From a virus, in IMG/VR virus record IMGVR_UViG_3300006886_000001: a stretch of DNA of 42,132 nt. One strand, written 5' to 3'. The notes under the pieces were generated by a model that saw only the letters and a list, made by a program, of their open reading frames with translations, had not been told where the DNA came from and ran no database searches. How positions within the stretch are numbered: position 1 is the first letter of the stretch; each line of letters begins with the position of its first letter. Positions 1-42,132 of this stretch are shown one piece after another. The translations under genes were made by a program, and so were the position numbers.

Positions 1-99
1 GTAGTTACATAGGAAGTTACATAAAACTTCCTATACCTCTTCAATAACCCCACAAAATGGCTATTTTATACCACATGTTGGTAGAGTCTCCAGCCACCA
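1..99. repeat. Terminal direct repeat, left copy (identical to 42034-42132)
   Basis: Read directly. gtagttacataggaagttacataaaacttcc...ctccagccacca occurs at both window ends, 99/99 identical. Either a circular-contig overlap or the att identity segment. Confidence 0.95.
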
Positions 100-271
100 C
101 CCAACAAATCTCATTCAATCTAAATCAGTATCAAAACTCCCTTCACCACAGCATTTTAAAGCATTTTTTAATCTAAATCCGTCTAAGATAATCCCAATAA
201 ATCTTAAAACTTTAGTTACACGAGAAGTTACATTTAAAAATTATGTAACAAAACTCCGAAAAAATGTAACT
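3..271. repeat. attP-like region with six (A)GTTACA(T) sites; candidate arm-type integrase/Xis binding sites
   Basis: AGTTACAT at 3-10, 15-22 and 226-233; AGTTACAC at 214-221. Inverted ATGTAAC at 243-249 and 264-270. All lie in the 279-bp xis-int intergenic segment of the circular map. The pair unit TAGTTACA-N-GAAGTTACAT-AAAA occurs twice. Confidence 0.45.
11..32. promoter_or_regulatory. Candidate recombination core: inverted repeat AGGAAGT-N8-ACTTCCT
   Basis: Perfect 7-bp arms (11-17 and 26-32) flank an 8-nt spacer, the geometry of core-type tyrosine recombinase sites. A second candidate is TACCA-N5-TGGTA at 69-83. No host flank is available to decide between them. Confidence 0.3.
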
Positions 272-291
272 AAAAATGCCAGGAAAAGCCT

Positions 292-1542
292 ATGCCAAGA
301 ACGGTTGCACCTCTTACCGATAAGCAGATAAATAATGCCAAATCAAGCGAAAAATTTTACACTTTAGCAGACGGAAAAGGGCTACAGCTTTTGGTTTCTC
401 CCGATGGTCGGAAGTCATGGGAGATCGTATACCTCTCCCCCGTGACCAATAAACGGCGTAAGTCTTCTTTTGGCGTTTTCCCTACCGTTTCCCTTAAAGA
501 GGCTCGAACGAGGCGCGACGAGTGGCAGGGCTTTGTTAGACAAGGCATCGATCCTATTGATCAAAAAAAAGAGATCAAAAAAGAAGAGAAGTTACATATA
601 GAAAGCAACTTCAAAAACGTTGTTACATATTGGCTCAAAGACCAAGAGACCAGACTTCAACCAAACACATTCCAAAGAAAAAAGTCTTTAATCGAGCATA
701 CCGTGCTCAAAGCGTTCGCAGATCGGCTTATGGAAGACATAGACCACACCGAGATCATCAAGATCATCGAAGTTAAGGCGATACAGACGCCCGAAACCTC
801 TAGGCGGCTCTTTACCTATCTTAACGACCTTTGGCAATTTGCCTGCAGCAGAAAGCTATGCAAGCATAATATCATCGCGAACATTCATAAAAAAAGCACT
901 TTGCCAAAAGTTGGAAAAGTCCACTACTCAAAAGTGACTGACATGGCTATTTTTAAAGAGTTGATCGATGCGATCTATTGCTATCATGGGCATTATTCCA
1001 CGAAAAATGCTCTCAAATTTGTCTTACACTTACCGCTTCGCGCGCAAAATCTTGTAAATCTAAGATGGTCCTGCATCGACATCGATAAAAAAACCCTCAC
1101 CATCCCCAGGGCAGAGATGAAGATAAAAGATAAAAATTATGAAGATTTTACCCTGCCACTCAGCGATGAAGTGATCAACATTTTACAAGAGCAGTACCTC
1201 TTTACCTCAAGCAACACATTTGTTTTTGTCTCAAATAGGGAAAATCACATAAACGAAGAAACCCCCAACAGAGCGCTAGAACGCATGGGATTTAGCGATA
1301 AAAAGCGCGGAAGGCACCAAAGGCTTCATTCATTTAGAGGTACGTTTCGCAGCATCGTAGACACGTACCAAATGGAGCATAAATGCAGTTTCGAGGCAAA
1401 GGAGAAAGCGCTTGACCACGCTGTCGGAAATTCTACCGAGAGAGCTTACACTCACAAAGCCGATCACCTCAAAGAGATGCGGGTTTTGTTGGACTGGTGG
1501 AGCGAATTTATCGTAAAGAATTTAAGTGACAAGAGGCCATAG
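292..1542 (+). CDS. int: Tyrosine integrase, P4-type (N-terminal arm-binding DUF4102-like domain)
   Basis: N-terminus LTDKQINNAK..FYTLADGKGLQLLVSPDGRKSWEIVY is typical of P4-family integrases. Catalytic signature is present: LPLRAQNL (Arg), HSFRGTFRS (His-x-x-Arg), HAVGNSTERAYTH (His...Tyr). Confidence 0.9.
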   Translation: MPRTVAPLTDKQINNAKSSEKFYTLADGKGLQLLVSPDGRKSWEIVYLSPVTNKRRKSSFGVFPTVSLKEARTRRDEWQGFVRQGIDPIDQKKEIKKEEKLHIESNFKNVVTYWLKDQETRLQPNTFQRKKSLIEHTVLKAFADRLMEDIDHTEIIKIIEVKAIQTPETSRRLFTYLNDLWQFACSRKLCKHNIIANIHKKSTLPKVGKVHYSKVTDMAIFKELIDAIYCYHGHYSTKNALKFVLHLPLRAQNLVNLRWSCIDIDKKTLTIPRAEMKIKDKNYEDFTLPLSDEVINILQEQYLFTSSNTFVFVSNRENHINEETPNRALERMGFSDKKRGRHQRLHSFRGTFRSIVDTYQMEHKCSFEAKEKALDHAVGNSTERAYTHKADHLKEMRVLLDWWSEFIVKNLSDKRP

Positions 1543-1552
1543 AAAGCCTCTT
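1531..1552. terminator. Hairpin between the convergent int and spanin genes
   Basis: AAGAGGC (1531-1537) pairs with GCCTCTT (1546-1552) around an 8-nt loop, overlapping the int stop. There is no clear U-tract on either strand. Confidence 0.3.
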
Positions 1553-1562
1553 AACACATCTC

Positions 1563-1802
1563 CTACTTTATGCACGCATCGATGTACGTTTCTCTTTCAT
1601 CCCAATCTTTTTCCAAAGAGAGGTACTTCGTGGAGGTACATACTTCGCGTTCTTTTGTATTTTTTATTCCTGTACATGTAGCCTCTTTAGGCGTCTTACG
1701 CACAGGGCGTTCCATATCACACGTTTTTTGTATGGTGATCTCTTTACTCCCACAACCGCTAAATGCCAGCAGCATCAACAATGCTAGGATCACTTTCGCC
1801 AT
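1563..1802 (-). CDS. Outer-membrane spanin (Rz1-like lipoprotein)
   Basis: Signal peptide with lipobox LLAFSGC. 79 aa. The start overlaps the 3' end of the i-spanin gene, and it is the last gene of the lysis cassette. Confidence 0.7.
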   Translation of the reverse strand: MAKVILALLMLLAFSGCGSKEITIQKTCDMERPVRKTPKEATCTGIKNTKEREVCTSTKYLSLEKDWDERETYIDACIK

Positions 1803-2214
1803 AGTCTTTTACCCCCTTTATTTTTTCTTCAAATCGCTTCATACGCTCTTCGTAAGTACGCTTGATCTCTTGTTGCTTTTTAAGACCAAGCTGAGCATTA
1901 CGCGCTGCATCCGCTCGCTCTTGCGCGCTAAGTGCTTTAACTTGAGAAACCGTATCTTGGAGATCTTCTTTCTCTTTTTGAAGCTTCACAAGCTTTTCTT
2001 CGATCATTTTGATCGCTTCTTTATGCTCATTTTTTAGATCTTTAATCGCTTCTTCATACCCACTTTTTTGCGTTGCATTTTCTACATGTAAAGCGCCGAT
2101 CTTAATGCCTGAGTAAATGCCAAGCGTAAGCAATGCCACACCCAACGCAATCGTAGCAATACCAAAGATCTTGCTATTGCTTGCAAAAAAACTAAAGATC
2201 GCTGTTAACATCAA
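1759..2214 (-). CDS. Inner-membrane spanin (Rz-like)
   Basis: N-terminal TM helix (IFGIATIALGVALLTLGIYSGI) followed by a charged coiled-coil. It sits directly downstream of the endolysin with an overlapping stop/start. Confidence 0.7.
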   Translation of the reverse strand: MMLTAIFSFFASNSKIFGIATIALGVALLTLGIYSGIKIGALHVENATQKSGYEEAIKDLKNEHKEAIKMIEEKLVKLQKEKEDLQDTVSQVKALSAQERADAARNAQLGLKKQQEIKRTYEERMKRFEEKIKGVKDYGESDPSIVDAAGI

Positions 2215-2687
2215 AACTCCTTTAAAAGTAATTGCCCTTCGGCAAGTCTACGCCTAACCAAACCTGCCAATTTTTTACCATCAGCAAGTACCCATCGATT
2301 GATCTGAAACGATGCCTCATTCCAATCTTCCTCTTTCACTTTTCGCTTTAAGGTTGAGATATTGTAATTTCCCTCGCCACAGTTAAAAAAGAAATCTGTG
2401 ATCGCCACAAGACGGTAAGCGTTCTCTCTCTTTCCTAAATTCGGAGAGGCTTTAAGTGCCAGTTGCATTTTATGCAACAACTCGTTTTGTAAGATAGCAT
2501 CACACTCTGCGAATGTCTTAGGCGGATATTTGCTAAGATCTTCATACTTGATTTTACTAAGAAGCTCTCCCCACCCTCGCGTCGCCAATCCTATAGGATC
2601 CCAGTAAGCATAGACCATATCTGCCTTTACTTTATGCAATCCCTCAAACGATTTGGCAAGGGTAGTTCCCATATCTAATGGATTCAT
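2211..2687 (-). CDS. Endolysin, GH24 phage lysozyme family
   Basis: FEGLHKVKADMVYAYWDPIGLATRGWGE matches the catalytic E...D..T region of lambda R / T4 e-type lysozymes. 158 aa. Confidence 0.8.
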   Translation of the reverse strand: MNPLDMGTTLAKSFEGLHKVKADMVYAYWDPIGLATRGWGELLSKIKYEDLSKYPPKTFAECDAILQNELLHKMQLALKASPNLGKRENAYRLVAITDFFFNCGEGNYNISTLKRKVKEEDWNEASFQINRWVLADGKKLAGLVRRRLAEGQLLLKEF

Positions 2688-3133
2688 TTTTTATCAAATA
2701 CTCTATTCAAGTAAAAGAAGTTAAACGTTCCAACTAAAAGCATTTGATCTTCTTTTGTCCAAATAACTTGTAAGGGTGCGTTAGGATTTTGTAAAAACCA
2801 CATGATTTTAATGTAGGCAAACAATCCAAAAAGAAGATAAACACCATTGGGTCGTACTAGATTGTTATAAATATCAACGATCTTATTGCCTGTTGGTGTG
2901 TTCCAAAACTTCATAATGTTTTCAACAATAGTGGGATCAACTGGCTGTGTAGGCTGTGATTTATCTTCGACAGTGTTGTTGCTTATAGTGGAAGAGCGAT
3001 CAAGCAGTGCGAGTTCATGCTTATTATCCATCCACTTATTCCAAAGTTTAAAAAACTCAGGACTTAGACGAATAAGATATGAAACAATATATCCTATGAG
3101 TGAACTCCCTGTGTATTCAATTGCTGTTTCCAT
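2684..3133 (-). CDS. Membrane protein, holin candidate
   Basis: Several hydrophobic segments (LIGYIVSYLIRL, VYLLFGLFAYIKIMWFL, LLVGTFNFFYL). Immediately upstream of the endolysin and overlapping it. Confidence 0.5.
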   Translation of the reverse strand: METAIEYTGSSLIGYIVSYLIRLSPEFFKLWNKWMDNKHELALLDRSSTISNNTVEDKSQPTQPVDPTIVENIMKFWNTPTGNKIVDIYNNLVRPNGVYLLFGLFAYIKIMWFLQNPNAPLQVIWTKEDQMLLVGTFNFFYLNRVFDKK

Positions 3134-3444
3134 TAGTCAACGCTCCTTCTTACATGTAACTGTGCGACAATACTTTTAATCTCTTCCATGCTCTCTCCCA
3201 AATTGGTTAGGCGCAGATCAATTATTTCTTTCGTTACGAAAGCTTTGTAGGCATCATCTCGACTAATGTGCAAATGCTGTATGTCCTTGCACTTCTCTTC
3301 TAGCGTTTTGATAGTAATAGTCTGCGCTTGCAATGTCTCCGTTAAAGACTTGATGCTAAATCGCACCCAAGTGTAAACGACCCCTGCAGTAAAAACAAGA
3401 GATATAATTTGTAAAACAAAGCTTGGTGTGATGGTAATTTCCAC
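3133..3444 (-). CDS. Single-pass membrane protein in the lysis cassette (holin/antiholin-like)
   Basis: N-terminal TM helix (FVLQIISLVFTAGVVYTWV) then a coiled-coil. GTG start. The 3' end carries TTACATGTAA plus AAGGAG ahead of the next start. Confidence 0.45.
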   Translation of the reverse strand: MEITITPSFVLQIISLVFTAGVVYTWVRFSIKSLTETLQAQTITIKTLEEKCKDIQHLHISRDDAYKAFVTKEIIDLRLTNLGESMEEIKSIVAQLHVRRSVD

Positions 3445-3446
3445 TG

Positions 3447-3572
3447 TTACGCTCCCAACACCGGCAATTCTTCCAAAAACACCTCTGTGCTCACAGGCGC
3501 TTCTCGGTCTCCTACCTTAATCGCGTCTAGAAGTAATGTGTTTTGTTCCTGATTTGTGAAAAGTTCTTTCAT
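3447..3572 (-). CDS. Small ORF (41 aa), not in the ORF track
   Basis: ATG at 3572 is preceded by AAGGAAAAAC. The stop lies 2 nt before the GTG start at 3444. Hand translation: MKELFTNQEQNTLLLDAIKVGDREAPVSTEVFLEELPVLGA. Confidence 0.35.
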   Translation of the reverse strand: MKELFTNQEQNTLLLDAIKVGDREAPVSTEVFLEELPVLGA

Positions 3573-3609
3573 GTTTTTCCTTTTTGTCTAAAATATTTAA
3601 AGAGTCTTT

Positions 3610-4041
3610 TTATGCGTATTTCACCCAAAGCTCTGTTTGCTTTACACCTGCAGCGATGACAGCATTTTTGAACGTTTCTCTTGGAATGTTTTGCCACTTG
3701 TCGTTTGCATCTTTCCACTCTTTCACAGCGCCGTCTTCCAACATGGTATAAGTTCTGCTCATGCGCTCTTGGCTTGTCTCATCGGCATCGAGCGTATAGC
3801 CATCAACCTCGACAATAATTTTGCCAAGCTCATACGTGCGTGCTTGTTTTTTTGCTATCTCAAAGAGGGCATCATCGGTGTACATGTCAGGGTGCTCGAA
3901 GCACACCGTTAGGTACGTGTACCCTTCAACCTCCACCCCTTCTACCATCCTTTTTGTAGGGGTAATCCCAACGTTTGCCTGTGTCCTGTTTGCCTCAAAA
4001 TGGGCTGGCATCTTTGTATTAAACTGCTTAATAATCTCCAT
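3610..4041 (-). CDS. Tail-fibre-associated protein (possible fibre assembly/accessory, DUF4376-like)
   Basis: Located directly after the tail fibre gene. The resemblance to fibre-linked domains is from memory only. Confidence 0.3.
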   Translation of the reverse strand: MEIIKQFNTKMPAHFEANRTQANVGITPTKRMVEGVEVEGYTYLTVCFEHPDMYTDDALFEIAKKQARTYELGKIIVEVDGYTLDADETSQERMSRTYTMLEDGAVKEWKDANDKWQNIPRETFKNAVIAAGVKQTELWVKYA

Positions 4042-4061
4042 AATTTTCCTTTCATTTTTTT

Positions 4062-4088
4062 AAAAGCACGGACACGCTAAGCGTGTCC
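4062..4088 (-). terminator. Hairpin plus U-run after the tail fibre gene
   Basis: GGACACGC (4070-4077) pairs with GCGTGTCC (4081-4088). On the minus strand it is followed by GTGCTTTTAAAAAAA. Confidence 0.45.
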
Positions 4089-4107
4089 TATCTACTAGGT
4101 AATGGCT

Positions 4108-5805
4108 CTATAAGCCAGGGCGACCCACAATATTCCAACCTGCATTCGAAGAAGCATTAACCGAAAACCACGTCGACAAACCCGAAAGCGCACCATTATT
4201 CAAAGCGCCGCCGACAATGAGGACGGTACTTCCTGTTGCGCTCCAGCATCCGTCCATTGCTTTTGTTGTCCCCGTTGCGCCAACGGCAGAGGGGATAAAA
4301 CTACCTGCGCTAAAATCGGAGATATACGTTGAACTTGCCCCACTCGTAACATCGTAACCACTATCGAAGTAAGGCGATGCCGTTGTGTCGTCTGTAAATG
4401 TCGACTTTGGCTTAGCTAGGAAAATAGAATAATTATTGCTATTTACACCATCCACAAAATTCCAAAGCGCCGAGTGGTAGTTTTCTATACCTCGGTAAGA
4501 GTTGGCAATAACGCGACTCGAAGAGTCTAAGATGACCCCCGTTCTATTAAGCAAAGAGAGGGTTAAACCGTTGTATTGATCATTGGCACTTGCACTTGTA
4601 TTCCAGTCGTAGCCACGCCATTTGCCTGTATCGAAGTAGAATGTTCCTCTTTCTACAAGAGTAAGAATGTCCAATGCACTTCTTAGAAAGAAGTCTACAA
4701 TGGCAAATCCGCTGCCAAATGCTTGCGCTGATGTACGCGCCTCAGCGCGCGTGATGCCTCCTGTTGCATACACACTGTTTGAGCAGATACTCCGCCCACT
4801 TATGCCATTAAAAGCGCCGTAATAGCGTTGAGATAGAGTTCCTCCACTATTGTCCATAAAAGCAGGATGAATAGCAGATGTTATGACACTTTCTGCCAGC
4901 GTACCGCTTGAAACGCCAGTAGTTGGATTCCAACATGTAGCGACAGGAGCGATAAACCCCAATTCGCTTATAAGATCAAGTGTAAAATTTTCTTTTGAAA
5001 TCGCATAAATGTGATACGTTTTTCCCTTGTCAACAACTTTCGCTTGAATAGTATAAAATTTTGGAATTTTAACCATAACCTGCTGGGTTGATAAAATACC
5101 CGTTTGATCGGTATGAGCGTAGCTATCGGCATTGTATGCTTTTACCTCGGCACCACTACTATTTACAACATATCTTCCTATCGCGCCATAGGGGAGATTT
5201 ACACTGTTGTTTAGCCATTTTGTAAAAGGAGAAATAGAAACGGTGTCGTTGTCATTTTGGCGCGTTGCCGTAGGGCTTAGCCATGCAGAGAATTCGCCAG
5301 TTCCATCTATTGTGGTAAAGTCAATATTTTTGCTGATGCGCTTGTACGCGTCATCCGTTTGGTTCCAAATAAGACCGACTACGGGAGATGTTGTTTGTTC
5401 AATATTGTTTCCGACTGATGCTAAAAGAGCATCTACTTGATCAATTGAGTATGTTGTTTCTTTATCAGCTTTGTATGTTAAACCAATAACAATCTCCTCT
5501 TCTAACTGCGCTAGAAGAGTACCTACTTCTGTTTTTGTATAAAAATATCCTACTTTTAGCGCCTTGGTTTCCACGTCATACTCAAATAGCGTTGTCCACC
5601 CATCATTTGCATGATTTCGATACTTAAAATAATACGTATCTACATCCGCCGTATCAAGCCACGACATAAACGGTGCAGGGTTTAGCGGTTCTTCATTGCC
5701 ACTGTTTTGGGTTTTAACGGCCGCTAAGATAGCGTTAAACGCATCTCTTAGCGCTTTTCCTGATGTATCTTCACCACTTTTAGATTCATAATCAACTACT
5801 TGCAT
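4108..5805 (-). CDS. Tail fibre / receptor-binding protein
   Basis: 565 aa, downstream of the J-like gene. The N-terminus (NSGNEEPLNPAPFMSWLDT...W) is typical of fibre attachment domains. The C-terminal region is Gly/Ser/Asn-rich. Confidence 0.65.
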   Translation of the reverse strand: MQVVDYESKSGEDTSGKALRDAFNAILAAVKTQNSGNEEPLNPAPFMSWLDTADVDTYYFKYRNHANDGWTTLFEYDVETKALKVGYFYTKTEVGTLLAQLEEEIVIGLTYKADKETTYSIDQVDALLASVGNNIEQTTSPVVGLIWNQTDDAYKRISKNIDFTTIDGTGEFSAWLSPTATRQNDNDTVSISPFTKWLNNSVNLPYGAIGRYVVNSSGAEVKAYNADSYAHTDQTGILSTQQVMVKIPKFYTIQAKVVDKGKTYHIYAISKENFTLDLISELGFIAPVATCWNPTTGVSSGTLAESVITSAIHPAFMDNSGGTLSQRYYGAFNGISGRSICSNSVYATGGITRAEARTSAQAFGSGFAIVDFFLRSALDILTLVERGTFYFDTGKWRGYDWNTSASANDQYNGLTLSLLNRTGVILDSSSRVIANSYRGIENYHSALWNFVDGVNSNNYSIFLAKPKSTFTDDTTASPYFDSGYDVTSGASSTYISDFSAGSFIPSAVGATGTTKAMDGCWSATGSTVLIVGGALNNGALSGLSTWFSVNASSNAGWNIVGRPGL

Positions 5806-5814
5806 TTTTCCTCC

Positions 5815-8800
5815 TTAGTATCCTGAGCTGTACCAGTTGCACGTGCGTATAACGTCATTTCCATTGTTTTTAACATTGAGTGTAAATCCTTCCTGTGTTT
5901 CATTTTTTAGTTCTACTTCATCCCCTGTTACTGCATTGCTTATGGTTATTTGGGTATATGGTTTTGGCGCTATGTTGAACGGTTTTGAGAAAGTTATAGT
6001 TGTGGGGGTCGTAGCCGTTCCCTGCTCAAAAATATCTGGCATATCCACAGTGAAACTAAACGTAGAGACGATAGGTCTCACATTTTGATTTGTAGCAATA
6101 AGGACCATGCGCATTTTAAAACTTTGCCCCAAGTAGTCGCCTGCTACAAAAGGCTTCCACCCTCCAAAAATAAGACCATCTTGAGAAATTGCAATTTGGA
6201 TGTTAACAATAAAATCATTAGCGGTGTACCCATCAATATTTTCAACGCTATCTACATCCACAATGTCATCAAAAATATTAAGCATATTTTCTGCATAAGC
6301 ATCAAAGGATGCGCTCACCTTGCATACTTGTGTTGTGCCTATATCGATAACATTTGTGCTTTCATAGTACCCAACGCCATATACCGAGCCATAAGGAAAA
6401 TCAATATTTGCCACGCTATCTACGTCTGCAATATCATCAAAAACAACATTGCTTTCAAGCGTTAAGTTGCCATCGTAAATTCTTGAATTGGTTTTTATTC
6501 CGCCCCAAGTTTCATGCTCATTAAAATTTGCAATAATGTTTTTAGGCAAGATGTTACTGCTTACAATAACACGCGCAGGGTTTAGCGAATAAAGTTTTTG
6601 CCCTGCTTGAGTTACGTATAGTGCTTTGACCATATAAGTGCCGCTTGTTATAGATTTAAGCATTGCTTCGCTTGTTGTAGCGACAACTTGCGCGTAGTCC
6701 CAACTTTCACCTTTGCGTACCTCATAAATGATCGGCGTTTTGGTGCTTGTTATTTTTAGCCAATAAAGATTTTGCGCGCTGTTCTCATGCAAAACGTTTA
6801 TCGCTTCGATGTCATCGATGAGTGTCTGATCTAATGTTGTTTCAGTAAAGGTTGATTTATTGCCAGTAGTGTCTACGGCATATACTCGCACGTTCTGCTT
6901 CCTATCTTTGATAGGGATGGTACATGTAGTCGTTTTTTGGGAAGAGAATAAAACACCGTCTACATAGACATTAAAACTTTTAAAATCAATGGGATATAAC
7001 TCATAATCCCACGTGATTTTAAATTCATCTTGCTGCTCGATATAAGATAAATTTGTAACAGGATCAGGTGGGTTTAGTTTTCCAAGGACGGTATAGTTTA
7101 GAGATAAGCTATTTCCTAATTGATCTTGAACAGTGAGATCATAAATCGTATCATCTACAACTAGATCGATATGGTTGTCATAGCTTTTAACAGAGGTATA
7201 AACACTGTCGGTTGTTTTTTTATATTTGATCGTGTAATAAAGAGAGCTGCCACTCCATGCCAATTGCATAACCGTCTCTATACTTCCATCTTTTGCATAG
7301 CGAATATAGTCTGTTGCTCTAAGATTGCTAAGTCCAAAAGCAGAAATGATAGGCACATCAATAATTGCGCTATCGTTATAGACATCCTCGTTGTATTCAA
7401 GCAAAGTGAGCTTTCGTTTAAGATCTGAGCTCGTGCTGATCTTAAGAACTCTATAAAGCTTAGAAGCTTTTCCAACCTCACCGAAGGCATATTTATCGTA
7501 CTGCTCATAAACGTCTGTTATTGCCGAAGTAAACGTCAATGTATCGGTTGTGTTGTTGGTGTTTGTGACCAAATGGTCTTTGACATTATTGTATTTGTCG
7601 CTGATCTGAATGTAGTATGATTTCCCACTTTCAAGCGTGACCTCACGATCAAGGGTGACGTGTGTTAAAGTACAAGAAGTGATGCGACCACTAAAACCAT
7701 ATTGAGGTGTGTCGTGGCTGGTTTTTACGATGGAGCCATATTTGCAGACTAAAGAGTCTTTGTCGGCTTCTATTTCTAAGGTTTCGGTTAGGTATCTATT
7801 GCAGTTAAGCTGGTATCTGCCGTAGCTTATCGCTTGGCTTCTATCCGTGCATCCTGGCAATGTTACGGCTGTTCTGTTTTCTTCTGCAACGCTGTCATAA
7901 TTTCCGCTAGAAACCTCCACAATGGTAGGATCATAATCCAAATCTGAATCGTAATAGGTCACTTCGATGACGTTGGCACGATCTAAGATAGGAAGAAACG
8001 TTTGCTTAAAGCTATCTTTTAAAATGTTTCCCATACCAAAGGTAAAACACTGCACCGGTATCTCTTCGGCTCTGTCCATTATGACTTCAAATTTTGAGCC
8101 GAACTGGACAACCGAAGCCCTACCAACGGTGCCAACAAGATCGAGCGCTTTGCGAAGTGTCATGGAGGTGTCAAACACTCCGTTAAACGTATACCCTTTA
8201 TTGGTACAATGCGTCGCCCAGTCATCAAAACTAGGCAATAATCTAGCTTCTGTATAGCCGCTCTCTAAAAGCATCTGTTTTGCCACTAAGGAAGGGTTTG
8301 AAGAGTTTGCCGATACGACGCATGAAATAGTTGGCATGCTACCGCTTAATTGGTCCGTTGCTAACGCACGGATAGAAAGCAATGCCGTGCCAGGATATGT
8401 AAAATCGTCACCTAGCTCTTCTGTAATATACTCTAAGTAACACTCGCTTCCATAGCGAGACGAAGAATTTGGTGCTTCATAAAATCTGGCTCTTACATAG
8501 TATTTTGCAGGGGCAAGCCCGCTAAGACTAAATGTTTTTCTAAAAGTTGAAGTAGTGTTATTTGTAATTGTTGTATAGGGCGCAGTCGTTAAAGAGTATT
8601 GAAGATAGTTGTCGCCTCCTCCATTATAGCCCCAATAGGTAACTGGTTTTACATTCCAAGGCAATGTGTTATCATTACGATTTAAATAATTACTATTTGA
8701 TTTTACAGTATTTCCATCTAGCCACCAATGTGTAAAATGCCCTACACTTTTTGCACTGTATACGACCCAATAATCGTCTGTTGGCGTATAAATGTCTGTA

Positions 8801-9723
8801 GAATCCCCAACCCTACTCCAGTTCACGCCATCGCTAGAAATCTCGACAACCATTTTTACACTGTAGTTAGCAATGCTTCCATCATCGGCAGCATAATATA
8901 ACCCTCGATCAAACAAAAGCGTTACCGTAAGCCCTGTTACGGCATCACCACTGGTCTCAGCGACGGTGTAGTCAGTATCTATTTTTCTACCGATAGACTT
9001 GTCATAGCGCGTATTGTCGAAATTTGCGATCATGTATTGATCGTTTGTGCCCATTCTGATTTCATAAGTCACGTTGTCAAAATTTGCGATCGATTCGTCA
9101 TTGATTTTAATGTCCGAAATGCTTGTAATTTGCCCATCGTTAAGGGCATATAGACCATTAAAATACTGCTTATTGTCGATGGTTTGAATGTATTTTGAGA
9201 TCAATGGTGGGGTGATTTTATGCGTTCCGAAAACTTTAGGAACGGGGGTGCCTTGTGTAAATTTATTGTAGGACTCATCCCAAGAGTAGGTTGTAGAGCT
9301 TGAAAAGTCAGAATTGCTCAAGGAGCTTGTACTTGTGGCCGTAGGTAAAACGGCATTAACCAAAAGACTACCTGCGATTGCCACGCCTCCTGCGGCTACG
9401 GCTCCCCAAATAGACCCATACGCAGCAGTTGCCGCTCCACCTGTCCATGCGGAAGCGACCGCGACAACAAGCATCATGACCGAGCGCAATGCCTTGTTCC
9501 CCCCGCCGCTACCGCCACCTTTAGGCACAAACATAACGTTTATGACATCACCTTCTTCAATATCAAAAGGCTCATCTTGGATAATCGAGTTTTTAGCTAA
9601 AATGACCTCATACGCATCGTCGATCAGAAGGTCCTTAACGATCTGCGAGCTATGGCGCGCGGTCGACTTAATGACTTTAAGATCGTAAGGGTTAAGGATA
9701 TTGCTATGCGTTATGATTTGCAT
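5815..9723 (-). CDS. Central tail tip / host-specificity protein (lambda J-like) with an N-terminal gpI-like segment fused
   Basis: 1302 aa in the J position after the K-like gene. The first ~130 aa (..VPKGGGSGGGNKALRSVMMLVVAVASAWTGG..) look like lambda gpI, with a Gly-rich hydrophobic tail. No separate I gene is present. Confidence 0.75.
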   Translation of the reverse strand: MQIITHSNILNPYDLKVIKSTARHSSQIVKDLLIDDAYEVILAKNSIIQDEPFDIEEGDVINVMFVPKGGGSGGGNKALRSVMMLVVAVASAWTGGAATAAYGSIWGAVAAGGVAIAGSLLVNAVLPTATSTSSLSNSDFSSSTTYSWDESYNKFTQGTPVPKVFGTHKITPPLISKYIQTIDNKQYFNGLYALNDGQITSISDIKINDESIANFDNVTYEIRMGTNDQYMIANFDNTRYDKSIGRKIDTDYTVAETSGDAVTGLTVTLLFDRGLYYAADDGSIANYSVKMVVEISSDGVNWSRVGDSTDIYTPTDDYWVVYSAKSVGHFTHWWLDGNTVKSNSNYLNRNDNTLPWNVKPVTYWGYNGGGDNYLQYSLTTAPYTTITNNTTSTFRKTFSLSGLAPAKYYVRARFYEAPNSSSRYGSECYLEYITEELGDDFTYPGTALLSIRALATDQLSGSMPTISCVVSANSSNPSLVAKQMLLESGYTEARLLPSFDDWATHCTNKGYTFNGVFDTSMTLRKALDLVGTVGRASVVQFGSKFEVIMDRAEEIPVQCFTFGMGNILKDSFKQTFLPILDRANVIEVTYYDSDLDYDPTIVEVSSGNYDSVAEENRTAVTLPGCTDRSQAISYGRYQLNCNRYLTETLEIEADKDSLVCKYGSIVKTSHDTPQYGFSGRITSCTLTHVTLDREVTLESGKSYYIQISDKYNNVKDHLVTNTNNTTDTLTFTSAITDVYEQYDKYAFGEVGKASKLYRVLKISTSSDLKRKLTLLEYNEDVYNDSAIIDVPIISAFGLSNLRATDYIRYAKDGSIETVMQLAWSGSSLYYTIKYKKTTDSVYTSVKSYDNHIDLVVDDTIYDLTVQDQLGNSLSLNYTVLGKLNPPDPVTNLSYIEQQDEFKITWDYELYPIDFKSFNVYVDGVLFSSQKTTTCTIPIKDRKQNVRVYAVDTTGNKSTFTETTLDQTLIDDIEAINVLHENSAQNLYWLKITSTKTPIIYEVRKGESWDYAQVVATTSEAMLKSITSGTYMVKALYVTQAGQKLYSLNPARVIVSSNILPKNIIANFNEHETWGGIKTNSRIYDGNLTLESNVVFDDIADVDSVANIDFPYGSVYGVGYYESTNVIDIGTTQVCKVSASFDAYAENMLNIFDDIVDVDSVENIDGYTANDFIVNIQIAISQDGLIFGGWKPFVAGDYLGQSFKMRMVLIATNQNVRPIVSTFSFTVDMPDIFEQGTATTPTTITFSKPFNIAPKPYTQITISNAVTGDEVELKNETQEGFTLNVKNNGNDVIRTCNWYSSGY

Positions 9724-10078
9724 ATGTGTAAAATCCTTCCGTTATGGTCTTGTACTTAGCAATGTCATCGACGATGGCGCCCGTCTCTTTGAGCGTATGT
9801 ATAAACTTTTTATCATCGATGCAGTACCCAAAATGCGTGACGATGTTTGGGTGGTTGATGTCGTACCTTAGCGCCATCACCGCTCCTCTTTGTGGTTTAC
9901 ATGTAACCCAATTCTTAGACACCTCCAACGCAAATTTCATGAAAATTTTGTAGTTCTCATCAAACCTTATTTTTGGGTCAATAAGGTCAATGTTGTGCTG
10001 TGTCTTATAGATGTCGCGCACGAGTGCATAACAGTCCATTTGCTCAAAAGGGATTCCGATGTAGTCCGCTAGTTTCAT
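9704..10078 (-). CDS. Tail assembly protein K-like (NlpC/P60-type)
   Basis: Preferred start is ATG 10078, which forms an ATGA overlap with the stop of the L-like gene. FEQMDCYALVRDIY holds the candidate catalytic Cys, and a downstream His is present. Lambda K position. Confidence 0.6.
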   Translation of the reverse strand: MKLADYIGIPFEQMDCYALVRDIYKTQHNIDLIDPKIRFDENYKIFMKFALEVSKNWVTCKPQRGAVMALRYDINHPNIVTHFGYCIDDKKFIHTLKETGAIVDDIAKYKTITEGFYTYANHNA

Positions 10079-10695
10079 ACGCGATATCCTTGCCCTAAGC
10101 CCATAAAGCCACCAAAGCGAGAGCTGTTGCTTTTTGCTCTGCAATCGCTTAGCGTTTTGTTACATGTAAGAGCGCTACCCGTATAGCCACAACGCGCATC
10201 TTTGAACTTAAATGAGCAAAAATCTGCATACATCTTGCGTGGTGGGTAATTTTTGTTGTAAAGGGATTCTGTTCCTAGGTTGAAAGTGACTGCATTATTG
10301 GCATTGCTAAAATCTGTGAGTTGGAAATATTCAGTCAAGACTGATTCGCTAAGATCATAGGTGTTTAAAATATGTGCGACACACGTTACGCCATTACCGT
10401 CGATGCCATTTTGCTTTAAATAGGTGTCATACATAATGATGTATTGCGACATGATCCTTAAAGTGTTGTCTAGGCTTATTTGAAAACTAGGCGTCTCACC
10501 CTTGCCTGCAGTAATCTCGCCAATATCAAAAGTAAACGCGGTAAATTCATGCTCTTGGAAGGTGATATTTTCACCATTGTTCACGACATAAACGGTCGGA
10601 GTTGATGGAATGTTTACCTCTAGCGCGCAAAGAAGTACGCTATCGGTTCCTAGCGCGTTAAGGTCGGCGATGGTTGCTAGTTTAAGATTTCGCAT
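10075..10695 (-). CDS. Minor tail protein L-like
   Basis: Lambda L position. The C-terminal Cys cluster (CSFKFKDARCGYTGSALTCNKTLSDC) recalls the Fe-S cluster Cys residues of lambda gpL. Confidence 0.65.
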   Translation of the reverse strand: MRNLKLATIADLNALGTDSVLLCALEVNIPSTPTVYVVNNGENITFQEHEFTAFTFDIGEITAGKGETPSFQISLDNTLRIMSQYIIMYDTYLKQNGIDGNGVTCVAHILNTYDLSESVLTEYFQLTDFSNANNAVTFNLGTESLYNKNYPPRKMYADFCSFKFKDARCGYTGSALTCNKTLSDCRAKSNSSRFGGFMGLGQGYRV

Positions 10696-11031
10696 TTAGA
10701 CCTCGAGCAATGAGACAGAAGTTGAACATCTGCCTGCGCCTACAAGTTTAAGAGAAAGTTCGTCCATATTGAACGTAACTGTATACTCTAACCCATCGAC
10801 AATATTTACATACGTAAAGTTTTGCCCTTGGTATGTAATAAAAAAATTCTTCAAAATATGGTAATCCGTCACTAAAATATTGGTATAAACTAGTTCAAAA
10901 CTCTCTCTTTTTCGTGTATATTTTGGGCGAGACATTGTATATGCTGCTTCGCTTTGGCTACGCACTGACTCTTTGATTGTTTTGCTACTGCTATCAATCG
11001 AAATTTTAGGGGAGGATGGATAGATAGCCAT
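10696..11031 (-). CDS. Minor tail protein M-like
   Basis: 111 aa, immediately after the tape measure gene (lambda M position). Confidence 0.55.
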   Translation of the reverse strand: MAIYPSSPKISIDSSSKTIKESVRSQSEAAYTMSRPKYTRKRESFELVYTNILVTDYHILKNFFITYQGQNFTYVNIVDGLEYTVTFNMDELSLKLVGAGRCSTSVSLLEV

Positions 11032-13694
11032 TAATTCCCTCCCAATAGATCGCGTGACCCATATCGATTTTTAGAAATTCCACTGATCCATAGCTGTATT
11101 ACTTCACCCTCTGCATCCATAGTCTTTTTAGTGTTTGTAACCTCCATAGGTGTACCGCTTTGATTAATGATCTGTATTTTCATATTGCCAGTGGCTTGAG
11201 TGGTCGATATACTTCCTCCGACACTCCCCCCCTCGGCGTATCCTCTTTTTCTTGATACTTCAAGTGCTGAGACAAGAGGTTTATTTTGTTTAACCATCCA
11301 TTGGGGGATGACGTACTCACCACCATGAACAACGCCTTTGGGTTCGTATTTCCCACCGTCTCCTGTATATCCACCATCATTATAAGGGATCATCCCACCT
11401 TTATATGCTTGAAAATATGAATTTATAAGTGAGCCACTGCCATAATCGTATGAAGAAGAAGACGGAGACGACGATAGTATGTTTCCAGCAATGCCTGCAA
11501 CCCCTGAAGTTAGACTACTAACCAAAGGCTGAATAACAGCCGTTTTCATAATGGACATGTAAATATCATTTAAAATATTGTTTGCAAGGTTTCTAAAGTC
11601 CATAAAGTTGCTACTTTGAGTATCAAAAAAGCTTTCAAAACTACTATTCATGCCACTTGAAACATTGTTCATTATTTCGAGAACTTGCTCACCATAGCTC
11701 TTAGCACTTACGAGTGTTTGCTCTTGGTATAGATCCATCGCGTCTTTTAACGTTGTAATATTTTGAATACGAATTGTGGAGTATGCATTTGTTTTTGCAA
11801 GAGCTTTCTCTTCCGCTGCTATAATTTGGTCAATTTGATCTGTAGAAAAATTGTCTTTTTCAAGCTCAAGGCGTAGCTTCTCAATCTTCATCTGCGCCGC
11901 AAGAGCATAATCACCTATTGCCTCATAATAGCGCTCATTTTGATCTAGCTGTTTTGAAAGAGCCGTTCTATCATAATCATTTTTTGCAACACTATACATT
12001 TGGTCTTTTTGAGGTTGTGATAGGTTTGTTTTATCAAGTTCCTCTTTGTACCTTTGAAGCTGTATTTCCCCTGCTTTTACATCATTGCCAATCGCTTTAT
12101 AGTATTCTAAAAGAGCATCTTCTTGCTTTTTTAGACTTGCTTTCTGCCCATCTTCTTGGATGCGATCAATTGTAGTTGTAAACGCTCGTTCTAATGCCTC
12201 TCTTTGCTCTAAGGAAAGCTTATGCTCATCGAGGAATTTTTGGTACTTATAGGCTTCTTGTATAATTTCTTGATCTACTTTATCTTTAGTTGATGTTTTA
12301 CTAAGATCCGCGATATAGTCATAATAATCTTCTTGAAGTTTTTTTGCTTCCGAATTAGAAGATTTTGTTTCTTTATCAAAGTAGTCTTTTTTACTTGCTG
12401 AAATCATCTTTTTAAGCTGTTCATCGCTTAGTGTAGAATTACTACTAATAAGTTCTTGCTCTTTGATAGCCCATGCAGTTGCATAATCTCCGATAGTCTC
12501 ATAATATTTTGAGTATGCTTTTAATGCCTCATCGGTTTGTTCTTTAACTTTTGTACCGGAGAGTACCGCAGTTTTTGTTCCATCTTTTGTCTTCCATAAA
12601 ACATCAATAGCAACTTGCCCTAATTGCTCCATTTGTTGTTCAAGGCGCTTGATCTTATTTTCGTATTCCCCTGTTGTACGATCATCTAATCCAAACCATA
12701 ACCAACCATCGTCTTCTTTAAGTGCCGTTTTTAAACTTAGAATTTCATTTGCAATTTTATTTGCTTTTATCGTTATATCATCGACTGTTTTTTGCTCAAA
12801 AACACTTGATGATGCAACTCTTATACTCTCTGAGTATTGATCAACTTTACTGGATATATTAGAAATTGCAGATGCTACGGCAGAGGAAGCTCCTGTTATT
12901 TTGTCAAGAGTACCAACAAATTTTAAAGAGGAGTTTGAGGCATTTTCCATAGCTTGCCCAAAAGTAGGAGTTATTTGAGCAAATTCTTTATTGATTACAT
13001 TGGCTTGGTTCTGCAAAGCTTTAAAAACTACATCAGAGGTTAACTTTCCTTGTTCACCAAGAGTTTTAAGATCTCCAACCGCCGCACCCATCCCTTTTGC
13101 AATTGCTTCAGCAAGACGTGGAGATTGTTCTAAAACACTATTAAGCTCTTCTCCTCTTAAAGTTCCACTAGCAAATCCTTGCCCTAGTTGTATAAGTGCC
13201 GACTTTGCGCTCTCTGCGCTTGCCCCTGATATAACTAATGATTTACTAATTGTTTCTGTAACACCTAATGTTTCTGTTTGTGTCTTTCCAAGATTTTCCG
13301 TAGAGCGAGCGATGCTATAATATAAATCTGCTGTACCTTTATACCCTTGTCTGCTATTTTGTGCTATTTTAAAAAGTTCTTGCTCATTTGTTGCGAGTTC
13401 AATATTATCTGCGGATACAAGTTTTAAACGGCTACTTACAAGACTATAAGTATCTGCAAGCTCTAAACTCTCTTTAATTAATACACCAATTCCTAATGCG
13501 GCAATAGTCCCCTTAACCATTGTCAAAGGAGAAACAAGAGAATTGGCACCATCATGTAAGGCTTTAAAGGGGGAATTAATAGAAAGAGAGCTTGTAGCTT
13601 TTTTAAGTTTGTTGGTTGCAGAGGTAGCATCATCAAATCCCTTTCCATCAAGAGAGGAGTTAATAATTATGCTAATTTGTGATTCTACGCCCAT
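11031..13694 (-). CDS. Tail tape measure protein
   Basis: 887 aa, long helical and repetitive, following the G/GT chaperone pair. The start overlaps the stop of the T frame (TAATG). Confidence 0.85.
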   Translation of the reverse strand: MGVESQISIIINSSLDGKGFDDATSATNKLKKATSSLSINSPFKALHDGANSLVSPLTMVKGTIAALGIGVLIKESLELADTYSLVSSRLKLVSADNIELATNEQELFKIAQNSRQGYKGTADLYYSIARSTENLGKTQTETLGVTETISKSLVISGASAESAKSALIQLGQGFASGTLRGEELNSVLEQSPRLAEAIAKGMGAAVGDLKTLGEQGKLTSDVVFKALQNQANVINKEFAQITPTFGQAMENASNSSLKFVGTLDKITGASSAVASAISNISSKVDQYSESIRVASSSVFEQKTVDDITIKANKIANEILSLKTALKEDDGWLWFGLDDRTTGEYENKIKRLEQQMEQLGQVAIDVLWKTKDGTKTAVLSGTKVKEQTDEALKAYSKYYETIGDYATAWAIKEQELISSNSTLSDEQLKKMISASKKDYFDKETKSSNSEAKKLQEDYYDYIADLSKTSTKDKVDQEIIQEAYKYQKFLDEHKLSLEQREALERAFTTTIDRIQEDGQKASLKKQEDALLEYYKAIGNDVKAGEIQLQRYKEELDKTNLSQPQKDQMYSVAKNDYDRTALSKQLDQNERYYEAIGDYALAAQMKIEKLRLELEKDNFSTDQIDQIIAAEEKALAKTNAYSTIRIQNITTLKDAMDLYQEQTLVSAKSYGEQVLEIMNNVSSGMNSSFESFFDTQSSNFMDFRNLANNILNDIYMSIMKTAVIQPLVSSLTSGVAGIAGNILSSSPSSSSYDYGSGSLINSYFQAYKGGMIPYNDGGYTGDGGKYEPKGVVHGGEYVIPQWMVKQNKPLVSALEVSRKRGYAEGGSVGGSISTTQATGNMKIQIINQSGTPMEVTNTKKTMDAEGEVIQLWISGISKNRYGSRDLLGGN

Positions 13695-13993
13695 TATTTT
13701 CCCTTATTTGCTTTTGCCCCCATATAGCTCAAGATGTCATAGACTTCTAAAGCATCCAGCTCTGCTCTTTCACACCATAACTTCGTAATTTCAAAGTTTA
13801 TGGTGCTCCCATATTCATTTGTATTATTTGCCCTAAGAAACAAAGAACCTATAAATATCTCATACTCATCTTCCAAAATTGCGACGCCTCTCTCTTTGTA
13901 AAGGGCGAGTGTCTTTGCATCAATCCCTTCTGCGGAAGGGGGTATTTCGCCGTTCTTGGCTACTTGCTCTGCCCATCTTCCGAGGCGGGCAAC
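13694..13993 (-). CDS. T-like extension, expressed only as a -1 frameshift fusion with G
   Basis: Hand translation of the -1 frame from the slippery site (VARLGRWAEQVAKNGEIPPSAEGIDAKTLALYKERGVAILEDEYEIF...) is open. It runs in-frame into track ORF 13694..13876. Confidence 0.65.
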   Translation of the reverse strand, partial: VARLGRWAEQVAKNGEIPPSAEGIDAKTLALYKERGVAILEDEYEIFIGSLFLRANNTNEYGSTINFEITKLWCERAELDALEVYDILSYMGAKANKGK

Positions 13994-14496
13994 TTTTTTT
14001 TATTTTGCTCCGTAATACCGTCATCAATCTCTTCCCAAATGCGTTGGAAACTAATATTATGCTCTGATGCCATTTTTTTTAGCGCTTCTTTTTCTTCCCC
14101 ACCAACAACAAAATTAAACTTTTCTTTATAGATACGCTCTAAAGCATCATTTGCTTTTGTGTAATTAGGATCTTCTAAATCTAAACGTTCTAGTTTTAGT
14201 TTTCCTACTTCAATCCCTAATTTTTTGATTTCGACAAGTAAAGATAGCCTACCTTTAGGGTCAATAAGCCCAAGTATTTTTTTGTTAACTGCTAAAGTAT
14301 CTTCGGCTTCTTGTAAAGCAATTTCATTTTTTGTTTTTTTTCGCTCTTTTACTTTCTCCTCTTCAATATGCTCTTTTTGCTCTTTCGCAATCTGTTCAAG
14401 TATTTTTTTTTCATCAGGGAAAACGTCCCTAACGGTTAAATTAAAAATTGAACCATCAACGTCTACAGGTACTTTAGTGTGTATTTTAATCATCAC
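13960..14496 (-). CDS. Tail assembly chaperone G-like (zero-frame product)
   Basis: 178 aa, acidic and Lys-rich, between the major tail and tape measure genes. A slippery run lies near its 3' end. Confidence 0.7.
   Translation of the reverse strand: MMIKIHTKVPVDVDGSIFNLTVRDVFPDEKKILEQIAKEQKEHIEEEKVKERKKTKNEIALQEAEDTLAVNKKILGLIDPKGRLSLLVEIKKLGIEVGKLKLERLDLEDPNYTKANDALERIYKEKFNFVVGGEEKEALKKMASEHNISFQRIWEEIDDGITEQNKKKLPASEDGQSK
13993..13999 (-). other. Programmed -1 frameshift slippery heptamer A AAA AAG
   Basis: The plus-strand T8 run at 13994-14001 reads on the minus strand as ...AAT AAA AAA AAG TTG. This is an X XXY YYZ heptamer in the correct zero frame, 11 codons (33 nt) before the G stop codon. 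Confidence 0.65.
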
Positions 14497-14502
14497 AAAT
14501 CC

Positions 14503-15420
14503 TTAATGTGTAAAGTGGTAAAGCGTAAAGTTGTCATCGCCGTTGGTTGAAACTGCGTTGTATTCTCTGCTGATGACAAAGATGCCATCGCTGTCTTCGT
14601 AGTCAGGTTGCTTAGAGATCTTTGCTTTTGGAATGCTAAGCCTCCAAATTAAATCACCTTCGGTATCTTTTAGGTCACAGACAAATTCCATACTCACACC
14701 ACTTGCAAGTTCATCAAATCCATCGCTTCCTGCACTCTCTAGTCGTGTTTTAAGCGTCAGCTTTGGTGCGTAGTCGGAGAGGTGAAATTCTCCAACATTG
14801 GTAAACTTTTCTTGGTTGATGGTACTTCCCATGTCAAATTCAAATTCACTCATATTGATCTCAATACCATTGATGCTCATGCCACCTATTCGGCGAATCA
14901 GCATAAGTTCATCCCCTGCAACATCCGTGATGGTTTGTGCTGAAACAACTTGACCAACATAACTGCCTTGGATGCTAAAGGTAAGAGAGATTTTATCTCC
15001 GACTTTTCCACTCATCTTAAAGCTACTTTTTGCACCCTGGTATTTAAACTTACGATCAGGCATAACAATGTCAATGCTTGCTGTTTTCGTTGCGTGTGTT
15101 TCAGGCGTAAAGGCAAAACCATCATATGGTGTTGTCACGGCTGTTTTTTTAAGATTGCAGATGGCAAAAAGTGTTTCGTAATACGACAACCCTTTGTACA
15201 ATGAGGTCGTAATGTCCAGCTTACCTACCGCCCAATCTGCAATAACAACCGCATCTTGCATGCCGCCAAAAAAACTAAAGTTTGGAATATCTACCGTGTC
15301 CATCTCGGCATTTGGCATCACGGCACTCTCAATCTTTAGCACCTCACTTGGGAGTTGGTACGTACCTGCAACCGTTTCTACGGCAACACGGACACCCGCT
15401 TTTGCTAATACTCTCGCCAT
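14503..15420 (-). CDS. Major tail (tube) protein
   Basis: 305 aa in the lambda V position, immediately upstream of the chaperone pair. Confidence 0.65.
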   Translation of the reverse strand: MARVLAKAGVRVAVETVAGTYQLPSEVLKIESAVMPNAEMDTVDIPNFSFFGGMQDAVVIADWAVGKLDITTSLYKGLSYYETLFAICNLKKTAVTTPYDGFAFTPETHATKTASIDIVMPDRKFKYQGAKSSFKMSGKVGDKISLTFSIQGSYVGQVVSAQTITDVAGDELMLIRRIGGMSINGIEINMSEFEFDMGSTINQEKFTNVGEFHLSDYAPKLTLKTRLESAGSDGFDELASGVSMEFVCDLKDTEGDLIWRLSIPKAKISKQPDYEDSDGIFVISREYNAVSTNGDDNFTLYHFTH

Positions 15421-15458
15421 CTTAACCCCTTTCTTTTAGTGTTAAACTACTCATTTTT

Positions 15459-15770
15459 TTAATTTCCATTTTCGATCACCGTTTTAATCAAGAAATATTC
15501 AGTTTCTTCATCTTGCATAAAATCCATTTTTGTACCCATCCACTCCAACCGTTCATCCTGAGAGAGTTGCGCCTCAAAAAATGCGTTAACAAGGTCATTT
15601 CCCTTGGAATCGTCTTTTGTAACGCGCGCAACAAAGACAACTTCTCGTAACCCAATGTTCATTTTATTTCGCTCAGCGATGAACAGATGAGCCGCACCAT
15701 AAATAGGGCGGATGATGTCCGCCACTACCGTTCTCGCCTCTGCTTCACTGTTAAAATACATGGCGGTCAC
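15459..15770 (-). CDS. Head-tail joining / tail terminator-position protein
   Basis: 103 aa between the head genes and the major tail gene. Called by position only. Confidence 0.4.
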   Translation of the reverse strand: MTAMYFNSEAEARTVVADIIRPIYGAAHLFIAERNKMNIGLREVVFVARVTKDDSKGNDLVNAFFEAQLSQDERLEWMGTKMDFMQDEETEYFLIKTVIENGN

Positions 15771-16048
15771 AGCGTTCCCTTTCCAAGAATAACAATGCGC
15801 TCACCAAACCTAGGGGGCTTCATCGCCACAACACAATAGGTCACATCATTAACAACGATCACCGATGTTTTACTAATCGCAACCGATGCCGCGATGGAAA
15901 TGGTCGGAACCACTTCATCGTATTGCCCCCCATTTTCTTCAAAGATCCCAGCGACTTCAACACCATCGATAAAGATGCTATCGGCGACTTCATCCTTATT
16001 CATAAAGACTTTTTCAAAGTCAGCGGTTAGTTGGTCTTTGAAGCTCAT
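15767..16048 (-). CDS. Head-tail adaptor-position protein
   Basis: 93 aa, overlapping stop/start with the next gene. Called by position only. Confidence 0.4.
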   Translation of the reverse strand: MSFKDQLTADFEKVFMNKDEVADSIFIDGVEVAGIFEENGGQYDEVVPTISIAASVAISKTSVIVVNDVTYCVVAMKPPRFGERIVILGKGTL

Positions 16049-16051
16049 GGG

Positions 16052-16483
16052 TTACTCTTTATTCATCGCATCAAAGATAATTTTTCGCACTGTCTCAATG
16101 TCTGCATCATCTGGTAATTCAATGCCTTCTTCTTCTGCCAATGCTAATAACTCGTCTTTGTTCAATTCATCCACATCAATGATGTTTTCACCCTCTACAC
16201 CTTTTTCAAGCAAAGCGATTAACTCATCTTTCTTAAGCTTTTCATAGTTTTCAAACCCAAGATCAGCGCACATTTGTTTTAACTCTTTGACGTTATTTTC
16301 ACTCAGTGGCTTAGTGACCTCTTTTACATCTTCACTTGACAAAAAGGTCTCTTCTGCCGCACCATGGGTAACAAGATACTGAGCATCTTCAAGCGCAATA
16401 TCTTCACCAACAACCAAAGTCTTTTTTGGTTCATGTTTGCTACCGTTTACTTTCGCAGCGGTAATGAGTTTAATGGCTTTCAT
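16052..16483 (-). CDS. Acidic protein with two HeH / Rho-N-like motifs
   Basis: Repeated segments NVKELKQMCADLGFENYEKLKKDELIALLEK and LNKDELLALAEEEGIELPDD resemble SAP/Rho_N helix-extended-helix motifs. The gene immediately follows the capsid gene. Confidence 0.45.
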   Translation of the reverse strand: MKAIKLITAAKVNGSKHEPKKTLVVGEDIALEDAQYLVTHGAAEETFLSSEDVKEVTKPLSENNVKELKQMCADLGFENYEKLKKDELIALLEKGVEGENIIDVDELNKDELLALAEEEGIELPDDADIETVRKIIFDAMNKE

Positions 16484-17517
16484 TAGAAGACCTTCATGGA
16501 GACAATCGCATCAATTTGATGGAATGCAGGAAGTGGAGCTGATTGGACCATTAACCATGTTGCACTTGGATCTTCAACTTCCCATGTTTTTGGGAAACGA
16601 GGAATAGCCGCATAGCCAGCCTTTTTATCTTTTATAGCACCATAATGTCGTCTAGCATCGGCGTTGGTTGATGAAACGATGATCCTTCCATCTGCAAACA
16701 TCGGTTGTTCATCTCCATTAGCATCTTCATACCAATCGTCATAGCCAAAAACAGCAATAACTTTACCTGCAATGATTCGATCACCATAATAAGAAACACC
16801 CTCTCCTAAATCTTTAGGATTAATAAGCCCTGTTTCAATTCTTCTAGTGTTCAAAGAGTCTTTTACTTTTGGATGTGCGGTATAAGTTTCCATTGTGGTT
16901 GTATTACCAAACATAATATTTGCTGAGATACCAGCGTCTTTTTGAATCAATCTAATGGCATCTGCGACATCGGCATCGGGATCGCTATTTGTTTTGTCTG
17001 TCCACATGTCTGTGCTTGTAAGCGTTATTTTGTGAGTAGACTCCATTAAAAGATCAATTCTATAATTAACGCCTTCACCTACAACATCAACATACCCATT
17101 GATGAGTTGCTGCGCACCCATCCATACTTCACGGCGAACAATCATTTGTTCAAAATCATTTAACTGACCTGCTAAAAGAATTTGTTCACGCTCTACTGGT
17201 GACATTAAAGAGTAAATTGACTCCCCTGCTACTCTATTTTCAACAACACTTGAAGCGCTTAGTTCATCTTTAATCTTGATATACGCAGGCTTATAAGTGT
17301 TGGTAGAAAATCCCATTTTTTCGACGATTTTACCCTCAACTTTTGGCGATTGGAATGGAGCCATTCTTCGCTTACCTTTGATAATATCAATATCAACGGT
17401 CTCTGTGATAACTGGGTCAACTTTTGAGAAAAATGTATCTAAAAGCCAGTTACCAGTTACTTTTTCTTGGCGCATTGCCGCTGCCATGGCTCTTGTTGTG
17501 TAAATACTAATTAACAT
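16483..17517 (-). CDS. Major capsid protein (lambda gpE-like family)
   Basis: 344 aa, directly after a gpD-like decoration gene within a portal-protease-scaffold-D-E order. Confidence 0.75.
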   Translation of the reverse strand: MLISIYTTRAMAAAMRQEKVTGNWLLDTFFSKVDPVITETVDIDIIKGKRRMAPFQSPKVEGKIVEKMGFSTNTYKPAYIKIKDELSASSVVENRVAGESIYSLMSPVEREQILLAGQLNDFEQMIVRREVWMGAQQLINGYVDVVGEGVNYRIDLLMESTHKITLTSTDMWTDKTNSDPDADVADAIRLIQKDAGISANIMFGNTTTMETYTAHPKVKDSLNTRRIETGLINPKDLGEGVSYYGDRIIAGKVIAVFGYDDWYEDANGDEQPMFADGRIIVSSTNADARRHYGAIKDKKAGYAAIPRFPKTWEVEDPSATWLMVQSAPLPAFHQIDAIVSMKVF

Positions 17518-17526
17518 AGTTTCCCC

Positions 17527-17880
17527 TTACGCTTTTACAGCTGATTTGATGTAGATACCAGCATCACGAAGTGAGGCTTTTACACTACTTGCCGTATGGC
17601 CTGTTCCAAAGCTCAACGCGTTTTCGTTAAACTCACCTTTGATATACACCGCTACATTCGTAACATCTGCCGATGTTGCATCAACATCATCTGCCAAAAT
17701 GGCGTAAGGTGTTTGACTACCATCAGATGCGGCAGATGCAGAAAGAATGTATTTACCGCCTGTTGTAATTTTCCCCAAAACAGCACCTCTTTTGAGTGAT
17801 GCACCCGAAGCGATTGTGACGATGTCACATACCGTTTGTGTCGTTCCTGCGATTAAATTGTCAGGTTTAAATGTATCCAT
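17527..17880 (-). CDS. Head decoration protein (lambda gpD-like)
   Basis: 117 aa. N-terminal DNLIAG..., Ala/Gly-rich, ending in a beta-rich region. Located directly upstream of the capsid gene. Confidence 0.65.
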   Translation of the reverse strand: MDTFKPDNLIAGTTQTVCDIVTIASGASLKRGAVLGKITTGGKYILSASAASDGSQTPYAILADDVDATSADVTNVAVYIKGEFNENALSFGTGHTASSVKASLRDAGIYIKSAVKA

Positions 17881-18389
17881 TACTTCGTTTCTCCTCTCGC
17901 TTGTTTTCCAGCTTCAGCCATGGCGGAAACTGCTTTTTCATCCTCGGACACTTTCGTATCACCTGCACCTGCTGAACCTCCGCCCAATTCAGATAACGTT
18001 ACACCTAAACTTTCACCATCTTTTTTATGGGCGGAGAAAGTATCCGTATTGGTTTTGCTCATCGCGTCAAAAAGTTGAACTTTTACTTTTTCAGGGGTCA
18101 TGGTGCTATCTGCTAAAGCAGTGCTGATAACATCTTCATAGCCAACCTTTGAAAGCGCGAGGATAGAGATAACCCGTGCATTTTCAGCTTTAATGGAAGC
18201 ATCAACATCGCTATTGGCACTTGCCACTCCCTCTTTTTGAAACACAGCTACAATGTCAGGATGACTTTGTTTGAGTGAATCTGCGGTAATTTCAATCCCA
18301 CTTCCCATGTTTGAAGCGATTTGTGCCGCAACGCTTGGAAATTTTTCTTGAATCATCGCCGCGGTAATGTCGCTCTCTTTGTACATCAT
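17880..18389 (-). CDS. Scaffolding protein candidate
   Basis: Preferred start is ATG 18389, preceded by AAGGAGCAAAAA. Acidic, helical, Ala-rich. Located between the protease and decoration genes. Confidence 0.5.
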   Translation of the reverse strand: MMYKESDITAAMIQEKFPSVAAQIASNMGSGIEITADSLKQSHPDIVAVFQKEGVASANSDVDASIKAENARVISILALSKVGYEDVISTALADSTMTPEKVKVQLFDAMSKTNTDTFSAHKKDGESLGVTLSELGGGSAGAGDTKVSEDEKAVSAMAEAGKQARGETK

Positions 18390-18399
18390 TTTTTGCTCC

Positions 18400-19197
18400 T
18401 TATTTAGTTTGAAGCTCTGCAATGAGTGCTTCAAATGTTGTGATTTCATCGATCATCCCTGCTTTTAAAGCATCATCACCGATGAGTAAGTCACCTTGTC
18501 CAAAGTTTTGTAAAACTTCTTCTACCGTGACACCTCTGTTTCTTGCAACATCTTCGACAAAGATTTGACCTAGTTTGTCAGCCCATACTTGGATTTGCTC
18601 TTTCCCCTCTTGCGTTTGAATATCTGGGCGTTTTTTAGGACTTACAGAAGATACAATCTCAATCGTTTGCATGCCGTCATCTACCATACTAAAAGAGTAA
18701 ACAGCGCCAATGCTTCCAATCATTGCCGTTTTTGAGGCGGCGATGTGATTGGCTGAGCTTGCTATCCAGTATCCTGCCGATGCCGCTAAATCATCCACAT
18801 AAGAGATGATGGGTTTTTTTTCTCCTGCTTTGCGAATAAGCTCTGATAGCTCAGCGATGCCCGAAGCTTGGCCACCCGGAGAGTCTATGACTAAAACGAT
18901 GGTACTTACGGCTCTGTTTTCGATGGCAGCGGTAATATCTTTGGCTAAAATTTCAGTCGATGTCGCTCCACAAAGTTCCGTAAATAAATTCGCATAGCGA
19001 TAAATTGCCCCGATAACAGGAATAACAGCGATACTTCCTCTCATCTCGACATTACGCGTATTTTCAAGCTTATTGCCTAGCTTTGTCGCTAAAACTTCAA
19101 CATCATTCTCGCGCTTAGCAATTTTGCTCATAAGCTCAAGATGAGTTGGTAAAATTAACCAAGGTTGGTTTGATAACGCATTTAAAATTCTGCTCAT
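18400..19197 (-). CDS. Head maturation protease, S49 (SppA / lambda gpC-like)
   Basis: VLVIDSPGGQASG and AASAGYWIASSANHI match the S49 ClpP-fold serine peptidase motifs. It follows the portal gene. Confidence 0.8.
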   Translation of the reverse strand: MSRILNALSNQPWLILPTHLELMSKIAKRENDVEVLATKLGNKLENTRNVEMRGSIAVIPVIGAIYRYANLFTELCGATSTEILAKDITAAIENRAVSTIVLVIDSPGGQASGIAELSELIRKAGEKKPIISYVDDLAASAGYWIASSANHIAASKTAMIGSIGAVYSFSMVDDGMQTIEIVSSVSPKKRPDIQTQEGKEQIQVWADKLGQIFVEDVARNRGVTVEEVLQNFGQGDLLIGDDALKAGMIDEITTFEALIAELQTK

Positions 19198-20753
19198 TAG
19201 TCTGCCTTTGTGTCGATTGGAGCTATGGGTGTGTCAACCGTTATAAGCCCTGCATCAAGTTTGAGTGCTATTTCTGTTTTTGCACGTTTTACATTCATAA
19301 CAAAATCACTTCCGTTGATCTCAGAAGCCTCTCTTGTGGCATTGCTATACCCTGATGCACAACGCATATCCGCTGCTTTTGTTTCATTTACTGGGTTAAG
19401 TTGCCCTTGTGCTGGTCCATTCCATGAAGCACCGCAATATGCTTTTCTAATGATGGGATCTTCTAAAAACCCCGGTGCATTTAAATACCCCAATAAAACA
19501 GCCTCAGTTAAAAGAGCCTCATAGACTGGTTGACAAAACTTTTTAGAAAACCATAACCGTCTTGTTTTAAACATTTTCCACGCTTCAAGCAGTGCCGCAC
19601 GGCTTGCAGAATATGAAGCACTAAAATGTTTCATCAACACTTCAAAAGGAATGTTTAGAGCTGATCCAATTTGTTTTAAAATAGCTTGTGTAAATGGGTC
19701 AAACGCAGTATTTGGTCTATTTGGATTAGAAGTAGATACCTTTTCACCGGGTGATAGGCCTATGATGGCACCTGCTGAAAGGTTCATCTCATCTTGATGT
19801 TGCTCTTTGGTTACACCACCATCTCCCTCTATACCATCAGGCAAATTCCCACTTTCACTTTCAATAAACACTGTAAAAAGACCGCTAACAACGGCCGCTG
19901 TTAACTCTGCATGAGTATAGTCGGTGAACTGTTTAAGAGGCTCGATGATCGGTGCAAGAATGGATATACCTCTGCGCTGCCCTGGACGAAGTTTTTCGTA
20001 TACATGTAAGATGTTTTTTCTGCCGCTTGTTCCAAAGGCGGGTATCGCTTTCCACTCGGTATTAAACGTATAATCACCGGGGTGATACTTGCTAAAGTGG
20101 TAATTAATAGGTGCGCCAAGTGCATCCGTTTCAACGCCACCTGCGATCGTTTGAGAATCCATTTTTTGATTTGGATTACTGCATCTATCTGCTTCGATAA
20201 GCTGAACAGCGAGTGAAAAAGGTGAATCTTTACGGTTAATATATGGCAATGCAGCAAAGATGTCTCCGCTGATGAGAGAGCCTAAAAGAGCAATAACTTG
20301 AAGCTCATAAAAACTTGATGTTCGCTCGGCATCTGCATTTTCACTATCTGCCCAAAATCTGAAAATCCTCTCTGCTTTAATTTCCCACGCATTCGCTTCT
20401 TCTTCACTCATGCCTAAAAATTCATAGTCAATATCTGCTTGAAGCGTAAGCCCTGCGCCTAAAATATTAAAGCGCATCGTATCTATGCCACCTCTTACGA
20501 TAGGAGCATTTCGGTACATGTCGCGGGAAATGGCTCTTAAGGCTTCAAGTGATGGAAGATCATCTGTATCGGAAGAGCCTATGATAGCATTGGCCGAACG
20601 CATAGAACGTCTTGAGGTGTCGGAACCTATGTATCCACCTGATGCCATCGCTTCGTATTTCATGCGTGAATGAATGCGCGCTAATCCATACTGTGGGGCT
20701 ATGGCCAAGAATGCTTTGTCAAGTAAGTTTGGGGTTACGGTAATTTTACTCAT
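19197..20753 (-). CDS. Portal protein (lambda gpB-like)
   Basis: 518 aa, between the gpW-like gene and the S49 protease gene. Confidence 0.8.
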   Translation of the reverse strand: MSKITVTPNLLDKAFLAIAPQYGLARIHSRMKYEAMASGGYIGSDTSRRSMRSANAIIGSSDTDDLPSLEALRAISRDMYRNAPIVRGGIDTMRFNILGAGLTLQADIDYEFLGMSEEEANAWEIKAERIFRFWADSENADAERTSSFYELQVIALLGSLISGDIFAALPYINRKDSPFSLAVQLIEADRCSNPNQKMDSQTIAGGVETDALGAPINYHFSKYHPGDYTFNTEWKAIPAFGTSGRKNILHVYEKLRPGQRRGISILAPIIEPLKQFTDYTHAELTAAVVSGLFTVFIESESGNLPDGIEGDGGVTKEQHQDEMNLSAGAIIGLSPGEKVSTSNPNRPNTAFDPFTQAILKQIGSALNIPFEVLMKHFSASYSASRAALLEAWKMFKTRRLWFSKKFCQPVYEALLTEAVLLGYLNAPGFLEDPIIRKAYCGASWNGPAQGQLNPVNETKAADMRCASGYSNATREASEINGSDFVMNVKRAKTEIALKLDAGLITVDTPIAPIDTKAD

Positions 20754-20989
20754 CGGTATACCGCTTTTTTGATAGTAATGCCTCTCCGTGGAGGGGTATC
20801 GTCTTCGCTTATTTTATAGTTTGACCCATATTTTCGGATTTTATCTTCGAGTCGTTCTTCTCTTGCTTGTAACATCTCTAAATCAGCACGTGTTAATTTT
20901 CTGCCATTGATCTCATAACTTTGAGATGCCATAACGGCTTCGATTGCTTCTTGTACTAATTCATATTGTTCTAAAAGCGTTTTTGTCAA
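20750..20989 (-). CDS. Head-tail joining protein gpW-like
   Basis: 79 aa with a TTG start after AGGA. SYEINGRKLTRADLEMLQAREERL resembles lambda gpW. It overlaps the portal start. Confidence 0.6.
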   Translation of the reverse strand: MTKTLLEQYELVQEAIEAVMASQSYEINGRKLTRADLEMLQAREERLEDKIRKYGSNYKISEDDTPPRRGITIKKAVYR

Positions 20990-21048
20990 GGTTAAATCCT
21001 AAATTTTTAATCTTGAGCGTATTTTTACGGAATATGAAAAATTGCGAT

Positions 21049-21069
21049 AGACCCCACTTTTTGGGGTCT
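21049..21069. terminator. GC-rich hairpin inside the late transcription unit
   Basis: AGACCCCA (21049-21056) pairs with TGGGGTCT (21062-21069) around a 5-nt loop. The T-run is near on the plus strand and 8 nt away on the minus strand. Confidence 0.4.
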
Positions 21070-21193
21070 TGACTTTTTGAAGTGTTTGTGGTATTTAAAA
21101 AATGAGGGAATAGTTGAAAGATATATTACTGTTATAAAAAAAATTTATTATTCTATCGGAGAGGAAAGAAGGCTTTATTACCTAAAATTTATG

Positions 21194-21733
21194 CTAATAA
21201 TTAAGAATTTTTGTTTTTTGGGCTTCAAATTCTTCTTTAGTTAGTAGTCCTTTTTCAAAAAGTTCACTGATTTTAACAAGGTCATCAACATTTGTTTTTT
21301 TAGGTTCTATTATTTCATTATTTATGTCTTGAAATACGGGTAAGTTTGATGACTCAATAATGACATTGCCATTTACTTTTTTTATGACAAAAGATTGATC
21401 ATTGTCATTTTTAAAAACTTTTTCATAATCATCGTCAGTATTATATTGAGATGGGTATAAATTATAATTTTCATAAAATTTAAGGGCTTTTATTAGAGCT
21501 TTGTCATAGTCCAATTGTACTTCAGTACGGTAGCGCTGATAAATCTTTTTAGATTCTAATGAAGCTTGCTTCTGATTATTTTTGTTTTCTCCAGCAATAA
21601 GCAAAAAAATAAAAGTAATCAACGGAGACAAAAAAACAGATAAAATAAAATATCCAAGAGCATTTCTATTCAATTTTGAAGCATAAAACCCTGCTAACCC
21701 AGCAAATATTATCCATCCGATGACTAATTCCAT
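21194..21733 (-). CDS. Membrane protein with a C-terminal SHOCT-like domain (moron)
   Basis: Two N-terminal TM helices (WIIFAGLAGFYA, YFILSVFLSPLITFIFLLIAG). The C-terminus LVKISELFEKGLLTKEEFEAQKTKIL is the SHOCT pattern. Very A+T-rich by eye. Confidence 0.6.
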   Translation of the reverse strand: MELVIGWIIFAGLAGFYASKLNRNALGYFILSVFLSPLITFIFLLIAGENKNNQKQASLESKKIYQRYRTEVQLDYDKALIKALKFYENYNLYPSQYNTDDDYEKVFKNDNDQSFVIKKVNGNVIIESSNLPVFQDINNEIIEPKKTNVDDLVKISELFEKGLLTKEEFEAQKTKILNY

Positions 21734-21802
21734 AATATGCCTTTCTATGAATCTTTTAGGCTAAATTATAGTAAAAAGTTCTTAGAAAAGTGTTATCGTA
21801 CG

Positions 21803-22426
21803 TTAGTCTTTCTTTTCTTTATGCCTTGGAAGTCTATTGCATTGAGTCGTAACGCCTTTGATATGTCCATGTCTTTTTTGGATAGATGCAACGAAACGTT
21901 CCATATTTTCGGCGTATTCGGCTGTATCGCTTGCAAGTTGTCGCATGGTTTTTGCTGCTCTGCTTGCATAGCCTAAAAACTCAAGTGTATCATTATGTGT
22001 TTGTGGGTCGTTAAGAATAAATGGTGTGTTTTCAGTAATTCGGTTCATAGCTCTTTTAAGTTCGATGCATTCACGCTCTTTGGCATAAAGAAGTTCATAA
22101 GGTACATAGTTTGTGTCGTTAGCTTTGTCTATGACATAATCTTCAGCCCAATCACGAAATGCTTTTGCACGTTCGCTTTTGATAAAAAAGCCAAGTCTAA
22201 CAACACCACGTTTTGTCCACATGGTTTTATTTGCATTATTGGCATTTTTACCGACAACAAAATGTTTTCCTTCTATTAACTCATCTCTATGGTTCGACTT
22301 ATTTTGGTTTATGTTATCTACAGTGCATCCATAACCTAGTGCTACATCTTTAGTTGCCATAAGAAAAGTGTGTGGTTCACTTTCTGTTAATTGTATTCTT
22401 TTGTCTTCAAAAATGACTAATGACAT
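21803..22426 (-). CDS. Bro-N domain protein (antirepressor-like), paralog A
   Basis: ATKDVALGYG...WTKRGVVRLGFFIKSERAKAFRDWAEDYV fits the Bro-N consensus. Roughly two-thirds identical by eye to 39240..39812 over the N-terminal domain. Confidence 0.7.
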   Translation of the reverse strand: MSLVIFEDKRIQLTESEPHTFLMATKDVALGYGCTVDNINQNKSNHRDELIEGKHFVVGKNANNANKTMWTKRGVVRLGFFIKSERAKAFRDWAEDYVIDKANDTNYVPYELLYAKERECIELKRAMNRITENTPFILNDPQTHNDTLEFLGYASRAAKTMRQLASDTAEYAENMERFVASIQKRHGHIKGVTTQCNRLPRHKEKKD

Positions 22427-22550
22427 AAATACTCCTTTTTTTTCATTTTAGATGAATTATTTTAAGGAATATTATCACTGTAAATTTAAAAAGTCAAGCT
22501 TTTTTTAATTATAGGTTTAATTTTTGTAGATTTATATCATTTTAGATTAT

Positions 22551-22583
22551 ATAGTATCTATGAAAAATTTTCATAGATACTAT
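22551..22583. promoter_or_regulatory. 33-bp perfect palindrome (16+1+16) between HTH-A and Bro-A
   Basis: ATAGTATCTATGAAAA-A-TTTTCATAGATACTAT. It overlaps the HTH-A stop codon. On the minus strand a TATAAT follows it, overlapping the final 2 nt of the palindrome (22552-22547). Confidence 0.6.
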
Positions 22584-22801
22584 TTTGCAAGCTCCAAGAG
22601 TTTCTTTACGGCATCCGCTATCTCTTTGTTTTTTTTGTTTTCTTTAAGAGTTTCAATAAAATTAATTGCCCATTGTGGAAGTTCATTTGATGATGACCAA
22701 TTTCTAACTGTTCCTTCGGAGGCTCCAAGCTTATCTGCCAACTCTTTTTGAGTGAGCCCAAGCTCTTTACATGTAAGCTTAACGATGTTATCTTCTAGCA
22801 T
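22580..22801 (-). CDS. XRE-type HTH protein, paralog A (73 aa)
   Basis: LTCKELGLTQKELADKLGASEGTVRNWSS is a classic HTH. It is a paralog of the C-terminus of 38553..39113. Confidence 0.75.
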   Translation of the reverse strand: MLEDNIVKLTCKELGLTQKELADKLGASEGTVRNWSSSNELPQWAINFIETLKENKKNKEIADAVKKLLELAK

Positions 22802-22854
22802 TATCTTTCCTTTGTTGTGTTTTATTATAACGTTTGACGTTTAAAAATTACCTT

Positions 22855-23055
22855 TTAGTTTAAAAGCTCATTTCCCCCAAATATTTGTTTGATTTCTTCG
22901 TATTTTTGGGCGAATGTAGGGCTTTCAAGTAAAAGCATTTTTAAAATAGACCCATTATCATCTGTGTTTTTTTCAGCTTTTATCATATTTATTGCATTTA
23001 AAACATTGACGTCTATATAAGCTTTCATACGTGTTTTATATTCTTTTGTTGCCAT
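22855..23055 (-). CDS. Small protein coupled to the terminase large subunit (possible ribbon-helix-helix)
   Basis: 66 aa. The start overlaps the TerL stop (TAATG). The beta-alpha-alpha pattern was judged by eye only. Confidence 0.35.
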   Translation of the reverse strand: MATKEYKTRMKAYIDVNVLNAINMIKAEKNTDDNGSILKMLLLESPTFAQKYEEIKQIFGGNELLN

Positions 23056-24917
23056 TATATTCCCCTCGATATGATTCTTCTGCCCGATTTTTTGGGTGCG
23101 GTTTGTGGTTTATTTTCTGAGCTATAGGAAATGATGCCAATTCTTCGCCCTAAATTGAGTATCTTTTCATCAACGCCTGCAAGCTGCAAAGCTGCATTGG
23201 CATAGTTGCGACAGTCCACTGCCTCATTTCTATGACGGTATTTCACCCATCCGCCTGTTTTTTTGTCTCTTTTCTCTGCCATAAGTTGCCTAAAATACTC
23301 TTCATCATATGTTTCTTTTTTTGGGAAGTGCATGTATCTAGGTCCTAGTTCATTTATCTCTAAATTTGAATATATCTCATCTTTTCCAGCGTTAACACCA
23401 ACTAAAAATAAATTTACTTTATCATCCCTAATAAACGATGCTCGTTTATTGATAAAAGGAGCATCAATCGTACTTGAGCCTTTAATAGCAAATACTTTTT
23501 GGCGATAGCGTGGTTTACAAAAAGCATAAACCGATTTAGTTCTATGACCTCCTGTATCGACTCCTTTGGCGTAAATTTGCATCATTGCACCATCTTCACA
23601 CTCAAAGGTTCTGTTTAGGTACGTCGCAAGCTGTTGGCGCGTTTCTATGTCGTTAGGATCTCCATGGATGATCTGATAGTCAATGCTCCATGTTTCCCCT
23701 GCTTTCCCATAGCCCACAACTTCTACTTCAAAACGGTTGTTTTGTGTATCTACCCCCGCAGCAATGACGAGCACACCATGAGGCACTTCTGCGTTATACT
23801 GTTCGCACCTACCAGGAAGATTTTCAACCTTTACGGTTTCCATCTCTCCTTCCCATGCCATAGCATCGCGCGTATTTACCCATGTTTTCATCTTATTAAC
23901 AGATCCGCGCTTCATCTCTTTCTTTGCGACAAGGAACTCTCTAAAAATCTCATTCCAACTAACCATTCCAATAGGAGATAAATAGCCTGGTACATAATAG
24001 CCACGATAAATATGCCCAGGGTTGTGGGGAATCCATGTTGCACCATTTTTCTTTGCCTCCATCCATGTTTTATAGTGTTCATCAATGAGGCTTCCACAAT
24101 GTTTACACTCAAGCTGAACATCACCTATGAGCGTGTAAGTATTTTTATCGTAGTTGAATTTGAAGCTATCTTTTTCAAAAGTTATAAGCCCTTTACAATG
24201 AGGACAAGGCATATAGTAATGGCGTTGATCGCTATCTTCAAACTCAGGTTCTATATGGGATGTTTCTAGGTCTGTTGGCGTTGAGTTAATGTATATCTTT
24301 TTTAATATGCCGAAACTATCAGCTCGTTTTTTACCAAGCTCAATAACATCACCCTCACCATTAATATCGTGGGCAAATCCATCAACATCGTCCAAAACAA
24401 CAATGCGACAAGAAGCAGAACGATACGTTGAAGTAGACCCTGACCATCCTATTTTTAAAGAACCACCGGCATATCTTTTTTCAAATGTTGAACCTATGTC
24501 AGCTTTTGATTTACCCGGTAATATTTTGTTAGCTAAAGACGGCATGGCTTTCAATGAAGGCTCTAACTTAGAATTATGATGATCTTTTGCAAGTGTTTCA
24601 CTTGGTAGTATCATAATTTGAGACGTTGGAACTACATCCATAAAATACATAACCAGATTATTGGCTACTTCGGTTAACCCTAACTGTGTCCCTTTTTTTA
24701 CTTTAACCTGTTGTGTAGAGCTTTGTGGGCTAAGCTCATACATAATCTCTCGTAAATATGGCATCCTATCAGTATCATATTGCCCGGGTTCAGCACTCGC
24801 CCCTTTTGGGAGTTGTCTGTATTTATCAGCCCACTCATCTATAGTGATGTATGGATCAGGAGCAAGCCCATCGGCAAATGCTTCAAAAATAGGGCTACAA
24901 CTCACGTAATATCCCAT
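23055..24917 (-). CDS. terL: Terminase large subunit (lambda gpA family)
   Basis: 620 aa with a Zn-ribbon CPHCKG...CKHCGS, as in GpA-type terminases. It is preceded by a Nu1-like gene. Confidence 0.85.
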   Translation of the reverse strand: MGYYVSCSPIFEAFADGLAPDPYITIDEWADKYRQLPKGASAEPGQYDTDRMPYLREIMYELSPQSSTQQVKVKKGTQLGLTEVANNLVMYFMDVVPTSQIMILPSETLAKDHHNSKLEPSLKAMPSLANKILPGKSKADIGSTFEKRYAGGSLKIGWSGSTSTYRSASCRIVVLDDVDGFAHDINGEGDVIELGKKRADSFGILKKIYINSTPTDLETSHIEPEFEDSDQRHYYMPCPHCKGLITFEKDSFKFNYDKNTYTLIGDVQLECKHCGSLIDEHYKTWMEAKKNGATWIPHNPGHIYRGYYVPGYLSPIGMVSWNEIFREFLVAKKEMKRGSVNKMKTWVNTRDAMAWEGEMETVKVENLPGRCEQYNAEVPHGVLVIAAGVDTQNNRFEVEVVGYGKAGETWSIDYQIIHGDPNDIETRQQLATYLNRTFECEDGAMMQIYAKGVDTGGHRTKSVYAFCKPRYRQKVFAIKGSSTIDAPFINKRASFIRDDKVNLFLVGVNAGKDEIYSNLEINELGPRYMHFPKKETYDEEYFRQLMAEKRDKKTGGWVKYRHRNEAVDCRNYANAALQLAGVDEKILNLGRRIGIISYSSENKPQTAPKKSGRRIISRGI

Positions 24918-25536
24918 TTAAGGTGTTGAGTTGATTGCTTATTTCTGCTTCGATCATTGTCCTACATGTATGCGGGTCACTTTCAAAAGCAAGTCTTGAA
25001 GCAAGGCGAGCAGGTATGGTCATTAAACCATCTCTTATGATTTTTGAAGCCTCAAAGATTGATTTTCTAACTTCATCTATCATAATCAATTCACTTGATC
25101 TTTTTTGATACTCTAGCTTTGACAATTTCCCTAGATAAAATTCTTTAAACAATCTAATTTGAGCGGGTTTCATTCCATCAAAATCTTTTATATCAAATTC
25201 ACTTTCATCTTTACCCTCTTCTTCCCCTACTTCCTTCGCCATCCTTTTTATTTCTTCTTTTTCAAGCCGAATTAATTCTCTCTCTTCATCACTCATATCA
25301 GCCTCAGACTCATAAGCCCCAATAGAGTTTATAAGGTCTGGCACTTCTCTGCGTTTTTCGTTAGCTTCACGCTGAGCATCACGGGAGGGGTCCTTATTCT
25401 CTTCAATGGCTTTTTTTGCGATCTCAACATCTACTTTGCCATTGACAAGAATGATCACGCCATTCGTTACAAGTTTACCGATGTATGTGTGGCTTTTACC
25501 AATCATCTTTGCAAATTGATTTTGGCTTACTAGCAT
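24895..25536 (-). CDS. terS: Terminase small subunit (Nu1-like)
   Basis: N-terminal HTH (VSQNQFAKMIGKSHTYIGKLVTNGVI) and an acidic central region. It overlaps the terL start and has repeat-rich DNA upstream. Confidence 0.75.
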   Translation of the reverse strand: MLVSQNQFAKMIGKSHTYIGKLVTNGVIILVNGKVDVEIAKKAIEENKDPSRDAQREANEKRREVPDLINSIGAYESEADMSDEERELIRLEKEEIKRMAKEVGEEEGKDESEFDIKDFDGMKPAQIRLFKEFYLGKLSKLEYQKRSSELIMIDEVRKSIFEASKIIRDGLMTIPARLASRLAFESDPHTCRTMIEAEISNQLNTLNGILREL

Positions 25537-25557
25537 GAAAAAGCCTTACACATAGAG

Positions 25558-25629
25558 AGTTGCAACGTTTCAACTCCTAAAAGTTGCAACCAAGTTGAAA
25601 CCCCACAAACTACGTGGCTATCGGGGTTT
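25558..25629. promoter_or_regulatory. cos/cosB-like repeat cluster upstream of terS
   Basis: AGTTGCAAC occurs twice (GTTGCAAC at 25560-67 and 25583-90). GTTTCAAC and GTTGAAAC form an inverted pair. GAAACCCC and GGGGTTT form a second inverted pair. Confidence 0.5.
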
Positions 25630-25669
25630 GCACTACCCTTATCGGTGTATGTTGTGGAAGAACCTACTA

Positions 25670-26470
25670 TCATTTTGCTGTCCTAAATGCTTGATCTAAA
25701 TTCTTTCTTAGTAAGGTTGGTGCATTTTTATTTACGTACCCTTTGGCAATTTCTTCAAAGAAAAACCGTTTCTTGTATGATGATTTTGAGTTAAAGAAGA
25801 GAATGACTGGTTCAACATCTGAGCCATGTGTTCCTGTCTTTTTCCATATACCTGCTTGAAGGTGACTTCGTTGCCCACCAAATCCTTCCTTACCTGCTGA
25901 TAAGAAGTATATGACACCATTGATCTTTTTATATCCACTCTTTGATTTTCCAATCTTATGAACTCTATTTCTCTTTTTATCTGTCATGTTTGCAGTAAAG
26001 CCTGCTTTATCGTATAGCCTAAGATAAGAGATGATCCATGAAGAGAACTTCCCACTTATGCCACCGTACTGATCTATCACCCCGCTACCTGCTGACCTAC
26101 TTGGTAGTGCATACATTGAGCTACCCATAAGACCTTGTCTCTTCATTAGATTTTCAAAGCGCCTGTTTCCTCTTTTTGCTGAGTTTATCTGATGACCTAG
26201 AACATCTAGTGGTGAAGCGCCCTTCCCTTTCTTGCTATCGCTAATCCCAATGCTTCCTACCAGTTGTGCTTTACTTGCTTTCTTAATGATGAAACTACCT
26301 TTTAAGAAGTTCATGTTTGGTTTATCAAATATGCTTTCAAATTGTTTCAAGCTTCGTTCTTTTATGCCAAAGAGAAGATCGTTGATAGTCTTTGATGTTG
26401 CATAATTAATTTGCTTTTTTGCATTTTTTATAATCTTAGTGGTTTGGTTTATGTCCATAGATATGTTCAT
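25670..26470 (-). CDS. Basic hypothetical protein (266 aa)
   Basis: Long ORF, Lys/Arg-rich, last gene before the cos-like region. No motif recognised. Confidence 0.5.
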   Translation of the reverse strand: MNISMDINQTTKIIKNAKKQINYATSKTINDLLFGIKERSLKQFESIFDKPNMNFLKGSFIIKKASKAQLVGSIGISDSKKGKGASPLDVLGHQINSAKRGNRRFENLMKRQGLMGSSMYALPSRSAGSGVIDQYGGISGKFSSWIISYLRLYDKAGFTANMTDKKRNRVHKIGKSKSGYKKINGVIYFLSAGKEGFGGQRSHLQAGIWKKTGTHGSDVEPVILFFNSKSSYKKRFFFEEIAKGYVNKNAPTLLRKNLDQAFRTAK

Positions 26471-26670
26471 ACTGCTGCCTTCATTATCATCTTGCCGTCT
26501 GCATAATCTCTACTGGTCAAATGCTTTCGATCATCCGCAAAAAGATGAGTGTTGCCGCATGTTGGGCAAGGAGCTATCTCTTCGCTTTGCCACCTTGTCG
26601 TTGGCGCACACTTAAAACATCGGATGTCATAGCGTGGTGGTGTTGGTTCTTCTTGGATTTGCTTAGCCAT
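26467..26670 (-). CDS. Small zinc-ribbon protein
   Basis: CFKC...CPTCGN (two CxxC pairs). Overlapping starts and stops with both neighbours. Confidence 0.55.
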   Translation of the reverse strand: MAKQIQEEPTPPRYDIRCFKCAPTTRWQSEEIAPCPTCGNTHLFADDRKHLTSRDYADGKMIMKAAV

Positions 26671-27262
26671 TGTGTCCTACTCTCTTAAGTGCGCTATTAC
26701 AAAGTGCTAGAGTCTTGGCGGCTGTTGCTTCGGATTGGGTTTTGATCTTTTGCGTGATGTTTGGCTTAACAATGTCTCTTAGTAAGAACTCTTTGATGCT
26801 CTTTCGTAGTGCGTCCAAGTCAATCGTGTGGTCGTGGATCACAAATTTTTGTAGACCTCCGACACTCTTAACAAGCCTAGCGTCCTCTTCGGTAAAGATG
26901 AGCACGCCGCCATCTTGTTTATCAAACTCTTTGCCGACCATAAAGCCACAGTCGTCCATCTTTTTATGCCCAGCAATTCCAATATAAGCATAAACCATAG
27001 TCGATACTTCTCTCGCCTTCGTGTCGTAAGCTCTTTCCATCGGTTCTATTTTAATGGCGTAGAACTCGTCCACGCCTTTGGCGATTGACTGTATCGGTTT
27101 CTCGTAGTCCGATGCTCTCTCTCCCAAAAAGGCGATGAACATCGTGTAATCTTTTACTTCCAAACGTTCGATGATGGACTCTATCGCTCCCATGGTGTAA
27201 AGGTTTGCCTCTAGCCTAAGCACTTGCATGATCGCTTTGACAAATTCTTGTTTAGGGTTCAT
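26663..27262 (-). CDS. Hypothetical protein in the lambda P position
   Basis: 199 aa, translationally coupled to the initiator gene. No helicase-loader motif recognised. Confidence 0.45.
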   Translation of the reverse strand: MNPKQEFVKAIMQVLRLEANLYTMGAIESIIERLEVKDYTMFIAFLGERASDYEKPIQSIAKGVDEFYAIKIEPMERAYDTKAREVSTMVYAYIGIAGHKKMDDCGFMVGKEFDKQDGGVLIFTEEDARLVKSVGGLQKFVIHDHTIDLDALRKSIKEFLLRDIVKPNITQKIKTQSEATAAKTLALCNSALKRVGHNG

Positions 27263-28113
27263 ACTCCGCGCTCCATTTGTTCGATGAGTTCCTGCGCCGT
27301 TGCACCGTTGCCGTAAATCTCATCGACGATGGCGTTGGTAGTTTGTGTTTGTGTTTGTCTTTGTTGCGACTGCATTCGCATCGTCTCAAACTTCTCGCGT
27401 AGCTTCTTACCGCTCAGCACGTTGGCGATCCAAAAGTTGCCACGAGGCGATCCATAAATCCAGTTTATGCACCCGATCATCTGCTCTTTGGTTCTTCCAT
27501 CCACCCTAAGTGCTAAGTCTATGTCTCTTACCCACGCTTTAAAATTTTGAACTTTAAAAGTTGGTTGATTAGTTTTAATTTTTTGAAGTAAGTATGAGGC
27601 AACTTCTTGGGCGTCGTCGCAAACAGTTGCGACACTACTCTTATCTTTAGTATTCTTTTGCTCTTTAGTATTCTTATATGTCGGATTTAAATCCGAGTTA
27701 TTTTCGGATTCATTTCCGAGTTTTGTCGGATTCATTTCCGAGTTGGCTACTTTCTCGGATTTAAATCCGACATAGTCATCGGTGTTGTTTTCGGATTTAT
27801 TTCCGACATAGTAAGTTTTGCCTTTTTTGGTCAGCCTCACACAGTCTTTTTTGTTGATTTTTATGTAGTCGATAAGCCCTAGAGAGACAAGGCTTTTAAG
27901 GTGTCGATAAATCGTATCGGCCTTTAGGTCTAAAAGTTCCAACTCGGAAGAGATGATGCTACGAGATGCCCAATAATAAACCTCTCCTTCCATCACCACA
28001 GGTTCCGCCCACGAGTGCGCCTCGCTTATAAATCCCAATACAATGGCTTGATTTATATTCGTAATGCCGAGGTCTAAGGCTTGTTTTTGGTTCACATTTA
28101 TGGTAAATTTCAC
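27259..28113 (-). CDS. Replication initiator (lambda O-like organisation: winged-helix N-terminus, ori iterons inside the gene)
   Basis: The N-terminal winged-helix-like segment ends in IYRHLKSLVSLGLIDYIK. The central low-complexity region is encoded by five iterons. The C-terminus is GSPRGNFWIANVLSGKKLREKFE. Confidence 0.65.
   Translation of the reverse strand: MKFTINVNQKQALDLGITNINQAIVLGFISEAHSWAEPVVMEGEVYYWASRSIISSELELLDLKADTIYRHLKSLVSLGLIDYIKINKKDCVRLTKKGKTYYVGNKSENNTDDYVGFKSEKVANSEMNPTKLGNESENNSDLNPTYKNTKEQKNTKDKSSVATVCDDAQEVASYLLQKIKTNQPTFKVQNFKAWVRDIDLALRVDGRTKEQMIGCINWIYGSPRGNFWIANVLSGKKLREKFETMRMQSQQRQTQTQTTNAIVDEIYGNGATAQELIEQMERGV
27681..27806. repeat. Origin iterons: five copies of TCGGA-N6-TCCGA
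   Basis: 16-bp units start at 27681, 27704, 27726, 27755 and 27791 (TCGGATTTAAATCCGA x2, TCGGATTCATTTCCGA x2, TCGGATTTATTTCCGA). An A+T-rich stretch follows at about 27550-27590. Confidence 0.7.
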
Positions 28114-28424
28114 GCACTTTCCCTTGTAGAGTTGTGCACTTGTTCAACCTTCTGTAACTTCTTCGTTTTTACTTCCTGCTTCAAAAGTTCCTTATTTTTC
28201 CAAACAAGATGCGCCGGTACAGAATAAACGCAGTAGTGTTTGCCCTCAACCTGTGTTGCGATAATGTCGAATTTAAGGGCTTGCAGTTGCGGTACACGGG
28301 AGCGTAGGTTGTTGCTTATACCATCTTGACATGCCTGTGCTGCACTCAAACCGCCGACGAATAATAGGTGTTCGATGACCCGATAATTTTCGCTTCCAAA
28401 CTTAATCATGTTTGTCCTTTTCAA
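28110..28424 (-). CDS. Hypothetical protein (104 aa), possibly DNA-binding
   Basis: ORF overlaps the initiator start. No firm motif. Confidence 0.45.
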   Translation of the reverse strand: MKRTNMIKFGSENYRVIEHLLFVGGLSAAQACQDGISNNLRSRVPQLQALKFDIIATQVEGKHYCVYSVPAHLVWKNKELLKQEVKTKKLQKVEQVHNSTRESA

Positions 28425-28465
28425 TGTTGTGCACTTACGTACATTGTTCTTTACTCTTCATCATC

Positions 28466-28975
28466 TCATCCAAGGATGTGCTCATCGATGATGTCCTCTA
28501 CGCTTCGAGCTTTTTTTCGTAAACTTGTCAGTATCTTTTTGATGCGTTTTGCTTCGGCTTCGTCTATCTTCCCGTCTTTTAGGTCCTGTGCCATTTCGTC
28601 GCTAAGTACTCCGTAGTCGTTCCCGATGTCAAACGCACCGATGGTGATGCTCGACTCAATATTGACACACTTTGCGGGGTTGCTTTGTTCGCCTCTAGCA
28701 GCATAAAAGCCATATTTGTTACAAAGAGCACTGCAAATTCGGTAGGTTTCTTCTTCGTCCATCTGATCCATGATGGATAGTAACATTCCGATTTTTAGGT
28801 CTTTTTGTAGGTTTTTGTGGTGTATATGATTGTAAAATTGTGCGGATCTGTTTGTGCCTTTAAACTCAAATTGCTCAGCAAAATAATCTAAACCATTAAA
28901 GTCATTTTTTTTACCAAATGAGATAACAGATTCCCTGATGGCCTTTGAGATGCCTTCGTCTTTGTAGATGTCCAT
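28466..28975 (-). CDS. First gene of the leftward early operon; CII (CP76)-like regulator candidate
   Basis: 169 aa. The C-terminal DGKIDEAEAKRIKKIL pattern and the gene position recall the Phage_CP76 CII family, from memory only. Confidence 0.35.
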   Translation of the reverse strand: MDIYKDEGISKAIRESVISFGKKNDFNGLDYFAEQFEFKGTNRSAQFYNHIHHKNLQKDLKIGMLLSIMDQMDEEETYRICSALCNKYGFYAARGEQSNPAKCVNIESSITIGAFDIGNDYGVLSDEMAQDLKDGKIDEAEAKRIKKILTSLRKKARSVEDIIDEHILG

Positions 28976-28994
28976 AGATGCCCCTTTGTAGGAT

Positions 28995-29038
28995 GTTTTA
29001 AGTCAGCCCGAAGGGGCAACAACGGGCTTACTTAAAAC
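28995..29038 (-). ncRNA. 16-bp leader hairpin in the 5' UTR of the leftward early transcript
   Basis: GTTTTAAGTCAGCCCG (28995-29010) pairs with CGGGCTTACTTAAAAC (29023-29038) with 1 mismatch and a 12-nt loop. It lies between the promoter and the start at 28975. Confidence 0.5.
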
Positions 29039-29075
29039 ATAACTATTTACATTTGTTTCCAAGTGCATGAGTGGA

Positions 29076-29118
29076 ATCATACGACAATATGTCTTTATTT
29101 GTCAAGACCTTATGTCTT
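29076..29118 (-). promoter_or_regulatory. Leftward early promoter with two operators
   Basis: On the minus strand: TTGACA (29105-29100), an 18-nt spacer, then TATGAT (29081-29076). Operators are AAGAC-N5-GTCTT at 29104-29118 (perfect) and ACGAC-N5-GTCTT at 29081-29095. Confidence 0.7.
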
Positions 29119-29226
29119 TTTATTTTTACATGTAAAGAGTAAGGTGAGAATTTATACGTGTTAAAGATAGTGGGAAAAGTTGTGATTTTAGAGAGGTAAT
29201 GGTAGAGAAATTGGTTATTTTTGGGC

Positions 29227-29266
29227 ATAAAAAAAGCCTTGCCCCCACTAAGAGAGACAAGGCTTT
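29227..29266 (-). terminator. Rho-independent terminator ending the repressor operon
   Basis: A 9-bp stem (AAAGCCTTG with CAAGGCTTT, 29233-41 and 29258-66) with a 16-nt loop. On the minus strand it is followed by a T-run. Confidence 0.7.
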
Positions 29267-29343
29267 GGGACACTAGACATTATTACTTGAATGTGCCTAG
29301 TCTCCCCATCCTTTTAAGACTTATTTTCTATATAGCATAAAGT

Positions 29344-29739
29344 CTAATTAAATGGTAAATATACATCGTGTTCTTTGTGTTTTTTGAGAGCCTTGTATAC
29401 TTTGCCATTTTTCAATAAAAATTTGTAAGACGTAAACCCAGTATATCCACCATAACTATTTTTGCCATTTATTTCTACTTCTGTCAAATACCCATAATAA
29501 ATAGCCCCTCCAAGGGCAATCCCATCTTGAAAATACCCTTTGTGGATAATTGTAAATTTGTATTGTGCGGACGATGGATCTTTTAATCTATACTCCATCC
29601 ATTCTTTTACCGCATTTTCTGCTTCGTCTTGTCCTATTTCTCTCCCATAGTCTGCACTTTCTACCTGTTGTGGGGTTGGGGGAGTGGCGCATCCTATAAA
29701 AAATAACCCTAAAATTAAAGACAAAAACAATGATTTCAT
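29344..29739 (-). CDS. Lipoprotein (131 aa), candidate superinfection-exclusion factor
   Basis: Signal peptide and lipobox (LILGLFFIGC). Last gene before the terminator, in the lysogenic operon. Confidence 0.6.
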   Translation of the reverse strand: MKSLFLSLILGLFFIGCATPPTPQQVESADYGREIGQDEAENAVKEWMEYRLKDPSSAQYKFTIIHKGYFQDGIALGGAIYYGYLTEVEINGKNSYGGYTGFTSYKFLLKNGKVYKALKKHKEHDVYLPFN

Positions 29740-29748
29740 AAAATTCTC

Positions 29749-30396
29749 CTATAAAAATCTTGCCCAATGGCGTTCTGAAACAATGGCTATACCAGTCTTT
29801 TTTTGATCGCGTAGCTCTATGGCCTTTTCTATCTTTCTTCCAAAACTAGAGTGCGCCCAGTCTTGGCTTCCTATGTCACCTATGACGAGGAAGTCTGTGT
29901 CTTTTTTGACCCCATCGTGGATAATGCCGCCAAGCTCTACAATAAGCTCTGAGAGCTGTTTTCGTGGTCCTGTTGTAAATATCCCCGTAAAAACAAACGA
30001 TGCGCCTTCTATGGCGATGCTAGGTGCAGGCTTACATAAAGGAAGTGTACTGCTCATGCTATCTATCTCTGCATCATCACAGATTATGTCTCCACCTGTA
30101 AGCTCAGCCATTGTCTCTAAAAGTTCTTTTTGCTCTTCATCATCTAAAATGCCATCTTTGAGCATTTCAGAGATTCGATTATAGAGTATGTTAAAAGGGT
30201 AATGTTCTGCAACATGGGAATTGGCTTCTATCCATTTAAGAAGAAACTGCGCTTCTTGCATATTGGTAGCGTTGTCTGCGATCATACCTCTACAAACACC
30301 TATAAGCTCATCGATCTTACGGTTACATACTTCTTTTGCGCGAATATTTCGTGTTTTGAGTTGCCCTTGGTCATCTGTTAGTTTTGCATCACTCAT
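29749..30396 (-). CDS. BRCT-domain protein with an N-terminal helical domain
   Basis: Residues ~128-215 (IEGASFVFTGIFTTGPRKQLSELIVELGGIIHDGVKKDTDFLVIGDIGS...KIEKAIEL) match the LigA-type BRCT pattern. The N-terminus (GMIADNATNMQEAQFLLKWI...LKDGILDDEEQKELL) is TerB/DjlA-N-like by eye. Confidence 0.7.
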   Translation of the reverse strand: MSDAKLTDDQGQLKTRNIRAKEVCNRKIDELIGVCRGMIADNATNMQEAQFLLKWIEANSHVAEHYPFNILYNRISEMLKDGILDDEEQKELLETMAELTGGDIICDDAEIDSMSSTLPLCKPAPSIAIEGASFVFTGIFTTGPRKQLSELIVELGGIIHDGVKKDTDFLVIGDIGSQDWAHSSFGRKIEKAIELRDQKKTGIAIVSERHWARFL

Positions 30397-30436
30397 CTTT
30401 TTCCCTTTATTAAAAACCTACTAAATTTTAAGCACC

Positions 30437-31501
30437 CTATTCTTTACCTATTTTTCTTTTTTCAGCAGATGCTATAAGCTCTTCTTTATGGTTGTAAAGT
30501 TCATCGACACTATTAATAGCGATCTTAACTTCCGCTCCATTTTCGTCAGGGAGCCCTAACGTTTTCTGTTTGCCATTGAAATATAGCCTACAAATCCATT
30601 TTGTTACTTTTCCTTGATAAAGAATATTGAAGTAACTCATAGTGTCTTTATAGCTGACATTTTTTATCCCAATAGTTTCACCAACAATTGAACGCACAAT
30701 GTAAAAAGCATTAAGTTCATCTTCTGTCGTAATCACTTGTTTTTCGTCGACTACAGGCTCTTCTTCTTGGACTTCTTCAATTTGTTGAGGAACGGATAGT
30801 GTAGACTGAATTGCTTGGATTTTATCGTTTGCCATGTCATTTAGAACATCAGCAAAAGATTTTTTGACATAGCCTCTAAACTCTTCTATCACGGCTGTAG
30901 ACATTCTTCTTTCAGTGATTTTTCTCGCAAAAAAGGTTACAAAGTCATCAGATGGATTATCAACTTCTGCTTTAAAAATAGCTTGAATCTCTCTGTGATA
31001 TTTTTTTGTACTGGCCATTTGCAATATGGTTTCTGTGTCGAGAACATCTTTGGCAAATTTTACTAATTCTTTGATATCTCTATCTCTTACATTTTCAAGG
31101 TTTATCACTAAAAATGGTGTTTTATCCATCTTGTTTTGTTCTTCAAGGTCTGAGAAAAATCGATACTCTAACCCATTGGTTAAAATGGCAAATTTGCAAT
31201 CTGTCACATGAAAATATCGTACGAGCTGGTTATTGTGGTTGTTAAGGTTTTCAGTATGGCTTTTGACCTCTATAATCATAATAGGCTTACCATCACGCAA
31301 TATAGCATAGTCTACTTTTTCACCTTTTTTAGTGCCGATATCGGCAGTAAATTCAGGAACTATCACCGTTGGGTCAAATACATCATAACCAAGAACTGAA
31401 AGAAAAGGCATCACAAAAGATTGCTTGGTTGCTTCTTCGGTCAAAATTTTATCTTTCATCGTTTTGATACGATCACCAAGTGCTTTTATTTTCGCTTCCA
31501 T
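30437..31501 (-). CDS. PD-(D/E)xK nuclease-fold protein, HsdR_N-like (stand-alone)
   Basis: TEEATKQSFVMPFLSVLGYD..VDYAIL (D64)..IIEVK (E78, K80)..NQLVRYF..AILTNGLEYRFF is the type I restriction HsdR N-terminal domain pattern. The C-terminal ~150 aa are an unassigned domain. Confidence 0.7.
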   Translation of the reverse strand: MEAKIKALGDRIKTMKDKILTEEATKQSFVMPFLSVLGYDVFDPTVIVPEFTADIGTKKGEKVDYAILRDGKPIMIIEVKSHTENLNNHNNQLVRYFHVTDCKFAILTNGLEYRFFSDLEEQNKMDKTPFLVINLENVRDRDIKELVKFAKDVLDTETILQMASTKKYHREIQAIFKAEVDNPSDDFVTFFARKITERRMSTAVIEEFRGYVKKSFADVLNDMANDKIQAIQSTLSVPQQIEEVQEEEPVVDEKQVITTEDELNAFYIVRSIVGETIGIKNVSYKDTMSYFNILYQGKVTKWICRLYFNGKQKTLGLPDENGAEVKIAINSVDELYNHKEELIASAEKRKIGKE

Positions 31502-31529
31502 TGATTCCCTTTTTGAATTTAGATTTTAT

Positions 31530-32144
31530 TTATTCCTTCAACAACATCAAACTACCAAATTTCAAACGCCCGACTATCTTGCCTACAATATCAAAATCAT
31601 TGATGCCAAGCTCAAAGGAATCGTACTCTTTGTTGTCGCTTTTTATGATCGCTTTTTTGCCGATGATCTGCACGCGCTTGATCTGTACAACGTCATCATA
31701 AGCGATGAGATAGACCGCTTCCGCAGGGATGACATCTCTACCATTGCGTAGCTCTATGATCGCCCAGTCGTTCTCATCCAAGTACGGGGCCATACTATCA
31801 CCCACAATGCGGATCATAGCAATGTCTTTGGTGATGATATTTGAAGGAAAAACACGACTATCAAAGACGAAGTTATCTGAACTAAGGCGCAGTTGCTCAA
31901 GCATACCCGCAGCGCCACATCCTGCGACGGCTTCAAATATTGGAATGGTGATGATATTTTGAGAAGTTGAGACATTTTGTCTTAAATCTTTCCAAATTTT
32001 AGAAGGAACACCTCTCTGCAACCACTTTGCCACTGTTAATTCATTTTGACCAAGTATGCTTGCGACTTCTTTAACACCCTTGGCATTTAGGGCTTTCATC
32101 AAAGATTCAAAACTATCAGGATCAACTTTTTCTAAATTTTTCAT
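31530..32144 (-). CDS. cI: CI-type repressor (HTH + S24 LexA-like autopeptidase)
   Basis: HTH is VKEVASILGQNELTVAKWLQRG. The S24 motif is IVGDSMAPYL, with a downstream Lys region. Preferred start is ATG 32144 after GAGGAAAAAG, because the longer ORF would overlap the operator. Confidence 0.85.
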   Translation of the reverse strand: MKNLEKVDPDSFESLMKALNAKGVKEVASILGQNELTVAKWLQRGVPSKIWKDLRQNVSTSQNIITIPIFEAVAGCGAAGMLEQLRLSSDNFVFDSRVFPSNIITKDIAMIRIVGDSMAPYLDENDWAIIELRNGRDVIPAEAVYLIAYDDVVQIKRVQIIGKKAIIKSDNKEYDSFELGINDFDIVGKIVGRLKFGSLMLLKE

Positions 32145-32159
32145 CTTTTTCCTCAAAAA

Positions 32160-32201
32160 AAGACATAAGGTCTTGACATTAAAGACAAAACGTCTTATAC
32201 T
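32160..32201 (+). promoter_or_regulatory. Rightward early promoter with two operators
   Basis: TTGACA (32173-78), a 17-nt spacer, then TATACT (32196-201). Operators are AAGAC-N5-GTCTT at 32160-74 and 32182-96, both perfect. The 20-mer AAAGACATAAGGTCTTGACA is shared with the leftward promoter. Confidence 0.75.
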
Positions 32202-32219
32202 TTCATTCATAAATCGTTC

Positions 32220-32234
32220 ACGTTTTCAAAACGT
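32220..32234. promoter_or_regulatory. Palindrome ACGTTTT-C-AAAACGT in the switch region
   Basis: 7+1+7 inverted repeat between the rightward -10 box and the first rightward gene. It differs from the AAGAC operators. Confidence 0.35.
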
Positions 32235-32287
32235 AAACATTTAATAAAAGTATATTGAAAATTCATAAATTATGAAAGGTTTTTGAC

Positions 32288-32530
32288 ATGGCGTTTAACC
32301 CTAAAGTGGCTTTTTTTGCGAATGTGAAACACGGACTCATCGAAAACGACAAGACATTGGAAGACATGGCAAATGAAATGAAAAAAAGTCTTGACTCTTT
32401 AAAAACAAGACTCTACCAAATCAACGCCAAAAAGACATGCGTGACCCCACTCGACAAAGAGATCGTGGCATACCTAAACGTCAACTGTAAAGGCTTCAAA
32501 GCGTGGGCTAAAGCAAAAAAGATCAAGTAA
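32288..32530 (+). CDS. First gene of the rightward operon (Cro-position small regulator)
   Basis: 80 aa, divergent from cI. No clear HTH read. Confidence 0.4.
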   Translation: MAFNPKVAFFANVKHGLIENDKTLEDMANEMKKSLDSLKTRLYQINAKKTCVTPLDKEIVAYLNVNCKGFKAWAKAKKIK

Positions 32531-32809
32531 GCGTTCAACGAAGCTTTACATGTAAGGCTTCTTCGAGTGTTTCACTCGCATTGTCGGAGGTAAAATCCTC
32601 ATCAAAAAATCGTTTTGATCGTCTTAACGTTGTGAATAAGGCGGCTACGTCCTAGGGGGCATCTTTGGGTGTTACGGTAAAGACCCTATACAAGTTTTTT
32701 AATGAGGGCATGAGCATTTAACAATCCTTTATGTTTTATTTGCAACACACCTCTTTGAACCGCTGCTTTGCTGTGTCCTCTTTAAAAAACTTAATCTCAA
32801 GGAGAAAAC

Positions 32810-33448
32810 ATGAAGGCTATCAAGGATTTATTAAAACATTGTATGGGTAAAAACAACCCAAAACCTGAACTAGACTGTATTTTAATTGATGGAAACAAGC
32901 TTATTTGTACAGACACAAAGCAACTACTCGTTTTAAAGTTTGAGGATGATTTTTGTGCAGCAAAAGATGAGATGATAATGCTTTTTGAAAAGCTACCAAA
33001 AGGCTTCATGGGGGCACATCGCCCTAAACAAATGGTTGACATTTTAGATGCAAATCTTGGAATTGTGGAAGATTTAGGATTTAAACTAGGTATGCCATAT
33101 CATGGCAATGACTGCAAAGCAAAATACCCTGACTATGAACGTATCATTGGCGCATCACCACAAGCAAAGCGTTATAAATTTACTTTTGATGGGTATAGAA
33201 ACAGCGATGACATGCTTATTTTTAAATCTACCATTTTAAATAATGCGCTTTTTGATGGTAGATATTTAGCAAAATTTGCACAACTTCTTTTAAAGACACG
33301 CCCACCTTTTCGTATAACTATCGAACAACAAGATGCGAATATGCCATTGCACATTCATGCAAAAGTACTTGGAAAAAGCGCACTTTATAGCATAACCTAT
33401 CTCGTTATGCCTATTGTGACCGACGAAAAAGACAGGCAAGTAGCATGA
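32810..33448 (+). CDS. Hypothetical protein; faint sliding-clamp-like features
   Basis: AAGGAG RBS. ILIDGNKLICTDTKQLLV, KYPDYERII and the C-terminal LVMPIV vaguely recall DnaN motifs. Weak call. Confidence 0.3.
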   Translation: MKAIKDLLKHCMGKNNPKPELDCILIDGNKLICTDTKQLLVLKFEDDFCAAKDEMIMLFEKLPKGFMGAHRPKQMVDILDANLGIVEDLGFKLGMPYHGNDCKAKYPDYERIIGASPQAKRYKFTFDGYRNSDDMLIFKSTILNNALFDGRYLAKFAQLLLKTRPPFRITIEQQDANMPLHIHAKVLGKSALYSITYLVMPIVTDEKDRQVA

Positions 33449-33618
33449 ACGCCCTACGCCAATACGCAACGCTCGAACTGATGTTGCAAAACAAACCAAA
33501 AACGACCATTAAAGAGGCATTGACGGCTATTGAAACGGTTGGAAAAGTGACCAAAAAATGCGCCACGTTTTTGACCATAAAGTACCAAGTTATTTTACAT
33601 GTAAAGGTCGCCGCATGA
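33445..33618 (+). CDS. Small ORF (57 aa), not in the ORF track
   Basis: ATGA overlap with the upstream stop. It ends ..VILHVKVAA, overlapping the next start. The 3' end carries the start-associated palindrome. Confidence 0.45.
   Translation: MNALRQYATLELMLQNKPKTTIKEALTAIETVGKVTKKCATFLTIKYQVILHVKVAA
33594..33617 (+). promoter_or_regulatory. Start-associated palindromic motif, copy 1
   Basis: TTTACATGTAAAGG-tcgccgc-ATG. Confidence 0.7.
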
Positions 33619-33854
33619 CTAAGATGCTTGACATCGCCACGCAGCTTTTAAACATCGAAAAGCACGATGCAGTTGAGCAGAACGAGCACGGTAAGAAGTA
33701 CGTGCCTGCCTCAGTCGTGCGGTGCTTAGCGCATGAACTGATCGTAGAGATACGCAAGCAAGAAGCAAGCGACAAAGAGGTGCTTGGATACATCGAAAAA
33801 GCAAAACAAATCCTTATAGGATTAGGAAGGGTAGGAGCAGAGGATGACAGCTGA
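33615..33854 (+). CDS. Hypothetical protein (79 aa)
   Basis: Start chosen at ATG 33615, exactly 7 nt after TTTACATGTAAAGG. Confidence 0.55.
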   Translation: MTKMLDIATQLLNIEKHDAVEQNEHGKKYVPASVVRCLAHELIVEIRKQEASDKEVLGYIEKAKQILIGLGRVGAEDDS

Positions 33855-34005
33855 AATGCACAAACGCCCATTTGCAAACCGTAAGCCCCCCGTGAGAATA
33901 GGACAAAAGAAGATCGAGCCAAATGCTTCGTTTTGTAAAAGAGGTGTTGGCTTACCATTGGTGCAGTTAATACAACATGTGCTTAAAGAAAGAGAGAAAA
34001 AGTAA
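33844..34005 (+). CDS. Small basic ORF (53 aa), not in the ORF track
   Basis: Overlaps the upstream stop and ends 1 nt before the next start. Hand translation: MTAEMHKRPFANRKPPVRIGQKK... Confidence 0.35.
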   Translation: MTAEMHKRPFANRKPPVRIGQKKIEPNASFCKRGVGLPLVQLIQHVLKEREKK

Positions 34006-34006
34006 G

Positions 34007-34318
34007 ATGAAAATGATTTCCTTTAAAGAATGGGAAGAACAAGGCGAAAAGTTATTTGGCGAAAATAAAAGAGATTGGAAATTTGTATGCCCAATGTGCA
34101 ATACTGCACAATCTTTTAATGATTTACTGCAAGCAGGTATATCTGAGGATGATGCGCAAGGTTATGTAGCCTACAGTTGCATTGGAAGGTTTAATAATAA
34201 AGAAAAAGGGTGTAATTGGACTCTAGGAGGCTTGTTTAGCATCCATAAATTGGAAGTTGTTAACGAAGAAGGGACTCGACCAATGTTTGAGTTTTTAAAG
34301 AACGAAAATGTTCAATAA
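34007..34318 (+). CDS. Cys-rich conserved phage protein (Zn-binding candidate)
   Basis: [14 protein letters not shown]...[20 protein letters not shown]. The pattern resembles a recurrent small phage family, recalled as VVA0879-like from memory. Confidence 0.45.
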
Positions 34319-34742
34319 AGTCGTAATGCTCGGCAACCTAACACGAGACTGTGAACTTCGCTACCTTCCAAGCGGTGGCGCAGTTTGTACGACTGGATTA
34401 GCCACCAACCGAAGATTTAAAAAGCAAGATGGTAGCCAAGGTGAAGAGGTATGTTTTATCGACATTACTTTCTTCGGGCGCACCGCAGAGATCGCGAACC
34501 AATACCTAAGCCGCGGTAAAAAAGTTTTGGTTGAAGGTCGCCTCAAACTTGACCAGTGGACGGATCAGCAAGGAGTTAAACGCTCGAAGCACTCCATCAC
34601 CGTTGAGACATTAACGATGGTCGATACGCGAAGCCAAGCACCGCAAACACACAACGGTGTGCCATGCGAAGTGACGGGACCAAACGGACAACCATTACCC
34701 GACTATATCCCCAACATCAACGATGACGAAATCCCATTTTAA
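34308..34742 (+). CDS. ssb: Single-stranded DNA-binding protein
   Basis: OB-fold N-terminus ([24 protein letters not shown]...[26 protein letters not shown]) and an acidic tip DDEIPF. Confidence 0.9.
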
Positions 34743-34751
34743 AGAGGCATT

Positions 34752-35576
34752 ATGAAACGACCATTTTTGCGTTACCTTGGCGGAAAATTTCGCATTGCCT
34801 CTTGGGTCGTCCAATTTTTCCCTGAACACCGAAAATATGTTGATGCGTATGGCGGTGGTGGTAGCGTTCTTTTTGAGAAACCTCGCTCGTATGAAGAAGT
34901 TTACAACGACCTAGACAGTGATGTTGTCAACCTCTTCCGCATAGCTCGGGATGATGCTTTAAAGCTCAAAAAGCTTATGGAGTGGACGCTTTGGAGTCGA
35001 GATGAATTTGAATTGGCGTATGAGCTAACCGATGACAAAATCGAACTGGCAAGACGTACTATCGTCAAATCATTTATGAGTTTCGGCACTGGCTCAAAGA
35101 CCAAAGAGCAAGCAGGATTTAACCAAGGCATGCACTCAAACGGCATAGGCGATGCGATAAAGTGGAGAGAGTACCCAAACGTACTTTTGGAAGTGCAAGA
35201 CCGCCTCATAGGCGTTGTGATAGAAAATAGAAAAGCCATGCAACTGATAGAGTGCCACGATGCGGTAGATACCCTCTTCTACTTAGACCCTCCATATCTT
35301 CCTAAAACAAGAGTTATGGGAACACGAGGCTACACGCATGAGATGACACGCCAAGACCACGTAGAATTGCTCGAGAAGATTTTACATGTAAAAGGTATGG
35401 TCATCATAAGCGGATACGAAAGCAAATTGTACGACGAAACCTTAGTCGGGTGGGATAAAAAGATCATCAACGCTCGCGCTGCAGGTTATAGGGGTGCAGT
35501 AAAACGCAAAGAGTGTATTTGGATAAATCCAAACGCACAACAAAAACTTCAAAACAATTTATTTTATTCAGCATAA
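34752..35576 (+). CDS. dam: N6-adenine DNA methyltransferase, Dam/D12 class
   Basis: YLGGKFRIASWV, YVDAYGGGGSV (SAM site) and FYLDPPY (DPPY catalytic motif). Confidence 0.85.
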   Translation: MKRPFLRYLGGKFRIASWVVQFFPEHRKYVDAYGGGGSVLFEKPRSYEEVYNDLDSDVVNLFRIARDDALKLKKLMEWTLWSRDEFELAYELTDDKIELARRTIVKSFMSFGTGSKTKEQAGFNQGMHSNGIGDAIKWREYPNVLLEVQDRLIGVVIENRKAMQLIECHDAVDTLFYLDPPYLPKTRVMGTRGYTHEMTRQDHVELLEKILHVKGMVIISGYESKLYDETLVGWDKKIINARAAGYRGAVKRKECIWINPNAQQKLQNNLFYSA

Positions 35577-35584
35577 GGAACACC

Positions 35585-35926
35585 ATGAAAGTTTACATAG
35601 CAAGCCCCGTTCGTCCAGTTTTGGAAAAGTGCAGAGCTGAAGGATTTGAGTTGTACGCTGCTTGGGGGCTTGTTTCCCTCATGGCATCCAATGGGTGTCG
35701 AACCATGAAAGAACTAGGTCACACCCCACTCTCCCCCATCTTAGCATTTGATGGCGTTTACTCCGAATACGAAGAGCGAGAGCGCATCGACCAAGCGTGT
35801 GAAGAACTGCTGCTAAGTTGCGATGCCATCTATGTCGTACCGACAGACTACAACAAAGACAGCAAAGGCATAGCGCGAGAGCTAGAGATCGCCAAGGCGC
35901 ATAACATCCCCATCATAGGAGCATAA
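35585..35926 (+). CDS. DUF4406 / nucleoside 2-deoxyribosyltransferase-like protein
   Basis: MKVYIASPVRP... N-terminus and 114-aa size fit the Rossmann-like NDT-fold families common next to phage MTases. Called by eye. Confidence 0.4.
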   Translation: MKVYIASPVRPVLEKCRAEGFELYAAWGLVSLMASNGCRTMKELGHTPLSPILAFDGVYSEYEERERIDQACEELLLSCDAIYVVPTDYNKDSKGIARELEIAKAHNIPIIGA

Positions 35927-35927
35927 A

Positions 35928-36038
35928 ATGGAACTCGTATACGCGATCACGTGCGTTGTGTTTATCATCGGCGCAATGCTTAAAAAACGTCCTGAGAAAA
36001 AAGGGAATATCGACCCCATCCGTGGGTGGTTGAGATGA
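35928..36038 (+). CDS. Small TM ORF (36 aa), not in the ORF track
   Basis: MELVYAITCVVFIIGAMLKKRPEKKG.... It starts 1 nt after the upstream stop and has an ATGA overlap with the next gene. Confidence 0.35.
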   Translation: MELVYAITCVVFIIGAMLKKRPEKKGNIDPIRGWLR

Positions 36039-36814
36039 AGTACATAGCATCATGGAGCGGAGGTAAAGACAGCACCGCTATGGTTGATTTGCTTCTTAGA
36101 GATAAAAAGCCTTTAGATTACATTGTTTTTTTAGATACCACAATCGAATTTAAACAAATGTATGACTACATTGAAAAATTAAAAGCTTATTGGGAACAAA
36201 GATATGATGCAAAAATAGTCATTCTTCATCCAAGTAAAAATAAAAATGATTTTAAAAAACATGTTGTCTTTTCAACTATCAGCAGAGGAAAACATGAGGG
36301 TAAGATAAGAGGTTTTTTAAATGCAGCAGACCCATTTTGCATGTGGAGGAGAGATGCCAAAATGGCACCTTTTGAAAAATGGGTTAAAAACATTGGTGAG
36401 TATAAAACTTACATAGGTTTTACAAAAGATGAAACACACAGATGTAAAACTGATAAAAATGAAATTTATCCTCTCGTCACAGACTATAAAATGAGTGAAA
36501 TAGATTGTCAAAAGTATCTAGTAGATCACGAAATGGAAAACTCCCTTTATAGGCATTTTACACGAACTGGGTGCAGACTTTGCCCTTACCAAAGTGAAAG
36601 AGATTGGTACAAAATATACCAATATTTCCCTGATGTATGGCAAGAGCTCAAAGATATGGAACAGAGATTAAATACTTTTGACAATGTTCTTTATCCAAAA
36701 CCATTTCAGAAATATCAAGGCACAAGCGAATATGAAAAAATGTTCAAAGGCAGGCAAGAGTGGGATTTTAACGATCAACCACTAAAAGACTGCCTTTGCC
36801 ATATTTTGGGGTAG
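36035..36814 (+). CDS. PP-loop ATPase, PAPS reductase / DndC-like family
   Basis: SWSGGKDS PP-loop. The C-terminal Cys pair TGCRLCPYQ is present. Confidence 0.75.
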   Translation: MKYIASWSGGKDSTAMVDLLLRDKKPLDYIVFLDTTIEFKQMYDYIEKLKAYWEQRYDAKIVILHPSKNKNDFKKHVVFSTISRGKHEGKIRGFLNAADPFCMWRRDAKMAPFEKWVKNIGEYKTYIGFTKDETHRCKTDKNEIYPLVTDYKMSEIDCQKYLVDHEMENSLYRHFTRTGCRLCPYQSERDWYKIYQYFPDVWQELKDMEQRLNTFDNVLYPKPFQKYQGTSEYEKMFKGRQEWDFNDQPLKDCLCHILG

Positions 36815-36817
36815 CGC

Positions 36818-36982
36818 ATGACCGTACCCCAAGAGCTTAGAAACATAAAAGAAAAGCTCGTTTTAGCAAATACAGAAGCCGAATACCTCGTATCCCTACT
36901 CAAAGACCCAACGCCTGAGAACATCGAAAAAGCACGTATGAAAATGGAAGAATTAAAAGAAGAATTGGAGGAGTGTTTATGA
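36818..36982 (+). CDS. Small helical ORF (54 aa), not in the ORF track
   Basis: Starts 3 nt after the upstream stop, with an ATGA overlap with the MTase-like gene. Confidence 0.35.
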   Translation: MTVPQELRNIKEKLVLANTEAEYLVSLLKDPTPENIEKARMKMEELKEELEECL

Positions 36983-37593
36983 AAATCCTTAACCTATACG
37001 CAGGCATTGGCGGTAATCGCAAATTATGGGGGGATGAATACGAGATCACAGCAGTTGAGTATAACGAAGACATTGCCGCGGTGTATCAAGATCTTTATCC
37101 TAACGATACGGTTATAGTAGGCGATGCCCTCGATTATCTATTAAAGCATTATCAGGAGTTTGATCTTATATGGGGCAGCCCAAAATGCCCAACACATTCA
37201 AGGATGAGACAGTATCTGCAAGTTCAATGTAGAGGTCAAAAAGCTTGCTACCCTGATATGTCGCTATACCAAGTGATAATCTTCCTACAGTACAACTTTA
37301 AAGGTAAGTGGGTTATCGAAAATGTTAAACCATATTATGAACCATTAATTAAACCTTCTTTTGAATTGCAAAGACATATTTATTGGTCAAATTTTGAAGT
37401 TCAAGAAGTAGAGTTTAAAAAATCAAAACTACGATCAGCCCAAATACCTGATCTTGAAGAATACTTAGGTTTTGATCTAAGCAAATACAAATTACCAAAC
37501 AAAAGACAGGTGCTAAGAAATTGCGTTCTGCCTGAGATTGGTGAGCATATATTAAAAAGCGTTATGGGAAAAGGAAAACCATGGAGCTTTTAA
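36979..37593 (+). CDS. Miniature C5-cytosine methyltransferase-like protein (204 aa)
   Basis: Motif I is LNLYAGIGG. Motif IV is altered to GSPKCPTHS, against the canonical GPPCQ. Motif VI is VIENVK. QRHIYWSNF and RNCVLPEIGEHI form the motif VIII/X-like tail. The target-recognition region is very short. Confidence 0.6.
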   Translation: MKILNLYAGIGGNRKLWGDEYEITAVEYNEDIAAVYQDLYPNDTVIVGDALDYLLKHYQEFDLIWGSPKCPTHSRMRQYLQVQCRGQKACYPDMSLYQVIIFLQYNFKGKWVIENVKPYYEPLIKPSFELQRHIYWSNFEVQEVEFKKSKLRSAQIPDLEEYLGFDLSKYKLPNKRQVLRNCVLPEIGEHILKSVMGKGKPWSF

Positions 37594-37775
37594 TACCACT
37601 CATCATCTGCTTCTTCGTATTGCTCAGCATCTGCTACCTAATCAACCAAAAAATAGAAAGATTGTACGAAAAGATCGAAAAGGTAGAAGCAGAGATCGAA
37701 GAGAGCCTAGCAGACAAGATTCTCCCCAACGGGAAGCCGACAAAACCAATAAATACAAAGGGCATGGCATGCTAA
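37581..37775 (+). CDS. Small membrane protein
   Basis: N-terminal TM helix (LLIPLIICFFVLLSICYLI) then a charged helix. Confidence 0.5.
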   Translation: MELLIPLIICFFVLLSICYLINQKIERLYEKIEKVEAEIEESLADKILPNGKPTKPINTKGMAC

Positions 37776-37996
37776 GAGAAGTTTTATTTTTAACCCAAGG
37801 TGATCCATTTTGCCAACATCAAAAAAATGGCGAGGCACCCATCTACGAATACCAGTACGTTTGTATTTTCCACCACATCATCGTTGGAGAGCCTTCTTTT
37901 CATCGAACGGACGAAGAAGCAAAAGCACTTTATACCGAACACGGGAAATGGCATAAGATCGTTGAAACAAAAAGAGAACGAAAGGCTGACAGATGA
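37769..37996 (+). CDS. Hypothetical protein (75 aa)
   Basis: Overlapping starts and stops with both neighbours, in the co-directional gene chain. Confidence 0.45.
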   Translation: MLREVLFLTQGDPFCQHQKNGEAPIYEYQYVCIFHHIIVGEPSFHRTDEEAKALYTEHGKWHKIVETKRERKADR

Positions 37997-38385
37997 GTAA
38001 AGCGCTTGAAGATTATGAATTAAAATATGATTCATTTTGGAAAGAGATCATCGAAAAAGATGGCGTGGTAAATATAGACCAAGTCAAAAGAGAGCTGTAT
38101 GATTTTGCAATGATGATTAAAGAGGTGGGCGAAGTATATTGCCATGTGACAAATGGTGCTATTTCTAAGCCAAATACATGCTCAGATGTGGTTATTGATA
38201 TTCATGATGATATTAGAACTAGAGAAATAGAAGAAGCAATAGCCGAAGAGCTTGAAGCGCATCAAAAACCTCAAACCTCCTGCCACGGTTGCAAATACGA
38301 TGACAGTGATGTCGATGAAGCAGAGCGAAAAGCGCACTGCCTACCGTGCCTTGAACCGGTCACGCTTAGGCGAAATTATACCTAA
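37993..38385 (+). CDS. Hypothetical acidic protein with C-terminal Cys pairs
   Basis: SCHGCKY...HCLPC. 130 aa. Confidence 0.5.
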   Translation: MSKALEDYELKYDSFWKEIIEKDGVVNIDQVKRELYDFAMMIKEVGEVYCHVTNGAISKPNTCSDVVIDIHDDIRTREIEEAIAEELEAHQKPQTSCHGCKYDDSDVDEAERKAHCLPCLEPVTLRRNYT

Positions 38386-38552
38386 AGTAGTACATAAAGG
38401 TAATTTTTTTGCCTCTTTTGGTTCAGATATTGCCTATATATGCTACTTTTGTTATATGAATGTTGACATAGTTAAAGTATAATAATTTTAAAAATAATAG
38501 TTTTATGATAAAAAACTTCTTAGTAAGTACTATGAAATGAGGGTAAATAAGC

Positions 38553-39113
38553 ATGGATAACAAAAATGTCAGTTTGACGACAATCAACCTCTTCGGAAAG
38601 CGCGAAGTTGAGTGCATCTTGCACACTAGACTTCTAGCCGAACAAGAGATCAAGGCGTCGTGTGAGGTGGAATTGCTTAAGGTCTACAAAGACATCGATG
38701 CGGCGATCAAAGACGTGGCAATCTTAGAGGTCATGAGCGAAGACAACGGCGACATTGTGCTATGCGTGCATACGAAAAAAATGGAAAGAATCCGCTACTA
38801 CGGAACCAACGGGCACCTATTTCGCTTCAAATACGGCATCTCGCCTGAGATCATCAAAAGCGCTGCAGGACTTGGCGAGCAAAACATTGTCAAGCTTACA
38901 TGTAAAGAGTTGGGGATCACCCAAAAAGAGTTATCGGATAAGCTTGGCATAGACGATGGAACGGTAAGAAAATGGTCATCAGACCCAACAAAAACACCTG
39001 TGTGGGCGCAAAATTTCATGAGTTTAATTTTAGAGCATGACAAAAACATCAAAGCAATTTCCGCATTTAAATTCTTCATCGAAAATATAGGTGTTGGAAA
39101 AACCAACAGCTAA
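38553..39113 (+). CDS. HTH protein, paralog B (unique N-terminal domain + XRE-type HTH)
   Basis: LTCKELGITQKELSDKLGIDDGTVRKWSS. The HTH core is about 60 percent identical by eye to 22580..22801. Confidence 0.7.
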   Translation: MDNKNVSLTTINLFGKREVECILHTRLLAEQEIKASCEVELLKVYKDIDAAIKDVAILEVMSEDNGDIVLCVHTKKMERIRYYGTNGHLFRFKYGISPEIIKSAAGLGEQNIVKLTCKELGITQKELSDKLGIDDGTVRKWSSDPTKTPVWAQNFMSLILEHDKNIKAISAFKFFIENIGVGKTNS

Positions 39114-39170
39114 AAAGTTCCTGCCAAGAACACATAAAGCATAAAATATTCATTTTAAGAACTTTATCTA

Positions 39171-39199
39171 TTGACTTTGGTTCTCTAAATATATATAAT
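39171..39199 (+). promoter_or_regulatory. Near-consensus sigma70 promoter for Bro-N paralog B
   Basis: TTGACT (39171-76), a 17-nt spacer, then TATAAT (39194-99). It lies 41 nt upstream of the start at 39240. Confidence 0.6.
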
Positions 39200-39239
39200 T
39201 CCTCTAAATTGTTCCAAAAAAGAACATTAGGAGGGTATT

Positions 39240-39812
39240 ATGTTTCAAGTAACATTTAAGGATATAAAGCTACACGTTGTCGGGCATTCCGATCATATTT
39301 TTTTACTTTCATCTAAAGACGTGGCTCTTGGCTATGGTGTTTCAGAACACACCATCCGCTCACATCGAAAAGACCAATCAGACGAGCTCATTGAAGGTAA
39401 GCACTTCATCATCGACCGTTCTTACAAAAACACACCAAAAACCTACTGGACAAAGCGAGGCATTGTGCGCCTTGGCTTCTTCATCAAATCGCAACAAGCC
39501 AAAGCGTTCCGTGACTGGGCTGAGGACTATGTTGTCGAAGAAAAAAAAGCCGACACCCACCAACTAGAGCGCGAAAATGTAGAACTAAAACGAGCACTAA
39601 ACCGCCTATTAAAACAACAAACCCCAACATGCGAAGAGCTGTTAAAGCTCCATTACCCAGTGCTCCACAACAACATCTTGGAGCTAGACAACACCTTCAA
39701 AAACATAGATATTGCAGCACTTCAACGCTTCGTTTTTTTCATTCAACAGATCCAAAAACACACAAGCACACTCGCCCAAGGGCTTAAACAAGATCGCAAA
39801 AAAAGATCATAA
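39240..39812 (+). CDS. Bro-N domain protein (antirepressor-like), paralog B
   Basis: SSKDVALGYG...WTKRGIVRLGFFIKSQQAKAFRDWAEDYV, preceded by a GGAGG RBS. Confidence 0.7.
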   Translation: MFQVTFKDIKLHVVGHSDHIFLLSSKDVALGYGVSEHTIRSHRKDQSDELIEGKHFIIDRSYKNTPKTYWTKRGIVRLGFFIKSQQAKAFRDWAEDYVVEEKKADTHQLERENVELKRALNRLLKQQTPTCEELLKLHYPVLHNNILELDNTFKNIDIAALQRFVFFIQQIQKHTSTLAQGLKQDRKKRS

Positions 39813-39814
39813 AA

Positions 39815-39830
39815 GTTTCCCATGGGAAAC
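39815..39830. promoter_or_regulatory. 16-bp perfect palindrome GTTTCCCATGGGAAAC
   Basis: Starts 3 nt after the Bro-B stop and abuts the next TTTACATGTAAAGG copy. Confidence 0.4.
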
Positions 39831-39854
39831 TTTACATGTAAAGGAAACCTCATG
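39831..39854 (+). promoter_or_regulatory. Start-associated palindromic motif, copy 2
   Basis: TTTACATGTAAAGG-aaacctc-ATG. Confidence 0.7.
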
Positions 39855-40457
39855 TGTGAAGATTTAAAAAAATTCATTGAAGAACACAAAGACATGTTTG
39901 ATAAGCATGTTGTTAAAAAGATAGATTTGCCGACAGGCGGAGAGCATGACTGTTATATCAGTTTTCGCGACCCTGCTACATGTAACGGCGCAATGGAGTT
40001 TATCTATATTGGCGGCTGCTTGACCATACAAGGCGATTACGGAAATGCCTCATTTACTTGGTATAACCCACGCAATAGCATTAAAGTAATGGCAGAGTTT
40101 GCTGAGAATTTTGGATACTTTTTGAGCAAAACATCTTCTGCTGAGCGTAATTCAATCCCTAACAGATATTTTACAGATTGGGATGAAGATTTATGTGTTG
40201 ATACCATTAAAAAAGAGTTAAAAGACTTTGAGGAACATGGTTATACATTTGAAAATTCAGATGATGATTGGGAAGATTGCACCGAAAGTTTTTTTGAATG
40301 GATTGCATTTTTGCAAATAAATGGCTCAAAGTATTTTGGTGATGACTGGTATGAGTTTGCACCGCAAGCAGGGTATAAAATCGAAAACCGTGCTTATTGC
40401 TTGGTATATGGATTTATTGAAGCGGTCAAAGCTTTACATGTAAAGGATAGCGTATGA
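39852..40457 (+). CDS. Hypothetical protein (201 aa)
   Basis: Start chosen at ATG 39852, 7 nt after TTTACATGTAAAGG. The annotated upstream extension would read through the palindromes. Confidence 0.55.
   Translation: MCEDLKKFIEEHKDMFDKHVVKKIDLPTGGEHDCYISFRDPATCNGAMEFIYIGGCLTIQGDYGNASFTWYNPRNSIKVMAEFAENFGYFLSKTSSAERNSIPNRYFTDWDEDLCVDTIKKELKDFEEHGYTFENSDDDWEDCTESFFEWIAFLQINGSKYFGDDWYEFAPQAGYKIENRAYCLVYGFIEAVKALHVKDSV
40433..40456 (+). promoter_or_regulatory. Start-associated palindromic motif, copy 3
   Basis: TTTACATGTAAAGG-atagcgt-ATG. Confidence 0.7.
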
Positions 40458-40813
40458 AAACATTACCAAGTAAAGAGCTATTGAGCGAAGTATTAAAAAT
40501 AAATGTAACAGAAGTTTATGAAAGAAGAGGTGAGATTAGATTTAGAACCCATACAAATAGAGCAGATGGGTGGGATAGTTCAAGCGATACACCTATCCCA
40601 AACATCTACGAACTAGCATATAAGTGCAAAGAGGATGCTACTAAATACAATTATTTCATATCTTCATTTATATCAAATTGTATGCAAGGCAAAGGTGAAG
40701 CTACGATACAAGATGAAAATGGCAATAAGAAAGTATTTGTAGCAGACACAGAACCAGAAGCAATCTTCAAAGCGCGTGAATGGTTAAGAAAGTATTTGAA
40801 GGATAACCAATGA
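40454..40813 (+). CDS. Hypothetical protein (119 aa)
   Basis: ATGA overlap with the upstream gene. Start-associated motif present. Confidence 0.55.
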   Translation: MKTLPSKELLSEVLKINVTEVYERRGEIRFRTHTNRADGWDSSSDTPIPNIYELAYKCKEDATKYNYFISSFISNCMQGKGEATIQDENGNKKVFVADTEPEAIFKAREWLRKYLKDNQ

Positions 40814-41271
40814 GTATGGAACTATGGCAAAAAGAGGACTATCCAAAAATAAAAATGGGTGTCGTGAGAGATGCGTGCGAAGATGAGCAGAAGAAAAGAA
40901 TTAGGGCACGTATTGAGTATTTTGGCATAGAAGAAGGTAAAAGAACTATCTTATCTTATTTTGATCGCGCTCAATTTTGCGCTGTAAAAGTAAAACAAAC
41001 TCAATATAAAAACCTTAACTCCTACCTACATAAAGAAGCCGAACGAGGCGCATTGATAAAATGTAGCAGTGGGCGTGGGTCTTATCTCTCTTTTGTATTC
41101 CCCAAAAAAGAGCTTGAGCGCATGATCGATGAAGTTATTGATGAATTGACAGCTTATTATACAAGCACTTCTCATGGTAAAGGGGAAATTCCTACAGTTA
41201 CTATTCACAAAACTCATTCACTTGGACCTTCAGAAACTTTACATGTAAAGGAAAAGTCATGCCTGAAATAG
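40810..41271 (+). CDS. Hypothetical protein (153 aa)
   Basis: ATGA overlap with the upstream gene. The 3' end encodes TLHVKE through the motif. Confidence 0.55.
   Translation: MSMELWQKEDYPKIKMGVVRDACEDEQKKRIRARIEYFGIEEGKRTILSYFDRAQFCAVKVKQTQYKNLNSYLHKEAERGALIKCSSGRGSYLSFVFPKKELERMIDEVIDELTAYYTSTSHGKGEIPTVTIHKTHSLGPSETLHVKEKSCLK
41238..41261 (+). promoter_or_regulatory. Start-associated palindromic motif, copy 4
   Basis: TTTACATGTAAAGG-aaaagtc-ATG. Confidence 0.7.
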
Positions 41272-41528
41272 AATTTAGCCCGCTTGAGCTGCTTAGGCTT
41301 GAGCATATCCGCTATGGTGAAGCACGTTTTAGAGATACCAAGTTCGTTTTTCCTTTTGTGAATCGCATTTACCAAGACATAGCAGAGCTAACAAGCCAAT
41401 GTGTTGGGTGCATTGAGTATGACTACCAAAGCCACCTTCTAAGCGATGAAGAGTACCGAAAAAGATTCCAAAAATGCAATGCTTGCATGAAAGGTAAAAA
41501 AGACTTATTTCAGGAGAAAAAGCGATGA
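41259..41528 (+). CDS. Hypothetical Cys-containing protein (89 aa)
   Basis: Start-associated motif present. Contains CVGC...CNAC. Confidence 0.5.
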   Translation: MPEIEFSPLELLRLEHIRYGEARFRDTKFVFPFVNRIYQDIAELTSQCVGCIEYDYQSHLLSDEEYRKRFQKCNACMKGKKDLFQEKKR

Positions 41529-41845
41529 ATTTTGCAGAAAAATTGGAGAGACTTAGAAGTGCAGTAAGTTTTGGTATTTCACCACATCGAAACATAACCG
41601 TTATGTTGGACGACTTGAAAGCATTGATTTATCATTTTGATAGATTAGATAATGAAATACGGGACAAGCACAAAGAGGAAGCGAAAACGTGCGAGTGGAC
41701 ATACTATGACCACCCATTTTATGAACCTGATTGGAGGGGATCATGTGGTGTTGCATGGGTTATCATCGACGGTACCCCCGAAGAAAACCACATGAACTTT
41801 TGCCCACAATGCGGTGGGAAAATTTTACATGTAAAGGATAAGTGA
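41525..41845 (+). CDS. Hypothetical protein with a C-terminal zinc ribbon
   Basis: CEW...FCPQCGG. The 3' end encodes ILHVKDK through the motif. Confidence 0.5.
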   Translation: MNFAEKLERLRSAVSFGISPHRNITVMLDDLKALIYHFDRLDNEIRDKHKEEAKTCEWTYYDHPFYEPDWRGSCGVAWVIIDGTPEENHMNFCPQCGGKILHVKDK

Positions 41846-41847
41846 TG
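41824..41847 (+). promoter_or_regulatory. Start-associated palindromic motif, copy 5
   Basis: TTTACATGTAAAGG-ataagtg-ATG (xis start). Confidence 0.7.
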
Positions 41848-42045
41848 GAACAATCAAGAATACAACATTTAAGACCAAAACAAGTAGCAGAAGAATATCA
41901 TATAGGTCTTAGCACCGTTTGGAGATACGCCAAACTAGGATATTTTACCCCCATAAAGATCACTGGAGGGGTAACGGTTTTTTTAAGAAACGAGCTTGAT
42001 AACTTCTTTACCGGCAATGCTCAAAGTCAAAACGTAGTTACATAG
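41845..42045 (+). CDS. xis: Excisionase / AlpA-family HTH protein
   Basis: LRPKQVAEEYHIGLSTVWRYAKLGYFTPIKI..V.F...ELDNF matches the Xis/AlpA MerR-like HTH pattern. It is the last gene before attP and int on the circular map. Confidence 0.7.
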   Translation: MEQSRIQHLRPKQVAEEYHIGLSTVWRYAKLGYFTPIKITGGVTVFLRNELDNFFTGNAQSQNVVT

Positions 42046-42132
42046 GAAGTTACATAAAACTTCCTATACCTCTTCAATAACCCCACAAAATGGCTATTTT
42101 ATACCACATGTTGGTAGAGTCTCCAGCCACCA
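42034..42132. repeat. Terminal direct repeat, right copy (identical to 1-99)
   Basis: Same 99 bases as the window start. The last 12 nt of the xis-like ORF, including its stop, lie inside this repeat. Confidence 0.95.

What the first reader, a model, noticed from the sequence alone, without database searches (positions are those of the whole stretch)
29344..31501. Three-gene cassette behind the CI repressor (HsdR_N-like nuclease, BRCT protein, lipoprotein) in the rexAB position: candidate novel prophage defence or exclusion system
Seen in the sequence:
- Three co-directional genes fill the space between the cI stop (31530) and a strong intrinsic terminator (29227-29266).
- The gaps between them are short (28, 40 and 9 nt) and show no hairpin.
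- The whole block lies inside the segment bracketed by the two operator-bearing early promoters, so it should be transcribed with the repressor in lysogens.

Established knowledge: this is the slot where lambda carries rexA/rexB, and where other temperate phages carry exclusion or abortive-infection morons.

The three genes:
- Gene 1 has the PD-(D/E)xK core of the type I HsdR N-terminal domain (D64, E78-x-K80, QLVRYF, TNG). It has no helicase, methylase or specificity partner, and carries an unassigned ~150-aa C-terminal domain.
- Gene 2 joins a TerB/DjlA-N-like helical domain to a LigA-type BRCT domain. I cannot recall BRCT in any named defence system.
- Gene 3 is a lipoprotein, like the Cor/Llp-type exclusion factors.

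Inference: a lysogen-expressed sensor (BRCT) plus effector (nuclease) pair with an envelope component.
Basis: partly seen in the sequence, partly recalled or inferred. Interest (0 to 1): 0.85.

Follow-up and report, generated by a model that had tools for sequence, protein, structure and literature searches.

The report
Three unrelated cargo genes behind repressor
The three genes behind this temperate phage's repressor are real and probably switched on in lysogens, but they are three separately swapped accessory genes and not one defence system; two of them belong to large, untested families that often sit behind phage repressors.

Summary
Three co-directional minus-strand ORFs lie between cI and a strong terminator, with gaps of 28, 40 and 9 nt. 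The block is flanked by two divergent early promoters that share AAGAC-N5-GTCTT operators.

The domain calls hold:
- Gene 1 is an HsdR_N-type PD-(D/E)xK nuclease with D64, E78 and K80 invariant.
- Gene 2 has a helical N-domain plus an RFC1/LigA-type BRCT domain.
- Gene 3 is a lipoprotein.

- 80 viral loci with a gene 1 homolog carry no gene 2 or gene 3.
- 160 loci with a gene 2 homolog hold one weak HsdR_N-like ORF and one gene 3-like ORF.
- A sibling phage (79-92% nt identity) runs from the cI stop straight into gene 2. It lacks gene 1 and carries other cargo in place of gene 3.
- The closest gene 1 homolog (79%) follows cI alone.
- The gene 1-gene 2 spacer looks like a decayed copy of the cI 3' end, which suggests an insertion scar.

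Each gene is therefore autonomous cargo in a swap-prone slot. Families 1 and 2 each recur directly behind prophage repressors (gene 2 is the K139 Orf2 family) and match no named defence system. They are reasonable single-gene defence candidates, but they are not a new multi-gene system.

The parts
31530..32144 (-). cI-type repressor (HTH + S24 peptidase). An alternative upstream start at 32210 gives 226 aa.
   Evidence: Pfam Peptidase_S24 7.2e-13 and phrog_4 transcriptional repressor. Gene callers report both 204-aa and 226-aa forms.
30437..31501 (-). Gene 1: solitary HsdR_N-type PD-(D/E)xK nuclease (residues 1-135), long helical linker (156-234) and a C-terminal alpha-beta5-alpha domain (260-351) of unknown fold family. 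Variable cargo, absent from the sibling phage.
   Evidence: Pfam HSDR_N 1.8e-17 and phrog_4225 1.4e-123 full length. D64, E78 and K80 invariant. AF2 pLDDT 87.8. Foldseek 3h1t HsdR fragment E 9e-3, prob 1.00; C-domain has no convincing match. Sibling L262 lacks window 30441-31526.
30397..30445 (-). Spacer between gene 1 and gene 2 that resembles the 3' end of cI. Likely a recombination scar from the acquisition of gene 1.
   Evidence: Three-way alignment with L262, where cI runs directly into gene 2. Local alignment score 18 against shuffles 10.9 +/- 2.0, with 13 of 2000 shuffles reaching it.
29749..30396 (-). Gene 2: four-helix N-domain (16-100, weakly TerB-like), disordered linker (104-116) and an RFC1/LigA-type BRCT domain (125-212). 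K139 Orf2 family. The conserved resident of this slot in the phage lineage.
   Evidence: Pfam BRCT 1.9e-9 and phrog_3989 2.5e-65. BLASTP against K139 Orf2 6e-33. T137, G138, R145 and K188 invariant and aligned to the TG...R...K of RFC1 BRCT. AF2 and Foldseek. Present at 82-94% identity in siblings L261 and L262.
29344..29739 (-). Gene 3: lipoprotein (lipobox FIGC, Cys17) with conserved RLKDPxSAQY and NGKNSYGGYTG motifs. Variable cargo, replaced by other ORFs in the siblings.
   Evidence: phrog_2320 4.1e-22. Cys17 and both motifs invariant in 20 homologs. 381 related stretches in viral contigs, mostly inside tail modules. Absent from L261 and L262.
29233..29266 (-). Intrinsic terminator that closes the cI-cargo transcription unit.
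   Evidence: 14-bp stem, 6 GC pairs, T-run. Its 3' part (29211-29239) is 96.6% conserved in sibling L261 although the cargo differs.
29076..29121 (-). Leftward early promoter (TTGACA-18-TATGAT) with two AAGAC-N5-GTCTT operators. Drives the cII-like, replication and structural genes.
32157..32201 (+). Rightward early promoter (TTGACA-17-TATACT) with two AAGAC-N5-GTCTT operators. Drives the cro-like and early genes.
   Evidence: The 22-nt segment 32157-32178 is the exact reverse complement of 29100-29121.
32249..32276 (-). Candidate maintenance promoter for cI and the cargo (TTCATA-16-TATACT, 9 of 12). Weak consensus match only.
   Evidence: Inferred, not tested.

Best explanation
The stretch between cI and the leftward early promoter of this complete, circular temperate phage genome is a cargo (moron) hot spot. 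The host is probably a Campylobacterota bacterium. The slot holds three autonomous accessory genes that were acquired separately.

Transcription (inferred): all three are most likely transcribed with cI in lysogens from a maintenance promoter and stopped by the terminator at 29233-29266.

Proposed roles:
- Gene 1 is a stand-alone restriction-like endonuclease. It has an active-looking HsdR_N-type PD-(D/E)xK core joined by a helical linker to a probable DNA-recognition domain. It has no methylase, helicase or specificity partner, so it must spare host DNA through its own specificity. That could be type IV-like dependence on modification, or activation by a trigger.
- Gene 2 (K139 Orf2 family) is a small DNA-binding protein. 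Its BRCT domain keeps the 5'-phosphate pocket of the RFC1 and LigA BRCT domains. It probably binds 5'-phosphorylated ends or nicks in incoming or replicating phage DNA and interferes with their processing.
- Gene 3 is an envelope lipoprotein of a family that phages usually carry next to tail genes. It probably modifies or masks a surface or injection component, giving superinfection exclusion.

Shown: gene structure, domains, conservation, modular swapping and the recurrent position behind repressors. Inferred: co-transcription and all three biochemical roles.
For: Anatomy and signals.

Independence of the three genes:
- The sets of phage records carrying gene 1 and gene 2 do not overlap.
- None of 80 gene 1 loci has gene 2 or gene 3.
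- Of 160 gene 2 loci, one has a weak gene 1-like ORF and one has a gene 3-like ORF.
- None of 80 gene 3 loci has gene 1. One has a marginal BRCT hit on the opposite strand.
- Sibling L262 is collinear with the window except for exact absence of gene 1 and replacement of gene 3.
- Sibling L261 has a 132-aa ORF in place of gene 1 and other ORFs in place of gene 3, but keeps the terminator.
- The closest gene 1 homologs (L258-L260) follow an S24 repressor alone.
- A relic of the cI 3' end lies in the gene 1-gene 2 spacer.

Each family recurs in the slot behind a repressor:
- For gene 1, the upstream neighbour is HTH_3 in 25 of 63, S24 in 14 of 63 and M78 in 4 of 63. The downstream neighbour is an integrase or recombinase in about 8 of 50. 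Examples are FNU_1P, IPP25 and KpF5.
- For gene 2, examples are K139 (cI-orf2-glo-int), Marin, phi1 and PG1. An S24 gene is adjacent in 18 of 66 viral loci.

Other support:
- Gene 1 has an intact catalytic core and an HsdR nuclease fold.
- The 54%-identical Campylobacter jejuni homolog is solitary in a variable chromosomal locus with no adjacent methylase. One source names family members 'predicted type IV restriction endonuclease'.
- The gene 2 BRCT pocket residues are invariant, and the best structural matches are the DNA-binding RFC1 and LigA BRCT domains.
- The gene 3 lipobox is invariant and the family sits in tail modules.
Against: - No expression data exist. Co-transcription rests on short gaps, the lack of an internal terminator and the analogy with lambda.
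- No member of any of the three families has a tested function in the searchable literature.
- The C-terminal domain of gene 1 has no recognisable fold relative, so DNA recognition is a guess.
- Gene 2 relatives also lie next to ligA (4 of 93) and next to, or fused with, large helicase-nucleases and exonucleases. That fits a DNA-repair or accessory role as well as it fits defence.
- In genome contigs only 3 of 67 gene 2 loci have an S24 gene within 1.5 kb upstream on the same strand.
- Only the best 80 loci per search were examined.
Confidence: 0.72

Rival explanations
1. One reading: one integrated three-gene defence system. The BRCT protein senses phage DNA or a phosphoprotein, activates the neighbouring nuclease, and the lipoprotein is an envelope component.
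For: The three genes are tightly packed, co-directional and share one terminator. The gene 2 module is sometimes next to or fused with nucleic-acid enzymes elsewhere: a thermonuclease in SNW-1, helicase-nuclease giants and a fusion, and RNase_T neighbours. One other locus (L103) has a gene 3-family ORF directly after a gene 2 homolog.
Against: Genes 1 and 2 do not co-occur outside near-identical copies of this phage. Sibling phages keep gene 2 without gene 1 or gene 3. The nearest gene 1 homologs stand alone after cI. Both families are overwhelmingly single genes with no conserved partner.
Confidence: 0.06
2. Genes 1 and/or 2 serve the phage's own life cycle and not host protection. For example, gene 2 could be a DNA-damage or DNA-end sensor that tunes repressor cleavage, induction or genome circularisation, and gene 1 could be a recombination or host-DNA nuclease.
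For: Gene 2 is coupled very tightly to cI, with a 2-nt gap in L262 and overlaps or short gaps in other phages. It is the conserved member of the slot in this lineage. Relatives lie beside ligA and are fused to exonuclease or helicase proteins. The BRCT domain is of the replication/repair RFC1 and LigA type.
Against: Both genes are patchy among close sibling phages and across phage groups, so they are dispensable for the life cycle. Gene 1 homologs are also solitary chromosomal genes in non-prophage variable loci. The position between repressor and integrase or early promoter is the classic site of lysogen-expressed accessory genes.
Confidence: 0.17
3. The cargo genes are inert passengers or decaying remnants with no selected function in this phage.
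For: The slot turns over quickly. No function is known for any of the three families.
Against: All three ORFs are intact, have ribosome-binding sites and keep every invariant residue of their families. The same proteins recur unchanged on 9-10 contigs in the protein collection; the exact-match look-ups read 7-8 contigs, from several metagenome samples.
Confidence: 0.05

Closest known systems
Lambda rexA-rexB, and other cargo behind the repressor such as P22 sieB or BTP1 BstA
   Same: Same slot and logic. The genes lie downstream of cI in the same orientation, between the two operator-controlled early promoters, and are closed by a terminator, so they are expected to be expressed in lysogens.
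   Different: No sequence relationship: the PADLOC and NCBIfam scans gave no hit to any named defence system. RexAB is an obligate two-protein sensor plus membrane effector. Here the genes are independent and are swapped one at a time.
Vibrio phage K139 lysogenic operon cI-orf2-glo-int
   Same: Gene 2 is a homolog of K139 Orf2 (34% identity, E 6e-33). In K139, orf2 lies directly after cI in the mapped lysogenic transcript and is followed by glo, a periplasmic exclusion protein. This parallels gene 2 followed by an envelope lipoprotein here.
   Different: K139 Orf2 is 301 aa with the helical N-domain duplicated. Glo and gene 3 share no similarity. No function for Orf2 turned up in the literature searches run here.
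[quoted passage not shown]
   Same: Same PD-(D/E)xK nuclease fold and motifs.
   Different: No SF2 motor and no HsdM or HsdS partner. Instead there is a helical linker and a novel C-terminal domain. A solitary gene of about 350 aa.
PADLOC candidate PDC-S48 and the GAPS2 single-gene anti-phage protein
   Same: 31 of 37 gene 2 family members match the C-terminal 126 positions of the 411-position PDC-S48 profile. GAPS2 is a validated one-protein defence whose NCBIfam model faintly matches the BRCT region.
   Different: The matches are partial or far below cut-off (26 bits over a third of PDC-S48; 16.5 bits against a cut-off of 330 for GapS2). The relationship is at domain level only. PDC-S48 itself is only a computational candidate.
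Cor/Llp-type superinfection-exclusion lipoproteins
   Same: A small phage-encoded lipoprotein. Family members usually sit inside tail modules next to tape-measure, tail-fibre or host-specificity genes, as I recall cor and llp do.
   Different: No detectable homology: no Pfam hit. The receptor-blocking function is untested. In this phage the gene lies in the immunity region and not in the tail module.

Membership tests
Type I restriction enzyme R subunit (HsdR) | N-terminal PD-(D/E)xK nuclease domain | tested here: met
   Pfam HSDR_N 64.3 bits against cut-off 25.1. D64, E78 and K80 invariant. Foldseek 3h1t prob 1.00.
Type I restriction enzyme R subunit (HsdR) | SF2 helicase/translocase motor (ResIII/DEAD) following the nuclease domain | tested here: not met
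   The protein is 354 aa. There is no helicase family in Pfam at E<=0.1. The model shows a helical linker and a small alpha-beta domain.
Type I restriction enzyme R subunit (HsdR) | Adjacent hsdM and hsdS genes | tested here: not met
   The neighbours are cI and gene 2. No conserved methylase or specificity neighbour appears in 80 viral loci or in C. jejuni. The phage's D12 methylase is also present in sibling L261, which lacks gene 1.
Type IV (modification-dependent) restriction endonucleases | Solitary nuclease without a cognate methyltransferase | tested here: met
   Contexts. JGI product name 'predicted type IV restriction endonuclease' for P0133 and P0222.
Type IV (modification-dependent) restriction endonucleases | Cleavage requires modified DNA; homology to a characterised type IV enzyme | not testable with these tools
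   No hit to Mrr, McrBC or GmrSD-type models in Pfam, PADLOC or NCBIfam. Biochemistry is needed.
Lambda RexAB | Homology to RexA and RexB; a two-protein sensor plus membrane channel | tested here: not met
   No PADLOC or NCBIfam hit. Only the position is shared.
BRCT domain superfamily (RFC1/LigA DNA-binding subtype) | BRCT fold above the family threshold | tested here: met
   Pfam BRCT 38 bits against cut-off 21.3. PDB profile hits RFC1 6.6e-8 and LigA 3.2e-6. Foldseek RFC1 and LigA BRCT.
BRCT domain superfamily (RFC1/LigA DNA-binding subtype) | Conserved phosphate-binding pocket (T/S-G ... R ... K) | tested here: met
   T137, G138, R145 and K188 are invariant in 37 sequences. In one search they align with the TG, R and K of RFC1. 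That these RFC1 residues bind the DNA 5'-phosphate is recalled from the literature, not tested here.
TerB-like helical domain (Pfam TerB / DUF533 clan) | Significant profile match of the gene 2 N-domain | tested here: inconclusive
   TerB in 6 of 31 members (best E 0.04). DUF533 in 3 of 31 (best E 7.6e-4). No PDB sequence match.
PADLOC PDC-S48 (candidate defence protein) | Full-length match to the 411-position profile | tested here: not met
   Only profile positions 278-403 match, at 26.2 bits.
GAPS2 (GapS2) anti-phage protein | NCBIfam NF047932 score above 330 bits | tested here: not met
   16.5 bits, E 0.0076, BRCT region only. 3 of 37 family members match at E<=0.01.
Lamassu LmuA | LmuA homology with LmuB (SMC) and LmuC partners | tested here: not met
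   15.6 bits, E 0.0037, in 1 of 40 members. No SMC-like neighbour.
Bacterial lipoproteins | Signal peptide ending in a lipobox with an invariant Cys | tested here: met
   MKSLFLSLILGLFFIGC; Cys17 invariant in 20 homologs.
Cor/Llp exclusion lipoproteins | Sequence homology and receptor blocking | not tested
   No Pfam family at E<=0.1. No direct comparison with Cor or Llp sequences was possible. The function needs experiment.

The most novel reading that the evidence does not exclude
The gene 2 family may be a new kind of single-protein prophage immunity factor. The family is a TerB-like helical domain plus an RFC1/LigA-type BRCT domain. It includes K139 Orf2, has at least 1368 clusters at 50% identity, and repeatedly lies immediately after prophage repressors. 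Under this reading it recognises 5'-phosphorylated ends or nicks of incoming phage DNA and blocks their ligation or circularisation, or hands them to host nucleases. Independently, the gene 1 family could be a widespread uncharacterised class of solitary restriction-like nuclease carried in prophage lysogeny modules.
Probability: 0.25. Interest if true: 0.7.

Novelty: new member of a known kind. Interest (0 to 1): 0.4.

Why it matters
The slot behind the prophage repressor has been a productive place to find defence genes (RexAB, SieB, BstA). This analysis removes a false lead, a supposed three-gene BRCT-nuclease-lipoprotein system, and replaces it with two sharper ones.

- **Gene 1 family.** It has at least 7,996 homologs and at least 579 stretches in viral contigs. 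It is the gene immediately after an HTH-type (HTH_3) repressor-like gene in 25 of 63 (about 40%) of the sampled viral loci that had a same-strand upstream neighbour.
- **Gene 2 family.** It has at least 1,368 clusters and includes the K139 orf2 gene, which was annotated in the K139 genome but has no function assigned in the record or in the papers searched.

Both are conserved, intact and absent from current defence catalogues, so each can be tested as a single cloned gene. The sibling-phage comparison also gives a clean natural example of one-gene-at-a-time cargo exchange at an immunity-region hot spot, with a probable recombination scar.

Tried and rejected
- **Whole-region DNA search.** A megablast of the region against 50,697 phage records found nothing. 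No close relative is annotated.
- **Gene 3 against K139 Glo.** No similarity, so the parallel between 'orf2 + glo' and 'gene 2 + gene 3' is positional only.
- **PDB sequence search for gene 1.** No hit at E<=1. Foldseek on the full model matched only the nuclease domain. C-terminal domain matches (MotA C-terminal domain, frataxin, YkuJ, Pur-alpha) had E>0.4 and were rejected as unreliable.
- **Gene 2 N-domain.** The PDB profile search gave only chance-level hits. The Pfam TerB and DUF533 matches are weak, so TerB-like remains a lead.
- **Phage D12 methylase as a partner of gene 1.** Rejected, because sibling L261 has the methylase without gene 1.
- **LmuA and Cas4 PADLOC hits for gene 1.** Rejected as generic PD-(D/E)xK similarity: E 0.004-0.014, and 1-5 of 40 members.
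- **Literature.** Searches on BRCT with prophage or defence, K139 orf2, COG4748, HsdR N-terminal domain with prophage, and DUF450 found no functional study of any of the three families.
- **Look-up of P0130.** It returned no record.
- **Not used.** The third fold search and the metagenome-contig scan.
Full report
**1. What is there**

The window is a whole contig, and its first and last 99 nt are identical. It is therefore a complete circular phage genome of about 42.0 kb.

ORFs:
- They lie downstream of an S24-type repressor that ends at 31530.
- The gaps are 28, 40 and 9 nt.
- Each start codon has an AAGGGA or AGGAG ribosome-binding site.

Signals:
- A 14-bp-stem intrinsic terminator lies at 29266..29233. 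The only other minus-strand terminator-like hit in the block is a weak 5-bp stem inside gene 3.
- The block is flanked by a leftward promoter (TTGACA-18-TATGAT, 29105..29076) and a rightward promoter (TTGACA-17-TATACT, 32173-32201).
- The two promoters share a 22-nt exact inverted segment, and each carries two AAGAC-N5-GTCTT palindromes.
- The layout is that of the lambda immunity region (PL - rexB rexA cI - PR). That comparison rests on established knowledge of lambda.
- Co-transcription with cI is the simplest reading, but it is an inference.

**2. What the proteins are**

Gene 1:
- It matches Pfam HSDR_N (1.8e-17) and phrog_4225 'endonuclease' over its full length (1.4e-123).
- In 40 homologs, D64, E78, K80, Q92, R95, Y96 and T108-N109-G110 are invariant, as are residues of the C-terminal part such as T258, T259, E262, D286, K301, W302 and R305.
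- The AlphaFold model (pLDDT 87.8) shows a nuclease domain, long helices (156-234), a disordered linker (237-253) and an alpha-beta5-alpha domain (260-351).
- Foldseek recognises only the HsdR nuclease domain (3h1t, E 9e-3, prob 1.00). The C-terminal domain has no reliable match, and there is no PDB sequence match.
The closest homologs come from Sulfurovum, Sulfurospirillum and Sulfuricurvum, which points to a Campylobacterota host.

Gene 2:
- It matches Pfam BRCT (1.9e-9) and phrog_3989 (2.5e-65).
- It is a homolog of K139 Orf2 (E 6e-33), which carries the helical N-domain twice.
- T137, G138, R145 and K188 are invariant. In one search they align with the TG...R...K of the RFC1 BRCT domain. 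Structurally, the closest matches are the RFC1 and LigA BRCT domains.
- The N-domain is a four-helix unit with only weak TerB and DUF533 signals.
- An exhaustive profile search finds 1,368 clusters at 50% identity with E<=1e-30. Most are stand-alone proteins of about 210 aa or about 300 aa, and a few are fusions.

Gene 3:
- It has a lipobox with an invariant Cys17, and conserved RLKDPxSAQY and NGKNSYGGYTG motifs.
- It matches phrog_2320.

**3. Is it one system?**

No. Four lines of evidence agree.

- Annotated phages. 19 records encode a gene 1 homolog and 17 encode a gene 2 homolog, with no record in common.
- Sampled loci. In 80 viral loci around gene 1 homologs (+/-8 kb) there is no gene 2 or gene 3. 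In 160 loci around gene 2 homologs (80 genomic, 80 viral) there is one weak HsdR_N-like ORF (L033, 43 bits) and one gene 3-family ORF (L103). In 80 loci around gene 3 homologs there is no gene 1 and one marginal BRCT hit on the opposite strand.
- Sibling phages.
  - L262 encodes a gene 2 protein 94% identical to the window's. It is collinear with the window from 33996 to the cI stop (31527), continues directly at 30440-29750 (gene 2), diverges, and resumes at 29161. It therefore lacks exactly gene 1 and carries about 2.1 kb of other ORFs instead of gene 3.
  - L261 (82%) has a 132-aa ORF in place of gene 1 and different ORFs in place of gene 3, but it keeps the terminator.
  - The nearest gene 1 homologs (79%, Sulfurovum-like prophages L258-L260) follow an S24 repressor alone and are followed by convergent lysis genes.
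- Insertion scar. The 40-nt spacer before gene 2 resembles the 3' end of cI. This is the sequence that directly precedes gene 2 in L262. The local alignment score is 18, against 10.9 +/- 2.0 in shuffles, and 13 of 2000 shuffles reach it. This looks like a scar left when gene 1 arrived together with a cI 3' end.

**4. What the comparison does show**

Each family is a recurrent, partner-less accessory gene.

- Gene 1 family. The gene immediately upstream on the same strand is HTH_3 in 25 of 63, S24 in 14 of 63 and ImmA-type M78 in 4 of 63. Downstream genes include integrases or recombinases in about 8 of 50. Named examples are Fusobacterium phage FNU_1P (cI - gene 1 - int), Streptococcus phage IPP25 and Klebsiella phage KpF5.
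- Gene 1 in Campylobacter jejuni. A 54%-identical homolog is a solitary chromosomal gene in a variable locus with no methylase nearby. One paper lists it among the differences between a phage-resistant strain and a sensitive one and calls its role unclear (PMC8713573).
- Gene 2 family. It sits directly after the repressor in K139, where the lysogenic transcript has been mapped and the next gene is the exclusion gene glo. It does the same in Pseudomonas phages Marin and phi1, and is one gene further along in PG1. An S24 gene is adjacent in 18 of 66 viral loci, but within 1.5 kb in only 3 of 67 genomic loci.
- Gene 2 in other settings. It lies after ligA in 4 of 93 loci and after DUF4011-type helicase-nuclease giants in 3 of 93. 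One 2,042-aa protein related to those giants carries the module at its C-terminus.
- Gene 3 family. It is mostly a cargo gene inside tail modules.

**5. Comparison with known systems**

- PADLOC gives no named system for any of the three proteins.
- The gene 2 family consistently matches only the C-terminal third of the candidate PDC-S48 (31 of 37 members). It matches the validated single-gene system GAPS2 only faintly (16.5 bits against a cut-off of 330).
- The gene 1 family gives only generic restriction-nuclease domain hits.
- Gene 1 is not a type I HsdR, because it has no motor domain and no HsdM or HsdS partner. It behaves like a solitary, possibly type IV-like, nuclease, but modification dependence is untested.
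- Nothing is homologous to RexAB. Only the position is shared.

**6. Most likely mechanism**

The region is a swap-prone cargo slot in the repressor operon. Three independent lysogen-expressed genes are stacked there:
- a restriction-like nuclease that acts on incoming DNA;
- a DNA-end or nick binder, through its BRCT 5'-phosphate pocket, that interferes with the processing of foreign DNA;
- an envelope lipoprotein that gives exclusion at the surface.

The structure, conservation, modularity and positional recurrence are shown. Expression and all three activities are inferred. The main rival is that gene 2, and perhaps gene 1, serves the phage's own DNA transactions or induction control. The ligA and helicase associations keep that rival alive (about 0.17).

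**7. Verdict**

- Novelty: new members of a known kind, namely prophage accessory genes behind the repressor.
- Interest is moderate (0.4). It rests on two large, untested families that are good single-gene defence candidates, and on a clean example of modular cargo exchange.

Noticed in passing
window 1-99 and 42034-42132: The first and last 99 nt are identical. The contig is therefore a circular assembly of a complete phage genome of about 42,033 bp, not a prophage embedded in a chromosome. A 416-aa ORF that may be the integrase lies at 292-1542 (+); it was not checked against any family library.
   Followed up: partly
window 28993-29040 (minus strand): An 18-nt-arm hairpin (94% complementary, 12-nt loop) lies in the 5' leader between the leftward early promoter and the first gene (cII-like, start 28975). 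It has no T-run, so it is not a simple terminator. Sibling L262 has a matching self-complementary sequence. It may be a regulatory RNA structure or an antitermination site.
   Followed up: no
window 31969-31983: A fifth operator-like palindrome (GAGACATTTTGTCTT, one mismatch to AAGAC-N5-GTCTT) lies inside the cI coding region, about 180 nt from the rightward promoter. It may be an auxiliary repressor site for looping or autoregulation.
   Followed up: no
L064:1962-7967, L092:2290-7863, L096:1812-7838; protein P0283: In three genomes the gene 2 homolog lies directly downstream of a protein of about 2,000 aa with DUF4011, AAA_11/12, MTES_1575 nuclease and DUF3320 domains. A related 2,042-aa protein (P0283) carries the TerB-like + BRCT module fused at its C-terminus. 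This is a fusion-or-neighbour link between the module and a large helicase-nuclease.
   Followed up: partly
L032, L035, L039, L071 (upstream neighbours of gene 2 homologs): In four bacterial genomes the gene 2 homolog lies immediately downstream of a full-length NAD-dependent DNA ligase gene (ligA). This hints at a functional link with nick sealing.
   Followed up: no
L001:3659-4564 (Vibrio phage K139 orf2): K139 Orf2 (301 aa) has two tandem copies of the helical N-domain in front of the BRCT domain. About 300-aa forms with two matched stretches are common in the family.
   Followed up: partly
L103:7956-9214: This is the only other locus of 160 in which a gene 2 homolog is directly followed by a gene 3-family ORF (211 aa, E 4.7e-11).
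   Followed up: no
window 34308-36814 (+): According to the gene calls on identical contigs, the rightward early operon encodes SSB, a D12-class N6-adenine methyltransferase and a PAPS-reductase-like protein. The methylase is also present in sibling L261, which lacks gene 1.
   Followed up: partly
L263:6001-7044 (Campylobacter jejuni chromosome): A 54%-identical gene 1 homolog sits alone between a holA-like gene and the hyp operon, in a strain-variable locus. A published comparison lists it as present in a phage-resistant strain and absent from a sensitive one (PMC8713573).
   Followed up: partly
L261:5594-5992, L018:7597-7995, L098:2450-2848: A 132-aa ORF with no Pfam family match occupies the slot between cI and gene 2 in several related Campylobacterota phages, where this window has gene 1. 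It is another cargo gene at the same hot spot.
   Followed up: no

Follow-up and report, generated by a model that had tools for sequence, protein, structure and literature searches.

The DUS of Neisseriaceae and the USS of Pasteurellaceae are exact words of 9–12 bp that occur about once per kb, both in genes, where they show a reading-frame bias, and at enriched levels in intergenic DNA, with lineage-specific dialects and with copies carried by resident phages. None of the DUS and USS described is, to our knowledge, palindromic. Among phages, the start-associated sequence (SAS) of Cluster K mycobacteriophages is a conserved word just upstream of several phage starts that takes in the ribosome-binding site, and it is asymmetric, phage-specific and essentially always start-linked. 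The stoperators of Cluster A mycobacteriophages, a single short site scattered in many copies that often lie at gene junctions, are the asymmetric operators of the phage repressor itself and point in the direction of transcription. In the PeSL cassettes of T4-type phages and the boundary linkers of lambdoid phages, short repeats border small accessory genes that are shuffled by recombination. REP elements, which RAYT transposases mobilise, are imperfect hairpins of 20–40 nt and are strictly extragenic (PMC2817692). HIP1 (GCGATCGC) of cyanobacteria is a short perfect palindrome that is 15–300-fold over-represented in intragenic and intergenic DNA, is conserved between related genomes beyond its flanks, has extended forms that differ by lineage, and encloses shorter palindromes typical of methyltransferase targets, its function still being unknown (PMC5861425; PMC4390886).

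The DNA analysed here (the window, 42,132 nucleotides) represents a temperate Sulfurospirillum (Campylobacterota) phage whose 42-kb genome is circular. Neighbouring genes on a 219-kb Sulfurospirillaceae MAG contig encode proteins with 90% or more identity to the phage methylase and SSB, and on that same contig a related prophage ends beside host genes; relative B is a prophage inside a 361-kb contig, and GGCC is depleted ~5-fold in phage and host alike. The window carries 13 exact copies of TTACATGTAA (0.31 per kb; Table 1), all at the positions given in an earlier note on this DNA, together with 9/10 near copies at 2082, 20000 and 39976 (the last placed at 39977 by the note) and a fourth at 228. 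In 100 dinucleotide shuffles of the window the mean was 0.05 copies and the maximum 1, and Markov models of order 0–4 predict 0.06–0.23 (both-strand counts halved); the motif is non-random, and the word ranks first among over-represented 10-mers of the window, with an ~100-fold excess.

Table 1. Copies of the palindrome and neighbouring features in the window.
Feature	Coordinates	Strand	Context
Junction copy	3150..3159	-	TTACATGTAAGAAGGAG-N9-ATG; between 103-aa ORF (3444-3133, end AQLHVRRSVD*) and holin-position gene (3133-2684)
Intragenic copy	9897..9906		Tail gene 9704-10144 (minus strand), read VTCK
Intragenic copy	10160..10169		Tail gene 10075-10695 (minus strand), read LTCN
Intragenic copy	22767..22776		73-aa HTH paralog 22801-22580 (minus strand), read LTCK
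Non-coding copy	29126..29135		20 bp upstream of predicted PL' -35; adjoins repressor operator
Repressor operators AAGACATAAGGTCTT + AAGACAAAACGTCTT (context only)	32159..32196		Overlap PR -35 and spacer
Non-coding copy	32546..32555	+	Tip of hairpin GAAGCUUUACAUGUAAGGCUUC, 16 nt past cro-position gene stop
Junction copy	33595..33604	+	57-aa ORF (end ILHVKVAA*), AAAGG-N7-ATGA, 79-aa gene
Intragenic copy	35382..35391	+	D12-class adenine methyltransferase gene, read ILHVKG
Intragenic copy	38896..38905	+	186-aa HTH paralog, read LTCK
Hairpin AAAGTTTCCCATGGGAAACTTT	39812..39833	+	Directly 3' of Bro-N-like gene stop, abuts copy 39832
Left 22-bp repeat GAAACTTTACATGTAAAGGAAA	39826..39847	+	Contains junction copy 39832-41; precedes gene 39852-40457
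Three-gene block (39852-40457, 40454-40813, 40810-41271)	39848..41232	+	Between 22-bp repeats; all ORFans
Junction copy	40434..40443	+	ORF end ALHVKDSV*, AAAGG-N7-ATGA, gene 40454-40813
Right 22-bp repeat GAAACTTTACATGTAAAGGAAA	41233..41254	+	Contains junction copy 41239-48; precedes gene 41259-41528
Junction copy	41825..41834	+	ORF end ILHVKDK*, AAAGG-N7-ATG of xis-like HTH_17 gene (41845-42045)

This enrichment stands against any composition model but not relative to the host genome, where Sulfurospirillum chromosomal loci hold TTACATGTAA, with the extended consensus CTTTACATGTAAAG, at 0.3–0.6 copies per kb. Specifically, a metagenome scan recovered at least 120 loci, with 174 exact copies beyond the seeded sites in 676 kb. 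Many of these loci belong to contigs of 0.2–0.9 Mb, and the housekeeping proteins encoded at the loci cluster with S. multivorans, S. diekertiae, S. halorespirans, S. barnesii, S. deleyianum, S. cavolei and S. tamanense. Host counts come from sampled loci of ~20 kb rather than complete chromosomes, as for S. multivorans (CP042966; 11 copies in 21.3 kb) and S. deleyianum (CP001816; 14 copies in 22.9 kb), where some copies lie in a UDG-domain (PF03167) gene and in an HhH-GPD/NUDIX_4 glycosylase-family gene. The host-wide word is sharply defined, with 254 exact copies versus 71 one-off variants combined (3.6:1), and it is conserved between orthologous host loci (78–85% identity), 10 of 12 aligned sites being exact while the flanks have diverged; there are also apparent lineage dialects. 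Copies were found within housekeeping genes and between them. By crude ORF calls on metagenome loci, each selected for one seed copy, intergenic DNA makes up 11% of the sequence and holds 43% of the sites (~6-fold denser), with 57% lying within genes, where the frames LHV, TCK and YM* are used 67:21:8 and 14 of 96 sites are 30 nt or less from the stop. In our assessment, TTACATGTAA (extended, CTTTACATGTAAAG) is probably a highly iterated palindrome of the host genus, HIP1-like or uptake-signal-like, that the phage carries.

With respect to HIP1, the Sulfurospirillum word shares strong over-representation (~100-fold), conservation, apparent dialects and nested CATG/ACATGT; it differs in its occurrence in Campylobacterota, its A-T-rich and otherwise distinct sequence, its length (10–14 bp versus 8), its six-fold intergenic bias, and an end that doubles as a Shine–Dalgarno (SD) sequence. 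For all its likeness to DUS and USS, it departs from them in being a palindrome, and the known DUS/USS words were not found in the window. The order of the host includes naturally competent bacteria, and a literature search found competence or uptake bias undocumented for Sulfurospirillum. Like REP elements, the word is palindromic and repeated hundreds of times, and in one host locus (L272) copies flank a gene for a RayT-like Y1 transposase; it differs from REP in the intragenic position of 57% of host copies and in that most copies have a stem no longer than 14–16 bp.

A 14-bp palindrome would also suit a homodimer, and an abundant host global regulator or nucleoid protein might bind the word, the phage having recruited extra copies in its early operon to tie early expression or prophage silencing to this host factor. 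The higher intergenic density of host sites fits such a protein, as do the clustering of neighbouring host copies at 29–36 bp spacing, with some pairs bracketing a -10 box, and the bias of phage copies to the early operon and to SD positions. We nonetheless consider this reading unlikely, as more than half of the host sites lie within genes, convergent (3'-3') intergenic DNA is the densest class (4.3 per kb versus 1.4 for divergent), the association with -10 boxes is weak, and exact copies far exceed variants, in contrast to the degeneracy usual for transcription factor sites.

In terms of the gene junctions, the earlier note had described five copies with a common 14-mer and spacing, and those at 33595, 39832, 40434, 41239 and 41825 indeed all read TTTACATGTAAAGG-N7-ATG. 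The upstream ORFs end in the LHVK peptides it listed (ILHVKVAA*, ALHVKDSV*, TLHVKEKSCLK* and ILHVKDK*); copy 39832 is non-coding, unlike the other four. A sixth, minus-strand junction copy (3150) was likewise recovered; the gene downstream of it sits just ahead of the endolysin. That AAGG doubles as the SD is supported for the start-associated subset of copies. The 'invariant 7-nt spacing' and single LHVK frame do not hold up as a special signal, because ordinary SD-to-ATG spacing plus ATGA/TGATG stop–start overlap accounts for both. The AAAG end of the palindrome, followed by G, would give AAAGG(A), a Campylobacterota-type SD, and the frame TTA CAT GTA AAG Gnn nnn nnA TGA would yield the ATGA overlap. 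Moreover, this type of junction architecture is present in a host operon too, as the S. multivorans aconitase-family pair annotated leuC/leuD is joined by TTACATGTAAAGG-N7-ATG.

The six phage copies (46%) that abut an SD, with fixed spacing and stop–start overlaps, could instead reflect an RNA-level role, in which UUUACAUGUAAAGG would act as a translational operator or enhancer, or as a coupling hairpin, beside the SD, in a way comparable to RegA or Cluster K SAS; ATG is also modestly enriched 8–10 nt past host copies. We find this highly improbable, since the junction copies yielded no stable or consistent RNA fold (z-scores -0.3 to +1.1), 7 of 13 phage copies and ~91% of host copies lie away from starts, copies are found ahead of a promoter and, within genes, in either orientation, and a palindrome as such carries no particular meaning for single-stranded RNA. 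Promoter prediction associated none with the junction copies. While six window copies match the start-linked description of Cluster K SAS, the word differs in its symmetry, its off-start majority and its abundance in the host chromosome. Only ~9% of host copies are start-adjacent. The analogy to SAS and Cluster A stoperators drawn in the earlier note is not supported as a framing of the word as phage-specific; unlike stoperators, the word is symmetric and host-wide, and the repressor operators differ from it in sequence.

A related proposal, an operator for a phage regulator, is not supported, given the genome-wide distribution of the word in Sulfurospirillum chromosomes. Repressor-type operators, AAGAC-N5-GTCTT, lie at both PR and PL' (PL': about 29120-29085); the phage repressor does not use this palindrome as its operator. 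Another dimeric phage regulator (the cro-position protein, an HTH paralog or Xis) might still use the copies as operators or stoperator-like roadblocks controlling the early operon and PL'. The word is a perfect 10–14-bp palindrome, and copy 29126, exact in relatives C and D, lies ~61 bp upstream of the predicted start of the leftward promoter PL' (TTGACA at 29105, TATGAT ending 29076). A copy is found inside both HTH paralog genes (as LTCKELG, as claimed), and the early operon, 24% of the phage genome, holds 8 of the 13 copies (binomial p ~0.004). Such control is nevertheless very unlikely, given the abundance of the word in host housekeeping genes and all kinds of intergenic DNA and the different cI operators at both promoters. 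In addition, the PL' copy is absent from B, the HTH-internal copy 38896 is exact in B but degenerate (CTACATGTAAC) in C, L022 carries an HTH+Bro pair with no copy found in its 12.6 kb, and the palindrome tracks with no phage protein across the relatives compared.

Other copies vary in their conservation. At the 33595 junction the window, B, C, D and L125 all share the exact 10-mer within differing flanks, and this copy and the post-Bro junction copy are exact in all relatives examined. The hairpin-tip copy 32546 is exact in C, reads TTATATGTAA in B, and reads TTAAATGTAG in D, where the stem is retained. Prophage D keeps the methyltransferase-gene copy 35382 and lacks the palindrome at the xis-like junction (41825 in the window). 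In relatives B and C, the late and replication genes (~29 kb) contain no copy.

Direct comparative support was obtained for a further suggestion of the earlier note, a module-exchange linker. The three-gene block of the window is missing from related prophage D, which has one hybrid junction composed of the left flank of copy 39832 and the right flank of copy 41239; the breakpoints of this indel fall within the two palindrome-containing 22-bp repeats. In phage B, a 126-aa gene lies between two copies of a ~45-nt unit, read in different frames, and the post-Bro hairpin unit is duplicated, the stem of one copy having changed in a compensatory manner (C..G to A..T). A gene-cassette indel boundary is marked by at least one pair of palindrome copies in the phage; the evidence for a recombination role consists of a single clean indel and a single duplicated unit. 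ORFan cassettes of 1–2 genes also lie between palindrome copies. The bounded indel and the duplicated unit around an extra gene resemble PeSL cassettes and lambdoid linkers; the difference is that the junction copies here have no associated promoter and that the core of the repeat derives from the host's iterated word. The identical 14–22-bp junction units may act as microhomology for gain and loss of accessory gene cassettes. These boundaries, the ORFan cassettes and the RayT-like gene in L272 would also suit a dedicated cassette-capturing recombination system (integron-attC-like, or a Y1/RayT-type transposase cutting at TTAC), a reading that we judge most improbable: such a recombinase was not found among the phage genes, the RayT-like family is conserved at 55–60% in sampled genera lacking the 10-mer, most host copies lie within conserved genes, where cassette capture is senseless, and 22-bp identical repeats suffice for homology-driven deletion or insertion.

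Several observations run against a host-genus palindrome carried by the phage, the reading we prefer. The early-operon concentration and the empty ~29 kb in B and C are not predicted by uniform drift toward host composition, and the pattern is compatible with a role in early-gene expression or with differing module histories. Moreover, SD-adjacent copies are far more frequent in the phage (46%) than in the host (~9%), a gap for which the shortness of phage genes accounts only in part. The exactness of the 33595 and post-Bro copies in all relatives examined could reflect a phage-level function. On the host-palindrome reading, a DNA-level process in the host cell would keep the word exact and abundant across host chromosomes, the temperate Sulfurospirillum phage analysed here carries it at host-like density, and phage copies would persist at the least costly positions, namely SD overlaps, dispensable C-terminal codons and non-coding DNA. 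As for the role of the word in the host, it may tentatively be seen as a DNA-uptake or self-recognition signal or, just as tentatively, as the target of an abundant dimeric DNA-binding or nucleoid protein; a methylation- or repair-linked word of the HIP1 type would be a somewhat weaker candidate, as would some other role.

The 10-bp palindrome TTACATGTAA occurs exactly 13 times in the window, each copy lying where the earlier note had read it, and no other 10-mer of the sequence comes close to its over-representation. Markov models of order 0–4 trained on the window expect 0.06–0.23 copies, and the enrichment that had been claimed was upheld by 100 dinucleotide-preserving shuffles, which gave a mean of 0.05 copies and a maximum of 1. 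The 8-mer core TACATGTA is present 19 times and the 12-mer TTTACATGTAAA seven times. Copies matching at 9 of 10 positions were seen at 2082, 20000 and 39976, as had been proposed, along with a fourth, additional one at 228. Overall, the initial observation was confirmed in every detail, including five copies at gene junctions (33595, 39832, 40434, 41239 and 41825) that each read TTTACATGTAAAGG-N7-ATG, a sixth junction copy on the minus strand at 3150, and four upstream ORFs that end in xLHVK plus 2–6 residues. The remaining 7 of the 13 copies lie away from gene starts.

With respect to the geometry of these junctions, the local Shine-Dalgarno (SD) sequence is AAGG(A) and is overlapped by the AAAG end of the palindrome. 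In the frame TTA CAT GTA AAG Gnn nnn nnA TGA, the 7-nt spacer sets the upstream stop codon on the downstream ATG, and the stop/start overlaps read from the sequence are ATGA at 33595 and 40434 and TGATG at 41825. The "invariant spacing" and the single reading frame of the junction copies therefore follow from ordinary translational-coupling geometry. The tails after LHVK consist of short, mutually unrelated residues, as would be expected if these C-termini were dispensable, and the junction-flanking genes are nearly all ORFans in Pfam and PHROG searches. No promoter-like sites were found at the junction copies. Folding likewise gave no consistent RNA structure there; a role as RNA hairpins was rejected on this ground, and we regard an operator acting at the RNA level as extremely unlikely.

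The window is an entire JGI metagenome contig with a 99-bp terminal repeat, and thus represents a circular genome of about 42.0 kb (see table). Its best promoter-like sites are PR and PL', predicted rightward and leftward promoters, respectively. Each carries two AAGAC-N5-GTCTT inverted repeats that cover the -35 element and spacer, and these repeats form the immunity operator of the phage repressor. The palindrome itself is absent from the cI–cro intergenic region, and the copy at 29126 sits 20 bp upstream of the PL' -35. A repressor operator was rejected as the identity of the palindrome, given that PR and PL' both carry AAGAC-N5-GTCTT instead. The earlier proposal of a phage regulatory sequence or operator did not stand, since the repressor site is a different one and the word is host-wide (see below); an operator for some phage-encoded regulator is, in our judgment, very unlikely.

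Features of the window (nucleotide positions) and related elements compared with it
Feature	Position or record	Strand or direction	Description
attP	42046-42132 / 1-291		coordinates are those of the xis–int intergenic region that holds attP
Integrase	292-1542		
Lysis, tail, head, terminase and replication genes	about 28975 down to 1759	minus	
HTH + Bro-N-like module, late region	22801-21803	minus	inserted between terminase and portal
PL' promoter-like site	29105-29076	leftward	TTGACA-18-TATGAT
AAGAC-N5-GTCTT repeats at PL'	29085-29120		
Strong terminator	29266-29233	minus	14-bp stem
Three genes downstream of cI	29344-31501	minus	HSDR_N-domain protein, BRCT-domain protein, lipoprotein-like ORF
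S24-type repressor	31530-32210		
AAGAC-N5-GTCTT repeats at PR	32159-32196		
PR promoter-like site	32173-32201	rightward	TTGACA-17-TATACT
Rightward early operon	32288 through Xis-like HTH_17 gene at 41845-42045	rightward	
Non-coding stretch	32531-32800		~270 nt, after cro-position gene
HTH + Bro-N-like module, early operon	38553-39812	plus	
Relative B	IMG/VR 3300000496_000017		prophage within 361-kb contig
Relative C	IMG/VR 3300028601_000088		early, immunity and replication modules as in window; structural module different
Relative D	219-kb Sulfurospirillaceae MAG contig		prophage; host genes begin right after xis
Relative L125			more distant than B, C and D

Several other features of this layout deserve mention. 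The strong terminator just before PL' parts this promoter from the cI operon, and the replication and late genes appear to be driven by PL'. The three genes downstream of cI probably share its transcript in the lysogen and are candidates for lysogenic conversion or defence. The HTH + Bro-N-like two-gene module occurs twice, its late-region version being missing from relative B. Among the other phage products are a D12-class adenine MTase and a short protein resembling C5 methylases (36973-37593). The non-coding stretch is about 95% identical between the window and two fetched loci (L021 and L142), is more conserved than the flanking proteins (75–95%), and folds into several hairpins (z -2.2), the first of which retains its stem in prophage D through compensatory changes; it has no Rfam match, and its candidate roles are nut/put-like antitermination, a cluster of terminators or a small RNA. 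A tRNA and Rfam family search gave no hits. At the attachment region, prophage D stops directly after xis, and its identity with the window is lost past GGTAGAGTCTCCAGCCACCACC (about 80-102). Six GTTACAT repeats flank attP (4, 16, 214 as a variant, 227, and 243 and 264 in reverse complement) and are likely arm-type Int/Xis sites; the TTACAT that they have in common with the palindrome is probably a coincidence.

Host statistics were drawn from sampled loci of ~20 kb. A scan of metagenome contigs for CTTTACATGTAAAGGA-N4-8-ATG returned at least 120 loci (676 kb), which hold 174 exact copies beyond one seed per locus (0.26 per kb) and whose extended consensus is the 14-bp palindrome CTTTACATGTAAAG. 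Many of these loci lie on contigs of 0.2–0.9 Mb with chromosomal genes (hrcA-grpE-dnaK, leuC, glmS, mutS), and exact-sequence look-ups place their proteins in clusters with those of S. multivorans, S. diekertiae, S. halorespirans, S. oryzae, S. barnesii, S. deleyianum, S. cavolei and S. tamanense. In samples taken from complete genomes, 11 copies were counted in 21.3 kb of S. multivorans CP042966, 14 in 22.9 kb of S. deleyianum CP001816 and two in 21.9 kb at a third Sulfurospirillum dnaK locus. The density in Sulfurospirillum loci is 0.26–0.6 per kb versus an expected value of about 0.002–0.005 per kb, and that of the window (0.31 per kb) is at or below the host density. An Arcobacteraceae control locus contained no copies. 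The core TACATGTA with different outer bases was found seven times per 21 kb in Sulfurospirillum sp. 1307 (L287), five times per 21 kb in Sulfurimonas sediminis (L286) and five times, mostly as TACATGTAG, in phage contig L125; in these small samples, such variants look like dialects of one word. As a separate link between phage and host, GGCC is ~5-fold depleted in the phage (14 sites versus about 70–80 expected) and equally so in the S. multivorans and S. deleyianum loci (L281, L282), which points to HaeIII-type restriction in the host lineage.

Within host loci the word is sharply defined, with 254 exact copies versus 71 for all thirty one-off variants together, and in this respect it is unlike ordinary transcription-factor sites. 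Between orthologous loci that are 78–85% identical, 10 of 12 aligned sites are exact while their flanks have diverged, the chance expectation being about 0.1–0.2 per site. By crude ORF calls over 315 kb, 96 sites are coding (57%) and 73 intergenic, so that the 11% of this DNA that is intergenic holds 43% of the sites; the S. multivorans and S. deleyianum loci contain 15 coding and 10 intergenic sites. Intergenic density falls from convergent (4.3 per kb) through tandem (2.4) to divergent (1.4) gene pairs. Inside genes, the frames LHV, TCK and YM-stop are used 67, 21 and 8 times, respectively, and 14 of the 96 coding sites lie no more than 30 nt from the stop codon. Neighbouring sites cluster at 29–36 bp, some pairs bracketing a -10 box; a general promoter link was rejected, as -10-like boxes around the motif show weak peaks only. 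A terminator link was also rejected: palindromy reaches at most 3 bp beyond the 10-mer in 241 of 254 sites, and long stems occur at few. The S. multivorans pair annotated as leuC and leuD is joined by TTACATGTAAAGG-N7-ATG, with the TAA of the palindrome forming the upstream stop codon, which is the same architecture as at the phage junctions. These two proteins are aconitase-family members (Pfam Aconitase and Aconitase_C) whose cluster members are named 3-isopropylmalate dehydratase or homoaconitate hydratase.

At a further locus (L272, 8213-9420), palindrome copies lie on both sides of a gene for a RayT-like Y1 transposase (PF01797, 347 aa), which also has a tandem 37-nt repeat upstream. The family is 55–60% identical across Sulfurospirillum, Sulfurimonas and Arcobacteraceae, and this conservation across genera indicates that it behaves like a domesticated single-copy gene. 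It was rejected as the driver of the motif, being conserved in genera that lack the 10-mer.

Simple drift toward host composition leaves two properties of the phage unexplained, namely that 8 of its 13 copies fall within the 9.9-kb early operon (p about 0.004) and that 46% of them are SD-adjacent versus only about 9% of host sites, which adjoin an SD and ATG. Both leave room for a host DNA-binding factor that is exploited by the phage, a reading that we consider doubtful.

Four related elements (B, C, D and L125), assembled from fetched loci, were compared with the window copy by copy. The junction copy at 33595 is exact in five of five (the window, B, C, D and L125) with differing flanks, and the copy after the Bro-N-like gene (39832) is intact in the window and likewise in B, C and D. 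At PL', C and D carry an exact copy and B has none. The post-cro copy matches fully in C and departs by one base in B and by two in D, whose hairpin around it has been retained through compensatory changes. C also differs by one base in the HTH-internal copy, and D lacks the xis junction copy. These mixed fates point to conservation and turnover alike. In B and C, all copies lie in the early/regulatory part, and the roughly 29 kb that hold the late and replication genes have none. Moreover, the closest isolated phage, Sulfurimonas phage SNW-1, has no copies despite a major capsid protein that is 64% identical, so the motif does not travel with the structural module. A near-identity DNA search of 50,697 phage records gave no match, and a terminase search of genome contigs found distant Pseudomonas prophages only. 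Co-occurrence of the palindrome with the HTH + Bro pair was rejected, as one locus (L022) has the pair without the motif.

A 14-mer scan of viral contigs yielded, among the matches listed, chance hits for the most part. In a different phage of 32% G+C (IMG/VR 3300017977_000077, L016 5501-5707), a cro-position 68-aa protein ends in SLHVKEEK* and a Bro/ANT-type gene follows by way of TTACATGTAAAGG-N7-ATGA; the junction layout of the window thus recurs in a genome that is unrelated in other respects. An unrelated viral contig of 48% G+C (IMG/VR 3300032046_000308, L054 889-1512) has four CTTTACATGTAAAGAC copies within 620 bp of non-coding DNA, where CTTTACAC half-sites also recur; the cluster resembles a genuine operator or origin built on the same word.

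In terms of gene exchange, the single junction of prophage D joins the left flank of window copy 39832 (the Bro-like gene end and hairpin) to the right flank of copy 41239, the switch falling within a shared 22-bp GAAACTTTACATGTAAAGGAAA. The three ORFan genes between the two window copies (39852-41271) thus form an indel with a motif copy at each end. Phage B has a 126-aa gene flanked on both sides by a ~45-nt unit (AGATCATAAAAGTTTCnCATGnGAAACTTTACATGTAAAGGA); the two units are read in different frames, and one shows a compensatory hairpin change. A further, different gene comes after the post-Bro copy in C. The D indel and the duplicated unit of B, few as such cases are, support the module-exchange linker role suggested in the earlier note. 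Plain homology-driven exchange explains them without a dedicated recombinase, and a dedicated cassette recombination system seems most improbable. Recombination linkers (PeSL) likewise have repeated units that bound accessory-gene indels, here in two cases (window versus D, and the B unit). The PeSL unit carries an early promoter and a stem-loop, whereas the window junction copies have no promoter and a stem-loop only at the post-Bro unit.

Among known systems, the Sulfurospirillum pattern is compatible with HIP1-type words (PMC5861425, PMC4390886) and also with uptake signals, words that the competence machinery requires for preferential DNA uptake. Like DUS/USS, the palindrome is, in small samples, an exact over-represented word present at about 1 per 1–3 kb with lineage dialects; the known uptake words (two USS and four DUS variants) are absent from the window, which contains seven Haemophilus-type Chi patterns (1 + 6 on the two strands). 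To our knowledge, HIP1 highly iterated palindromes have been without demonstrated function for decades. Traits in common with HIP1 are over-representation by one to two orders of magnitude in host loci, conservation of sites beyond their flanks between related genomes, and copies both inside and between ORFs. HIP1-type words are further characterised by an association with orphan methyltransferases whose targets are nested sites; the methylases recorded here are the D12-class and C5-like proteins of the phage. Cluster K start-associated sequences, in contrast, are phage-specific and start-adjacent, and the palindrome is neither, being off-start in the majority of phage copies and abundant in the host. 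Cluster A stoperators match the repressor operator at the early promoter, whereas the palindrome differs from AAGAC-N5-GTCTT; they are also asymmetric and oriented with transcription, whereas the palindrome core is symmetric and only the SD flank gives orientation. REP/RAYT elements are strictly extragenic, imperfect hairpins of 20–40 nt, unlike the largely coding, briefly palindromic sites seen here.

A full-text literature search, with subscription-only papers outside its scope, found nothing relevant on TTACATGTAA, on Sulfurospirillum palindromes or methylomes, or on Campylobacterota uptake sequences. This hyper-abundant Sulfurospirillum palindrome, which has related dialects in nearby lineages, is thus apparently undescribed; what is new here is an iterated genomic palindrome in Campylobacterota that is common to its phages and has an SD-overlapping habit. 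Taken together, the palindrome is probably a Sulfurospirillum-wide, highly iterated word that a temperate phage of the genus would carry at least-cost positions, its copies there acting as microhomology in cassette exchange. More tentatively, CTTTACATGTAAAG might be a Sulfurospirillum self-recognition word, serving as a signal for DNA uptake or as a site that structures the nucleoid or chromosome; temperate phages would keep it, chiefly in the accessory early operon, for uptake, recombination or host-factor binding of their DNA.

For the phage, these results remove the tempting reading of the palindrome as a new phage regulatory code. They show how a host iterated word is fitted into a phage, on Shine-Dalgarno sequences and stop/start overlaps, and that cassettes of accessory genes can be exchanged by crossing over at such copies. 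As practical markers, the palindrome and GGCC avoidance can also help to assign phages from metagenomes to Sulfurospirillum hosts. An independent example in another phylum, common to phages, provides a comparative handle on HIP1. If the self-recognition view of CTTTACATGTAAAG is true, no such system would have been described in Campylobacterota before, HIP1/DUS would gain an independent counterpart, and the cultivable S. multivorans would become a second, independent test system for the function of highly iterated palindromes.
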